DNA of 64,000 nt from Chiloscyllium plagiosum. Its lineage: Eukaryota. Below are positions 1 to 64,000 of the stretch, piece after piece. Numbering within the stretch: the stretch's first letter is position 1; every line of letters starts with the position of its first letter. The stretch is taken from NCBI RefSeq assembly GCF_004010195.1, contig NC_057718.1, positions 8,021,552-8,085,551 on the forward strand, written 5' to 3'. Made by a program: the position numbers and the translations under genes. Below the pieces are notes generated by a model. The model saw only the letters and a list, made by a program, of their open reading frames with translations, had not been told where the DNA came from and did not search any database.

Positions 1-309
1 GGAGTCCAGAACTAGAGGGCATAGGTTTAGGGTGAGAGGGGAAAGATATAAAAGAGACCTAAGGGGCAACATTTTCACACAGAGAGTGGTGCGTGTATGG
101 AATGAGTTGCCAGAGGATGTGGTGGAGGCTGGTAAAATTGCAACATTTAAGAGGCATTTGGATGGGTATATGAATTGGAAGGGTTTAGAGGAATATGGGC
201 CGGGTGCTGGCAGGTGGGACTAGGTTGGGTTGGGATATCTGGTCGGCATGGATGGGTTGGACCGAAGTGTCTGTTTCCATGCTGTACATCTCTATGACTC
301 TATGACTCT
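1..309 (+). mobile_element. CR1-type LINE 3' fragment
   Basis: ORF2 C-terminus (TRGHRF..RGERYKRDLRGNIFTQRVVRVWNELP) followed by a 3' UTR ending in (ctatga)n repeats. Confidence 0.9.
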
Positions 310-319
310 TAATGGACCT

Positions 320-1316
320 TTGCCTTCCTGATCAACAGGCTGCAGTCAGTAAGTATAGGCGACAACACCTCCTCCCCAATAATCCTCAACATCAGTGCCC
401 CACAAGACAGTGTACTCAGCCCCCTACTATTCTCCTTATACACAAATGACTATGTGGCCAAATTCCACTCCAAGTCAATTCAGAAGTTTGCTGATGACAC
501 TATCATTGTAGGTTGGATCTCAACAATAAGATGGAGTCCAGGAAGGAAATAGAGTGCTTAACAGTTCGATGTAAACAATCTCTCCAACAACATCAGCAAA
601 ATGAAGGAGCTGGTCATTAACTTCAGGAAGTGGAGTGGGGAGCACCCCCCTCTCTGTATCAATGGAGCTGAGGTGGAGATGGTCGAGAGATTCAAGTTCC
701 TGGGAGTGACAATCACCAACAATCTGTCCTGGTCCACCCATGTCGACACGATGTTGAAGATACTTCCTTACGAGGCTAAGGAAGTTCAGAAAGTCCACAA
801 GGACTCTTACCAATTTTTTATAGATTCACCATAGAAAATACCCTATCTAGATGTACCACAGCCAGGTACACCAACTGCACTTTGCAAGACAGAAAGAAAC
901 TACAGAGAGTTGTGAACTCAGCCAGCCCATCACGCAAACCAGCCTTCCATTCATTGCCTCCATCTACACCTCCTGCTGCCTCGGGAAAGCAGCTAACATC
1001 ATCAAAAGCCCCTCCCACCCCAGTTATACTCTCTTCTAATCTCTTCCCTTGGGCAGACGATATAAAAGTTTGTGAGCATGTACAAAGAGATCCAAGAAAA
1101 GCTTCTTCCCCGCTGTTATGAGACTTATACATGGACCTCTTTAAAGTTAATGCTGATCTCTCGCTGCACTTTCTCTACAGCTGTAACACTGTTCCTACAC
1201 TCTGTTCTGTTACCCAGATGCACTTATATTGTACAATCTGTCTATAGCACATCAATTGCCACTTTTCACTGTACCTTGGTACACGCGATAGTAATAAATC
1301 AAATCAAATCAAATCA
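320..1316 (+). mobile_element. Rex1/Babar-like LINE 3' fragment, degenerate
   Basis: RT remnants (KFADDT; KELVINFRK...INGAEVEMVERFKFLGVTITNNLSW) and an (aaatc)n tail. Confidence 0.8.
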
Positions 1317-1871
1317 GAACTTCTTTAGATCTTGAAAAATGCCTTCATCTGTCACAATGGGTTCTATGGTAGGAGAGCAAATATTGTTTAAGATGCTTGA
1401 TAGATGACTCAGAGGTGACACGTGGAAATGATTCCTTGACTCACTGAAAAATTGTGATCTGGAACACATGTTGTGGGGAAGTTGGCAATGATCGGGGGGC
1501 GGGGTGGGGGGGAAGGAATCAAATTCCACCGAAACTTTCAAAAATGAATTAGCTAAATACTCCAAGTTGGTGTAAAATTACAGAGTTATGGGGCAGGAGT
1601 TATCAACTTGATAGCTCTGTCAGAGATCCAGCACTGACGTAAATGGGCTGAATGGACCACATTTCCTCCATATCATCTGCGCCTTTATGAAATGTGCTAC
1701 TGAATGGAAACTCCAGCACTACTATTCCTGATCAAGAGTTTAATTAAATCTTACCGCACTCACATAAAGACTACTTAGCCCTTTGCACCAGTGACACCTC
1801 TCTGAACAGGCTAACTGCTCAGTCTCTTTCCTTTCCATCCCTACTGCCTTCAGGTAACTTGCATAACTTAC

Positions 1872-1971
1872 AATTCGGAGCCTCCATTTTCGGAATCTTC
1901 CCCATATGGCTTCACTCCATAGAATTCCTCATCGATTGCTAGAACAATTGCCACCACGATTGCTGGTAAAC
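1872..1971 (-). CDS. ADGRG6: GPR126-like exon: TM4-ECL2 (GLPAIVVAIVLAIDEEFYGVKPYGEDSENGGSE), phase 1-2
   Basis: gccccacag|GT...GAATT|gtaagt; 100 nt; continues GWG.PA of TM4. Confidence 0.94.
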
Positions 1972-2389
1972 CTGTGGGGCACCGAAAGTGTGGAATATAA
2001 AGAGGTTGGGAATTAAAAAAAAGCATCATTATCCACCCCACGCCAGTACCATTCCCCAATTTTTTTTGTGAGAAATATATCCAGAGCAAGCAACTTGGAA
2101 AAAAAATAACAATTGAAAATGCCACATGAAGTGTGTACGGTTCTTCACTAAAGCCACAGAAAAGAGTGCACCCCTTGACTCAAATCGCTGTAGCACTTGT
2201 TCTTACATTCCCCGCAGCAACTTATATTGAGATAGAGTCACAGACGTTTTACAGCATGAAGAGGCCCTTCAGCCTATCAAGTTCATACTAGTCATCAAGT
2301 ACCCATCTATTTTCCTGCACTGGCCCCTAGCCTTAAGTGCTGTGGTGTTTCAACTTGTCATTAAGATAGTTCTTAAAGGTTTTGCACGT

Positions 2390-3010
2390 TACACTCATCC
2401 AGGCAAGTGGGGAGTATTCCATCACACTCCTGACATGTGCCTTGCAGATGGTGGACAGGCTTTGGGGAGTCAGGAGGTAAGTTAGTCACTGAAGAATTCC
2501 TGGTCTCTGACCTGCTCATGTAGCCACATAACTTATATGACTAGTCTGGTCCATTTCTGGTCAATGGTAATGCCCCATGATCTTGACAGTGGGGGATTCA
2601 GTAATGGTGATACCACTGAATGTCAGGGGATGATGATTAGATTCTCACTTGTTGGTGATGGTCATAGCCTGGCATTTGTGTGGTGTTAGTGTTACTTGTC
2701 ACTTGTCAGCCCAAACCTGGATATTGTCCAGATCTTGCTGCATTTGGACATGGAATGCTTCAGTACCTGAGGAATCATGCATGGTGCTGAACATTGTGTA
2801 ATCATTGCGAAGTATCCTTATTTATGACCTTGCGATGGAGGGAAGGTCATTGATGAAGCAGCTGAAGATGGTTGGGCCTAAGACACTACCCTGAGGACCT
2901 CCTGCAGAGATGTCCTGGAGCTGAGATGATTGATCTCCAACACTCACAACCAACTTCCTATGTGCCAGGTGTGTCTCCAACTTGTGGAGAGTTTTCCCTT
3001 GACATATCCT
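2390..3010 (-). mobile_element. L2/Crack-like (CR1 group) LINE RT fragment
   Basis: Encodes PQGSVLGPTIFSCFINDLPSI; related pieces at about 25250-25560, 61010-61610 and 63130-63530. Confidence 0.8.
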
Positions 3011-3194
3011 GCTCCTAGCTTCCTGAAATACCATCGCTAATTATATAGCTGGACTAATCATTGATATAAATCATTAAAAAAACTACAACACTATACCAAA
3101 CCTTTCCAGCATTGTTCATGGTCTGAGAACAGTTGAAAACATTTGGAAAAGACATCACAAATAGTGTCGAATCGATAGTGCCAATCGAACTTAC

Positions 3195-3463
3195 CCCATC
3201 CAATGATACAGAACTTGAGCATGTATTTTCGGATGTATGTGTTAAAGACCTTCACCAGGGCTATGTACATGTGAACAGCCTCCAATCCCATCCAGGTGAA
3301 GGAGGCAAGCAGGAAAAAGTGAAGGAACGCTGCAACAGCAATGCACAATCCAGGAATGTTGAATGAGGCAATCCAGCCATCGAGCAGGAACGTTAGGTTT
3401 AGGAGGAAAAGTGCAGTACTCAGGTTCATCAAAATCTTGGATGGGTAATCCCGCCGCAGCTTC
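3195..3463 (-). CDS. ADGRG6: GPR126-like exon: TM2-TM3-start of TM4 ([18 protein letters not shown]...[35 protein letters not shown]), phase 2-1
   Basis: tcatctag|G...GGATGGG|gtaagt; 269 nt; secretin/adhesion family 7TM motifs. Confidence 0.97.
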
Positions 3464-3554
3464 CTAGATGATAGACAAGAAAAACGTTGAACTTACGTTT
3501 GTTCTGCATGACTTCCTTGTTCCTGCCGTGAAGGTCCCAACTGACGGTTATACC

Positions 3555-3748
3555 GTCAGAAGTCACATGACACTAGGTTACAGTTCAACAGATGTGTTTG
3601 AAATCATAAGCTTTTGAAGCTCTGCCCCTTCATCAGGTGAAGTCACTTCACCTGATGAAGGAGCAGCACTTCAAAAGCTTGTGATTTCAAACACACTTGA
3701 CTTCAGACTTCGTCCACCCCAGTCAAACACCGGCACCTCCACGTCGTG
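3555..3748. mobile_element. Short palindromic Penelope-derived element with degenerate hammerhead core
   Basis: Inverted arms centred on ttcatcaggtgaag...cttcacctgatgaa; same family as 12549-12798. Confidence 0.7.
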
Positions 3749-5173
3749 GTTATACTGGACAAGTCAGATTCCAGAGTAAAATCTGGCTTATTAGGCCATA
3801 ATTTGTAACTTATCACGGTGGTCAGTCATCAAAAATTACAAGAGGCTGCCAGTGTACTTTTGACAAGAGAACAGAAGTTTCTTGCGCAAAAGAAAGGAAA
3901 AAGAACAAAGCTATCTATTAGAAATTTAGAAGCACCTTATCACAAACAAAAAATAAAATAAGTCAACCCTTTTTCGCAGCAATGTCCTTTACAGACACTC
4001 AACCCCAATGAGATAGTATCTTTTCTATCCTTATTTTTTTAAATTTCTTACTCAACGAATGAGATTGCAAGTGTTTTCTTTCAGCAGATTTCAGCATGGT
4101 CAGGAGATGGGATTCTCTTCCTCTCTTTCTCCGAGACACACTGACACAGCCTAATCACTGACCTTTCTCAATTAACTTTATGAAGAAATGTCAAGGCTTT
4201 TAACAATTATGTTGAACATTTGATGGCTACTAAATGCATATCTGCCAGTTTGGATCTTTTCTTCTGAATTGATCCTGCAGTTGGATCTATCTCAATTTAA
4301 TAAGTGTTCTAGTAGCCATCTCACCCAGGTAGCTTATGTAGTCATTTAGCTTTAATAATTAAATTTCTTGGAAATGCTGTTTTGACCCATTGCTAAAAGA
4401 AACATGTTTCTGACCCTTCAAAGAAAAGATATCTTTGCAGATCAGAAAATCAAACCCTTTACCAAAACTAGTTCCTTCCCAAGATCCTAAATGGAATAGC
4501 AATTTTCTATAAACATTCATCCCATTACAACAGCGGCAACACTTGAAAAGTACTTCATTAGCTGCAACATGCTTTGGGGCATCCTGCACATGTGAAAGGT
4601 GCTATGCAAATGCAAATTCTCTCAGTACATCTTCACTGTGTTTCTCAAGACCTGGCATGCTGTCTACCACACTCACTCATCTCATTCCCAGAACTCCAAT
4701 ATACTGTGGGTCTCCTCCCCTCCCTCAGTTAACCGTTCCTCCTTCAGTCTGCAGGACTACAAAATAAAATAACCATTCTGAGGAAGTGCCACTCAATCTG
4801 AAACATTAACTATGATTTCTCTTGAACAGGGCTGCCAGGCCTGTTGAGCTTTTCCAGCCATTTCTGGGTTTGTTTCTGATTAAAAGCATCCATAGCTCGT
4901 TCGGTTTTTGGTGGGTACATTTAAGCTGATCTCGATGTTCAGGCCACTAAAGCCAGCCTGCACATCCCCAGAATTTCTGGTTTTCTGTCCCATTTAGGCA
5001 AAGGGAACCCGATAAAGTTGCTGATCTGAATGGATATCCGACAGGGGGAGATAGGAATCAGTGTTCCTGACTGTCTTAGCTCTTCCTCTGTGGAGCGCAA
5101 AGCTACCTGGGTAATAAAGGTGGCAAACCGAGCTTCTCTTTCGAAACAAGGGTTTCTTTTAAAATTCACTCAC

Positions 5174-5301
5174 TCAAAGGCCACGTATGTTAACAACGTA
5201 GTTGCTGAAAAGATGGCTGAAATACCGCATCCTATATGAGTGATGAAGGTCAGAATCTTTGTGTTCAGAGGATCTATTTGTGGTGCAGTTCCTGAGATGT
5301 C
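5174..5301 (-). CDS. ADGRG6: GPR126-like exon: stalk and TM1 ([42 protein letters not shown]), phase 0-2
   Basis: ttttgcttccag|GAC...TTTGA|gtgagt; 128 nt. Confidence 0.96.
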
Positions 5302-5978
5302 CTGGAAGCAAAATAAATAAAATTGTAACCAGAGGCTTTTCACAATGTTATACTTTGTTGGACAGGGTGCTATCTGGGAATTAAGAACCTTCGACAGAAG
5401 GGATCCTTGGCCAGAGAACAAAAATCACATTTACAGCTTCTAGTTAATAGTTTCTTCCAAGAATCTGACATGTACATAAAGGTATTCATTATTCCTCTCC
5501 CAAAGTACCTTTGCTCCTTTGAACGCAATGAAGGCACGGTGAATGTTTCTCACACAATCAGATAGAAGCTGGGAGGTTGAAACTAGAACAAGGGGGCATA
5601 GCCTCAAAATAATGGGGGAGCAGGATTCAGGACGGAGTTGACAAGGAACTTTTTCACCCAAAGGGTTGTGAATCTGTGGAATTCCCCGCCCAGTGAAGCA
5701 GTTGAGGCTATCTCGTTTAATGTTTTTGAGGCAAACGTCGATAGATTTCTATACAGTCACAGAGTTGTACAGTCATACAGCACGGAAACAGACCCTTCGG
5801 TCCAACCAGTCCATGTCGAACATAATCCCAAACTAAACTAGTCCCACCTGCCTGCTCCTGGCCCATATCCCTCCAAACCTTTCCTATACATGTACCTATC
5901 CAAATGTCTGGACAGTAAAGGAATTAAGGGTTATGGTGAGAGGGTGGGTAAATGGAGGTGAGGCCCTGAAAAGATCAG

Positions 5979-7750
5979 AGTTGAAAAATGTGGTGCTGGA
6001 AAAACGCAGGAGGCCAGACAGCATCCGAGGAGCAGGAGAATCAACGTTTCGGGCATAAGCCCTTCTTCAGGAATGAGGCTGGTGTGCCAAGCCAGCTGAG
6101 ATATAAGGTAGGGGGGAGGGAATTTGGGGGTGTGCGGGGGGGGGGGGGGGGCGGGGGCGGAATATGATAGGAAATTCTGTCCCAGCTAAGCCACTTACTC
6201 TATGGAGTCCCAGTCAATATTGGGGATGTTGAATCACTCACTATGACAACTCTGTTTTTATTACACCTTTCCATAACTGGGCACACAATTGTTGTCAAAG
6301 TCTAGGTGGCTGTTGAAAGGAATACAGCATAATCCGAACACAGTAATTGCATCAATCTTATTTTTGTGCTGTACTCATATTGCCTCAGTGGATGATCCCT
6401 CCAGTACGTCCTCTCTGAGTGCAAATGCAACATTATCACTGATTATTAATACAACTCCTCCGCTTATTTTAACTTCCTCTCTATCTCGCCTAACAGAACA
6501 AAATCCTGGAACGTTGAACGCCCAGTCGTGACCCTCTCCAAACTAAGTGTCTGTAATGGCTGCAACATCATGGTCCCATGTATTGATTCAGGCTGTAAGC
6601 TCATTTGCCTTACCCATAATAATCATTGCGTTGACAGAAACACACTTTTGCCCAATGCCATCAGATCCTGACCTGATAGTTGGTTTGAGGACTAGTGACC
6701 CCACCAACCTCCAGTCAGAACCCCACTAGTCTTCATCTACCACCCCGCCAACCTCCAGACAGAACCCCACTAGTCCTCACCAACCACCCCACCCAACCTC
6801 CAGATACGTCGGATCATCCTTCATCATTTCCGCCACCTCCAAACGGACCCCACCACCAAGGATATATTTCCCTCCCCACCCCTATCAGCATTCCGGAAAG
6901 ACTACTCCCTCCACGACTCCCTTGTCAGATCCACACCTCTCACCAACCCAACCTCTACTCCCCGCACCTTCCCCTGCAACCGCAAGAAATGCAAAATTTG
7001 CGCCCACACCTCACCCCTCATTTCCCTCTAAAGCCCCAAGGGATCCTTCAATATCCATCAGAAATTCACCTGCACTTCCACACACATCATTTACTGCATC
7101 CGCTGCATCCGATGTGGCCTCCTATACATTGGGGAGACAGGCCGCCTCCTTGCGGAATATTTCAGAGAACACCTCTGGGACACCCACACCAACCAACACA
7201 ATTGCCCGTGGCTGAACACTTTAACTCCCCCTCCCACTCCACCAAGGTCATGCAGGTACTTGGCCTCCTCCATCGCCAGACCATGTGAACACGACGCCTG
7301 GAGGAAGAGCGTCTCTTCTTCCGCCGAGGAACCCTCCAACCACAAGGGATGAATGCAGATTTCTCCAGCTTTCTCATTTCTCCTCTCCCCACCTTATCTC
7401 GGTCCCAACCCTCGGACTCAGCACCGCCTTCTTGACTTGCAATCTACTTCCCGACCTCTCCGCCCCCACCCCCTCTTCTGCCTATCACCCTCACCTTAAC
7501 CTCCTTCCACCTATCGCATTCCCAACCCTCCTCCTTCCACCTATCGTATTCCCAGCAACCCTCCCCCAAATCCCCTCCTCCCTACCTTTTATCTCAGCTG
7601 GCTTGGCACACCAGCCTCATTCCTGAAGAAGGGCTTATGCCCGAAACGTTGATTCTCCTGCTCCTCGGATGCTGCTTGGCCTGTTGTGTTTTTCCAGCAC
7701 CATATTCTTCAACTCTGGTACTCCAGCATCTGCAGTCCTCACTTTCTCCT
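5979..7750 (+). mobile_element. Penelope-like element 3' part (GIY-YIG endonuclease remnant) with inverted terminal repeat and 15-bp TSD
   Basis: About 7040-7170 encodes GSFNIHQKFTCTSTHIIYCIRCIRCGLLYIGETGRLLAEYFREH. 5979-6130 is an inverted copy of about 7560-7715. Flanked by ccctg(a/g)aaagatcag at 5964-5978 and 7751-7765. Confidence 0.88.
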
Positions 7751-8734
7751 CCCTGGAAAGATCAGCCATGATCTTATTGTATGGTGGAGTGGGCACAAGG
7801 GGCCAGATGGCCTACTCCTGATCCTAGCTCTTATGTCCTTGTGAATCTAGTGACTCTCAATTGTCACGAAGGGCACTTGTGGCAATTTGTGCTGTCCCTG
7901 CCAAGGTACAAGTCTCCCCTTGCTCCAGAGGAGTGTCATAATATCTCTGAACACACTGGCTTGTGAATATTTATAACCATTCAATGAGGTCATTGGCAAT
8001 CTGTTTTCTCTAACACCACTGTGGTTCTGTGACACTTGGCAGGTAAACATTGACCAATTTAAGATTCTAGCTGACTATCTTTTGTTTTTTTTTTGGGCGG
8101 GGGGGCAGCGTGTGAGGGATGGCGAGAAGGTAAAGTCTTTACAAGTGTGAAGAAGTGCTTCCTGATATTATCCCTCAACATCCTGACTCTAACACTGTGC
8201 CCTTCCCCACCCTTCTCCCTCCCCTTCCTTGTTCCGGCAGCCATGGGGAGCTGGGTTCATCTACCCCATCAAATCCTCCAAACATTCTACATGCGTCAAA
8301 CCAATCTCCACCCCCAGCCATCTTTACTCAGATCAGTAACTCAAGAGTTCTTCAAAGGCCATTTTTGAGTTAATTATGTAGTGCAGGACTGGAATCCCCC
8401 TCCAAGTCATTTGGAAATATATCACTGTTCCTTCACCAGCACTGGATCAAAATCCTGGAATTCTCTCCCTAATGGCATTGTGGGTCAATCCTCAGCTGGT
8501 GGACTGCAGGGGTTCAAGAAGGGACCTCACCCCCACCTTCTCAAGGAGCAACTAGGGACAGACAATAAATGGTAGCCCAGCCAGCGATGCCCACCTCTTA
8601 TGAGTGAATAAAAGCAAGTCACGTACCCAGGCCAGAACAGATGAGGGTGGGTCCCTCATTAATGCTAAAGGACATTGTGGATTCAATTGACTTTTGTTCC
8701 CTTTTCTCTAACTGATTGCAGGGAGAAAGCTTAC

Positions 8735-8841
8735 CAGAAGGACTCCAAAGTGCGTGAGGTGATCACACAGGCAAATGGTTTCGTTCACACTGGAATCGGA
8801 ATCCACTTGACAACCTTGAATATTCCAGCCACCGCTGCCAT
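8735..8841 (-). CDS. ADGRG6: GPR126-like exon: GPS motif and tethered agonist ([35 protein letters not shown]), phase 1-0
   Basis: ttcctgtag|AT...CTTCTG|gtaagc; 107 nt; GW...GC...C.C.HLT consensus autoproteolysis site. Confidence 0.96.
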
Positions 8842-9221
8842 CTACAGGAATAAAGCATTAAACAGAAACAAGGTCAAAGCAGCAGACAGTGTCCTCTACT
8901 CCAATCTCCTTGTGTTCAAGGCCTAAATACTATTTGCCTTCCCAATTATTTTCTGTGTCTCCCGTGCTAATGTTTTCTGCCTTCCTTGCACAAGAACATT
9001 ACAAATCTTCATGATTTGTCAATGCCTCATTTTTTTAAACGTGGGCTTTTTCATTTTCCCCACCAAAATGACTAGCCCCACAGCTCCCCACGTAATGTTC
9101 CATCTGACCCTTACTTGGTTGCCTGCTCTCTTAAACCTTTCTGAATTCTAAGGTAAGGCAGATGAACTGAATTATTACTTGTCAACTAATTGCGACAATC
9201 CAAGATCGGACAGAAAAGTAT

Positions 9222-9490
9222 GTGGCACAATGGCTCAGTGGTTAGCTCTGCTGCCTCATAGTGCCAGGGATCCGGTTCAATTCCAGCCTCAGGCATCTGT
9301 CTGTGTGGAGTTTGCACGTACTCCCAGTGTCTGCGTGGGTTTCCTCCGGGTGCTCCAGTTTCCTCCCACAGTCTGAAAGTGTGTAGGTTAGGTGGATTAT
9401 AATGGTGGGTCTGGGTGGGATGCTCTTCAGAGGTTCAGTGTGGACTCAATAGGCCGAATGGTCTATGCCCACACTGTAAGGGATTCTAAT
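9222..9490 (+). mobile_element. HE1-like tRNA-derived V-SINE, diverged
   Basis: A box tggctcagtgg, B box ggttcaattcc, V-domain tgtgtggagtttgca...tgcgtgggtttcctccgggtgctcc. Confidence 0.85.
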
Positions 9491-9702
9491 TTCATCATTT
9501 GAGCAGGAACTCTGAACATTAACCAGTGAGGAGAAACCAAAACCAAGTGGGGGGGATTGGTGAATGAGGCAGGATGGAGTGCTACCCCTGGCACGAGGAT
9601 GGCTTATTTTGGGGAAAAAAAACTGTGGTCCTTCAAGATGCGCTGGTCCCATTTCCATTGTACTTGGTTGCAAAAATGACGACAAATAAATCTCATACTT
9701 AC

Positions 9703-9748
9703 TCTTCAATGTTAAATCCCAGAAGGCACACTGTGGCCGAACATCCTC
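9703..9748 (-). CDS. ADGRG6: GPR126-like exon: GPS start (EDVRPQCAFWDLTLK), phase 0-1
   Basis: ttgttcgacag|GAG...AAGA|gtaagt; 46 nt; CAFWD motif. Confidence 0.92.
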
Positions 9749-10479
9749 CTGTCGAACAACAAGAGCACAGAAATACAAGACTCTGAGCTGTCAGTCAGAC
9801 ACAGGCTTCCAACAGAGTGGAAATCATTTTTCTTTACAAAAGACACTTGGTAATTATACACTGCCTCTTATCAATTTAGGTTCCCCCAAGTGCTTTATAA
9901 CTAATTGAAATGAACTCTGCTTTACAAATAGCTGAAATGTGTAATAAAGATGACAAAGCGAGCTTCTCCTACACACACACAGGTCCTACAAACAGCAAGC
10001 TGATGATAAGCTGATATTTTGCCAATTAGTGATATTCCTGAAGAGATGCATACACACTGGCCGGGACACCAGCAGGGAGGACTCCCTTGTTTTTCTTTGG
10101 ATCCCTGCTCCATATTAGTGGAAGGAAGGCTCTAACAGTGCAGCATTCGCTCAGTACTACACTGGAGCTCCCAGCCTAGATGACCTGCTCAAAGCAGGGA
10201 CGCGAACAAACCAACTCCCAACTCAAAAGGAGGAGATTGCTACCCGCTAAGGTATGGTTGACACTTGTTTAACTACTGCATTGTTGCTGAGAATTTCCTC
10301 AGACCTCCTCCAGCCCAGTCCTTACTGGCATATCAGAGTATTCAGCGAAATGGGGAAGGACTCCATGGGACACATGACCTGGGGATTTCTTTGCGTGGAT
10401 AGAAGATAAAGGGTGGGGTGAGCGGGAAGAGAAGTCTGATTTATTTTTCAAGGAGGTGTGCAGCAATACCATTAAATCA

Positions 10480-11090
10480 CTCAGCAAACATAAACAGGGC
10501 CAGTTTGCTCAGTTTTATTAATAAGGGCACAGAGTACAAGAGCAAGGAGGTGATATTGAAATTGTTCAAGGTACAGGTTAGACCTCAGCTGGAGGGCTCT
10601 GTCCTGTTGTGGGCTCCACATCCCAGGAAAGATGTGAGAGAGTGCAGAAGCGATTCACAAGAATGCTATCAGGAATGAGGAACATCAGTGAAGAGGATAG
10701 ATTGAAGACGTTGGGACTGCTTTCCCTGGGGACGAGAAGGCCAAGAGGGGATAGAGGTTTTCAAAATCGTGAGGCGGCTGGACAGGGAGAGCCCACTTGT
10801 AAAAGGAACAGGAGGAAGAGGGTGCACATTGAAGGAGATGTGCAAAAGAAGCAAGGCTGAAGTGAGAAAAAGGTTTTCCAATCAGCGAGTAGTTACGGTT
10901 TAGGACACACCACTTACAAATGGTGATGGAGACAGGTCCAATTGAAGCTTTCAAGTGGACAGTTATTTGGATAGACATAAGGCAAAAGGGAGAAAAAGCA
11001 AGAGATTAGCACAACATAATGAAGCTCATTTCGGCACAAGGGACAGAATGGCATTCCGTCGCACAGTAACCCTTCTGCGATTCTGTGATA
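10480..11090 (+). mobile_element. Old CR1 LINE 3' fragment
   Basis: Encodes EYKSKEVILKLFKVQVRPQLE and ERVQKRFTRML. Confidence 0.8.
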
Positions 11091-11559
11091 AACCTCTGTA
11101 AGACCCAGAAGCAAATTGACCAGAGGTGTAGGAGAGCGAATAAAACAGCCAAATGGAGGGTTAATAAAGGGCAAGATGCACACTTCTGTGTCTCAAGTGT
11201 CGGATTGAGTTTGGATGCCTGGTCTCAGTGGCTAGCATAAAACAAAAAACAAACATGAGAATAACATTACAAAAATCATAATTAACTCTAATTAAAAAGA
11301 TTAGGAGTATGTGCATCAGGGGAATGAACGCCAAGCCATGAAAAGACAATGCAGAGACATGGCTGGGAAAAGAGGTTTTGAGATTTATAACAATTGGACA
11401 AGAGATCCCAGCAAAAACCTCAAAGCAAAGGCATGAGACTGAAAGCTACATCCTGGTGAGGTGCATCCAAGGGAGCAGTGAGTAAACGGTTGGTGAGCAT
11501 TTGGAATGCACTGCAGTGCTGGGGAGATATAGCGAGGCAATGATTTTAAGTACAAAAAT

Positions 11560-12085
11560 TCTCCCTGCTATCAGAAAGTTGTTGTTAAAGTTGAAAGAGT
11601 CCAGAAACGATTTGCAAGAGCATTGCCAGGCTTGAAGGGTTTGAGCTATGGGGAGAGGCTGAACAGGCTGGGGCTGTTTTCCCTGGAGTATCGGAGGCTG
11701 AGGGGTGACCTTATAGAGGTTTATAGAATCATGAGGGGCATTGATAGATTAGATTAGATTCCCTCCAGTGTGGAATGGCCAAGGCCTTTTCCCCAGGGTA
11801 GGGGAGTCCAAAACTAGAGGACATAAGTGAGAGGGGAAAGATTAGAATGGGACCTAAGGGATAACTTTTCCACCCAGAGGGTGGTGCATGTATGGAATGA
11901 TCCATACATGCCAGAGGAAGTTGTGGAGGCTGGTATAATGACAATATTTAAAAGGCATCTGGTTGAGGATATGAATAGGAAGGGTTTAGAGGGATATGGG
12001 CCAAGTGCTGGCAAATGGGACTAGAATAATTTAGGATATCTGGCTGGCATGGGCGAGTTAGACCGTGCTGTATGATTCTATGACA
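11560..12085 (+). mobile_element. CR1 LINE 3' fragment containing a small inserted SINE-tail piece
   Basis: ORF2 C-terminal motifs (LFSLE.RRLRGDLIEVY; TQRVVHVWN); interrupted by an attagattagatt piece at about 11745-11780. Confidence 0.85.
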
Positions 12086-12548
12086 AACCTTGCAGATCCG
12101 GGGGCCAATAGGGAGATCAGGGATGATAGTGTGATGGTTCAAGAGATTTAGTGCAGGACAAAATATACCTCACAGGGTTTTCGATAAGCTGAAGCACACG
12201 AATGGAAGATCAGAAGGGGAGATATAGGAATAAATTGGCAGAAACTGGTACTGTACAAAGATTGCAATGGCAAAGGGTGGAGAGCTGGAGTGCAAAGTGT
12301 TGCATGAGGTGTTCCTGATTTAGGATTAAAAGCCCAGTCCTGATTCAAATCACCAAAAGATTTAGCCAACGTCTCAATAAATGCTTGACAGCCGCAAGAC
12401 TCCAATTGACAGTTCAATTGCAAGTTGCAGTACTGCTAAAATCCTACAGGTGGTGAGGGCGAGCGCCTGGAATGGACAACTCACAACAGTGACACCACCT
12501 GATAGTTCTTGGTACTGAATCCGCAGAATGTTCCTCGGTTTACAGCAG

Positions 12549-12798
12549 TTAAAAATCACACAACACCAGGTTATAGTCCAACAGGTTTAATTGGAAGCAC
12601 TAGCTTTATAGTCCAACAGGTTTAATTGGAAGCACTAGCTTTTGGGGTGCCGCTCCTTTATCAGGTGATTGTCATCAGCTGAAGGAGCAGCACTCCGAAA
12701 GCTAGTGTGCTTCCAATTAAACCTGTTGGACTATAACCTGGTGTTGTGTGATTTTTAACTTTGTACACCCCAGTCCAACACCGGCATCTCCAAATCTT
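12549..12798. mobile_element. Short palindromic Penelope-derived element with 12-bp TSD
   Basis: Inverted arms ttaaaaatcacacaacaccaggttatagtccaacagg; TSD ggtttacagcag at 12537-12548 and 12799-12810; internal tandem duplication of about 35 bp. Confidence 0.85.
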
Positions 12799-12964
12799 GG
12801 TTTACAGCAGGCTGTGAGCTGGAATTAATAGAGGTGTTTGAAATCCATGAAAAGGTTTTGATGAAGAAGGTCAAGAGAAACTGGTTCCATTGGTAGAAGG
12901 GTCAGTAACCAGCGGTTACCTCACAATGAGGTAAAATTGGGAAACGAAGTAGAGGGGATTTTAT

Positions 12965-13312
12965 TTTCTTTATTCATTCATGGGATGAGGGCATCGCTAC
13001 CTAGTGCAGTATTTATTGCCCATCCCTAATTGCACAGGGGGCAGTTAAGAGTCAATCACATTGCTGTGGATCTGGAGTCACATGTAGGCCAGACCAGGTA
13101 AGGAAGGCAGTTTCCTTCTCAAAAGGGCATTAGTGAAAAAGATAGGGTTTTTTTTTCAATTATGGATTCATAGCCATTGTTAGACTCTTCATTCCAGATT
13201 TTCTTTTACTGAATTTAAATTCTACCATCTGCTGTGGCAGGATTTAAACTCAGCAATCCAGAGCATTATCTGGGTGTCTCGATTAACAGTCCAGTGATAA
13301 TACCACTTGCCC
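12965..13312 (-). mobile_element. SINE-like interspersed repeat (elasmobranch family)
   Basis: Closely similar copy at about 45250-45580; partial copies at about 17200-17400, 30970-31240, 35930-36150 and 42680-42900. Confidence 0.75.
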
Positions 13313-13421
13313 TTCACCTCCCCACTATTTCATTTTTGTTATGACACAAGCTGTTGTGATCAAGAATATTGTGTCTGAAAGAGCCACAGAAGAGGTTTCG
13401 AGAGCAGCTTTCCAAAATAGG

Positions 13422-13921
13422 NNNNNNNNNNNNNNNNNNNNNNNNNNNNNNNNNNNNNNNNNNNNNNNNNNNNNNNNNNNNNNNNNNNNNNNNNNNNNNN
13501 NNNNNNNNNNNNNNNNNNNNNNNNNNNNNNNNNNNNNNNNNNNNNNNNNNNNNNNNNNNNNNNNNNNNNNNNNNNNNNNNNNNNNNNNNNNNNNNNNNNN
13601 NNNNNNNNNNNNNNNNNNNNNNNNNNNNNNNNNNNNNNNNNNNNNNNNNNNNNNNNNNNNNNNNNNNNNNNNNNNNNNNNNNNNNNNNNNNNNNNNNNNN
13701 NNNNNNNNNNNNNNNNNNNNNNNNNNNNNNNNNNNNNNNNNNNNNNNNNNNNNNNNNNNNNNNNNNNNNNNNNNNNNNNNNNNNNNNNNNNNNNNNNNNN
13801 NNNNNNNNNNNNNNNNNNNNNNNNNNNNNNNNNNNNNNNNNNNNNNNNNNNNNNNNNNNNNNNNNNNNNNNNNNNNNNNNNNNNNNNNNNNNNNNNNNNN
13901 NNNNNNNNNNNNNNNNNNNNN
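13422..13921. other. Assembly gap (500 N)
   Basis: Run of N. Confidence 1.
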
Positions 13922-14369
13922 ATTCATGTCCTTGGGTCTTATTCCTTCCTATTATTGGAAACATCTTCTCCATGGATGAGGATGGAAAATCGACGTTTTG
14001 GGCAAAAGCCTCCAGGGTGGAGAAATAAATGGGAGGAGGTGGGGCTGGGGAGAAGGTAGCAAAGAGTACAACAGGTGAATGGGGGTGGGGATGGAAGTGA
14101 CAGGTCAGAGAGGAGGGTGGGGGAAGGTAGCAAAGAATACAATAGGTGATTGGGGGTGGGGATGGAGGTGATAGGTCAGAGGGGATGGTGGAGCGGATAG
14201 GTAGGAAGGGAGATTGGCAGGTAGGACAGGCCATGGGGACAGTGCTGGGAAAATTGACGTTTCTGGCAAAAGGGAAAATTGACGTTTCGGGCAAAAGTAC
14301 CGAAATGTCAATTTTCCTGCTCCTCGGATACTGCCTGACCTACTGTGCTTTTCCAGCACCACTCTGATC

Positions 14370-15225
14370 TAAACATCTTCTCCATGTCCACACTATCCAG
14401 GCTTCTCAGTATCCTGTAAGTTTCAATGAGATCCCACAAATCCTTCTCAACACCAGTGAGTACAGACCCAGAGTCATCAACCACTCCTCATGTGACAAGC
14501 CCTTCATCCCAAGATCATTCTTGTAAACCTCCTCTGGACTGTCTCCAATACCAACATATCCATAGATACGGGTCCCAAAACTGCTCACAAAATTCCAAAC
14601 ATAGTCTGACCAGAGCCTTATTCAGCCTCAGCAGTACAGTTCTGTCTTGTACTCTAGTCATTTTGAAATGAACGCTTATATTGTATTTGCCTTCCTAACT
14701 GCCAACTGAACCTGAATGTTAACCTTAAAAGAATTCTGAACTAGGGCTCCTAAATCCCTTTGTGCTTCAGATTTCCGAATCCTTTCCTCATTTAGAAAAT
14801 AGTCTGTGCCTCTATTCTTCCTACCGAAGTGTATAACCTCAAACTTCCCCACATTATATTCCATCTGCCATTTCTTTGACGCATTGCTAGTCTGCCCAAG
14901 TCCTTCTGCAGCCTTCCCACTTCCTCAATACTACCTGCTCCTCCAATCTTTGTGTCATCTACAAACCTAATAGCAACACCCTCAATTCCTTTGTCCAGAT
15001 CGTTAATGCATCATGTGAATAGTGGTCCCATCGCAGATTCCTGTGGAACTCCACTCACCGGCTGCCATCCTGAAAAAAGACCCTTGATCCCTACTCTCTG
15101 CCAATCCTCTGTCCATGCTCCTAACACCGTGGGCCTCTTACCTTATTCAGCAGCCTCACGTGTGGCATTGTGTCAAAACAGCAGACTGACGGGGCCAAAG
15201 GGCCACTTCTGCTCCTAATTTGTTG
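14370..15225 (-). mobile_element. CR1 LINE RT fragments
   Basis: Encodes MEYNVGKFEVIHFGRKN...QVQLAVRKAN; preceded by a Penelope-derived piece at about 13985-14365. Confidence 0.85.
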
Positions 15226-15585
15226 TTCATATGTATCTCTCTGTGTTCCAAGGGATAGAAAATGACATGAAGCAGAAGTTCTTCTCCTGATTTCTATCCA
15301 GGGCCCCTGTCCCATTGCATAGGCCTCTGCTGAACTGCCTCTAATGTGTCAAAAGCTTGGCAAACACTAGCGCCAAGCTGTACACTGGTTCCATGGGTGA
15401 GAGGCCGGATGGGTAACTGTATCAATGTCACCAGCCAGGATACAATGTAAGGCAATGGCAGGAAAGGTGGAGGAAGGGGATGAGAATTGGAGATGAAGTT
15501 ATAGTGGCAAGGGAGAGGGAGCTTTGGAAATCTATCTTCATGCACGACGTTCGTCAGGTAGACATGCCGAATGTGGCTCGCTTAC

Positions 15586-15729
15586 CTGAAAGAGTCCTGT
15601 TTTACTGAAGAAAGCGAACTGAATCCTCGACACCATACTGAGCTCATCGGCTGTCAGATGCTCGAAAAGGCCAGGTGGTAACGTGATCCCTGCCAAGGCT
15701 TCGCCATGTGGATCCCCATTAAAATTTGG
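15586..15729 (-). CDS. ADGRG6: GPR126-like exon: GAIN (PNFNGDPHGEALAGITLPPGLFEHLTADELSMVSRIQFAFFSKTGLFQ), phase 0-0
   Basis: cttcttgtccgcag|CCA...TTTCAG|gtaagc; 144 nt; LPP.L and F.FF..TGLFQ GAIN motifs. Confidence 0.93.
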
Positions 15730-16054
15730 CTGCGGACAAGAAGGGTGGGGGCATTAATCATACTGCAACAACAGATGGGTTCAGAGCATGTAATCTCATC
15801 AATCACCCCCAGCCCTCTCCCACCTCCTCTCCCCACCCACCACTCACAGAGGGGAAACACATCAAGGCGGGGATAGCAGCCAGGTTGCAATCGGTACTTT
15901 CAGTCAATCTGTCCACTTATGTTCTGACACCTCTGCAACAGGTATGACTTGAACCTGGGCCTTCTGCCTCACAAGGAGGGGCACTACCACTGCACCTATT
16001 ATATGATTATACCGATCATGACAGAGACATTCCTGAAGCATGCATACTCTGGTC

Positions 16055-17150
16055 GTAGAGTCATACAGCACAGAAACAGGCCCTTTGGTCCATCTCGTCC
16101 ATGCCAACCACATTTCCCAAATTAAACTAATCCCACTTGTCTGCGTTTGGCTCATATTCCTCCAAACCTCTCATATTTATGTACCTGTCCAAATAAGTTT
16201 TACATGTTATAACCATGCGGCTGTACAGGACATTGGTTAGGCCACTGTTGGAATATTGTGTGCAATTCTGGTCTCCTTCCTATCGGAAAGATGTTGCAAA
16301 ACTTGAAAGGGTTCAGAAATGATTTACAAGGATGTTGCCAGGGTTGGAGGATTTGAGCTACAGGGAGAGGCTGAACAGGCTGGGGCTGTTTTCCTTATAG
16401 TGTCAGAGGCTGAGGGGTGACCTTATAGAGGTTTACAAAATTATAAGGGGCATGGATAGGGTAAATAGGCAAAATCTTTTCCCTAGGGTCAGGAAGTCCA
16501 GAACTAGAGGGCATAGGTTTAGGGTGAGAGGGGAAAGATATAAAAGAGACCTCAGGGGCATCCTTTTCACACAGAGGGTGGTTAGTGTCTGGAATGAGCT
16601 GCCAGAGGATGTGGTACAATTGCAACATTTAAGAGGCATTTGGATGGGTATATGAATAGGAAGGGTTTGGAAGGATACAGGCCAGGTGCTGGCACTAGAT
16701 TGGGTTGGGATATCTGGTCAGCGTGGACGGGTTGGACCGAAAGGTCTGTTTCCATACTGTACATCTCTATGACTCTATGACTCTATGTATGAAGCACCCA
16801 CAGTGTGAAATAGTTGCACCTCGGGTCCCTTTTAAACCTTTCTTCTCTCCCTGTAAAAATATGCCCTCCAGGTTTTGATCTCCCCCACCGTAGGGAAAAG
16901 ACCGTTACTGCTCACCTTATCGGTACCCCTCAGGATAATATAAACCTCGATAAGGTCAGCCCTCAACCTCCTGCACTCCAGGGAAAGAAGTCGCAGCCTA
17001 TCCAGCTTTTCCCTTTGTCTCAAGCCTCAAGTTCTGGTAACATCCTGGTAAGTATTCTCTGCGCCTTCTCCAGTTTGATAATATCCCTCCTATAACAGGG
17101 TGACCAGAACTATACACAGTGCTCCAGAAGAGGCCTCACCAACATCCTGT
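16055..17150. mobile_element. Cluster of CR1 3' fragments (plus-strand copy at about 16225-16790 nested among minus-strand pieces)
   Basis: [33 protein letters not shown] and a (ctatga)n tail. Confidence 0.88.
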
Positions 17151-17654
17151 CCAAATATCGTGATGTTGAGACTCCAAACACTATGAAAAAATAGTTCAAT
17201 GATGGGATTTTAAATCTCACCCAAAGCAGCTGGGGAAGTTAAATTCAAATAATCAAAGACAAAAATAACATGATACTCAACAATAACTACCTTAACCAAT
17301 CTGATGGTAATCAGCATCCATACGGTTCACTAATATCCTTTAGGGAAGGAAATCTGCCAACCTTATCTGGTGTGGCCTACATGTGACTGTATGCCCACAT
17401 AAAACAAGAATTAGGAACAGGAATAGGCCATTCGGCCCCTCGAGTCCGTTCCACTCTTCAATAAAGTTACAGCTGATCTGGCTGTGGCCTCAATTCCCTT
17501 TTCTTGCCTATTTCCCCCCTCTCCCATGACGCCTGACTTGGTTGTCTATCCAACATTCTACCTAACCCAGTCCTAACGAGATTGATCAACTCAGTCCCCT
17601 CAAGGTGGGTACTCCACAGACCTCTAACTCTCTGAGTGAAGAAATCCTTTTATC

Positions 17655-17990
17655 ATAGAAGCCCTACAGTACAGAAAGAGACTATTCGGTCCATCAAGTC
17701 TGCAGCAAACCTCCAAGGAGCATCCCACCCAGACCCAGCCCCCCCCCCTCCCTATGCGCATTAGTTCATATTTATCATGGCCAATGCATTTAGCCTGCAC
17801 ATTCCTGGACACTGTGGGAAATTCAACATAGTGAATCCACCTAACCAGTACATCTTTGAAGTGTGGGAGGAAACTCACGCAGACACAGGGAGAACGTGGA
17901 AGCTTCACATAGACAGGTGCCTGAGGCTGGAATCAAACCCGAATCCCTGGCACTGTGAGGCAGCAGTGCTAACCACTGAGCCAATATGCT
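17655..17990 (-). mobile_element. HE1-like V-SINE
   Basis: Reverse complement of the SINE head (gaggcagcagtgctaaccactgagcca) and V-domain. Confidence 0.82.
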
Positions 17991-18175
17991 GCCCTAATCT
18001 CCTCTCAGCAATGATACTGACATTTACCTACTCTCTCAAATGGCCTAGCAAACCCCTTGGCATTTTGCAACAAGGGGACTTACCACCACCTTTCTAAGAG
18101 CAATTCCTAATGGGTGATAAACATTGGCTTCCATTGAATTTAAAATAAATGTTTGCAATGAGTGATGTCCTCCAC

Positions 18176-18605
18176 ATAGAGTCATAGACATGTACAGCAC
18201 GAAAACAGCCACTTCAGTCCAACTCATCCATGCTGATCAAATATCCCAACCTAATTTAGTCCCATTTGCCAGCACATGGCCCATATCCCTCTATACCCTT
18301 CCTATTCATGTACCTATCCAAATGTCTGTTAAATGCTGTAATTGTACCAGACTCCATCACTTCCTCTGGCAGCTCATTCCATACCCGTACCACCCTCTGC
18401 ATGAAAAGGTTGCCCCTTAGGTCCCTTGCAAACGTTTCCCTTCTCACCCTAAACCTATGCCCTCTAGTTCTGGACTCACCCACCCCAGCGAAAAGACCTT
18501 GTCTATTTACCCTATCCACACCCTTTATGATTTTATACAAACCTCTATGAGGTCACCGCTCAGCCTCCGACGCTCCAGGGAAAATAGCCCCAGCCAATTC
18601 CAGCC
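18176..18605 (-). mobile_element. CR1 LINE 3' fragment
   Basis: YKIIKGVDRVNRQGLF..VGESRTRGHRFRVR; tail catagagtcataga. Confidence 0.9.
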
Positions 18606-18667
18606 GCTCGCAGGGTAGCTCAAACCCTGACAACATCATGTTGCCTGTTCCGGTCACAGTGCCTTAC

Positions 18668-18833
18668 CTCAAGCTCCGAGTCTCCATTCTGGGATCCCAC
18701 AGTGAAGGAAGTGCCAGTGTAATTTGTGGAGTTGACAGCGGAGATCCCAATGGCTACGTTTCGTTTGCTGATACTCACTGATGACCCACTGAAGATCATC
18801 TTGACCGTCAATGCATCTAGGGTCCTCAAAGCT
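18668..18833 (-). CDS. ADGRG6: GPR126-like exon: GAIN (ALRTLDALTVKMIFSGSSVSISKRNVAIGISAVNSTNYTGTSFTVGSQNGDSELE), phase 2-0
   Basis: ttttttttgtgcag|A...CTTGAG|gtaagg; 166 nt. Confidence 0.92.
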
Positions 18834-19239
18834 CTGCACAAAAAAAAGAAAACTAGTCAGGCCGCAACTGCAACACCGTGAACAGCTTGGGGGGGGGGCC
18901 CTTATGACCAGAGGGCATCATGTTAGAGTAAGGAGGGGGCCAGAGGAGGGGCAGAGCTGAGGAAGGATTGCTTCTCTCAGAGGGCTGCGAATCTGTGGAA
19001 TTCGTGACCACAGAGGGCTGTTGAGGCTGGGTCATTAAGTGTTTTCAAGATTGTGAGAGACAGATGTTTAACCAGGAGTGGGTGGGCAAAAGGCAGGAAT
19101 GCGGAGGGGAGGATAATCTGATCAGCCATGACCTCAGTGAATGGCAGAGCAGACTCGATGGGCTGAATGGCTTACATAAATCATGGCCTTATAAATCGTA
19201 AGGCAGAAATGTGATGAGTGTTGTGTTTAGGATATAGCC

Positions 19240-19600
19240 TCAGTTGGATGGGCAGTGAGTTGCAGTCCCTGCCTGGAGATTTGAGGACGAGGAGCGAGCA
19301 GGCATTCTTAGTGAGGTGCTGTGCCAGTGCTGTACTGGCAGAGACAATATCTTTCTGATAAAGGGTCTGCCCTCTCTGGTGGGCTCGTAAGATTATAAAG
19401 GCATCATTTCAATAAATTAGAGCGCAGCTCTCAGCCAGTGTACCCTCCAATATTTATCTTGGAGCCAACATGACTGAGGTAGATGACCCAGTCAGTTCCT
19501 TCCCTGTGGTTTGTGAGAGCTTGCTGTGGGTACCTTGGCTGATGGACTTCCAGTCACCTGCACTTCACTTTATGTAAACTGTGTTGGGACATGAACGGAA
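19240..19600 (+). mobile_element. Deu-domain SINE (SacSINE1/AmnSINE1-like), highly diverged
   Basis: Degenerate match to the recalled Deu core (gtgctgtactggcagag...aatatttatc...gtggtttgtgagagcttgctgtg). Confidence 0.55.
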
Positions 19601-19748
19601 AGGAAGGGCTCCTGCCTGTCCTCTCAGGTAAGTAACAAAATGCATTGTACTTTCAAAGAGTCTGATGGTGACAGTGGGGGAGGGGGCAGCAAGGCGTGAG
19701 AGGTTGGGATGGGGGCGTTAGTTCCTCCCCAACTCCTGGGAAATATAA

Positions 19749-22622
19749 TTTGGAGATGCCGGTGTTGGACTGGGGTGGACAAAGTTAAAAATCATACAAC
19801 ACCGGGTTATAGTCCAACAGGTTTATTTGGAAGCACTAGCTTTCGGAGTGCTGCTCCTTCATCAGGTGGTTGTGACCATACGACACAGAATGTATAGCAA
19901 AAGGGTTACAGTGTCGTGGAGTTGTAATGATATATTAAACAACTTTAGTTAAAAATCACACATCACCAGGTTATAGTTCTCAAACTAATTTAGGTTACGT
20001 CTTTCATCTTTTAGAATGGGATATGGTGGTTTCAGTTCTTTAATATGTAAAGAATTACATTCTCAAGATGGTGTCAGTTTATCTAATAATAGGTGTCATT
20101 GTGGCTCAGACAATGCATTAAATGTGTGAAGGTAATGTCTGTACCAATGTTGAGTCAATTCTATTCCGAAAGTGGGGCTTACAGAATCTGACATGGATTT
20201 ATGCTGTTATTGAGCAAAATCAAATCTAATTCTGCAAATACAAATTCACACCATAAACATATGTGTGTGCATGCAGGAGAGAGACAGAGTGGGTGTGTGC
20301 ATGTGACTGGAAGCATGTGAAAAAGTGTGTGTGTAAGCTTGGTCAAGTGTGTGTGTTAGTATGATGGGGTATAAGTCAGTGAGAGGGTGCGTGCGTGGGG
20401 ATGGGTGCTTGAGGTGCATGTGTGTGCGTATGAGAGAGAGCTTATGAATGAGAGAGGGTCTGTGTGAGTGTGAGAGTATGTAGGAGTGTGTGTGTGTGTA
20501 TACGTCTGTATGTGTGTGAGAGTGAGTGTATAGCGCAGGGGATTTATCTGTAGTGTGACATGAACCCAAGGTCCCAGTTGAGGCCATCCCCTGGGTACCG
20601 AAGTTGGCTATCAGCCTCTGCTCGACCACTTTGCGTTGTTGCCTGTCCCGAAGTCCACCTTGGAGAATGTTCACCCGAAGGTCCGAGGTTAAATGTCCTG
20701 GAACGCTGAAGCGTTCCCTGGCTGGGAGGGAACACTCCTGTCTGGTGATCATTGCGTGGTGCCCATTCATCCATTGTTTTGGCATCTGTTCAGTCTCGCT
20801 AAGTCTCCCTGCCTGCAGAGTATGACAACGTTGGCTGAGTCACATGAGTACCTGCTGCATATATAATGGGAGGTGTCCCCATGTGTAATGATGGTATCCA
20901 TGTCGACACTCTGACACGTCTTGCAGCATCTACCGTGACAAGGTTGTATGGTATTGGCCTGAAAATCAGGCAGTTTGCTGCGAACAATGATCTGTTTGAG
21001 TTTTGATGGTTGTTTAAAGGCGAGCAGTGTAGGCTTGGGGAAGGTCGTGGCAAGGTGTTCATCCTCATTGATAACATATTGCAGGCCGTGAAGAACATGG
21101 CGTAGTGTTTGGCTCCTGGGAAGCACTGGACAACGAAAGATACCCTGTCGGTTGCAGCATGTGTCTTGTGTCCTGAGGAGGTCATTACGGTTCCTTGCTG
21201 TGGCACATCAGAACTGGCGGTCGATGAGTTGAGCATCATACCCTGTTCTTATGAGGGCACCCTTGAGCACTCCTCATCTGAACAGATCCTGTGTACCTGT
21301 AGGGCTTGTCCATAGGGAATGGCTGTAGGGAGATGACACAGACACACACACTCAAACACAACACAATGACCCCCATACAACACACAGACAGACAGACAAA
21401 CACACACACACACACACTCCTACATACTCACACTCTCACACAGATCCTCTCTCATTCACAAGTTCTCTCTCATATGCACTCTTGCACTCACCCCACACAC
21501 GCGCACCCTCACTGGTTTATACCCCATCACACTAACACACACATTTGAAGCTTACACAAAAACTTTTTCACATGCACTCACACCCACATGCACACTCTCA
21601 CTCTGTCTCTCCTGCATGCACAAACATATATGTTTATGGGGTGAATTTGTATTTTCAGAATTACATTTGATTATGCTCAATAACAGCATAAATCCATGTC
21701 AGATTCTGTCAGCCCCACTTTCGGAATAGAATTGACTCAACATTGGTACAGACATTACCTTCACACATTTAATGCATTGTCTGAACTGCAATGACACCTA
21801 TTATTAGATAAACTGACACCACCTTGAGAATGTAATTCTGGGATTTACATATTAAAGAACCGAAACCACCATATCCCATTCTAAAAGATGAAAGACTTAA
21901 TCTAAATTTGTTTGAGAACTATAACCTGGTCATGATTTGGAGTTGCCGGTGTTGGACTGGGGTGTACAAAGTTAAAAATCACACAACACCAGGTTATAGT
22001 CCAACAGGTTTAATTGGAAGCACACTAGCTTTCGGGGTGACGCTCCTTCATCAGGTGGTAGTGGAGGGCTCAATCCTAACACACAGAATTTATAGCAAAA
22101 ATTTACAGTGTGATGTAACTGAAATTATACATTGAAAAATTGATTTCTGATAAGCCTTTCATCTGTTAGAGTACAGTGATAGTTTCACTTCTTTCATGTC
22201 GATCACTGTATTCTAACAAATGAAAGGCTTAACAGACAATCAATTTTTCAATGTATAATTTCAGTTACATCACACTGTAAAGTTTTGCTATAAATTCTGT
22301 GTGTTGGGATTGAGCCCTCCACTACCACCTGATGAAGGAGCGTCACTCCGAAAGCTAGTGCTTCCAATTAAACCTGTTGGACTATAATCTGGTGTTGTGT
22401 GATTTTTAACTAAAGTTGTTTAATATATCATTACAACTCCATGACACTGTAAACTAAAGTTGTTTAATATATCATTACAACTCCATGACACTGTAACCCT
22501 TTTGCTATACATTCTGTGTCATATGATCACAACCACCTGGTGAAGGAGCGTCGCTCCGAAAGCTAGTGCTTCCAAATAAACCTGTTGGACTATAACCTGG
22601 TGATGTGTGATTTTTAACTTTG
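19749..22622 (-). mobile_element. Penelope-like element (second family) with long inverted repeats and a nested palindromic derivative
   Basis: About 20550-21300 encodes GIY-YIG-region remnants (AFKQP..LKQIIVRSKL, RYSCDSANVV, LRVNILQGGL...EQRLIA). About 19985-20500 is mirrored at 21350-21910. Nested palindrome at about 21935-22410. TSD-like tcctg(g/a)gaaatat at 19734-19746 and 22623-22635. Confidence 0.85.
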
Positions 22623-22744
22623 TCCTGAGAAATATTCATCCTTTAGCCAGCATGACAGCACTGAACAAGTCACTCAGTTTTGATCCCATTGCTGCCACTC
22701 TAGATTTGCTATGCACAGGTTAACAGCAGTGTTTCCCCGTTACA

Positions 22745-23062
22745 CAAGTATGTGTCAAACTCTGAACATACGTGTGCAAGTGCATGTGTCTGTGTATCTC
22801 TGTATGTCTTGGCATGTCTGTATTTGTGTGTGTGTGTGTGTGTATGTGTGTGCGCATCTGTGCTTGTGTGTGTGTATATGCACGTATCCATATCTGTGTC
22901 TGTGTGTTTGTTCATGTGTCTGTGTATGGTCTGTTTATGTGTCTGTGTGTAATAGTGCATGGGTCTGTGTGTATGTTTTTCATGTGTCTGTGTGTTTGTT
23001 TACATGTCTGCGTGTGTGTTTACACGTCTGTGTGTATGTTTGTGTGTGTGCATGTGTGACTG
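22745..23062. repeat. Degenerate (TG)n microsatellite / low-complexity tract
   Basis: Alternating TG-rich sequence. Confidence 0.9.
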
Positions 23063-23242
23063 TGCAGGAGACTAAAGAGGACAAGAAAATTCCAACAATG
23101 GGAAGGAATCAAATCGGGCCATGCTGTGGCTGGTCATATCTCCTGCAGCTTCTCAGTCAGAAGAGGCGTGAGGACAAACAGTTCCCACTGGAAAGGTGCG
23201 AGTACAAATCGATAGATTGCACTTCCCAGAGTGAGTACTTAC

Positions 23243-23447
23243 ACTTGGGAAGATGTGGCCAGTGCCTCATCTGAGCTTGAAAGAATATTGGACAGAACTG
23301 ACAGCACTGTGGATGCCAATGTGGAGTTGATGTCCGACACGATCACTATCTGATTCAGAGTTTCCACCAGCTTAACCACTTGGTCCTGGGTAAGATTCCC
23401 ATCCGCGGAGAAATCGAGGAGCTGACTGGCCACCTCTGCCGCGTTGT
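23243..23447 (-). CDS. ADGRG6: GPR126-like exon: GAIN subdomain A helices (NAAEVASQLLDFSADGNLTQDQVVKLVETLNQIV...SNILSSSDEALATSSQ), phase 1-2
   Basis: cccctgcag|AC...CAAGT|gtaagt; 205 nt and open. Confidence 0.93.
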
Positions 23448-24686
23448 CTGCAGGGGATGATCAAGGAAGAAAGGGTTAAAGGAGACCGTAGCTGAGCAGC
23501 AGCAGAGGAAGGACAGCACCGGATTCTGGAACACATCTCGAATGCAGCTGGACCACAGTAACAAGCTGCACATTGAAATCTTTGCAAATCTGTGCAAGGT
23601 TCATGTGAGCACTTCAGAATGCTGCATGCGTGTAGATAGTTTTAATCAGTCTGTTCAGATAAACCTCTGGTGCAGTTTCTATGTATAAGGCAAAGGCACC
23701 ATAGTCCCAGAAGGTCATTGTGGCCACTCCCATTAGAGAGAGACCACTGGTGCATGTAAGGAGGAGTTAGACAGATCTTTAGTTGGTAATAGGTCGATGG
23801 AGAGAAGGCAGGAAAATGGGGGTGAGAAGCATATCAGCCTTGACTGAATGGCAGAGCAGATTCAAATGGGCCAAATGGCCTAATTCTGCTCCTACATCTT
23901 ATGAACTAGTGGTATGTTTAAGCTGACAGTCATCATGCATCAGGTGAGGGAAGAGGTTCAGAAGGAGAGTCCTTCACAATAACCTTACAGCAACTGAACC
24001 CCTGATGCTGGCATCACTCTGCATTGCTAACCAGCCATCCAAGCTAACCAAGCCTCTGTTTGTACGTACCTACCCTCATGGAAGAGTATGTATCACAGTG
24101 TGAGCACTTTGATGTGGTACTGTGATGTACCTGGCATAGAGTCTGTGTACAACATGACCACAGGAACTTCATCAGCATCGTTATTGAAGTAACCATCCTT
24201 GACCATAATACAAGTTGGTCACTGCTAACAATTGGTGATGAATGGAAATGTTGGGGAATGGATATTGATGGGGAATTATTACTGGATAATAGAGGGTCCA
24301 ATGATATTGAATTTTCAGGAACTCTTCTTGTTCTGAGGCAAACATGATCTCTTGATCACATCCCGAGAACTCACTGACAAATCTGAAAGGGCTCAAATAA
24401 ACCAAGGGGAATTGGGAATGGGGAGGAATAATGGGTCTTGCCAACAATATTCACATCCTGTGTAAGAAGGAAGGGGAAAAAATGGACACTATTTAACCAT
24501 CGGAGCTGCACTATGTAGATTAATCCTGCCCATGGTCGCATTGGTCTCTCAATAGTAATCCTCCCTGACCCAATCTTACATTGAAGTTCTATCAATGGGC
24601 CCACCACAGATCCACATGGGATCTTCCTGCCCTTTCTTGTTGTGAACGAGACTCTTCCTGAAGAAGCCGAATCCCGTAATAATTAC

Positions 24687-24796
24687 CTGCGGAAACAGGT
24701 GGAAGGTTTTCCAAGGTGCTGTTGTTTGTAACCAGCGAACAGTTTCTCAGGTCAGGCGGTTCCCAGAAAGATGTGTAGTTCTGCATGTTTAAAAGG
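24687..24796 (-). CDS. ADGRG6: GPR126-like exon: HormR domain part 2 (LLNMQNYTSFWEPPDLRNCSLVTNNSTLENLPPVSA), phase 2-1
   Basis: tctgtccag|C...TCCGCAG|gtaatt; 110 nt; W..PD..NC HormR motif. Confidence 0.92.
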
Positions 24797-25842
24797 CTGG
24801 ACAGACCAGAAGGAAAATATTACTCCATGTATACAAATCCCGAAGAAACTAGCAAACAAGTGAAAACATAAAATTGAAAAAGTGCTTCAGAACTTGAGTA
24901 TTGCTTTAAAAAAGTCAGTTTGTCAAAACCTCTCATTCTTCCTCATCAGGACAACTTGCAAGAATGCCAATTCGAGGAGAAAGCCATTTATTCTCCATAA
25001 GAGAAGAGTCCTGATTCTTGGGAAGTGTACTCGGATTAGTAGAGGTGTTGCCATGGAGTATGCACACATTAATGCTGATTGACAGTTAACCGCCAGGATT
25101 TGTTTAAACCAAATAGGTTGAGTCTGATCAATCAAGGCATGGCCTGGAGAACTGAACCCACAAATGGTTGTCACTGATTTTGTTGAGTTGACACAGACAC
25201 AGGCAGGTAATAAGGTAGTTAAAAGAGCAAGGCAGAGGCTGGGAACTCTGCAAGGAGCTCATGTCCCAATTCCTCAAAGCCTGTCCACCATCGGCTAGGC
25301 ACAAGTCACTCCTCTTGCTTGGATGAAGACAGCTCCAAACCACACTCTACAGTTTTCCAACATCCAGGACAAAGTAGCCCACTTGACTGGTGCTTCATCT
25401 AAGACCTTAACAATTTACTTCCTCCATCTCTGACGTGCAGAGACAGCAGTGTGTACGAGCTACTAGATGTACTATAGCAACTCATCAAGGCTTCTTCAAC
25501 ACCACCTTCCAAACCTACAATTCTTACCATCAAGAAGGACAAGGGCAGCAGACACATGGGATTACCACCATCTCCTCATATCATCAACCACATAAACTGA
25601 AGCCACCTCTTTCAGAAATAAGAGGCTTAGGAACAAAAACCTGGAGGCATTTCACTGAAAGGTTTTCCAATAATTGGAATGAACGAATTGAGAAAGAAAA
25701 CCAATCTCAACAAACTCCTGGATTCTGTAAGATGGTTCAGACTAGATGAGTTAGAATGTCACTTGTAGAAATGCAAAGTTGAGCTGATCCTAGGACAGCT
25801 CAAGAGAGCTGTACCGAGTTGGACGGTTGGATTTGGGATTGG

Positions 25843-28800
25843 AGAACATAGAACATTAGAGCACAGTACAGGCCTTTCAGCCCTCAATGTTGTGCTGACC
25901 TGTGGAACCAATCTGAAGCCCATCTAACCTATACTATTCCATTTTCATCCATATGTTTATCCAATGACGATTTAAATGCCCTTAAAGTTGGCGAGTCTAC
26001 TACTGTTGCGGGCAGGGCACTCCATGCCTCTACTACTCTCTGAGTAAAGCAACGACGTCTGACATCTGTCCTATATCTATCACCCCTCAATTTAAAGCTA
26101 TGTCCCCTCATGCTTGCCAAATGCCCTTAAAGTTGGCGAGTGTACTACTGTTGAAGGCAGGGCACTCCATGCCTCTACTACTCTCTGAGTAAAGCAACGA
26201 CGTCTGACATCTGTCCTATATCTATCACCCCTCAATTTAAAGCTATGTCCCCTCATGCTTGCCATCACCATCTGAGGAAAAAGGCTCTCACTGTCCACCC
26301 TATCTAACCCTCTGATTATCTTATATGTCTCAATAAGTCACCTCTCAACCTTCTTCTCTCTAATGAAAACAGCCTCAAGTCCCTCAGTCTTTCCTCATAA
26401 GACCCTGCATTCATACCAGGCAACATCTTAGTAAATCTCCTCTGAACCCTTTCCAAAGCTTCCACATCCTTCCTATAATGCAGTAACCAGAACTGTACAC
26501 AATACTCCAAGTGCGGCCTTACCAGTGTGTTGTACAGCTGAAGCATGACCTCATGGCTCAGAAACTCAATCTCCCCCTACCAATAAAGCTAACACAATGT
26601 ATGCCTTCTTAACAACCCTATTAACCTTGGTGGCAACTTTCAGGGATCTGTGTACATGGACACTGAGATCTCTCTGCTCATCTACAGTACCAAGAATCTT
26701 ACCATTCGCCCAGTGCTCTGCATTCCTGTTACTCCTTTCAAAGTGAATCACCTCACACTTTTCCGCATTAAACTCCATTTGCCATCTCTCAGCCCAGCTC
26801 GGCAGTTTATCTATGTCCCTCTGTAACCTGCAACATCCTTCAACACTGTCCACAACTCCACTGTGCATGTCATCCGTACATTTACAAATCCATCTAGGTC
26901 ATTTATAAAAATGACAATCAGCAGTGGCCTCAAAACAGATCCTTGCTATACACTACAGTAACTGAATTTCAGGATGATCAACCTTCTGTCTTCTTTCAGC
27001 TTGCCAATTTCTGATCCAAACCGCTTAATCACCCTCAATTCCATGTCTCTGTATTTTGTGCAATAGCGTACTGTGGGAAACTTTATCAAACCCCTTACTG
27101 AAATCCATATACACCACATCAACTGCTTTACCCTCATCCACCTGTTTGATCACCTTCTCAAAGAACTCAGTAAGGTTTGTGAGACATGACCTACCCTTCA
27201 CAAAACCATTTTGACTATCCCTAATCAACTAATTCCTTTCTTGATGATTATAAATCGTATCTTTTATAAGCTTTTCTAACACTTTACCCAGAACCAAAGT
27301 CAGGCTCTCTGGTCTGTAATGATCAGGGTTGTCTCTCCTCCCGTTCTTGAACAAGTGGGCAACATTTGCTATCCTCCAGTCTTCTGGCACTATTTCTGTA
27401 GACAATGACAACATAAAGATCAAAGCCAAAGGCTTGGCAATCTCTTCCCTGGCTTCCCAGGGAATCCTAAAGATAAATCCCATCAGGCCCAGGGGATTTA
27501 TCTATGTTCACACTTTCCAGAATTGCTAACACCTGCAGTTTGTGAACCTCAATCCCATCTATTCTAGTCGCCTGTATCTCAGTATTTTCCCTGACAACAT
27601 TTGGAGAAAGTGAGGACTGCAGATGCTGGAGATCAGAGTCGAGAGTGTGATGCTGGAAAAGCACAGCAGGTCAGGCAGCATCCGAGGAGCAGGAGAATCA
27701 ACGTTTCAGGCATCAGCCCTTCATCAGGAATCATGTCAGGCAGGGAGGAAGTGGTCGAGTGACGGAGCCGTGGTTTATTAAGGAAGTTGAATCTCTTGTC
27801 AAGAGGAAGAAGATGGCTCATGTTAGGATGAGATGTGAAGGTTCAGTCAGGGTGCTTTTGAGTTACAAGTTAGCCAGGAAAGACCTAAGGAGAGAACTAG
27901 GAAGAGCAAGGATACTGACTGACCTGCTGTGCTTTTCCAGCACTACACCACTCCTCAACAACATTGTCTTTATCCAGTGTGAATACTGATGAAAAATATT
28001 TATTTAGTGTTTCTCCTATCTGCTCAAACTCCACGCACAACTTCCCACTACTGTCTTTGATTGGTCCTAATCTTTCTCTAGTCATTCTTTTATTCTAGAT
28101 ATACCTATAGAAAGCCTTAGGGTTTTCCTTCATCCTATCTGCCAATGACTTCTTATGTCCCCTCCTTGCTCTTCCTAGTTCTCTCTTTAGGTCTTTCCTG
28201 GCTAACTTGTAACTCAAAAGCACCCTGACTGAACCTTCACATCTCATCCTAACATGAGCCATCTTCTTTCTCTTGACAAGAGATTCAACTTCCTTAGTAA
28301 ACCACGGCTCCGTCACTCGACCACTTCCTCCCTGCCTGACATGTACATACTTATCAAGGACAAGCAGTAGCTGTTCCTTAAATAAGCTCCACATTTCAAT
28401 TGTGCCCATCCCCTGCAGTTTCCTTCCCCATCCTAAATCTTGCTTAATTGCATCATAATTGCCTTTCCTCCAGTTATAACTCTTGCCCTGTGGTATATAC
28501 CTATCCCTTTCCATTGCTAAAGTAAGCATAACCAAATTGTGGTCACTATCACCAAAGTGTTCGCCTACCTCCAAATCTAACTCCTGGCTGGGTTCATTCC
28601 CCAGTACCAAATTCAATATGGCCTCGCCCTTTGTTGGTCTGTCTACATACTTTGGCAGGAAACTCTCCTGCACATATTGGACAAAAACTGACCCATCTAA
28701 AGTACTCAAATGATAGTATTTCCAGTCAATATTTGGAAAGTTAAAGTCCCCCATAATAACTACTCTATTACTCTCGCTCCTATTCCGGAATCATCTTTGT

Positions 28801-28852
28801 AATCCTTTCCTCTACATCTCTGGAACTGTTTGGAGGCCGATGGAAAACTCCC
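25843..28852 (-). mobile_element. 5'-truncated CR1 LINE, about 3 kb (end of APE endonuclease through RT and 3' UTR), fragmented
   Basis: [57 protein letters not shown]; tail gaacatagaacat; internal tandem duplication of about 144 bp at 25975-26262. Confidence 0.95.
27603..27952. mobile_element. Short Penelope-derived hammerhead element inserted in the CR1, carrying an inverted copy of nearby CR1 sequence
   Basis: ggagaaagtgaggactgcagatgctgg head; 27732-27912 is the reverse complement of 28163-28343; flanks share acaacatt. Confidence 0.8.
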
Positions 28853-28998
28853 ATGAGGTCGGGGAAGGTGAGAGGAAGAAACTGGTGAAGGTGACATTGA
28901 TGTCATGCGGTTGGAGGGTCTCAAAAAGATCCCCAGAATATTGCCACTTTTTAAAATCGCTGTAATCTATGGTTTAAAAAAAGAATCTAATTAACTAC

Positions 28999-29113
28999 CA
29001 GCTTCTGCTTGCATATTGCTCTTGATTTGCGATACAGGACAGATATTGGGTGGTCCTTGGTCTGGCTGCTTTCCAAATATATTGGGCTGGTTTTTCTTCT
29101 GAGGAACAGTTCA
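28999..29113 (-). CDS. ADGRG6: GPR126-like exon: HormR domain part 1 (NCSSEEKPAQYIWKAARPRTTQYLSCIANQEQYASRSC), phase 1-2
   Basis: ttctttatccacag|TG...AGCTG|gtagtt; 115 nt; C...W...C...ASR.C pattern. Confidence 0.9.
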
Positions 29114-29881
29114 CTGTGGATAAAGAACAGCGTGACTTGAAGTATCCAGCACAGGGGGATATTCATGGCTAACATCATTAACAGAAGCAATACACAAACA
29201 GTAATGTTTTAGAAAAAAGGGATTTGTGAATCCATGTATTTTGGTCATTAAAGAATCACGGGCTGAAACTCCGAAGTACCATTGCAATATTTATCTCAAG
29301 AAATCCGGATACACAAAGGATGATATGCTTTTGTTACAGTGAGCAATATAATCTTTTCTGTTTGTAACTCTCCTGGGAATGTGCTGTGCTATTTGTCAAC
29401 ACTATGCTTTGGGGGTAACAAAGCTGCACTCTCTGGATACAGATGTTTCTTTTAACTTGCCTATTGCATTAATTTACACCTCTATATCTATCCCATCAAA
29501 CTCTGTCATTATCTTAAAGGCCACAACTGGGCCATTCCTACATCTCTATTCAAGGGTAAAAGTCTTCAACCTGGGTTGATCTTGAACCCACCCAGCCCAT
29601 CATTCGTCTGATGGCTAATCTCTCATTGGAGATAGTGAAGACTGCAGATGCTGGAAAGTCACGAGTTGATAAAATGTGGAGTTTGGAAAAAGCACAGCAG
29701 GTCAATCAGCATCAGAAGGGCAGGAGAGTCAACGTCATGGGCAGTCCTGATGAAGGGTCCTGTCCAAAACGTCGATTCCCATGCTTTTCTGACGTTGCTT
29801 GATCTGCTATGCTTTTTCCATCTATTTTCTCACTGGAGACAATGACCAGGTTACGCGACATTATCTCACTTCTTCACTTAC

Positions 29882-30024
29882 CTACAGGTTGCACCTGAAT
29901 GGACTCTATGGAAAGGTTATTTCCGATGCCTGAAGATGTGTTTCTCAGCCTCTCTTGGACTATCCTTTCTTCAAGGTAGACATTTTTGGTAATATTGTAA
30001 TACAAGATGGCCACGCATTCATAG
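29882..30024 (-). CDS. ADGRG6: GPR126-like exon: SEA C-terminal part (YECVAILYYNITKNVYLEERIVQERLRNTSSGIGNNLSIESIQVQPV), phase 2-1
   Basis: ttttctcttcag|C...CCTGTAG|gtaagt; 143 nt and open. Confidence 0.88.
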
Positions 30025-30534
30025 CTGAAGAGAAAATAGCACACAATAACAGAGGAACTGAGATCAATTATCTAGTTATGAACAATGCATAATTAAGTTT
30101 AACGTGCTTTTCATAGTGTTGTGCATGACAAAGGGGACACATGGCTTTAGGTTAATTCTTAGAACTGTTCTTGTGAACTTGGTGCTGGGAAATCTGGAGA
30201 CTAGTTATATGCATGCATTTTTAATAAGGTTTTGCATGTTAGTACACAACTTAGGAGTTGATGAGAAAAGAGACATGGTGTTGAAGCTTGTCAAAACGCA
30301 GTCATCAGGACATGTGCAAGAATGCCAAACATCAAAGACAGCAACTGGTCCTACTGCATGAGAGACAGTTGCTGATTGGTTGGCAAGTGGATTTTGACTG
30401 ATTAATGTTTTACCATGGAGAATGAAACAGGGAACTATTTTCCCAAATGTTTTTGTTTAATTCAAGGCAAGCAGAAAGCCTGGATATGTTTATTATGTTT
30501 TCCTGAAGTGGACAGGTCTCTCTTTATGAGTATG

Positions 30535-30752
30535 GTTAAAAATCACACAACACCCAGTTATAGTCCGACAGGTTTATTTGGAAGCACTAGCTTTCAGAGA
30601 GCTGTTCCTTCATCAGGTGGTTGTGGAGCAGGACAACCTGATGAAGGAGCAGCGCACTAAAAGCTAGTGCTTCCAAATGAACCTGTTGGACTATAACCTG
30701 GTGCTGTGAGATTTCTAACTTTGTCCACCCCAGTCCAACAGGCCCCTCCACT
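30535..30752. mobile_element. Short palindromic Penelope-derived element
   Basis: Same inverted arms as 12549-12798; contains ctgatgaaggagc. Confidence 0.8.
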
Positions 30753-31472
30753 TTATGAACATGTGCAGCCTCTAGAGTTGACTTGCCAGCCAACCAACCA
30801 GCCTCTTTTTCCCACGTAGCTCCTCTGAAACATCGCATTCTTACATCTGCCTTAATGAGCAAACGACGAAAAGTGTTAACATCATATTTTTCTCCACAAC
30901 ATTCAAAAAAAAAGGAGACGCTTTCTGAACTGGAATCAAAATGTCCTGAAGCACTATCTCTGAATGACTTATGATGGCAGCCCAGAGTCGATTATGTGGG
31001 GACTGCAGGTCAGGACTGGATGTAGGTGACAGAATTTTGTTCCCTGACAGGCATTTAGTGAACCAAATGGGTTCTTAGGGAATCAACATTGATTAAATGG
31101 TTGTCATTAGAGTATTTATTTATTTTTTTAAATTCCTTTTTTCAATCAAATGCAAATTTCATCATCTGTCATGGCAGGATTCATGTCTCCGGAACACTAG
31201 CCTGAGATTCTGGATTACGAGACCAGTGACAAATCTTCCCATAGATTGAGATCACTTTGCAAATACTTACAGTTAGGAAGAAAGCATAACTAAGTGTAAT
31301 GTGTTTTTCATTGTGTTGCGCATTACGAAGGTGGGGACTCAGTTTTAATTCAATTTTTAGATCTTGGTGCTGGGAAACCTGAGACTTATTGTAAGCATGC
31401 ATTTTTAATAAGGTTTTACAATCAAAAAGACAACACAGTCTAAAGATAGAAAGCAAAATATTTATTTCTTAC

Positions 31473-31532
31473 CTTGTGGAATCAATTGATCTGGAAATGC
31501 GGCGAGGTACAGTTTTGTTGTTTTGAAGAATC
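31473..31532 (-). CDS. ADGRG6: GPR126-like exon: SEA loop with furin-type site (ILQNNKTVPRRISRSIDST), phase 2-2
   Basis: ttctgtttactggttag|G...CACAAG|gtaaga; 60 nt; R-I-S-R|S motif at the position of the GPR126 furin site. Confidence 0.8.
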
Positions 31533-31874
31533 CTAACCAGTAAACAGAAAATAATTCTGATTTGTAAAGATGAACTTTTGAGTGGGATAGAAAGAAAAAA
31601 AAAGGCAATTGGGTTTGTTACAGGAATTTTTCCACTAAAGATTATCAGGAGAAAGTGGCAAAATGGGACTGAGTTGGATGGTCAGCCATAATCCTATTGA
31701 ATGGCAGGACGAGGTCAAAGGGCTGAATGGCCTACTGCTCCTCCTATTTTCTATGTTTCTATGTGTAGTGCCATTCCATAAATTGCTACGTTTATGAAAA
31801 ACAGAATCTGTATTTGAATGGACTCATAAGAACAGAAGAGTTAGCCTGCACATTCATTTGATAAGATCATGGCC

Positions 31875-32082
31875 GAGGAGAAAGTGAGGACTGCAGATGC
31901 TGGAGATCAGAGCTGAAAATGTGTTGCTGGAAAAGCGCAGCAGGTCAGGCAGCATCCAGGAAGCAGGAGAATCGACGTTTTGGGCATGAACCCTTCCTGA
32001 AGAAGGGCTCATGCCCGAAACGTCGATTCTCCTGCTCCCTGGATGCTTCCTGACCTGCTGCGCTTTTCCAGCAACATATTCC
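31875..32082. mobile_element. Short palindromic Penelope-derived element with minimal hammerhead motif and 12-bp TSD
   Basis: TSD aagatcatggcc at 31863-31874 and 32083-32094; ctgaagaagggctcatgcccgaaacgtc at 31997. Confidence 0.88.
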
Positions 32083-32921
32083 AAGATCATGGCCAAGTCC
32101 ACCTTCCTACCTCTTTCAGTATTTCTGCCAGTTCCCAATACAAAAAGTTAACGCAGAACACTGTGGATGCTGGAATTCGGAAATAAAATCAGGGGGCCCT
32201 GAAGAACATTAGTAGATCTGGCAGCATCTAGACCCAAAACTCTCTTTCTCTCTCCATTGATGTCAGCCGTGATGTGGAGGTGCTGGTGTTGGACTGGAGT
32301 GGACAAAGTCAAAAATTACATGGGTTTATTTGGAGCCCCGCTCCTTCTTCAGATAGGTACATTAGGTAGGAGCAGGGCTCCGCAAGCTCGTGGTTTCAAA
32401 TAAACCTGTTGGACTATAACCCAATGTCGTGTGATTTTTGCATCAAAAGTCTGTTAAGAACGCTTTCAACACAATGTGTTACACCAGAGTCACAGTTGGG
32501 GAAGAAGGTTGGTAATGCTCCATCATGGAATAAAGGTAACGTTGCCATGGTTTTACTGGACAATAGAGTTGCTCCTTCATTAAAGAGAGATGACTGGTGA
32601 TGGGTTAACCTGAGGTCACCACACCTCAGGCAAGGGGAGAGGTTGAGAAGGACAGTCCTTCAGGGTAACATCAGCCAGTGTGGGAACTGGACCCATACTG
32701 TTGGTGCTATTTTGCAGTGCAAACCAACATCCAGCATTCTAAGCTAGCTGACCCTCTCAGCCACTAACTCATGGAGACTCCAAAGCCAGCGCCTTCCAAA
32801 CCCAAGACCTCCACCATCTCGAAAACCAAAGGGGCAGCAGAAGTAGGGGAACACCAAATTCCCTTACAATCCAATATGTTGCTGCTGTTGTGTCGCTGGC
32901 TCAAACCCTGGAATTCCCAAC

Positions 32922-33421
32922 NNNNNNNNNNNNNNNNNNNNNNNNNNNNNNNNNNNNNNNNNNNNNNNNNNNNNNNNNNNNNNNNNNNNNNNNNNNNNNN
33001 NNNNNNNNNNNNNNNNNNNNNNNNNNNNNNNNNNNNNNNNNNNNNNNNNNNNNNNNNNNNNNNNNNNNNNNNNNNNNNNNNNNNNNNNNNNNNNNNNNNN
33101 NNNNNNNNNNNNNNNNNNNNNNNNNNNNNNNNNNNNNNNNNNNNNNNNNNNNNNNNNNNNNNNNNNNNNNNNNNNNNNNNNNNNNNNNNNNNNNNNNNNN
33201 NNNNNNNNNNNNNNNNNNNNNNNNNNNNNNNNNNNNNNNNNNNNNNNNNNNNNNNNNNNNNNNNNNNNNNNNNNNNNNNNNNNNNNNNNNNNNNNNNNNN
33301 NNNNNNNNNNNNNNNNNNNNNNNNNNNNNNNNNNNNNNNNNNNNNNNNNNNNNNNNNNNNNNNNNNNNNNNNNNNNNNNNNNNNNNNNNNNNNNNNNNNN
33401 NNNNNNNNNNNNNNNNNNNNN
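32922..33421. other. Assembly gap (500 N)
   Basis: Run of N. Confidence 1.
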
Positions 33422-33575
33422 CTTATAGAGATTTATAAAATCATGAGGTGCATGGATAGGGTAAATAGGCAAAGTCTTTTCCCTGGGGTAGGGGAGTTCA
33501 AACGTAGAGGGCATAGGTTTAAGGTGAGAGGGGAAAGAAATAAAAGAGACCTTAGGGCAACTTTTTCATGCAGAG

Positions 33576-33614
<39 letters not shown>

Positions 33615-33826
33615 ATGAGCTGTCAGAGGAAGTGGTGGAGACTGGTACAATTACAACATTTATGAGGCATTTGGATGGGTATATGAATAGGAAGGGTTTG
33701 GAGGGATATGGGCCGGATGCTGGCAGGTGGGACTAGATTGGGTTGGGATATCTGGTCAGCATGGATGGGTTGGATCGAAGTGTCTGTTTCCATGCTGTAT
33801 ATCACTATGAGGCTATGACTCTATGA
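33422..33826 (+). mobile_element. CR1 LINE 3' fragment with an internal (TG)n expansion, followed by a partial HE1 SINE
   Basis: LIEIYKIMR.MDRVNRQSLFP; (tg)n at about 33578-33609; (ctatga)n tail. Confidence 0.88.
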
Positions 33827-34619
33827 CACTGCTGTCTGTGTGGAGTTTGTACATTCTCCTTGTGTCTGCGTGGGTTTCCTCAGAGTGCTCCGGTTTCCTT
33901 CCGCAATCCAAAAATGTGCAGTTCAGATGGATTGGCTGTGCTAAATTGCCTATAATGTTCAGGGACGTGTTAGTTAGGGGTAAAGTCCATGCCAGTCAAA
34001 ACAATCATCTAACTATTCCACTCCCATTTCCCAGTACTTGGCCCACAGCCTTGTGTGCCTTGGTATTGCAAGAACACATCTAAATATTTCTTAAATGTGA
34101 TTATGGTTTCTGTCTCTACCAATTTGATGGGCTGAATGGCCTTACTTCCACTTCTATGTCTTATGGTCTAACCTTAGAGGCAGGGAGTTCCAGGTTCCCA
34201 CCATCCTCTGGGTGAAATGATTTTCCTCACATCTCCTCTCAACCTCCTACTTTAAATCTACCATCCCAGTCATTGATCGCTCTACCAGGGGAATGGTTCC
34301 TTCCTGTCTATCCTGTCTCTGCCCCTCATAATTTTATACATCTCAGTTTTAGAGTATCAATATATTTTATACGGTCTGCCCTCAGTACCACAAAGAAAAG
34401 CATGTCAAACTGATCAAGTAGTCACATATCTTTGGGCTCCTTGTATGGGAAATGGTCCCAAAATCTCATAATTATCCATTGTTACATGGGAGTTGAGGTT
34501 TCGGTGTTGTAAGGGGAAGGCAGGATAAGTAATGGATCAAAAAGAAAAAACAATCAAGGAAGATTGTTCCTTATCCTTGGCTCTCAAGTCCAGGTCACAT
34601 TTGGAACCTATATACTGAT

Positions 34620-34840
34620 TGCAATGAAGTCAGCCAGGTGGACCTCATAGAATATGAGTTCCCTGATTAAGGCTGTTAACCTGATCCAGTCAGGGAGCCC
34701 TGGCTGACATATATAAGGGACAGAGGTTCTGTTCACTCTGAGAGCTAGCTCTGAAGGAGCTGGATCAGTGTCAAGGACTCTCCATGTTTAAATAAAAGGG
34801 GACTTGGTGATGAGATATCAGTCTCTGTGAAGTTATTTCA
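34620..34840 (+). mobile_element. Possible short solo LTR
   Basis: TG...CA termini, internal TATA (atatataa) and AATAAA; no clear TSD. Confidence 0.5.
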
Positions 34841-35045
34841 ACCCACATGAATATTCCCTTTTCTAACCAGATGTCATTGTAATAAAGACAGATGGTAGTG
34901 TCGTGGGAATGTCATTGCACTAATAATCCCAGGGCCCTAGCCAAAGCTTTGGGCAAAAGCAGGTTCACATTTAAATTCAATGAATAAGTCTGGAAATATA
35001 AAGTCACTCATGGTGAACATTAAAACCAAAAGAACTGTGGATGCT

Positions 35046-35742
35046 TATTACAACACGGGATAAACCCTCCTGCTCAATTTAACCCAGCAACACAGAAAAG
35101 ATATATTCCATGCTGTAACCTGTGAAAATTCGATAGGCCAAGAACTAGTTAAAGTAAAAATTAACAACTTTATTTCTTTAAGTATAACAGAGAATAATTA
35201 ACTAGCAACTATTTATAATTCCTTCCTCTAACCTATCGTTTACTGTCCATTCTACAATACTAGTCCAATAAAACCACCAATTAAGACTTACAAAATAAAA
35301 CTTCTTATCTCAAAACAGGCAGCTTTTTGTTCTTCTCTGTATTCCTGTCTTCTTTTCTTCTTCTTGGGGATTCTGCTACACAGGTTACTGATCAATAAAG
35401 GTACCTTTAAGAGAGCTATTTTTCAGGCAGTCTCTACATGCTGGCTTGGCAGTTCTCTCCCCCAACTGTTCAATTTTCCCCGGTCTTATACTCCCAAAGC
35501 ATTGGATTGCATCACTGGTTTTTAAGATCATCGATATACTACATTCAAACTTTGTCGGAGTTTAGTTTTTTGGGGGCAGGTATAATTTAAACTGTTTGGT
35601 CGAATTCAGATCTGTTTTTTGTTGTTTCCAGGCAACCAGTTACCCCAGTAGCTGGAGCACATTGTGTCTTATTGAGAACACTTGGTGCTGTCACTACTCG
35701 CTTTACTCTCTTAAAGTACAGTACACCCACATCATCATAACG
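35046..35742 (-). mobile_element. Solo LTR (about 697 bp) inserted into a short repeat
   Basis: 5-bp TSD atgct at 35041-35045 and 35743-35747. Termini tattac.../...ataacg look like mutated TG..CA. It interrupts the gaactgtggatgct|gtaaatcagaaacaaaaacagaa repeat, seen intact at about 58315. Minus-strand AATAAA near 35170. Confidence 0.75.
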
Positions 35743-36377
35743 ATGCTGTAAATCAGAAACAAAAACAGAAGTAGCCAGAAAAGCTCAGCAGGTCTGGTAG
35801 GATCAGAAATACATTCTGATGAAGGATCACTCAAATGAAATATTAACTCTAACTTCTCTCCACAGATACTACTTGGCCAGCTGAGCTTTTCCAGCCATTT
35901 CTGTTTTTATTTGTTGCTGACAGTGACCATCAATGCTATCAAACCCCATTTGGTTCTCTAATATCCTTTGAAAAAGGCAATCTGCCATCCTTACCTGATC
36001 TGGCCTACATGTCACTCCAGGCCCAGGGCAATGTGATTAACTCTTTAAGTACTTTCCGAAATGGCCGACAGAGACACTCAGTTCAAGCATCATTAGAGTT
36101 GAGCAACAAATACTGGCCTTGCTGTGATACCCTCATCTTATTAATGAAAGAAGAAATGTCCTTGCATTTGGCATCCAAAACTAGGGGGTTTAGCTCAACA
36201 TGAAATCCTCCCCTACCCCAGTCTCTGCTGCTTACCTGCTCTCAGTCTTCACCAGATGAGTAGTGATGGGGTGATAGAGGGAGGCCTTACTGAGGAGGCT
36301 ATTACTGACACACAAAATGAGCATGGTGGTCCATTAGCTGCAGAAGAACTAAGAAAAGGCCAACTGAGAGTACTTAC

Positions 36378-36466
36378 CCAGTTTGATATTCTTTGCTCCA
36401 GATCTGCTATGTTCATGTCCCCAATCTCATCATGGACCGTAAACTGCGTCATGTATAAAAGTCCCC
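36378..36466 (-). CDS. ADGRG6: GPR126-like exon: start of SEA domain (GLLYMTQFTVHDEIGDMNIADLEQRISNW), phase 1-0
   Basis: ttctcgccgcacag|GG...AACTGG|gtaagt; 89 nt; ends in the Trp seen at the equivalent GPR126 exon end. Confidence 0.85.
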
Positions 36467-38910
36467 CTGTGCGGCGAGAACAGAGAAATGTTATGACTCA
36501 TGTCACCTCCCACACCCTCCATCCTCAAAACACACGTGGCTTCCTAAGATCACGGAGAATAGCCATGATGGATATTCATTCTGAACCTGATTAGAGATTA
36601 GATTAGATTAGATTACTTACAGTGTGGAAACAGGCACTTCGGCCCAACAAGTCCACACCAACCCGCCGAAGCGCAACCCACCCAGACTCATTCCCCTACT
36701 AGTTGACAATTGGAGACTTAACAAATTCCTAAAGCCCCTCACAGTTTTTAACAGTGAGCAGGTTTCTGAGGAATCAGATATGATGAGAATTTCTCTTTCT
36801 AAACGTGACAAGTTATTGAAATTTGGAATAATCTGAAAAGGTGTACAGAGTCGAAACAACAGCAAACTCCAAAAGGGAGTCGGGAATAGAACCAAAAGTA
36901 AGAAATTTGTAAAGTGATTCAAAAAGAGGAGGGGAGTGGGATTAATTGGCTCACTCTTCCAAAGAGCTGGAATAGTCATGACGGGCTGAATGGCCTCCTC
37001 TGCGTCCTGTGGTTCGATCATTCAGAAGGTAAGCGTAGAGTGTGTGAGGTAGGAGCCAGTGGAACAGCTGGAGTTTAAGGTTGGATACAGTGGACCCGAC
37101 ACTATGTTGAGAAAAAAATGTACCTTCACAATGGACTTAAGGGATGGATGACAACCTAAAAAACAAATCTTATTTCTGACTCATCATCTGTGTTGGAATA
37201 CGGTTATTAATGTGTGAATGGATCTCTGATTCTCAAGTGTAGTTCTGTGAAATGCAGAATCCTGTAATTATAAGAGTGGTTTACTACAGACCAGGGGAAA
37301 CCTAAGTGACAAATGTGCAGACTTCATTGAGTGCTCTATATTGCTTGGCTCTCAGGAGGAAAGGAAGCAAAGAGGTAATCACCCTCTTTCACCCAGTTAC
37401 AAATGCTGGAAGTAGCATTGATCGGTTAGATCTCCTGCACACTCAACCCCAGTACTGACAGAAAAGCGAGTGCCACACAAGAACTGTGCAAGGGGTTAGT
37501 CCGCACAGTCCTCTCTAGATGGCGCCTTTCACATGGCTAATGGGGGCTGGTGCGTTACAATTAGAGGTGAACGATAAATCTTTGGATTGTGATTGTTTGC
37601 CGGAGATCGAGAGGGGGATGGAAATTAAACCACTTGATAGAAATAAATGAAGCACGTGGAATTAAGCCTCTCAGCAGAGAGAAAATTAAATGCCAGAGTA
37701 CAGTTTCGCTGACAATATTCCTCGTCCTAACTCTGCCTCAAACACGAGGCTGCAATTTATGGGGTGTTCTTTTGGGGCTGGGGAGGCTTTAGCCCCAGGG
37801 TTGTGCCAACTGCGCCACAGCTGGGTGTAAAACCACTCCCCATCTATTTCACACCAACAGGCAATGCTAAATACCACATGATCAGGAGGTTGGCAAGCTC
37901 GTTAACTGGTCTTTCCTAAAAGGAGTCCAGGCCTCCGATCTCTGTGGTCTCTTGCCCTCCGTAATTCCGAAGGTAGGCATCAGCAGGCCATGGTTTCTCT
38001 TTGTACACAAAGAGACTCGTGGTTAGCACCCGGAAAATCCAGCCCCCACTGTTCTGTAATCACACCAATCATAAAGATTGGTGTCGCATTTCATTGGAGA
38101 CAAACCACATCCAATGGACTCAAAGGGTTAACATACAAAGCATTGGGCGAAATTGGGTTGAAATTTTGGTGTTTGCAAACCGGACCTGACCAGAAGTTGA
38201 GGATGTGAACCATTTCAGTTGTTCTTCATTTTGCACATTCAACCAGTAAACACCACACTGCCATCTCAGTCCAGAGCAGGGCAGAATAATCTATAGCTAC
38301 AGTTAAGCAAAAACTGACAACTCTCTTCCTCCCCTTCATATGGAGCGTGTTCCACAGTGCCAGGTTTATAAACCCACAACATTCACAGTTGCAGTCATGC
38401 TTTGAAGTCTCTCCTTCCATGAGAAACAAACATTTCTGCTGGAGCCAATAAATCTTGAACCAAACTCCAGGAATGTGTTGCTCATCATAGAGAGAAACAG
38501 GTTGTTATTCATTAAAAGAGGAATTTCAATTTGCCATCCAGAAATTGCAAGAGTTTATTAAAAAATAAATAGTAACAGAATTATTTATTTTTGTGGCAGA
38601 GGGTAATGTCACTTTTTGCATGGCTACCCTTCAAGGGGAATGAACGTGTGGTAATTTGGTTCGGCTTTGGATGAATTTTTAATAGGAAAGTGATTTAATT
38701 ATCGCTGCTAATGCTATTCAGTAAGCTTTGCAAAAGGAAGGTATTCTATAACCACTAAGCTTCACTGCAATCAGCCATCTCCTCACATCATACTATCATC
38801 TAGAAGGTCTACAGATACAGCCCAGCATCTATGCAGGTGAGGCAACTATCAGCAGTGCTTTTCCGTGGTACACTCTGCTACAGATTTCTACAAGTGCAGC
38901 TAAGACATAC

Positions 38911-41900
38911 AGTTGGAGACCACTGGTCCACACAAGCGGCCTGTCCCATCAGCCTCTTCACCAATGCGGCACACGGAGGCTTGGTCAGGGGTGATGGATA
39001 GCTGCCCGCTCTCCAAGCTGGTGGGGAGAGCACCGCCAGGTCCATAAACCTCACGAGAGTGATCTGGAGGAGATGTCACAACAATGGGGGAGAAAGCAGC
39101 TGGAAGGTGTGAGAAATTTGTTGTGGAGGTTTGAGACAGTTGGCGCAGTGGATCAGAGACAGCATTCATCCATGTGTTGATGGCAAGGTCCCAGCTCAAT
39201 GGAGAAGGATGTACACCAATTGAGTAATCCCGGGAAGAGGCCATTGGTAATGTTGGCGCCAGTGTCAGGTCTTGAGTTTCACTACTTAACTGAGGAGGAT
39301 CTACTGGTATTCCTTCTCATAAAGACTATGAAATACTGAATGGGAGAGAGTACAAACTCTGAATATAAATGCTTGGCTCTTCACCAAAAGACTTGTGACC
39401 CTGCAATGCTCTTGCATGTTTCTGACTTGTTAAAATTATGCTGAAAAGTAGAGTTGGGAAGTCTAGTGTGGGTTGTATAAACCCACTGACCAATGTCTGT
39501 TCAAGTTCTGCCCCTGTAAAAATGTAATCTAGTTCCTCATGTTGGGGGGTTCTTGTTAGGAATGGGGTATGTGTACTGAACAAAGTCTTTTGTGGTCCCA
39601 AATGAACAGGCATCATAGTCATTGCCTGGACATCTTTAGACATTCCCAAAGCGGAATCTGAAAATGGTTCCCACTTCAATTCAGGATTCCAAGGATGGAG
39701 ACTCGCTTGATTGTCTATCCTATCTGGAGTGAAACCCAACAATGAATGCCATGCAGTTACATTATCTGCTGAGTCCTCGACTAACTGATGTCCAAGTTGG
39801 ACTTGCACTTCCTTCTTTGAAGGAGGGGTCACAAGTTTCTCCCCCATGTCAGAGCTGAAAGTCACAGTTGAAATTCCAATGGCATTGGAAACAATTCCCC
39901 AGTGGCTCTCAAATACTTCTGGAAATGTCAGAAAACCAGGAAAATATGTTCCATTTATAGGCCTGTGAGATGAATTTGACGTTAATGATAGTGTTTGTTC
40001 CAACTCAGAAAGATCGTCATGATGATGGGAATTTGAGTTCTCACTTCTTACAAATACAGATATATCTGAAGACATGGGCAGGAACATGACTGTTACCACT
40101 GGGGTCCAGTCCAAAGGGACAGTCCAGGTGCTCCCAATGTTTTTCATTGAGCTGTCCAAAGAAGACTTGAGGTAATCAGTTCCTGATGTGAAACCATTTC
40201 TCAGGCTAAGAGTCTCAAGGGTCAACTTGGTTGAGATGTGCAAGGGTGCAAGTGAAACCTCTTTGTTTCTGGCTCATGATCCTACATCATCTGGTATCAA
40301 TGTTTCCCATTTGTTTTCCATCACAAGAGGTGTACGCTGATGTCCTTGTGTTGTATGCAATGTGATATCAGTCAGTAAGATCAGATGATGGTCTTTGTCG
40401 GTGACAGGCAAAAAGTGAGGACTCACTTCTGTTGACAACCTCCACCAGGTGTCTGTACTCAGGAAAGTCTCTTTTGAGGGAGATAAGCTGTCTGTTTGTA
40501 GCTCAGAGGTTTCTCCCTTTCCTGATGCACCAGCCATCTCAACACATATGTGTGTGCCAGTTTGCAAGGTTATAGGATGAAGATTGACTGACCACGTTGG
40601 ACCTGAAATGGAGGGATGGACGCTGGACTCAAGTCTTTCCATTGCTAACATCTCTGTGTTGCATGGGGAATGGTTAACAGCATTGTTGAGTTTGGATGTA
40701 GACGCTGTTAGAGAATTACCCCAGAAATTTTCAGGTGTGGAAGGAATATTTACCATGTCGGGAATGAGTGGAGCTGTTAAAACATCTGGAAGGCTCAAGT
40801 TCTCATGTGACTGTATTGACATAACCAGAGAGTCTACACTTTGCATGAAGACAGGAATGTCATCTCCTTGTCCTCTTGCTGAAAGTTGGCCTGGAAACAT
40901 GATAAGCTCATCAGATTGCCTTAATTGATTTTTTAGCTCTTCTGTACTGATGAGCAACCTTTGGGTTGATGGTATAGACTCTCTGTTAAAGTGGTCTGTT
41001 AACTGGACAGAATTTGCAGTGCTTGGTGGTTGAGTGACAGTAAAGTTAATATTGATGCTTTCGAAGGTAGCCTTCGACATGATGGATTTTACATCCCCAA
41101 AATCAATGTCTCCCAGAATACGTAATGAAGGTGTCCAATTGTACAAGCTACTGATGCAGTGTGTTGATAAGGCACTGTTTGAAGACATAATTGCTAAATG
41201 GTGCTTGTGCAATGCTAGTTCCTGAGTACTCATAGGAGATCCAATGTCACCATGCAGGGATGATACTTCAGGCTCTATGTTAAACTGATCCCTTCAAGAC
41301 ACACGCACAGTGCTTAAAGGGTTTCCTATCCGGCTTGAACTATTAGTCATCTTCGAGAATGAACCAGTTAATAAGTGTCTGTATGATGCAACAGTTGTTG
41401 GCAAGCTGACTACCTGCATTGTTGGAGTAAACCTAATTGTTGAATCTAAAACTAAAAGTGGGGTTTGGGAACGTATCTCCAGTGATTCCACCAGAACAGA
41501 CGACCCGGCATTGATAATGCGCTGACCTGGCAATACCACAGAAGATACAGTCCCACTGTTCACTAACGCTCCCATTCCAGCATCAACTCCAACTCCAGCC
41601 GTCGAAACCTTGTGATTTTCAAGATCAGTGGATGGCCTCTCAAACCTGGAGACTGGCTCACTGCCCAGGGTTGTTACATTGTGAGTAGAGTTCCCAGACT
41701 GGTTTGTCAATTTCTTTGACCAGGCGATGACTTCAGAATTCTTTTGAAAGGGGTTTGGCTCTTTGTTGGCTGGGCTTCTCTTTTCACCTTTGGTCAATTG
41801 TTCCAACTTTGTGACACCTTGTGGCCTCTTGGTTACAGCCTTATAGAAGACAATAGGTGCCCCATGTGTGTTCAGTATCGCTGGCCTCAGAACACTGGGT

Positions 41901-42069
41901 ACATTGGGTCTCAGTGGGTACCTCAGTGGCGTGGAGATGATACCCAATGGGTGCCTGGGCCTTCTCGTCCTCTGTTCTGCTTTTGAGGTAGAATGATGCC
42001 ACACTTCTGGGAGGACAACTGGGGTCAGTATCTGGAATCCCTGCAAATCTGAATCATTAAGGCTTCCTG
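38911..42069 (-). pseudogene. Giant mucin-like S/T/P-rich exon (1053 codons, phase 1-1) with four in-frame stop codons; decayed cassette exon or alternative terminal exon
   Basis: ORFs 41294-42046, 40274-41233, 39326-40243 and 38900-39244 are all in one frame. Acceptor tttgccctctaacag|CA at 42069, donor TCCAACT|gtatgt at 38911. Stops: TGA 41294-41296, TGA 40274-40276, TAG 39326-39328, TGA 39317-39319. Confidence 0.7.
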
Positions 42070-42163
42070 CTGTTAGAGGGCAAAGTATCCCATCATTATC
42101 TTGTCACATTAACTTCAATAAACCACCACCCCCACCAATCCATAATGGTACTGAACAATGTCA

Positions 42164-42290
42164 GTTCTGAAGAAGGGCTTATGCCCGAAACGTCGATTCT
42201 CCTGTTCCCTGGATGCTGCCTGACCTGCTGCGCTTTTCCAGCAACACATTTCCAGCTCTGATCTCCAGCATCTGCAGACCTCACTTTCTC
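42164..42290 (+). mobile_element. Short Penelope-derived element with minimal hammerhead motif and 13-bp TSD
   Basis: TSD ctgaacaatgtca at 42151-42163 and 42291-42303; ctgaagaagggcttatgcccgaaacgtc at 42167. Confidence 0.9.
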
Positions 42291-43186
42291 CTGAACAATG
42301 TCAACACAAGGATTCTTGGGAGCAAGCTGCTTTGGCCCAATAATTTGAGACTTACGAGAAAAAGCAAAAAGGATAAAAATAGTTTGGTTCATTTGAACAG
42401 GAAAAGACAGAAACTGAGTTGATAAAACTGTATAAAATCTAAAACTTCACTAATCTCAAACAATAATGCAGAAATATAAAGGGGATTTGAATATTCATGG
42501 CTGTGCCCAAAGGGAGATTCTCCAGGTTCCCTTGCAGTTTCACTCATTGGGAGAATTAGTGATACAATGCTGTAAAATACATGGTCTAATTCTCTCATGA
42601 CACTCTCCTGTCTGTACCCCAATAATGCTGTTGCGTAAGTAAAAGCTAGTTAAATGGTGACCATATAACCGATGTAGATTGTCGCAAAATCTCATCACAT
42701 TTACTAATGTTGTTCAGTGTGGGAAACCGCCATCCTTACCTGGTCTGATTCACGTTACTCCAGTCCCACAGCATTGGAGTTGACTCCCAGCTGCTCTTCA
42801 AAATGGCCTAGAGAGCCTATTAATTCAAGAGTAACTAGGAATGGGCAAAAAATATTGGCCTTGCCTATGATACCCCTATCCCATACAAGAATAATAAAAT
42901 AAAGAGATGCACTGTAGGACATATAATCATTAGTAGCTCAACCAGCGGACAAGGTCTTCAGGAAAACAAGGGAGAGATACCTTTTGTTTAAAGGAAATTT
43001 GAACAACTTTGCAATTATTGGAGCAGGGAGGAAGATCCATTTAGAAAACCTCTTTACCTTCCCTTTCACCACTGCATGATCAATGAATAGAATTTAAAAG
43101 ATAGATATAACGCATGTCAGCCCTCAAATTCCCCATTCCTTATCAGCTGTGTTAATGGCAGTGCTGCAGCTAAAAACAGCTCAATA

Positions 43187-43460
43187 TGGTTAGCACTGCT
43201 GCCTCACAGTGCCTAGCACCGCTGCCTCACAGCGCCAGGGACCTGGGTTCAATTCCTGCCTCAGGTGACTGTCTGCATGGAGTTTGCACATTCTCCCTGT
43301 GTCTGTCTGTGAGTTTCCTTCCACAGTTCAAAGATGTGCAGGTTGGGTGGATTGGCCATGCTAAATGTGAAGTTGTGGTGAGTCTGGATAGGATGCTCTT
43401 CAAAGGTTTGAAGCAATTTTGATGGGCTGAATGGCCTTGATCTGCACTACAGGGATTCTG
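43187..43460 (+). mobile_element. HE1-like V-SINE
   Basis: tggttagcactgctgcctcacag head (partly duplicated) and B box gggttcaattcc. Confidence 0.85.
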
Positions 43461-43669
43461 TGGTTGCTTCTGATGTGCAGAGGTGGAATGTCTCACTGTG
43501 TGTGAGGAGGGAACCTTTCAGTTTGAATACTGTCCCTTCAGGAAGAAATCTGGCTTCGAATTTGTCCCTCTTCTGGAGTGTTTGATATAAGCCGATACCA
43601 TTGAGGTATGCCTGTGTCTCAGTAGATAATCTCCCTAACTGTGTGTTGGAATACTTAAACCCCACTCAA

Positions 43670-43990
43670 AACCTCGACCTGTAATTCAGGCTGACAGTCC
43701 CAGAGCATTCCTGAGAGACTGCGACACTCTCAGAGGTGCTGCTTTTTAGGGGCTATGTGAAACCAAGCCTCAAACCACTGTATAGTATCTCGAGGTATTA
43801 TTTTGAGGGAGAGAGCTGTTTGAGAATTCCCTCAATCAACACCTCCAAAGCAGAATATCTGGATATTATCACTTCGTCTATTTGCAGGAGCTTGCTGTGA
43901 ACAAACTGCCAACTGTTATACAGCCATGACCATCTTTCAAATATTTACCGTGAAACATTTTGGCTCGCGACCGCACATAAAATGTAAAAA
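43670..43990 (+). mobile_element. Deu-domain SINE, diverged
   Basis: caggctgaca...cagaggtgctg...ccctcaatcaacac...tttgcaggagcttgctgtg matches the recalled Deu core. Confidence 0.6.
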
Positions 43991-44160
43991 TAAAACAAAA
44001 ACTGCAGATGCTGGAAATCTAAAACAAAGGCAGCCATTGCTGGAGAAACTCAGCAGGTCTGGCAGCATCTGCGGAGAGAGAAAACAAAGTTAATGTTTCC
44101 AGTCCACTGGTGCTTCTTCGGAGTGTACGGTTTTGATGTAGGGTCGCTGGATCTAAAGCG

Positions 44161-44985
44161 TTGATTTGATTTGATTTACTGTCACGTGTACCTTACCACA
44201 GTGTAAAGCTTTGTTCACAAGTAGTACAGGCAGGTCATAATAAGCAGGGATGTACAGATGAAAGGGTGAAAACAAAACTTAGACCAAGGCATACAGGTTA
44301 CATCGCACAGACCGGGCGCTCGACAAAATCAACATTAGCAAGATCAGCATTATGTGAAGTTAGAGAGGTCCAATCATCAGTCTGACAACAGCAGGGAAGA
44401 AGCTGTTCCTGAACCTGTTGGTGCGAGTGTTCAAGCTCCTGTATCTCCTGCCTGACAGAAGAGGTTGGAAGAAAGCATTACCAGGGTGGGAGGGATCTTT
44501 GATGATGTTGGCTGCCTTTCTGTGGCAACGAGCTGTGTAACTGGAGTCCGTGGATGGGAGGTTGGCTTCTGTGATGGTTTGGGCTGTGCACACAACTTTC
44601 TGTAAGTTTCTTACAATCCTGGGCAGAGCAGTTGCCGTAATGGGCCATTATGTACTTAGACAGGATGCTCTCAATGGTTCATCTGTAGAAATTGGCGAGG
44701 GTCTTTTGCACATGCTGAATTTCCTGAGCCACCTGAGGAAGAAGACTTGTTATTGTGCCTTCTTGACCATTACATCTATGTGGGAGGTCCAGGACAGGTT
44801 CTCGGTTATTGTCATTCCAAGGAGCTTGATGCTGTGCACCCTCTCACCCTCAGGTCCATGATGTAGATGGGAGCGTGTTCCCCTCCTTTCTTTATGAAGT
44901 CAGTGACCAGTTCTTTAGTTTTGCCGAGGTTGAGAGAGAGATTGTTCTCATTGCACCATATCAGCTACCCCTCTATCTCCTTTTA
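44161..44985 (-). mobile_element. Rex1/Babar-like LINE 3' fragment
   Basis: Encodes KAANIIKDPSHPG..FFQPLLSGRRYRSL.TRTNRFRNSFFP; (gattt)n tail; nested in a short repeat. Confidence 0.85.
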
Positions 44986-45769
44986 GCTCTGCTTTCTTTC
45001 CACAGGCGCTGACAGACCTGTTGGATTTCTCCAGCAATATCTGTTTTGGTTTCTGTATCAATGCAGATTCTTTCTTTCAAAACATCCTGGATCTTGACTA
45101 CCCTCACAACAGAAAGGTACACACAGTGGGTCATTGTCCCCATCGTGGACTGAGCTCAGTGACCACCGCATATTGCACAAACTCCACAGGGGCAGTGAGA
45201 TAGCCATTCCACACACATATCCCCTTTGAAGAAGCTCACAATGCTTTTTTCATTTATTCACGGGATGTGGATGTCACTGGCTAGGCCAGCATTTATTGCC
45301 CATCCCTAATTGCCCAGAGGGCTGTTAAGAGTCAACCTCATTGCTGTGGGTCTGGAGTCACATGTAGGCCAGACCAGGTAAGGATAGCAGTTTCCTTCCC
45401 TGAAGGACATTGGTGAACCAGATGGCAATGGTTTCATGGTCACCATTAAACCCCTTACTCCAGACTTTTAGTGAATTCAAATTCCACCATCTGCAGTGGC
45501 AGGATTCAAACCTGGGTTCCCAGAACATTACCTGGAGTTTATGAATTGATTGTCTAGTGAAAATGCCACAAGACCATCACCTGCTCAAAAATCCCGAGTG
45601 AGGAAGTTGGCAGTTGATTGGGTGGCTCTCCATTGCCACATTGAGTTAGACCACCAGTGCAAATGAAACACAAGCACAGACCATCACCATTACAGCCACG
45701 ATTGCATCTCACCAGCCATCACCTGTGTGACTGTCATCCAGTAGCACTCTCACCAGTATCAGTGAGTTA

Positions 45770-46185
45770 GAACATAGAACAGTCCAGCACAGGAACAGGC
45801 CGTTCAGCACACGATACTGTGCTGAACATAACGTCAATTTAAACAAATCCCTTCTGCCTGTCCATGGTCCATATCCCTCCATTCCTTGCTTATTCATGTG
45901 CCTATCAAAAAGCCCCTTAAACACCCCTATCATACCTGCCTCCACCACCATCTCTACCACTCTCTGTGTAAAAAACCTGCCCCTCACATCTCCTTTGATT
46001 TGTTCCCTCTCATCTTAAAGGAATATCCCCTAATTTTAGACATTCCAACTCTGGGAAAAAAGATTCTGGCTGTCAAACCTATCTGTAACTCTCATAATGT
46101 AATAGACTTCCATCAGGTCACTCCTCAGCCTCTGCCACACCAGATAAAGCAACCTGAGCCTGTCCAGCCTCTCCTTCCAACACAT
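45770..46185 (-). mobile_element. CR1 LINE 3' fragment
   Basis: RGRFFTQRVV; agaacatagaac tail. Confidence 0.8.
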
Positions 46186-46367
46186 CCCCTCTGCTATATC
46201 TCGATAGTACTTCTTCAGCATGGAATTATGTTCAACAGACAACCCGTTTTGCGGAATCTGATTGAAAAAATAACATTTCAAAAAACCATTTTTGCGGCTG
46301 ATAAAATGAGGAGCAATGAAATAGGAAGTACCATTTGGAACAGGATAATGAGGATTTCTTTTGCATA

Positions 46368-46492
46368 GGAGAAAGTGAGGACTGCAGATGCTGGAGATCA
46401 GAGCTGAAAATGTGTTGCTGGAAAAATGCAGCAGGTCAGGCAGCATCCAAGGAACAGGAGAATCGACGTTTCGGGCATGAGCCCTTCTTCAG
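46368..46492 (-). mobile_element. Short Penelope-derived element with minimal hammerhead motif
   Basis: Reverse complement of the 42164-42290 family; another copy at about 63244-63368. Confidence 0.85.
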
Positions 46493-46719
46493 CCCTTTCT
46501 TTTGTGTAACCATTTTAAGTCGCTGCATCACAAAAGATTCATCAACTCCTTTTTATTCCAAGAACATTGCTGCTTTAAATCTGTGTTTGTATTCCTTTCG
46601 GTCTGATTCGTCAACTCCCTCCAGCTTCATTCGTATAGCACCTACCTATACCCTCATACTGAAGAACATTTTAGGTGTTCCTTCTCTAACTTTACTGTTT
46701 GAAGAATTGCCGGTGTTGT

Positions 46720-49700
46720 TTTGGGACTTCTCATTATTTGTCTGACTGGGGCTGCGCTTCTCATTGTTTGTCTGACTGGGACTGCACTTCTCATTGTTTG
46801 TCTGACTGGGACTGCGCTTCTCATTGTTTGTCTGACTGGGACTGCGCTTCTCATTGTTTGTCTGACTGGGACTGCGCTTCTCATTGTTTGTCTGACTGGG
46901 ACTGCGCTTCTCATTGTTTGTCTGACTGGGACTGCGCTTCTCATTGTTTGTCTGACTGGGACTGCGCTTCTCATTGTTTGTCTGACTGGGACTGCGCTTC
47001 TCATTGTTTGTCTGACTGGGACTGCGCTTCTCATTGTTTGTCTGACTGGGACTGCGCTTCTCATTGTTTGTCTGACTGGGACTGCGCTTCTCATTGTTTG
47101 TCTGACTGGGACTGCGCTTCTCATTGTTTGTCTGACTGGGACTGCGCTTCTCATTGTTTGTCTGACTGGGACTGCGCTTCTCATTGTTTGTCTGACTGGG
47201 ACTGCGCTTCTCATTGTTTGTCTGACTGGGACTGCGCTTCTCATTGTTTGTCTGACTGGGACTGCGCTTCTCATTGTTTGTCTGACTGGGACTGCGCTTC
47301 TCATTGTTTGTCTGACTGGGACTGCGCTTCTCATTGTTTGTCTGACTGGGACTGCGCTTCTCATTGTTTGTCTGACTGGGACTGCGCTTCTCATTGTTTG
47401 TCTGACTGGGACTGCGCTTCTCATTGTTTGTCTGACTGGGACTGCGCTTCTCATTGTTTGTCTGACTGGGACTGCGCTTCTCATTGTTTGTCTGACTGGG
47501 ACTGCGCTTCTCATTGTTTGTCTGACTGGGACTGCGCTTCTCATTGTTTGTCTGACTGGGACTGCGCTTCTCATTGTTTGTCTGACTGGGACTGCGCTTC
47601 TCATTGTTTGTCTGACTGGGACTGCGCTTCTCATTGTTTGTCTGACTGGGACTGCGCTTCTCATTGTTTGTCTGACTGGGACTGCGCTTCTCATTGTTTG
47701 TCTGACTGGGACAGCGTTTCTCATTGTTTGTCTGACTGGGACTGTGCTTCTCATTGTTTGTCTGACTGGGACTGCACTTCTCATTGTTTGTCTGACTGGG
47801 ACTGTGCTTCTCATTGTTTGTCTGACTGGGACTGCACTTCTCATTGTTTGTCTGACTGGGACTGCACTACTCATTGTTTGTCTGACTGGGACTGCGCGAC
47901 TCATTGTTTGACTGGGACGGCGCTTCTCATTGTTTGTCTGATTGGGACTGCACTTCTCATTGTTTGTCTGACTGGGACTGCGCTTCTCATTGTATGTCTG
48001 ACTGGGACTGCGCTACTCATTGTTTGTCTGACTGGGACTGCGTTTCTCATTGTTTGACTGGGACTGCGCTTCTCATTCTTCATCCGACTGGGACTGCGCT
48101 ACTCATTGTCTGACTGGGACGACGCTTCTCATTGTTTGACTGACTTGGACGGCGTTTCTCATTGTTTGTCTGATTGGGACTGTGTTTCTCATTGTTTGTC
48201 TGACTGCGATGGCATTTCTCATTGTTTGTCTGACTGGGACTGCACTTCTCATTGTTTGACTGGGATGGTGTCTCTCATTGTTTATCTGACTGGGACTGCG
48301 CTTCTCATTGTTTGTCTGACTGGGACTGCGCTTCTCATTGTTTGTCTGATTGGGACTGCGCTACTCATTGTTTGTCTGACTGGGACTGCGCTTCCCATTG
48401 TTTGTCTGACTGGGAGTGCACTACTCATTATTTGTCAGACTGGGACGGCGCTTCTCATTGTCTGACTGGGACTGCGCTTCTCATTGTTTGCCTGACTGGA
48501 ACGGCGCTTCTCATTGTTTGTCTGACTGGGACGGCACTTCTCATTGTTTGTCTGACTGGGACTGCGCTACTCATTGTTTGACTGGGAAGGCGCTTCTCAT
48601 TGTTTGTCTGACTGGGACTGCGCTACTCATTGTTTGACTGGGACGGCGCTACTCATTGTTTGGCTGACTGGGACTGCGCTACTCATTGTTTGACTGGGAC
48701 TGCACTACTCATTGTTTGTCTGACTGGGACGGCGCTACTCATTGTTTGTCTGACTGGGACTGCGTTTCTCATTGTTTGTCTGACTGGGAAGGCGTTTCTC
48801 ATTGTTTCTCTGACTGGGACTGCGCTACTCATTGTTTGTCTGACTGGGACTGCACTACTCATTGTTTGTCTGACTGGGACGGCGCTTCTCATTGTTTGAC
48901 TGGGACGGCGCTTCTCATTGTTTGTCTGACTGGGACAGCGCTTCTCATTGTCTGACTGGGACGGCGCTTCTCATTGTTTGTCTGACTGGGACGACGCTTC
49001 TCATTGTTTGTCTGACTGGGACGGCGCTACTCATTGTTTGTCTGACCGGGACGGCGCTTCTCATTGTTTGTCTGACTGGGTCTGCGCTTCTCATTGTTTG
49101 TCTGACTGGGACGGCGCTTCTCATTGTTTGTCTGACTGGAACGGCGCTTCTCATTGTCTGACTGGGACTGCGCTACTCAATGTTTGTCTGACTGGGACTG
49201 CGCTTCTCATTGTTTGTCTGACTGGGACGGCGCTTCTCATTGTTTGTCTGACTGGGACGGCGCTTCTCATTGTTTGCCTGACTGGAACGGCGCTTCTCAT
49301 TGTTTGTCTGACTGGGACTGCGCTACTCATTATTTGTCTGACTGGGACGGCGCTTCTCATTGTCTGACTGGGACGGCGCTTCTCATTGTTTTTCTGACTA
49401 GAACGGCGCTTCTCGTTGTTTGTCTGACTGGGACGGCACTTCTCATTGTTTGTCTGACTGGGACTGCGCTACTCATTGTTTGACTGGGACGGCGCTACTC
49501 ATTGTTTGTCTGACTGGGACTGCACTACTCATTGTTTGTCTGACTGGGACGGCGCTACTCATTGTTTGTCTGACTGGGACTGCGTTTCTCATTGTTTGTC
49601 TGACTGGGAAGGCGTTTCTCATTGTTTGTCTGACTGGGACTGCGCTACTCATTGTTTGTCTGACTGGGACTGCACTACTCATTGTTTGTCTGACTGGGAC

Positions 49701-50234
49701 GGCACTTCTCATTGTTTGACTGGGATGGCGCTTCTCATTATTTGTCTGACTGGGACAGCGCTTCTCATTGTCTGACTGGGACGGCGCTTCTCATTGTTTG
49801 TCTGACTGGGACGGCGCTTCTCATTGTTTGTCTGACTGGGATGGCGCTACTCATTGTTTGTCTGACTGGGACTGCGCTACACATTGTTTGTCTGATTGGG
49901 ACTGCACTTATCATTGTTTGTCTGACTGGGACTGTGCTTCTCATTGTTTGTCTGACTGGGACTGCGCTTCTCATTGTTTGTCTGACTGGGACGGCGCTTC
50001 TCATTGTTTGACTGACTGGGACTGCGCTACTCATTATTTGTCTGACTGGGACGGCGCTTCTCATTGTTTGTCTGACTGGAACGGCGCTTCTCATTGTCTG
50101 ACTGGGACTGCACTACTCAATGTTTGTCTGACTGGGACTGCGCTTCTCATTGTTTGTCTGACTGGAACGGCGCTTCTCATTGTTTGTCTGACTGGGACTG
50201 CGCTACTCATTATTTGACTGGGACTGCGTTTCTC
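46720..50234. repeat. 30-bp minisatellite array, at least 3.5 kb, running into the gap
   Basis: Unit tctgactgggactgcgcttctcattgtttg; perfect from about 46790 to 47710, then variant 30-bp and 26-bp units. Confidence 0.98.
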
Positions 50235-50734
50235 NNNNNNNNNNNNNNNNNNNNNNNNNNNNNNNNNNNNNNNNNNNNNNNNNNNNNNNNNNNNNNNNNN
50301 NNNNNNNNNNNNNNNNNNNNNNNNNNNNNNNNNNNNNNNNNNNNNNNNNNNNNNNNNNNNNNNNNNNNNNNNNNNNNNNNNNNNNNNNNNNNNNNNNNNN
50401 NNNNNNNNNNNNNNNNNNNNNNNNNNNNNNNNNNNNNNNNNNNNNNNNNNNNNNNNNNNNNNNNNNNNNNNNNNNNNNNNNNNNNNNNNNNNNNNNNNNN
50501 NNNNNNNNNNNNNNNNNNNNNNNNNNNNNNNNNNNNNNNNNNNNNNNNNNNNNNNNNNNNNNNNNNNNNNNNNNNNNNNNNNNNNNNNNNNNNNNNNNNN
50601 NNNNNNNNNNNNNNNNNNNNNNNNNNNNNNNNNNNNNNNNNNNNNNNNNNNNNNNNNNNNNNNNNNNNNNNNNNNNNNNNNNNNNNNNNNNNNNNNNNNN
50701 NNNNNNNNNNNNNNNNNNNNNNNNNNNNNNNNNN
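50235..50734. other. Assembly gap (500 N)
   Basis: Run of N. Confidence 1.
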
Positions 50735-51197
50735 TTAATACTTCAATTCAGCACTGTGGAAGATGGCAATGTTCAGATGAGACATTAATATTATTGGCCA
50801 GGCAGGGACTCAGATTAATGTATAAAATCTCTTGGTGTTAGTTCAAATAGCAGTGACGGGGTTAGCCTTTGCGTCCAAGCCATTGTTTGACATTTAAATC
50901 ACACCACCATAAAGATTACCTAGTCATCAACCCAATGTTTATAGCGAGTTTTGAGAAGATTTGTATGTTTATGGAGACTTGCAAATTGTTGGCTGCGTTC
51001 CAACTATTGCAGCAGTGGCTACATTAACGGACTGTAGAGCACGTCACTGTGGTGGGAAGACGACGCTATATCAATGCAAGCTCTTACACATGACTGGACG
51101 AGACACTGACACCTGAGGCAGTTGCACAGCCAGCCTATTCTCCACATGTAGCTATTTACAATTACTGTATTAAAGTGCAAAAATTCCAGGGACTTAC

Positions 51198-51257
51198 TGG
51201 GTGCCGCAGGTTCTGTCGTTCCTGGCGATGTGATTTCCGAGAGTGGAGGGTTTGTGC
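51198..51257 (-). CDS. ADGRG6: GPR126-like S/T/P-rich linker exon (TNPPLSEITSPGTTEPAAP), phase 1-1
   Basis: ttgcttgcatcacaaag|GC...GCACCCA|gtaagt; 60 nt, symmetric, consensus donor. Confidence 0.68.
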
Positions 51258-53324
51258 CTTTGTGATGCAAGCAAATGTAAAATATTGAACACACGGCTTC
51301 CAAAAACGAGACTCTGTCCCCTTCCCACTAATCCTCAAACCCCTTGAACCATGAAGCAGTGAAATGTTACTGGATAGCATCTTGGCTGTGATTACTGTTC
51401 CCTGGTGAATCTAGTATTTACTCAATAGCAATAAACACTTTCACTGTCAGCAACATGGTTATCAACTGGTGCTCTCTGATGGTGACTCTGTGAAATTGTC
51501 CATTTTTAACCTCTGACCTTTGACCCATGGTCCTGTGCACTACCCAGGCATTGTGGAGATAAGATGGCAGGAAGGAATGACACAGTCCCTGGGGCAGTGA
51601 CTCAACCAAGTGATGTGCGGATGTACATTCAACAGCCTGATGGGCAACATCAAAAGAAAAATGGAAATGATTGGCTCCAATTTCTTCATTTAAAGAGTCT
51701 TGAGATGCTAAGGGAGACCTCTTAACATGTTAAGCAGCCTCCAAAGGCTGTGACCTCAGAGTTCTCAGGTGTAGCAGTTCTGTGACATTGTCTGTGAGAG
51801 GTGTTTGCTGTCTCCCCCCGCAGAGGGAGGCATTGCCTCGTTCACTTAAACCCAGAGGAGGAAACTTCAGATTCTCGATTTCGCAAAGGAAACTCCCCCT
51901 GGGTTTTTTTTAAAAACGGATTTGTAGAGCCGCCTGTCCATCTGGGATTCTCCCAATGGCTTGTAGAAAAATGGTTTCCCTCGCTCTACCAGAGGATACT
52001 CAAGCAAGCAAGGAGTCACCCATTGAAGGCCGAGATGAGGAATGTTTTCCTCTCATTCTCCCCCGCAGATGGCTGTTGAGTTGGGGTCACTGAGGATACT
52101 CAAGGCTGAGGTTGACAGATTTCAAAAGGGCATCAGGGATTAGGAGGATAAGGTAGGAAAGTGGAGTTGATGATTATCAGATCAGCCATTGAACGACGGA
52201 CTTGACTCAATGGGCTGAATAGCCTACTTCTACTCCTGTGCCTGTGGTTCAATTGACTTAAGCAATCATTCATTCAGAGCATATTAGGGAGCTACAAATT
52301 TCCATAGTTTGATCTGCTCTTTGGTTCCACAAAAGCCCATTCGAATTATACACTCACAAAAACTCACAGCACAGACAGAGGCCATTCGGCCTCTCACAGT
52401 TGTTTTAGAGCAAAAAAATCACGACCCGTTATCCAGTTCAGGAAATTTAAATCACCCTCTCTCCCAATAAGGAAGATTTTCCCCTTTGCAATCCTCTTTA
52501 AACTCAACTGTATACAGAAACTATTCTATCAGGAAACTCCTCTGGGTTTTTTTAAAAGACGGATTTGTAGAGCTGCCTGTCCATCTGGGATTCTCCCAAT
52601 GGCTCCACATCACACATTACAATATACAGTTAGAGAGTCATAATGGCTTGGATAGAGGCCATTCACTCCATTGAGACAGTACAAGAGTATTTCTGTATTA
52701 CTGCGTACTATAATTGCATATTGTAAAGCTTATATGTTACCTTGTTGTAACATGCCATAATATGCCAAACTATGGTGTATCATATATCACAAATAATTAT
52801 TTAAGAATTTATGCAGTGGAAGTCCATTATAAAGCAGGTATTGGGACCTGAAAAATGAAACAATTTTGAACTAGAAAAATGAAGATTGAAATAAAGATTG
52901 ACCTTTTCTGGGAGGGGCTCATGAAACCTCCACACTTTAAATAAATTTGTAATGCATTGATTCATAATGGATTCCACTATATAACAGCCCAATTGGATTT
53001 AATATATTTTTTGTGCAAAATGATATTCTAGTTTCGTAAGTGTCAAATAATTTTCATTTGACGACTGCATATGTTTTCTTTTGGCATTTTCTATCATAAA
53101 TAACTATGTGCTCATTTATAAAGGGAGCTGTATATATAAACATGACACACTGTCATTGAACCCTTCTCTTGGTAGATGAACTGCAACACCACCAGTGGTA
53201 GGAGGGTATCATTACACCACAACATCCTTACCACAGCTTTCCCCATAACAACTGTGCACAGAGTAATTGATAACTTGAGATATCTCAAAATAATAACAAA
53301 ATGAGTAAAACAAGGTTTGCTTAC

Positions 53325-53399
53325 CAGCAGTGGAGGGCTCAGGGCTGTTAGTACCATGCGTGTTAGTGATACTAGTGCTGAAATGGGATGGTGTGGTCA
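53325..53399 (-). CDS. ADGRG6: GPR126-like S/T-rich linker exon (TTPSHFSTSITNTHGTNSPEPSTA), phase 1-1
   Basis: tcttccttatcttgttaccag|TG...ACTGCTG|gtaagc; 75 nt, symmetric, mucin-like composition. Confidence 0.72.
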
Positions 53400-53689
53400 C
53401 TGGTAACAAGATAAGGAAGAAACATGCAGGTGGCTGCAGGTTAGTTCAGGCGAAATGAAGGAGTTTGTCATTGCACACCACGACTGACAGAACTCATAAT
53501 CAATCATCATCAAAAAGTACAATACCTCCCTTTGCCCCATAAACGTTGCTATTTCATACAGATTATGGATTTGGCCATTGTGAGCCATTCAGGTTGGCCT
53601 TGTTCCAGTGGGAGCAATGTCCCCCCCCCTGAGTTTGGATGGTTGTGCTGCTCTTGAATACGTAATCTAAGCTGACACTTCAGTGCAGC

Positions 53690-53992
53690 AGTCATAGAGT
53701 CATAGAGATGTACAGCACTGAAACAGACCCTTTGGTCCAACCTGTCCATGGCGACCAGATATCCCAACCCAATCTAATCCCACCCAGTCCATATCCCTCC
53801 AAACCCTTCCTATTCATATACCCATCCAGATGCCTTTTAAATGTTGCAATTGTACCAGTCTCCACCACTTCCGCTGGCAACTCATTCCATACACGTACCA
53901 CTCTCTGTGTGAAAAAGCTGCCCCTTTTATATCTTTCCTTCTCACTCTAAACCAAAGCCCTCTAGTTCTGGACTCCCTCACCCCAGGGAAAA
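53690..53992 (-). mobile_element. CR1 LINE 3' fragment
   Basis: VRVWNELPAEVVETGTIATFKRHLDGYM; gtcatagagtcataga tail. Confidence 0.9.
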
Positions 53993-54183
53993 TGACTTTG
54001 TCATCACAGAGTGCTGGGCTGTTGGAGGTGTGAACTATTAAATGCAACACTCAAAGGAGACCAAGTGACAGATATGTATAACTCCACAGTTTTACATATC
54101 AGCAAAGTGCTTCTTGAAGGGTGTTAAAGCAAGTCAGTTTGATTTTGGGACAAGCTCATGGCATACTGGATCAGATGACCTTT

Positions 54184-54499
54184 GGGCGGCACGGTGGCAC
54201 AGTGGTTAGCACTGCTGCCTCACAGCGCCAGAGACCTGGGTTCAATTCCTGCCTCAGGCGACTGACTGTGTGGAGTTTGCACGTTCTCCCCGTGTCTGCG
54301 TGGGTTTCCTCCGGGTGCTCTGGTTTCCTCCCAGAGTCCAAAGATGTGCAGGTCAGGTGAATTGGCCATGCTAAATTGCCCACACTGTTAGGTAAGGGGT
54401 AAAATGTAGGGGTATGGGTGGGTTGCGCTTCGGCGGGTCGGTGTGGACTTGTTGGGCCAACGGGCCTGTTTCCACACTGTAATGTAATCTAATCTAATC
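54184..54499 (+). mobile_element. HE1-like tRNA-derived V-SINE, near full length
   Basis: A box tggcacagtgg, B box ggttcaattcc, V-domain and (taatc)n tail; a matching tail fragment lies on the minus strand at about 36590-36700. Confidence 0.93.
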
Positions 54500-55979
54500 A
54501 TCAGGGTTTGAACTTTAGCCCTCAGGAAACTGGGTTCAGTGCAATAACATTCACCATCAGAACTCATTGACCTATGGAACCCTGAGGTAAACAGTGGCAC
54601 ATTTGGACCCCAACCCAAATCCAGCTATCGCCTCTTCCACCCAGCCTTACTTTTTCCCAATCTTACTGGCTCCACAACAGGAAACTGACCATCCTAACCT
54701 CGGTTAACCCCCGTATAAAGCCAGTCTTACACTGAGGTCCTCTACAACGGCCAGTCCATTGGATCAAACAATTCAAACCCACCTCTCCCTTTTCAATGGC
54801 AAACTAGGGGGTGGCTAACAAATGCCAGCCTTACCAGAAATGCAAGAATAAAAACTTGCCAGTGTGAGTGAGATCCCTTTCTTCATTTATTTCTGTTTCT
54901 AAACAGAAGTATTAGATAATAAGGACAGCTTACAGGACAGCGTAATTGCCTCTGAGCCAGGCCCTCGGGGACCCTAACATACTCCAGGTGGGCCAGGAAA
55001 TTCATACATAACACAGCCAAGCAAGCTGGTTATCCACCTGTAAATCCTTCCAACACACGCCAATAGCAGGTGAGAGAGATCCCTGGTCAACCATGTGCTG
55101 GGGAGAAACTTGAAGCTTCGACCATCACCCTGGGTCACAAAGTGTTCGTTAAAAAGTAAACATTACCTCAGCAACTTGGACTCCCTGAATGAACGATAAC
55201 ACATTCATACCTCCTAGCAGTAAGGTGTTGCATGTCCAATACAAACTTTCCAATTACTCCTTAGCCCCATACAACTTCCCCTCCTCAACTATTTCCCCAG
55301 CCCCAAAACCCTCTGAGCTGTTTACCATGTGCTAAGTCTTGCCTGTGCATTATCACCAATTTTTCAACAGTTCCAACATTCACATACAGAGGTCCTAAAC
55401 TCTGGAATTCTAAGCTTCTCCAATTCTCTACTTCACTGTTCTCTTTTAGGACAGTTCTTAGAACCCACCTCTGGGACCAAGCTCCTGGCCAGTGGTCAGA
55501 AAACATGACTTGGTATCAAATTTTGTTTGGTAACGTTCCCACAGTAGACCTTGGGGATGTTTTGTTCCACCATGTGTAAAATATAAGATATGGGTGTTGT
55601 TGTTGTACTGGTTTTGTTACAAAGCAGAGTTTCTGCCAGTGGGCAAGGATTTTTACCTCGCCTCTGGAACCCCAGTTAAGATTTAAGTCGATCGAGAGGG
55701 GAATGAAAAGATGGCTCTCAAAGAGTTGACGACAATCAGCAGCAAGAGATCTATTGAACATATTTAAGGTCATAAAGAGATTCATTTCTGCTTTCAGTGA
55801 TACATTTTACTTTCCTGTGTACCTGCCAGTTTAAAAGGATTAAAAATTTATGTCAATAGTGGCAACTGCTCAGAATACCAAGAGGAATTTGCAAAGGTAA
55901 GGAGTGAAATCCAACTATCTTGTTTGGACAAATGCTTCTTTCTCAAACAACTCCTCCAGTAGCCTGGTTGGTCTAATGA

Positions 55980-58060
55980 CAAGGCATTGATGAGACCGCA
56001 CTTGGAGTATTGCACAGCTTTGGTCCTGTTCCTTGAGGAAGGATATAATTGCATTGGAGGCAGTTCAAAGAAGATTCATGAGATTAATTCCAGAGATGAA
56101 AGGCTTGGTTTAGGAAGAGAGATTGAGCAGTTTAGACCAATACTCTCTGGAGTTTAGGAGAATGAGTGGGAGGTTTAATTGAAGTATATAACATGCCAAA
56201 GGGAATTGACACAGTAGATGGAGATTGCATGTGGGGCAATTTAGAATGAGAAGTCATAGCTTTCGGATAAGGGGTAGCAGATTTAAAAGAGATAAGGGGA
56301 AATTACTTCTCTCAAAGGGTAGTGAATCTGTGGAATTCACTCCCCTAGAATGTGGTGGATGCTGGGATTAAATTTAAGATTCTTCATGAGTAATGGGTAG
56401 AAGGGTTATGGGGAGTGGGTAGGAAAATGGAGTTGTGGCGAAGATGAGATCAGCCATGATATCAGAGCAGGGTAGAAGGGCTGAATGGACTACTCCTGCT
56501 CTGAGTTCTAATGTTCCAGCTTTCCTGTCACACCTATTTGGTGATAAGATGTCAGCTAAACCTCGTAATCACGATGGTTTAGTGGCTGATTGACCTCCTC
56601 TGATACATTGTTTGATTTGAACCATTAGTCATTCGCTCAACAAGACAGGGCAGCAGCCAGGCTGCCGAACAATGCCCGTGCATACAATGGCCTCATGTCA
56701 ATCGGACCACAGGGGAAAATACACAGACAGCGACAACACAAAGAGACAAGGCTTTTAACTACCTCAGGCCGTGGGCTACTCACTGGGACCGCTGCCAAGA
56801 CAGAGACAGAAAGCAAGCAATGTTTGTAGGAGAGTCACTAAAATCTGGCCAACAATTAACTTGTTGTAATTCTGAGCTGGTTGTTTTTACCTCCCAATTG
56901 ACCATGCAACCCCCCTCCCCTCCCTGTTCAGACATCGACCAATGTTGTGCTAGTAACAATTTTATCACAAACCTCAATAAAATGTGTGCATTTTACTGAG
57001 CGGTTTCTATAGAAAGTGTGTGTGCTTACTGTATAAAACCTTGGTGAATACAAGACCACCAATGTACTGCTGAGGCTGTATAAGGCCGCATTTGGAATAT
57101 TGTGAGCAGTTTTGGTGCCCCGTATCTAAGGTAGAATGTATTGGCTTTGGGGGGAGTCCAGAGGTTTACAATAATGATCCTGAGGATGAAGGGCTTACCA
57201 TATTAGGAGTGTTTGAGGAGTTTGGGTCTGTACTCAATGGAGTATAGAAAGATGAGGGGAGGTCTGATTGAAACTTACAGAATACTACAAGACCGGGATA
57301 GAGTGGACGCGAAGTAGGAGAGACTAGGACGAGAGAGCACAGCGTCAGAGTGAAGGGATGGCCTTTCAAACAAAGATGAGGAGCAATTTCTTCAGCCAGA
57401 TAGTGGTGAATCTGTGGAACTCATTGCTGTTTGGTAAGGGGATCAAAGGTTATGAGGAGAAGGCAATTGAATGAGCTGAGAAACATATCAACCGTGATTA
57501 AGTGATGGAGGAGACTCAATGGGCCGAATGGCCTAATTCTGCTCCTATATCTTCTGGTGAGATTGGAGCATTGTTCACCTTAACTAAGGAGGGATATGCT
57601 TGTCAGACAGAGAGTCCAACAGATGTTCCCCAAATTAATCCTCAGAATGGTGGGATTGTCTTATGAGGGGAGTTTGAGGAAACTGGGTGGGTCTTCCCTG
57701 GTGTTTCAATGAGGGACGAATGGCATGAATAGAGTGGAAAGTATGAGGCTTCTTCCCAGACTGGAGGGGTCAATTATTCAGGGACACAGGTTAAGGATGT
57801 GGGGTGGGAGAATGTTTAAAACAGATGTACGAAGCAAATTTTCCACAAAGGATGGTGAGTGCCTGGAGCATTCTGCCAGAGGTGGTGATGGAAACTGACT
57901 CAATAGCAGCATTTAAGAAGCACCTGGACGGATACACGAACAGGAAGGGAATAGAGGGATGAGGATCCTGTAAGTGAAGGAAGTTTCTGTATGGTAGGGC
58001 AAAATGTGTTGGCACAGGTTTGGAGGGATGAACGGCCTGTTCCTGTGCCGAATTGTTATT
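55980..58060 (+). mobile_element. Cluster of three old CR1 3' fragments (about 55980-56515, 57060-57560 and 57590-58060) separated by unique sequence
   Basis: Repeated remnants of RPHLEYC..FW, DLIE.Y.I and FFSQRVVNLWNSL with CR1-type tails. Confidence 0.78.
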
Positions 58061-59460
58061 TTTTCTTTGCAATATGAAACTTATTTTAACAATCAGATGA
58101 ATTTTGTTGGGCATGTTTGAGATCTGACTAACCTCTCACCTCACAAAGCTCAATAGCGTTGTTGTGAGGCAGTGGTACTGTCCCTACTTCTAGGCCAGTA
58201 AATTCTGAGTTCAAGGCCATTTGTCCCTCAAGGTGCGTCTGAAGATGTCCAAACAAGTTTATTCAAATAAACAAATATTCTTAACCAAACTTTTGATAAA
58301 AGCAAAAACTGAAAGAACTGCAGATGTTGTAAATCAAAAGTAAAAACAGAAATTGCTGGAAAAGTTCAGTACGTCTGGCAACACCTTTGGAGAGAAATCA
58401 GAGTCAATGTTTGGGTCAAGTGACTCTTCATCAGAACTCTTAGGGTTAAGGTTTATAAAAGCTCATGTTTAGGTAGGCTACACTAACCTTATCAGTCTAT
58501 TTCCTAACTATATTTGATCAAATTGTGAACAGAAATCATAGAATTTTAGTGTTAAGCTCAAAAAGAACATTTTTCTTTCTCAGATACTGTGGAAATTCAA
58601 GATAGCTGTCTCTCACAGAGTTGACAAGAAGCAAGATGGCCTCCTTCTTTGAAGTAACATTCGGTGGAATTTTTTTTTTGTTTGATGAATTTCCCTTTGA
58701 AAAGCTAGTCTGGGTTGTTCTACCAAGATTTTCCGGTCATTGGTATTCCTCGTTAAGAGCCGATCATGTTAAATGAAAGGCTGTTTATGCTTGTTTTCTC
58801 TAGAGAAAGGTTTGGAATTTCTGGAATCTTCTGACACCCTGCTTATGTGTAAGTTTAAACGCAACAACAAGAATACGCTACAAATAGAAGGTGGAAGAAA
58901 TGCGAACATCATGCAAATTGAAAGAACTGAGTTAAAATTGTTTCCAGAGTTTAGTTTTGACAGCATGTAGATTGAAAGACTTTTCCAAGAGCTTACGATC
59001 CTTTCTCTCTTTCTCTGTTATTCCCCCTCCCTTCCTCCTGGGAATCCTGCCCTCAAACATCCAAACTGTCCCAGAACCAGGAAATAGCTAGAATCGTGGA
59101 ACTGCCACTTCAAACACCAAATCTCTGCTCAGCTCCTCCTCTTCTCAGTGTTTAGGCACTCCTACTGGAAACAGGTTAAACGATTCTCGATTGAGTGCAC
59201 GGTTTACCCTGAGTTTCCCGATCGAGGTTTGACATTGCTTTGAGTAATAGCTGCTGGAGAACATCCATAATTGGGGCTTTCACCGACACTTTCATTCGTC
59301 AGTGAGACCCAGGTATCCTTGGATACTCTTAGCTAACCTAAAGAGCAGTGGGACCCAGTTGAAAATCTGTCCTATTAAAATAAAAGATGATATTAAGAAA
59401 AGCAGTACAGACCGTGATGGCTAATTTGTCACAGTCTGACAACACTGCTCTTGGCCCTAC

Positions 59461-59529
59461 CTTGACAGCCAGAACCTGGAGTTGAACAGTAGGTGGGTTT
59501 GATGGTCATCTGGGTAGGTGAGGCAGTAG
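59461..59529 (-). CDS. ADGRG6: GPR126-like exon: post-pentraxin linker (TASPTQMTIKPTYCSTPGSGCQ), phase 1-1
   Basis: ctcactttcacag|CT...TGTCAAG|gtaggg; 69 nt and open. The C-x6-C-Q ending resembles the GPR126 exon that follows the pentraxin domain. Confidence 0.75.
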
Positions 59530-59681
59530 CTGTGAAAGTGAGAGGAATTCATGTTAGTTAAGAAATCTTTACAGACACATAATGACATTAGAGAGAACTC
59601 CCGACAACCTGTTTATGTGTAAGTTTAAACACAGTGACAAGAATATGCTATAAATAGAAGGCAGAAGAAATGTGAACATTA

Positions 59682-60382
59682 TTGTGTGTGTGTGCATGCA
59701 TGGGGGGTTAGTGGTCTGTATCTTTGTGTGTGGTCATGTGTGGGGCTGTGTGTGTGTGAGTGTGTGTGTGTGGGGCTGTGCGTAGGGCTGAGTGTGTGTG
59801 TGTGTGTGGTCATGTGTGGGGTTGTATGTGTGTGTATGTGTGTTTGGGACTGTGTGTGTGTGGTCATGTGTGGGGCTGTGTGTGCATGTGTGTGTGGGAC
59901 TGTGTGTAGGGCTGAGTGTGTGGTCATGTGCGGGGCTGTGTGTGAGTGGGACTGTGTGTAGGGCTGAGTGTGTGTGTGTGTGGTACATGTATGGGGCTGT
60001 GTGTATGTGCGTGTGTATATGTGGAACTGTGTGTAGGGCTGAGTGTGTGCATGGTCACATGTGGGGCTGTCTGTGTGTAGGTGTGGGTGAGTCTGTGTGT
60101 GTGGACACATGCATGTTTGTGTATGTTTCTGTTTGCAGGCATGTCTGTGTACCTATGTGTTTACGTGCATGCTTGTGTGTGGGAGTGTGTGTATTTGTGC
60201 TTCTATTTTTTCATGAGTGCACATGTTTCTGTGTGTGCACATGTGGTTATGTTCATGTTTTTGTTTGTGTGTACTTATGAGTGCTTATATCTCCGTATTT
60301 ATATGCACGTTTGTGTGTATGTGTGTGTGCGCACGCGCGTATGTGTCAATGTGGTGTATGTTTATATGTGTGTGCATGTTCA
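59682..60382. repeat. TG-rich compound micro/minisatellite
   Basis: Recurrent gtggtcatgtgtggggctgtg and tgtagggctgagtgtg motifs within (tg)n. Confidence 0.9.
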
Positions 60383-61009
60383 CTAACTGCTCTGTATTGA
60401 ACACTTCAAATTCATTCATTTTTTGATCTTTATATCCACATGCAGACCTTTCTGTACCTGTCCAGCTCAAACAGTGAGATTATATCATGGGTCATTAATA
60501 TGAGAAATTCTTTTGTGCTTTTCATACCCTGTCTGAGGCCATTAGATCATGATCTGGCCAATTATTTCATCATTGTTTGTGGGATCTTTCTGTGGGCAAA
60601 TTGCCTGATTTCCTACATTGCAAAAGGGAGCCCATGTCAAAAAAAAGCACACATTGGCTCTTAATGTGCTTATCTATGTCAGAAAAGCTACTTTATATAT
60701 CCAAGTGTTTTACCTTTTTTGAGTTTCTTAACTCAGTGACGCCTACCTCCAAACCGATTTGATTATGTGTCAGAAGAAACTTTAAGTCTTGATGAGCCAC
60801 ATCAGTGAAACTGCCAAAGGGTCACAGATTGAGTAAAATAATTCTCCAAGATCCTGGCTCACAGCCAATCTACAGAATGGAAGTAATTGTACTTAGGGAC
60901 AGATGATTCAGCTTGTCAGTCACTTGTAAAACCTGGAGTGCAACTCTCACTCAGAAGAGGAAAGGATCACTCAATATCATCTTGAGAAGGCAGAAATGAA
61001 CTTCCTTCT

Positions 61010-61612
61010 TGAACCGCTGTAGTCCATGTGTACTTCAGGAGGGAGCTCCAGAGTTTTTGACTGTGCGACATGACACAATGATCAAGTGCTTCCAATTGGC
61101 TTGCAGGGTGGTGTTCCTGTGCATCTGTACCCTTGTTGTTCTAGATGGTAGTGGTCATGTCAAAGGATCCATGAGTTGCTGTAGTGCATCGTGGAGATGG
61201 TACACATTGCTGCTACTGTGTTGGTCAATAGTTGGGGCAAGGAATGTTGAAGGTACTGATCCAGTACTGACCAAGTGGACTGCTTTGTCCTGGATGGTGT
61301 TGAGCTTCTCAAGTGTCACTGGAGCTGTCTCCATCCAGGCAAGTGGGGAGTCTTCCATCAAACTCCCGACTTGTGCCTTGTAGATGATGGACAGGCTTTG
61401 AGGAGTCAGGAGGTGAGTTATTCTTTGCAGGATTCCTAGCCTCTGACCTGCTCTTGTGGACAAAGTATTTACATGGCCAGTCCAGTTGAGTTTCTGATCA
61501 ATGGATAACCCCTAGATTGGTGATAGTGGAGGATTCAGTGATAGTAATATTTTTGATTGTCAGGGTAAATTCATGGTAAGATTCTCTCTTGTTGGAGATG
61601 GTCATTGCCTGA
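61010..61612 (-). mobile_element. L2/Crack-like LINE fragment
   Basis: Encodes TRAGQRLGILQRITHLLTPQSLSIIYKAQV.SLME.SPLAW. Confidence 0.8.
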
Positions 61613-61989
61613 GGAGCAAATGTTATTGGCAGTACTAATAGTGTGTATTGTTCTCTGGTTATAGATTATACTTGGATAGCTCTCCAGGGATTGAAATTTC
61701 ATTAATGAGTGGCACAAGAAAGCACCAAACATGCATTAGCACTACGTTAGAATTGGCTCTGATGAATCAAACATTAATCTCAAGTTGATCTGAACAAACT
61801 TTGGCAAGTGTCAATGTGCCACAGACCCATGTGTAAGTAAACAAGACTGAGTATAAACAATCTATAAGTTGGCACCACGACTTAGAACAGGCAGAACAAT
61901 GGTTCTTGTGAGAAGCAGGCATGAGTCAGTGAACAACACTCCCAATTCTGAATCCGAATGTCCAGGCTGGAGATCAAAACTCTTGAGAA

Positions 61990-62380
61990 CAAACTAGGCT
62001 CACATTCTGTTGCAATACTCAGGCAGTGCTTCACTGTTAGAGGTGCCATCTTTCAGATGAGACGCTCGACTGATACCCTGTCTACTCTCTCAGGCAGAGA
62101 TACAGGATCATATAGTTACAAATCTGAAGAGTAGGGCAGTTATCCTCTGCATTCTGGCTTATAATGATCCTTCATCAACATGGCTAATTTACAGTCTCTA
62201 TCTATAAAGAGTAAAATACTCTAAACAGTGAGAACATTATCCTGGCGTTAAGGCATTGTTCTTTATGGGAGCTGGCTTATATGTGTGCCACATTAACTAC
62301 TCTTCTATTATATACCATCAGCTGTAAACCATTACAGCACCATAATTATGTGAAAGGTGCTATCTAAATGCAATTTTTTT
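61990..62380 (+). mobile_element. Deu-domain SINE (SacSINE1/AmnSINE1-like)
   Basis: agaggtgccatctttcagatgagacg...ctctctcagg core and gtgaaaggtgctatctaaatgcaa tail; the same tail occurs at about 4535-4620. Confidence 0.72.
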
Positions 62381-63685
62381 CTTTCTTTCTGAGTAAATGA
62401 AATATCACTTTGATGATTCAGTCCAATCACTCTAAGGTCTTCTCAAGCTTCCTCCCATTTTTCCTCGTCCATCTCTACCAGCTTAACCCTTTATTGCCTC
62501 CCCCTTATTTATGTATCTAGCTTTATCCTAAATGTAATGATATCCTTCATTCCAACCACTCCCTGTGATAGTGGGTTCTGCATTCTTATCACTCTTTGGG
62601 TAAGCACATTTGTTCTGAATTCCTGATAGAATTTCTTGGTTGTCTGCTTTATACCGATGGGTCTGTAGTTATACTGTCCCCCACAAGAGGAAGCATTCTC
62701 TCTGTTTCCGGTCTCTCTGTTGAGGTGAATAGGTTGGGCCCAACAGTATGTCTTATTCTGGGCCTAACACATTCTGATGGAATGTCAGGAGTTTATCAAT
62801 CTCAGTATTACAGGTCACCTATCAAATAGTAGTCCTTGATGACCACTCAGATGCCCACTTGAAAAGGAGTCAGAAACAGGTGAGGAACTGAAATCTTCCT
62901 TTCTGGAGGGTGGGGTGGACTTAGTGATGGGAACCTATTCTTTCAGATTACAGAGCAAAATAACCAAGAACAGGGAGTTTTCTCTATTCATTCATGGGAT
63001 GTGGGTGTCACGAGCAGGGACAGAATTTATAGCCCTCCCTAACTGCCCTGGAGTTGGTGATGGCAAGCTGCCTTTTTGTTGCTCTGCAGTACATGTGCTG
63101 TGGGTAGACCTACAATGTGTAATCATCACTGAACATCCCACTTCTGACCTTACGATGGAGGGAAGTCATTGATGAGGCAGCTGAAGGCGATTGGGTCTAG
63201 GATACTACACTGAGGAACTCCTACAGGGATGGACTGGAGCTGAGGAGAAAGTGAGGTCTGCAGATGCTGGAGATCAAAGTTGAAACTTTATTGCTGGAAC
63301 AGCACAGCAGGTCAGGCAGCATCCAGGGAACAGGAGATTCGACGTTTCGGGCACAGGCCCTTCTTCAGAGATGACTGACTCCCAACAACCATCTTCCAAT
63401 GTGCCAGGTGTGACTCCAACCAGCAGAGACTTCTTCCCCTCATTCCTAATGACTCCAATTTCGCAGAGGATTCTTGAAGCCATGCTCAATAAAAGGTTGT
63501 CTCAATGCCAAGGGCAGTTACTCTCCCCTCATGTGTTATTGAGGTAACTGATGTCTCCAATGAGAGTGAATATTAAAAAGTAATGCATTTACAATTGCAC
63601 TAAATGACAAATATTCCAGGAAACATTGAGAGAGAGTTTACAAAGGGTGAGCAGAGCAGGACTTCTGCAACACATTTAGGGTCAA

Positions 63686-64000
63686 AGAGTCATAGAGATG
63701 TACAATACGGAAACAGACCCTTTGGTCCAACCCATCTATGCCAACCAGATATCCTAACCTAATCAAGTCCCATTTGCCAACACTTGGCCCATATCCCTCC
63801 AAATCCTTCCTGTTCATGTACCCATCCAGGTGCCTTTTAAATGTTGCAATTGTACCAGCCTCCACCAATTCCTCTGGCAATTCATTCCACACATGCACCA
63901 CCCCTCTGCATGAAAATGTTGCCCCATAGGTTCCTTTTATATCTTTCCCCTCTCACCTTAAACCTATGCCCTCTAGTTCTGGACTCCCCCTCCTCAGGGA
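63686..64000 (-). mobile_element. CR1 LINE 3' fragment
   Basis: VHVWNELPEELVEAGTIATFKRHLDGYM. Confidence 0.9.

Follow-up and report, generated by a model that had tools for sequence, protein, structure and literature searches.

Does an intron of the ADGRG6 (GPR126) gene of the shark Chiloscyllium plagiosum conceal a giant coding exon, and if so, is that exon still in use? ADGRG6 is needed for Schwann-cell myelination and for ear and heart development, and an insert of 23 (zebrafish) or 28 (human) residues in its PTX-SEA linker converts the ectodomain from a closed to an open-like state and raises signaling, as reported by Leon et al. (2020; PMC6954182). The window analysed here, a stretch of 64,000 nucleotides, contains a long and nearly open minus-strand frame at 38911..42069, in the intron that precedes the first SEA exon of this gene. 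A preliminary description claimed from it that the lineage has, or recently had, an ADGRG6 isoform with a giant stalk of approximately 1050 extra residues.

A single frame with four stop codons

The segment is 3159 nt long, a multiple of three composed of 2 nt, 1052 codons, and 1 nt, giving phase 1 on both sides. Four minus-strand open reading frames (41294..42103, 40274..41293, 39326..40273, and 38900..39316) had been proposed to be one frame, and they are: over 42067-38912, this frame contains four stops and no frameshift, as first described, and its length is 1052 whole codons instead of the 1053 initially counted. Stop 1 (TGA, codon 258, 41294-41296) is opposite a four-residue gap in the alignment to the skate orthologue discussed below, and stop 2 (TGA, codon 598, 40274-40276) is opposite a Phe. 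Stops 3 (TAG, codon 914, 39326-39328) and 4 (TGA, codon 917, 39317-39319) are 9 nt apart. The other five frames of 38911-42069 contain 32, 54, 56, 67, and 70 stops, and 1000 shuffles gave 55.5 ± 6.9 (minimum 32), in agreement with the roughly 50 that had been expected by chance. The reading of the segment as a chance frame is rejected.

The frame is bounded by the pyrimidine-rich NAGNAG acceptor and gtatgt donor that had been predicted for it. In the acceptor region (42066..42084, minus strand) a pyrimidine tract, ctttgccctct, is followed by aacag/CAG, with exon start at 42069 or 42066; the sequence reads ctttgccctctaacag, then CAG, then GAAGCC. The donor (38905..38910, minus strand) follows ...CCAACT. 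Phase 1 at both ends also fits the flanking exons, as had been suggested: the upstream exon (51257-51198) ends in GCACCCA/gtaagt, and the downstream exon at 36466 begins cacag/GGGGAC. In the canonical join, with the giant exon skipped, A/GG encodes Arg and matches the bamboo-shark protein (EPAAP-R-GLLYMTQF). The last base of the giant exon, T, forms TGG (Trp) with the GG of the SEA exon; the skate has Arg at that place.

The host gene is identified by a 7TM exon (3193..3465, minus strand) that is 100% identical to C. plagiosum ADGRG6 and whose best named matches are all ADGRG6; a Pfam 7tm_2 match (E 9.7e-20) covers 3091-3492. Sixteen tblastn pieces are colinear with bamboo-shark ADGRG6 residues 354-1023. 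The window begins at residue 354 or later of this protein, with CUB and PTX outside it and the SEA start exon inside, and the full CUB/pentraxin/SEA/HormR/GAIN domain set was confirmed on the skate orthologue only. Of the short S/T-rich linker cassettes, the last one precedes the giant exon, and the first SEA exon follows it. Upstream of it, on the same strand, are the exon in which the pentraxin-linker region ends, including its Cys loop (59462..59530, ...PTYCSTPGSGCQ), a linker cassette of 26 codons (53323..53400, VTTPSHFSTSITNTHGTNSPEPSTAG), and a short S/T/P-rich cassette of 20 codons and phase 1-1 (51198..51257, TNPPLSEITSPGTTEPAAP). Downstream is the first SEA-domain exon (36372..36466, minus strand, GLLYMTQFTVHDEIGDMNIADLEQRISNW), with a 5′ phase of 1; Pfam SEA_Gpr126 begins at the equivalent skate residue, 1523. 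All ADGRG6 linker cassettes in the window are multiples of three in phase 1.

A counterpart in skates

A phmmer search of 1,835,955,588 library proteins yielded one match at E ≤ 0.001, isoform X10 of Amblyraja radiata ADGRG6 (XP_032881912.1, 2374 residues). By BLASTP, shark residues 1-1052 align to skate residues 445-1523 with 347 of 1169 columns identical (30%, E 1e-77), and the Smith–Waterman score against the skate segment is 849, compared to 57.8 ± 4.8 for shuffles (n = 30). Approximately 30 gap events interrupt the alignment, all of them frame-preserving. Pfam assigns Pentaxin to residues 159-340 and SEA_Gpr126 to residues 1523-1637 of the skate protein, and the aligned segment lies exactly between the two. 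The skate counterpart comprises 1079-1187 residues between pentraxin and SEA, and its exon ends match those of the shark. It is intact in Amblyraja X1-X6 and X8-X11 and in Leucoraja erinacea X1-X7 (2367-2490 residues), isoforms that are automatic RefSeq predictions.

The skate isoforms carry the exon in the same gene, at the same place (after the S/T cassettes and before SEA), and in the same strand and phase as the shark. Common to both are islands such as PLGIISTPLR[YF]PLRP, a Cys-bearing tail, and a one-codon variability at the acceptor; skate X10 and X2 differ at this junction by one Ala (NEAAGSF vs. NEAGSF), as a NAGNAG would give. Isoform X10 is also without approximately 107 internal residues found in X2. 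The skate exon is fully open over 1079-1187 codons, whereas the four in-frame stops deprive the shark copy of an uninterrupted ORF. Approximately 107 residues of PHPGNESFTSD-type tandem repeats in the long skate isoforms are absent in the shark, and the skate cassette preceding the giant exon (...QNNTVSQNTSCNCSSNE) is at best vestigial in the shark window, at approximately 46703-46750. Together, the frame, its stops, and the skate alignment characterize 38911..42069 as a giant ADGRG6 linker exon with four nonsense codons; judged from the alignment, it is the orthologue of the giant linker exon of skate ADGRG6.

Between the X1 isoforms of Amblyraja and Leucoraja, the giant exon is 96.5% identical over 1187 aligned residues, compared to 94.6% before it (444 residues) and 95.3% after it (846 residues). 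By this measure, it is as conserved between the two skates as the folded domains, and skates apparently still carry a very long, flexible ADGRG6 stalk. A homologous-protein search with the skate segment recovered 3 of 6113 candidates, all of them skate clusters, and no giant isoform from a shark or ray, which is weak evidence of absence. A word-index search of the shark translation against longer proteins gave no match, and missed the known skate protein too, reflecting a limitation of the index.

The surroundings of the exon raise the question of whether the frame belongs to ADGRG6 at all, or to a transposon, virus, retrocopy, or independent nested gene. ADGRG6 introns contain LINE-type fragments (Exo_endo_phos_2 at 28095-28790), and high-copy repeats lie on both sides of the giant exon; in a DNA run of a relative, bins in the exon have a depth of 13-22, which is single-copy-like, and flanking bins a depth of 10^4-10^6. 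However, DNA and protein searches of the shark's own 3.56-Gb genome (the latter a stricter first-pass search) each returned one match, the exon itself. Pfam searches of its four ORF pieces gave no match, and the one homologue lies within skate ADGRG6, where it has the same place, strand, and phase. The multi-copy transposon or viral ORF against which the preliminary description had cautioned was not found, the exon being single-copy and without a Pfam transposable-element or viral domain. Since the exon is single-copy and its homologue lies inside skate ADGRG6, the transposon reading is rejected as effectively refuted, and practically no weight can be given to a foreign or nested origin.

Composition and predicted disorder

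The translation of the giant exon is composed of 13.2% S, 9.1% T, and 7.6% P (S+T 22%, S+T+P 30%), with 10.6% L, and contains 13 N-X-S/T sequons and five Cys, two of them in the C-terminal tail. No tandem or dispersed repeats were found in 38000-43000. Mucin (PTS) domains consist of tandem repeats, with S, T, and P accounting for roughly half or more of their residues. At 22% S+T and without tandem repeats, the exon is S/T-enriched but below mucin grade, and "mucin-like", as it was initially called, is too strong. An AlphaFold2 model of the shark translation, calculated from a three-row alignment, has a mean pLDDT of 23.3, and none of its 1052 residues reaches 50; the segment is predicted to be disordered, without a fold.

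Conservation to the skate is concentrated in islands, all read on the minus strand. The most conserved, PLGIISTPLRYPLRP (41906..41950), is identical in 14 of 15 residues, and just before it is a polybasic stretch, KAEQRTRRPRH (41951-41983), with SRRRQRSGK in the skate. Two further islands in the alignment are TQRLLISTEELKNQLRQSDE (40907..40966) and DKD..LT..TLH.TQ.HQ..P....NKWE (40304..40399). The C-terminal tail, DQASVCRIGEEADGTGRLCGPVVSN (38912..38986), is positioned directly before SEA and has DQASLPCLCEATIGMSCLCGVLIVN as its skate counterpart.

State of the exon in the shark and its relatives

ADGRG6 models of C. plagiosum (1261 residues) and Rhincodon (1278 residues) are without the giant exon. 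Because it has four nonsense codons, a message that included it could only end translation early, and productive transcripts of ADGRG6 must leave it out. A contig from an independent run (39140-39393) differs from the window only at 39307, so that both stops 3 and 4 are present there. The claim of a lineage that has, or recently had, a giant-stalk isoform is borne out by the whole-length colinearity with skate ADGRG6 and the matching ends; "recently had" is the likelier of its two alternatives, given the four stops, two of them seen in the independent run. The most likely status of the shark giant exon is that of a (pseudo-)exon disabled recently.

The number of stops can be set against divergence. 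In simulation, approximately one new stop appears per 1% of neutral divergence, and four stops thus imply approximately 4% divergence, or some 125 substitutions. Compared with one relative, the giant exon differs at 99 of 2549 positions (3.9%), and the flanks at 16/423, 18/694, and 135/2875 (2.6-4.7%; the third piece includes 639 nt of exon). The exon is therefore not visibly slower than its flanks. Indel events within it number roughly 3-4 per 99 substitutions between relatives; at this rate, approximately three frameshifts would be expected and none is seen, which makes neutral decay an awkward explanation (P(0) ~0.05 by our own estimate). Indels inside the exon in relatives amount to a net 12 nt in one (40564-42133) and 9 nt in another (39808-40091), and a +1/−1 pair occurs among relatives in 39544-40522. 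Such multiples of three hint that the frame was under selection until recently.

Some of these observations would also fit an exon still in use here, if the stops were polymorphic or individual-specific, spliced out internally, or recoded, and a long-stalk receptor were made. There are four stops yet no frameshift over 1052 codons; the pyrimidine tract, NAGNAG acceptor, and GT donor are all intact; the 12- and 9-nt indels in relatives are in-frame; the stops are all TGA or TAG, with no TAA; and skate isoforms display internal alternative removal within the giant exon. Against this, stops 3 and 4 recur in the independent run, annotated C. plagiosum and Rhincodon ADGRG6 are without the exon, its divergence is no lower than that of the flanks, and inspection by eye around the stops revealed no GT..AG pair at a spacing plausible for an intron. 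Continued use is thus unlikely. Among sequencing runs recorded as RNA, none contains this stretch. In four runs, three of them presumed RNA, intron and exon are covered alike at low depth, and contigs run unspliced through the acceptor (41664-42077; 41875-42124). No 38911-to-36466 junction is among the joints listed for these runs, which tells neither for nor against expression.

Intact splice signals and a symmetric exon are also compatible with retention of the stop-bearing exon as a regulated, non-productive "poison" cassette, or as the source of a secreted CUB-pentraxin fragment truncated at codon 258 of the exon. Inclusion would end translation after 257 exon codons, upstream of at least 15 exon junctions. 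However, the whole 1052-codon frame and the islands far past stop 1 are explained by an ancestral coding role instead, and no poison exon as long as 3.16 kb is known to us. Either use of the stop-bearing exon is very improbable.

We consider it probable that the exon is an ancestral elasmobranch giant symmetric ADGRG6 cassette, pre-dating the shark–skate split and recently disabled in this shark. On this reading, a giant phase 1-1 cassette exon older than this split would have followed the short S/T-rich linker cassettes and preceded the first SEA exon. In skates, its inclusion would separate the CUB-pentraxin head from the SEA-HormR-GAIN-7TM body by approximately 1080-1190 residues that are poor in Cys and enriched in S/T, and a stalk of this kind may hold an otherwise compact, "closed" ectodomain permanently open on a long tether, in an ADGRG4-like form. 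We infer this conformational effect and the glycosylation of the stalk, as well as the fixation of the stops and the non-use of the exon in the shark.

Relation to exon 6 and to other long stalks

The alternatively spliced exon 6 (+ss) of GPR126 in zebrafish and humans, as presented in PMC6954182, likewise encodes an optional S/T-rich segment in the PTX-SEA linker. The shark giant exon differs from it in being approximately 45 times longer and in lying downstream of the short cassettes, and it is likelier that these short linker cassettes, rather than the giant exon, are the equivalent of exon 6. Literature searches found no description of a giant ADGRG6 linker exon, and the preliminary description, too, knew of none for such an isoform; automatic RefSeq predictions of it do, however, exist for two skates.

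In human ADGRG4/GPR112, the stalk comprises residues 279-2244 and is classified as high-confidence mucin (Kieslich et al. 2023; PMC10687090). The layout given there (pentraxin, very long S/T-rich stalk, predicted SEA, HormR, GAIN, and 7TM) is that of ADGRG6 with the giant exon, although a stalk scored as mucin contrasts with the 22% S+T and lack of repeats in the shark. Similarity to ADGRG4 stalks was not detected by phmmer among 1.84 billion proteins, which matched skate ADGRG6 only, nor by the own-genome protein search, which matched the exon itself only. The previously proposed link between the two stalks therefore extends to position and not to sequence.

An ADGRG4-type pentraxin exon is present in the shark's own genome (C12:14674565-14675143; PDB entry 8b55, E 2.3e-26). 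The 190 kb downstream of it (8081 N in the span) contain no frame that stays open, or nearly so, over a long distance; S/T-rich ORFs reach approximately 150 residues at most, and the minimum is 7 stops per 500 codons, compared to 1 in the giant ADGRG6 exon. On its strand, the nearest paralogous 7TM exon matches ADGRG2 with a marginally higher score than ADGRG4. Scanning the same genome for the Pentaxin family did not set the aGPCR exons apart.

Chicken ADGRG6 isoforms X1, X2, and X8 (e.g., XP_025004497.1) contain an S-rich segment of 762 residues (S 15%, T 7%, L 11%, C 0.4%), which runs straight into the first SEA exon and ends in a Cys cluster (...SCTFTELGCLCRPEINY/SGLFY). These models begin within the segment (Met1), without signal peptide, CUB, or PTX. 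Comparison with the shark and skate exons revealed no significant similarity (Smith–Waterman z of −0.3 and 2.8, hhalign probability of 0.1%), and on these scores the chicken segment is rejected as a homologue and regarded as a positional analogue only.

It is tempting to speculate that a giant pentraxin-SEA stalk is the ancestral ADGRG4/ADGRG6 state in jawed vertebrates, one ancient exon having given rise to the skate, shark, and chicken segments and to the ADGRG4 stalk; we regard this as doubtful. The descendants would have diverged past sequence recognition, leaving position, phase, and a Cys-bearing tail, and the short exon-6 linkers of bony vertebrates would be the remnant of repeated loss. 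If this were true, skates would be a natural experiment on this receptor equipped with a stalk approximately 1100 residues long.

Implications for ADGRG6

For annotation, the exon illustrates that near-open giant exons with a few stops can go unnoticed inside "introns". It also offers a datable case of how a giant disordered exon is gained, maintained, and then lost in one lineage. With an ancestral giant cassette as the preferred reading, a natural insert of approximately 1100 residues would sit at the one linker site where, in the work of Leon et al., a splice insert of 23-28 residues switches conformation and signaling. The "closed" CUB-HormR conformation would then not be universal for ADGRG6, and the receptor would acquire an ADGRG4-like long-tether form that is open to direct expression and assay.

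Reading frame and host gene

The stop-to-stop ORFs at 41294..42103, 40274..41293, 39326..40273 and 38900..39316 (n = 4) share one minus-strand frame, which runs from 42067 to 38912 as 1052 codons. Frame translation places four in-frame stops on this strand, in coding order TGA (41294-41296), TGA (40274-40276), TAG (39326-39328) and TGA (39317-39319). Each of the other five frames of 38911-42069 contains 32 to 70 stops, and shuffled versions of the segment (n = 1000) contain 55.5 ± 6.9, with a minimum of 32. The proposed giant exon is 3159 nt long, divisible by three, and in phase 1 at both ends, two bases finishing the 5' codon and one base starting the 3' codon. Its acceptor is ctttgccctctaacag/CAG/GAAGCC, a NAGNAG, and its donor is CCAACT/gtatgt. 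The preliminary description was correct in its account of a near-open frame with few stops and these phase-matched boundaries; what it describes is genuine and derives from an exon.

The host gene is ADGRG6 (GPR126). ORF 3091-3492 is a 7tm_2 exon; every top-scoring relative with a name is an ADGRG6, Chiloscyllium plagiosum matching at 100% and Rhincodon at 99%, and tblastn of the 1261-aa C. plagiosum ADGRG6 yields 16 colinear pieces on the window minus strand. Upstream of SEA, the same strand carries a Cys-loop exon (...CSTPGSGCQ, 59530-59462) and two short S/T/P-rich cassettes, of 26 codons (53400-53323) and 20 codons (51257-51198); the first SEA exon starts at 36466, after a 14.7-kb intron. 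Every linker cassette is phase 1-1, and the canonical 51198-36466 join (A/GG) encodes Arg, as in EPAAP-R-GLLYMTQF. The 38911-42069 frame lies inside this intron on the gene strand, at the site where bony vertebrates splice the 23-28-residue exon 6 (Leon et al. 2020).

Orthology to the skate exon

A phmmer search of 1,835,955,588 representative proteins with the frame translation (P0001, X at the four stops; cut-off E ≤ 0.001) returned exactly one protein, XP_032881912.1 (E 9.4e-66), the 2374-aa "adhesion G-protein coupled receptor G6 isoform X10" of the thorny skate Amblyraja radiata. BLASTP joins shark residues 1-1052 to skate X10 445-1523 in one colinear alignment (E 1e-77; 347/1169 columns identical, 207 gap columns), and the Smith-Waterman score is 849, compared with 57.8 ± 4.8 in 30 shuffles. 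In skate X10, Pfam assigns residues 159-340 to Pentaxin and 1523-1637 to SEA_Gpr126, so that the skate segment fills the equivalent slot and runs up to the same residue ahead of SEA. At the start of this segment, X10 has one Ala more than X2 (NEAAGSF and NEAGSF), the difference that a NAGNAG acceptor creates. The frame is kept across all of the approximately 30 gap events separating shark and skate.

Conserved islands in the alignment are PLGIISTPLR[YF]PLRP (14/15 identical), TQRL.ISTE..NQLRQS.E, WRLST, DKD...LT..TLH.TQ.HQ..P....NKWE and a Cys-bearing tail immediately upstream of SEA. In both species the best-conserved island is directly preceded by a polybasic stretch (shark KAEQRTRRPRH, window 41951-41983; skate SRRRQRSGK), which, from motif resemblance, we take to be a possible proprotein-convertase-type site. 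This end-to-end match bears out the proposal of about 1050 extra residues at the GPR126 linker splice site, and identifies 38911-42069, by alignment, as this shark's version of a giant linker exon that skate ADGRG6 also has. The two are orthologous, but the skate exon is intact whereas the shark copy carries four stops.

The giant segment is present in Amblyraja isoforms X1-X6 and X8-X11 and in Leucoraja erinacea X1-X7 (2367-2490 aa), all automatic RefSeq predictions, and a homologue search with the skate segment recovered solely skate clusters (3 of 6113 candidates). Aligning the two X1 proteins gives 96.5% identity over the giant segment (1187 aligned residues, 12 gap columns), compared with 94.6% before it (CUB, pentraxin and linker; 444 residues) and 95.3% after it (SEA to C-terminus; 846 residues). 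Since the segment evolves no faster than folded, surely constrained domains, the comparison argues that in skates the giant exon is real and under comparable purifying selection. Long skate isoforms such as X2 contain approximately 107 extra residues of ~11-aa PHPGNESFTSD-like tandem repeats inside the exon, which X10 lacks; this points to alternative splicing within the exon, or to models that differ in repeat length.

State of the shark copy

A multi-copy transposon or viral ORF had been raised as an origin of the segment, which proves to be single-copy in the 3.56-Gb genome by both DNA and protein search. In a DNA run from a relative (organism C), depth is 13-22 (single-copy-like) over exon bins and 10^4-10^6 at 36551-36901, 42167-42517, 42869-43570 and most of 43922-46700, which are high-copy repeats; the exon is thus a unique stretch with repeats on either side. 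Private assembly error does not account for stops 3 and 4, because a contig from an independent run (X18) spanning both (39140-39393) differs from the window solely at 39307.

The giant exon was most likely disabled recently in this shark's lineage. This reading rests on the stops, two of them seen independently, on the ADGRG6 annotations for C. plagiosum and Rhincodon, which skip the exon, and on divergence. Organism C differs from the window at 99/2549 nt of the exon (3.9%) and at 16/423, 18/694 and 135/2875 nt of the flanks (2.6-4.7%; the third piece includes 639 nt of exon), so no slowdown is visible. In a substitution simulation, approximately one new stop arises per 1% of neutral divergence, four stops corresponding to about 4%. 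Continued use of the exon in some form in the shark is improbable, but is kept live by the lack of frameshifts: none is found in 3.16 kb where plain decay would give about three (P(0) ~0.05, our own estimate). Both splice sites are also intact, and within the exon organism C shows a net indel change of 12 nt plus a +1/-1 pair, and a second relative (organism D) one of 9 nt. Of the earlier suggestion that this lineage "has, or recently had" a giant-stalk isoform, recent disabling thus favors the second half. Were the shark exon included, translation would end at its codon 258, so that a receptor would be made solely by skipping it.

Composition and predicted structure

The giant-exon translation contains 13.2% S, 9.1% T, 7.6% P and 10.6% L, with five Cys and 13 N-X-S/T sequons. 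Given this composition, and as searches of the exon found neither tandem nor dispersed repeats, "mucin-like" overstates its character. AlphaFold2 on the shark/skate alignment, a weak input of three rows only, gave a mean pLDDT of 23.3, with 0 residues at or above 50 and secondary structure almost absent. In agreement with the composition, the model suggests a long, Cys-poor, S/T-enriched, disordered tether, which is probably glycosylated. Two Cys in shark and four in skate fall within the last 25 residues; this tail sits where the canonical isoform carries a small disulfide loop, placed between CUB and HormR by Leon et al. 2020.

Linker cassettes and the gene model

Short S/T linker cassettes vary in copy number across elasmobranchs (proteins P0008, P0012, P0006 and P0027). 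White shark X2 has a 25-aa TTSAHSSTSTTNTHGTNSPEPFTSA unit in five tandem copies, Pristiophorus a TNPPLTEVTTQGT.EP unit in four, and Mustelus and Rhinoraja two copies each. The pentraxin-SEA linker seems especially prone to exon duplication. In the window, a 30-nt minisatellite (46727-50234; 119 copies, 89% matches), adjoined by an N gap (50235-50734), translates on the gene strand as (SPSQTNNEKR)n. Next to it is ...SQNNTGNSSN (46703-46750), followed by a phase 1 gtaaag donor at ~46703. This stretch resembles an LQT..QNS..SSNSE cassette found before SEA in other sharks and directly upstream of the giant exon in skate; a good acceptor for it cannot be seen, and it may be a vestigial cassette overgrown by repeat expansion.

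The RefSeq C. plagiosum ADGRG6 (P0003) looks like a read-through artefact. Its residues ~457-493 match at 100% the intron translation just past the gtaagt donor at 36372 (36252-36371), and the second SEA exon (LTES.QNWNYSVYVESVR), present in Rhincodon, is missing from it. That exon was not found within 31400-36400 and is therefore probably inside the 500-N gap 32922-33421. A minus-strand intronic ORF (28095-28790) encodes an endonuclease-reverse-transcriptase domain (Exo_endo_phos_2, E 8.6e-07) and is a LINE fragment.

Relation to other receptors

Bony-vertebrate exon 6 shares the site and kind of sequence of the giant exon but is ~45 times shorter; what corresponds to it in the shark is more likely to be the short cassettes. 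The ADGRG4 stalk is alike in architectural position; phmmer against the 1,835,955,588 representative proteins, however, detected no similarity between that stalk and the giant exon. The shark genome encodes a single-exon ADGRG4-type pentraxin-like domain (G000:C12:14674565-14675143, locus L020, minus strand; PDB 8b55, E 2.3e-26), and the 190 kb downstream on the same strand (8081 N) contain no long open or nearly open S/T-rich frame. The shark may lack an ADGRG4 stalk, or the stalk may be divided among small exons or fall within gaps.

Chicken ADGRG6 models X1, X2 and X8, which lack signal peptide, CUB and pentraxin, start with a 762-aa S-rich, Cys-poor segment ending ...GCLCRPEINY and spliced directly to SEA. 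It shows no significant similarity to the elasmobranch exon and is a lead rather than a homologue: it could represent a giant linker exon in birds, or else an alternative first exon lying within an intron.

The preliminary description knew of no such isoform. None was found described in the openly accessible full-text literature, and the accessible portions of a 2021 aGPCR evolution paper (PMC8584163) and a 2026 Pharmacological Reviews article (PMC13197933) do not mention one. The databases do hold the exon, as unremarked skate predictions.

According to Leon et al. 2020, 23 extra residues at the linker site of zebrafish GPR126 disrupt the closed CUB-HormR arrangement and increase signalling. 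As 23 residues suffice to open that ectodomain, an insert of ~1050-1190 would have to release the CUB-pentraxin head on a long tether. Inclusion would give the layout pentraxin, stalk, SEA, HormR, GAIN, 7TM, as in ADGRG4; Kieslich et al., the source of that layout, propose the ADGRG4 stalk as a mechanosensing spacer. The regulatory linker of ADGRG6 can also hold a giant stalk exon, a feature associated until now with ADGRG4.

Follow-up and report, generated by a model that had tools for sequence, protein, structure and literature searches.

A giant linker exon of shark ADGRG6/GPR126 that is probably in an early stage of neutral decay

The analysis of a 64-kb stretch of shark DNA (hereafter the window) points to a giant exon of ADGRG6/GPR126, situated in the regulatory PTX-SEA linker, whose reading frame is interrupted by four stop codons. 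We favor, at a probability of roughly 0.78, the neutral decay of a skipped cassette exon that began about 4% (1-10%) sequence divergence ago. Specifically, an ancestral giant spacer exon of this linker would be in an early stage of neutral decay: this shark lineage would have ceased to need the long isoform, the exon would be mostly skipped, and stops and indels would then build up freely, independently by haplotype and species; transcripts that still include it would be removed by NMD or would end in the intron, as noise without selective value. Because the exon is symmetric, its skipping keeps the reading frame from the small linker exons into the SEA exon. The ortholog in the outgroup is open, and the lesions comprise four stops in the window, two frameshifts in a second individual (run X1) and one in organism C (run X16). 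Overall, the open skate ortholog, the independent frameshifts and the open neighboring exons support the initial suggestion that a symmetric, skippable exon was lost recently from an otherwise intact gene. Annotators should accordingly be cautious, as the ADGRG6 gene here is not a pseudogene.

The giant exon occupies positions 42069-38911 on the minus strand (3159 nt, AG...GT, phase 1-1), a length divisible by 3 that yields 1052 whole codons, and has the composition of a mucin-like cassette (22% Ser+Thr, 13 N-glycosylation sequons), now disabled. Its coding frame holds 4 stops against 67 and 54 in the non-coding frames, and 500 shuffles of the exon gave a mean of 56 stops per frame with a minimum of 28; it is therefore a real, almost open frame and a coding relic. 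One tblastn alignment (E 3e-74) pairs residues 444-1523 of skate ADGRG6 with 42070-38912 at 29.7% identity, without a change of frame and with in-frame length differences between the two. The best 50-residue windows score up to 109 in the coding frame and no more than 34 in either other frame, which gives no sign of a compensated frameshift. Moreover, when the exon was read through with its stops as X, the sole match in a HMMER scan of 1.84 billion representatives was a skate ADGRG6, namely isoform X10 of the thorny skate (2374 aa), which carries CUB, pentraxin, SEA, GPS and 7TM domains. Pfam returned nothing relevant on pieces of the giant exon and the flanking frames.

The gene around the exon is readily recognized. 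Fifteen exon matches follow Mustelus ADGRG6 in order (50-93% identity), the SEA, HormR/GAIN, GPS and 7TM exons lie in gene order in the window with best similarity to ADGRG6, and the top PDB match of a GAIN exon is 6V55 Gpr126. These other exons are closer to shark than to skate ADGRG6. The 14 others that were tabulated are open, as are two more judged by eye; the first SEA-domain exon, downstream of the giant exon (36378..36466, minus strand), is likewise open. CUB and pentraxin exons, whose domains the skate ortholog has, were not found within the 64-kb window and presumably lie beyond position 64000. Three expected short ADGRG6 exons were also not found in the window, and a 500-N assembly gap falls in the interval of each (13422-13921, 32922-33421 and 50235-50734).

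The nearest linker exon found upstream of the giant exon is 60 nt long (51198..51257, minus strand), and two further ones on the same strand occupy 53399-53325 and 59529-59461, of which the former is likely, by position and composition, the counterpart of the "exon 6" splice insert. Several such small Ser/Thr-rich linker exons occur in sharks (in the window, 51198-59529), and they are tandemly repeated in proteins of Carcharodon, Cetorhinus, Mustelus and Pristiophorus (P0006, P0007, P0132, P0144), which is another route to a longer linker. The intron upstream of the giant exon also holds a tandem repeat with a 30-nt unit (about 3.6 kb, ~46650-50230) that has long open frames and stops at the assembly gap, and a SINE copy, one of many in the window, lies at 42160-42292, about 90 nt upstream of the giant exon acceptor.

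All four stops of the initial annotation were confirmed in one minus-strand frame that is open in between: stop 1, TGA at 41294..41296 (exon codon 258); stop 2, TGA at 40274..40276 (codon 598); stop 3, TAG at 39326..39328 (codon 914); and stop 4, TGA at 39317..39319 (codon 917). Four of the 24 runs listed were compared with the window: X1, with the same species label; X8 and X18, taken as RNA by guess only; and X16, from organism C. Run X1 gives a single contig over 36670-42140 with 15 differences, of which 12 were located, none at a stop; no change is listed at stop 1 or stop 2, and differences exclusive to X1 were located at other positions. Judging from the ranking of the differences, a fixed sense codon at a stop in X1 would probably have shown. 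In run X18, record 21 (39140-39393) departs from the window once, at 39307, and is identical to it at stops 3 and 4; run X8 covers these two stops as well and shows two differences, one of which lies elsewhere. The four stops thus look real and not like sequence errors, with independent support for stops 1 and 2 coming from X1 alone. Stop read-through or selenocysteine was dismissed, given the mixture of TGA and TAG and the additional frameshifts. As to the runs themselves, X18 differs from the window in 3 of about 1320 aligned letters although it is labelled organism B, whereas DNA runs labelled organism B contain about one-quarter of the words, and the label of X18 may therefore be a mismatch.

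The second part of the initial description, that the exon carries no indels, holds for frameshifts in the assembled haplotype but fails in another individual and in organism C. Run X1 has a 25-nt frameshifting deletion at 41679..41703 (exon codons 122-130), which is flanked by a 4-base TTGT microhomology and precedes stop 1, and a 1-nt frameshifting deletion at 40116 (codon 651), while organism C has a 1-nt deletion at 39108 (codon 987); each of these is based on one contig at a depth of 11-14. Both X1 deletions are absent from X16 and the window, and the X16 deletion is absent from X1 and X8. In its other two exon contigs, X16 has gap letters as well, 2 in one (net 0) and 12 in the other (net -12); the indels given here come from 12 of 21 indel rows. 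The absence of frameshifts is hence a property of the assembled haplotype. The probability of four stops before any frameshift is 0.34, 0.07 and 0.014 at 0.01, 0.03 and 0.06 frameshifts per substitution, assuming that about 3% of substitutions make a stop and with the rate of 0.06 estimated from intron rows and the lower values from exon rows of the run comparison. The apparent puzzle of stops without indels is thus true of the window haplotype, which is somewhat unusual in this respect, but amounts to only a modest fluctuation (P ~0.01-0.3, depending on the indel rate).

Both splice sites of the giant exon score below the other sites of the gene. The acceptor is a tandem AG (NAGNAG; 42067..42071, minus strand) with 12 of 20 pyrimidines, compared with 13-17 in 15 other exons scored, and skate isoforms X2 and X10 show a one-residue difference at the same acceptor junction. 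The donor, ACT|GTATGT (38905..38913, minus strand), scores 3.5, below the 15 leave-one-out donor scores of the gene (4.1-11.1), on a rough matrix derived from the donors of the window itself. The ends of the encoded insert differ in their state of preservation. The conserved N-terminal motif GIISTPLRYP (41915..41944, minus strand) is intact, matching the G[IF]IS[TR]P[LI] pattern of 20 of 20 long vertebrate forms, and is preceded by a basic RTRR stretch (41960..41971, minus strand) that is putatively furin-like by the furin consensus; basic stretches are similarly placed in skate, bird and lungfish forms. The C-terminal cysteine motif (38930..38968, minus strand) is degenerate: the skate register C-x-C-x7-C-x-C reads R-x-G-x7-R-x-C, so that three of the four conserved cysteines are lost, although a cysteine one residue before the motif permits a second register with two lost. 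Each lost cysteine codon (CGC, GGT, CGC) is one base from a cysteine codon. Among the long forms, C-x7/8-C-x-C is found in 19 of 20, and the first cysteine in 16 of those 19.

To judge the age of the exon, long ADGRG6 proteins of other vertebrates were considered. Of the 453 matches to the skate protein, the best 120 include 22 that are longer than 2000 aa and 27 with G[IF]IS[TR]P. Twenty long forms, drawn from skates, teleosts, lungfish, a frog, reptiles and birds, were compared: the N-terminal motif opens the insert in all 20 and the cysteine motif closes it in 19, while the middle keeps length and composition only. Long isoforms include Amblyraja XP_032881912.1, Leucoraja XP_055495127.1 and Danio XP_073788884.1, together with forms from Protopterus, Ascaphus, Anolis and birds; all of them are automatically annotated models. 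The linker insert of about 1000 residues is annotated in zebrafish (P0103/P0172, with an isoform of 2212-2223 aa), lungfish (P0069), tailed frog (P0012) and anole (P0097), and again in birds (P0013, P0065) and skates (P0002, P0159). This distribution suggests that the giant exon is as old as the jawed vertebrates. Between two skates it is as well preserved as the rest of the protein (95.6% identity inside, 94.6% outside), and in skate isoform X10 (P0002) a locally repeated stretch of the giant region is about 107 residues shorter than in X2 (P0003).

The annotated isoforms of sharks give a different picture. None of 40 isoforms (1240-1424 aa) from Mustelus, Carcharodon, Cetorhinus, Heterodontus and Pristiophorus contains the giant exon or its motif (for Mustelus, 15 of the 20 members are covered), and skipping therefore appears to be the norm in sharks. 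All 17 skate sequences contain the exon, in a search that admitted only proteins of at least 1305 aa and to which short skate forms were thus invisible. Recent decay leaves two observations unexplained, namely the absence from the five shark genera and the loss of cysteines, which is too complete for 3-7% decay (a post hoc calculation for three of four lost gives P = 0.001 if divergence is 3% and P = 0.012 if it is 7%). The cysteine loss exceeds what the number of stops predicts; it may be older than the loss of the frame, or a feature of sharks in general. Together with the lack of annotated inclusion in five shark genera, it hints at an older stage of reduced use in which the frame was kept, or at repeated loss.

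The divergence data bear on both the timing and the selective regime of the exon. Between the window and organism C, 99 of 2549 exon letters differ (3.9%), compared with an estimated 110 of 2237 intron letters (4.9%; count obtained by subtraction). The exon thus diverges at 79% of the intronic level (Fisher P = 0.09), with an implied omega of about 0.7 (0.44-1.05). In near-identical runs, the seven listed variable exon sites comprise five missense and two silent changes, where the neutral prediction is 29% silent. Identity to skate is the same before stop 1 (89/245, 36%) and after it (264/722, 37%; P = 1.0), a comparison with low power for a recent event. An open exon may also evolve fast: between falcon and crow, the bird exon retains 70% identity versus 93-96% for the rest of the protein, and near-neutral protein evolution therefore does not prove that an exon is dead.

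To accumulate four stops takes about 126 substitutions (34-321), or 4.0% (1.1-10.2%) divergence, and divergence since the split from organism C is about 2.5% per lineage; some of the stops may therefore be common to organism C, for which 40 of 263 difference rows were covered. On these estimates, the decay would have set in about 4% (1-10%) of neutral divergence ago, a depth comparable to that of the separation from organism C and far more recent than the divergence from other shark orders. An ancient, shark-wide loss was rejected, since 20% decay predicts about 18-20 stops and loss in the shark ancestor about 14-20, against the 4 found; here the other exons, about 80% identical to Mustelus, imply at least ~14% neutral change per lineage under an assumed omega of at most 0.35. 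The only shark rate met was 7e-10 per generation, for another shark, in the available part of PMC10587355.

The pattern of contigs in the putative RNA runs was also investigated. Runs X8 and X18 cover the SEA exon (36456) and not the intron positions 36522-36571, as in spliced mRNA, and both give short contigs across the giant exon and its downstream intron alike; an X18 contig (41875-42124) runs unspliced across the giant exon acceptor by 55 letters. None of the nine joints listed links the giant exon donor to the SEA acceptor, a count that is uninformative because X8 and X18 are almost without cover at the donor and that comes from joint and loose-end tables dominated by repeat noise from a short SINE piece at 36.6 kb. 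As contig depth is no measure of inclusion, this pattern is compatible with skipping but does not demonstrate it, nor can it separate skipping from inclusion followed by NMD.

The three scenarios initially offered for the stops (decay, a poison exon or a secreted product) missed a fourth, in which the 5' part of the exon is kept as a smaller exon through an internal donor, the GIISTP motif persists in an intact membrane receptor and the 3' part decays. Comparable intermediate isoforms that leave the exon internally are found in four birds (P0026, P0028, P0031, P0121) and one characin (P0098, Salminus): they use only the first 240-300 codons, exit about 200-255 residues past the motif, at an identical point in the four birds, and place the GIISTP motif adjoining SEA. 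In the window, the best frame-keeping candidate donor before stop 1 is CAG|GTCAGC (41521..41529, minus strand; cut at 41527), which would yield a 181-codon exon and scores 6.2, inside the range of the true donors, although decoy sites in introns score as high as 8.0 when a similar matrix is used. The N-terminal motif is intact, and every stop and lost cysteine is found downstream of 41527, but the chance of all four stops falling past codon 181 is about 0.47, and the motif is missing from the 40 shark isoforms above. Moreover, the 25-nt deletion of X1 would frameshift this form and is the sole allele there (depth 14.3 of 14.3, with 84% of the run read). We therefore regard such a short receptor as improbable.

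We see a similarly small chance for a secreted isoform, in which inclusion, read-through of the weak donor and cleavage at an intronic poly(A) site would turn the giant exon into a last exon, escape junction-dependent NMD and produce a soluble CUB-PTX-linker-tail protein. Soluble N-termini made by splicing are described as common among adhesion GPCRs in the parts available of PMC6667449 and PMC11039983, and the former predicts them for 55.6% of those in mouse; the Gpr126 row is nevertheless unmarked under soluble NTF in its table. The donor is indeed weak and is followed by AATAAA at 38589 and 38559 and ATTAAA at 38699 and 38683, against an AATAAA background of 0.43 per kb in the window. The specific proposal of a secreted form with 258 new residues is contradicted by the X1 deletion in codons 122-130, which cuts the new tail at about codon 123, so that it is not intact up to a fixed stop in all individuals. 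In addition, no matching protein of 586-1868 aa was found, and the sole match among the 1.84 billion representatives is the skate protein, a weak argument given that shark coverage is incomplete and that a word-based search with the read-through exon also returned no protein of 1869-5000 aa, a range in which the skate ortholog falls. The equal identity to skate before and after stop 1 likewise speaks against a selected tail, with the low power stated above.

A stop upstream of later exon junctions triggers NMD, and stop 1, at codon 258, lies far upstream of the junctions of at least 13 exons downstream in the window, so that inclusion of the giant exon would trigger it. We nonetheless judge it very improbable that this old coding exon was recruited as a regulatory poison exon to lower ADGRG6 mRNA. 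Further frameshifts would be harmless to such a role, and regulated NMD is called a viable explanation for ancient exons in the accessible portion of PMC2697156; the same source, however, states that purifying selection tends to act on them, and poison exons are described as highly conserved in the corresponding portion of PMC11357089. Strong conservation is not what we find, with divergence at 79% of the intronic level, indels, and the weakest splice sites of the gene. An NMD poison exon may thus apply as a passive by-product only, one that lacks the conservation typical of regulatory poison exons. Finally, assembly or sequencing errors in an intact exon are hardly credible: 3 of the 15 X1 differences were not located and stops 1 and 2 depend on X1, but the 12 located X1 differences miss all four stops, X18 record 21 matches the window at stops 3 and 4, and X1 has frameshifts of its own.

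Returning to the neutral decay of a skipped exon, its broader meaning lies in the linker concerned. A spliced exon of 23-28 residues in the PTX-SEA linker acts as a closed/open switch of the ectodomain and alters signaling; the exon 6 insert (+ss/S1 vs -ss/S2) opens the ectodomain and raises cAMP signaling (PMC6954182, PMC11475505 and PMC12684940, as far as their available text goes), and 23 residues suffice to open it (PMC6954182, same limit). In that available text, these exon 6 papers describe no such giant exon, and PMC13197933 and PMC8584163 are silent on a large GPR126 exon in theirs. Papers on a large GPR126 exon were not found in a literature search ("adgrg6" + "giant exon" = 0) whose scope excluded supplements, including the alignments of PMC6954182, and most subscription papers. 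An insert of 1000 residues is annotated in zebrafish, the main model, as well as in skates, lungfish, frog, reptiles and birds, in a linker where 23 residues tune signaling. A lineage in which this exon is dying would indicate that one vertebrate or more can do without the long form, and the resulting pattern of presence and absence is testable.

Most likely, the stops themselves represent ordinary exon decay, in an exon that is ancestral and little noticed. More speculatively, and with odds that we consider clearly against it, jawed-vertebrate GPR126 may have an ancestral long-stalk isoform in which about 1000 glycosylated residues between GIISTP and a four-cysteine motif by SEA hold CUB-PTX far from HormR. 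Sharks would have silenced it early with the frame kept, the cysteines would have been lost first, the exon would now be disappearing lineage by lineage, and its 5' motif may persist here in a short or secreted product. If true, nature would have provided, in this shark, a knockout of a myelination receptor isoform that is unstudied.

Comparison with known systems places the exon more precisely. The long ADGRG6 isoforms of the databases have an orthologous exon at the same position, with about 1000 residues, 21-27% Ser+Thr and both end motifs, but are open, whereas the exon in the window has four stops and a broken cysteine motif. The exon 6 insert shares the PTX-SEA linker, the Ser/Thr-rich composition and the frame-preserving cassette structure; it is functional and only 23-28 residues long, in contrast to a giant exon of about 1050 residues that lies behind the small linker exons, has end motifs of its own and is disabled here. 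ADGRG4/GPR112 is a paralog with a very long, Ser/Thr-rich, mucin-like stalk behind its pentraxin domain, and the likeness to the giant exon (long, Ser/Thr-rich, behind a pentraxin domain) is one of description only. With the poison exons of SR-protein genes, the exon shares the premature stop that inclusion would bring upstream of junctions, but unlike them it is not ultraconserved, originates from a coding exon and resides in a host that is not a splicing regulator. The closest parallel is the lineage-specific decay of cassette exons (pseudoexon, unitary exon loss), with which it shares a symmetric, skippable exon, weak splice sites, independent lesions and an intact host gene; compared with other decayed cassette exons, this one is unusually large and was caught at an early point, when individuals still differ in their new frameshifts.
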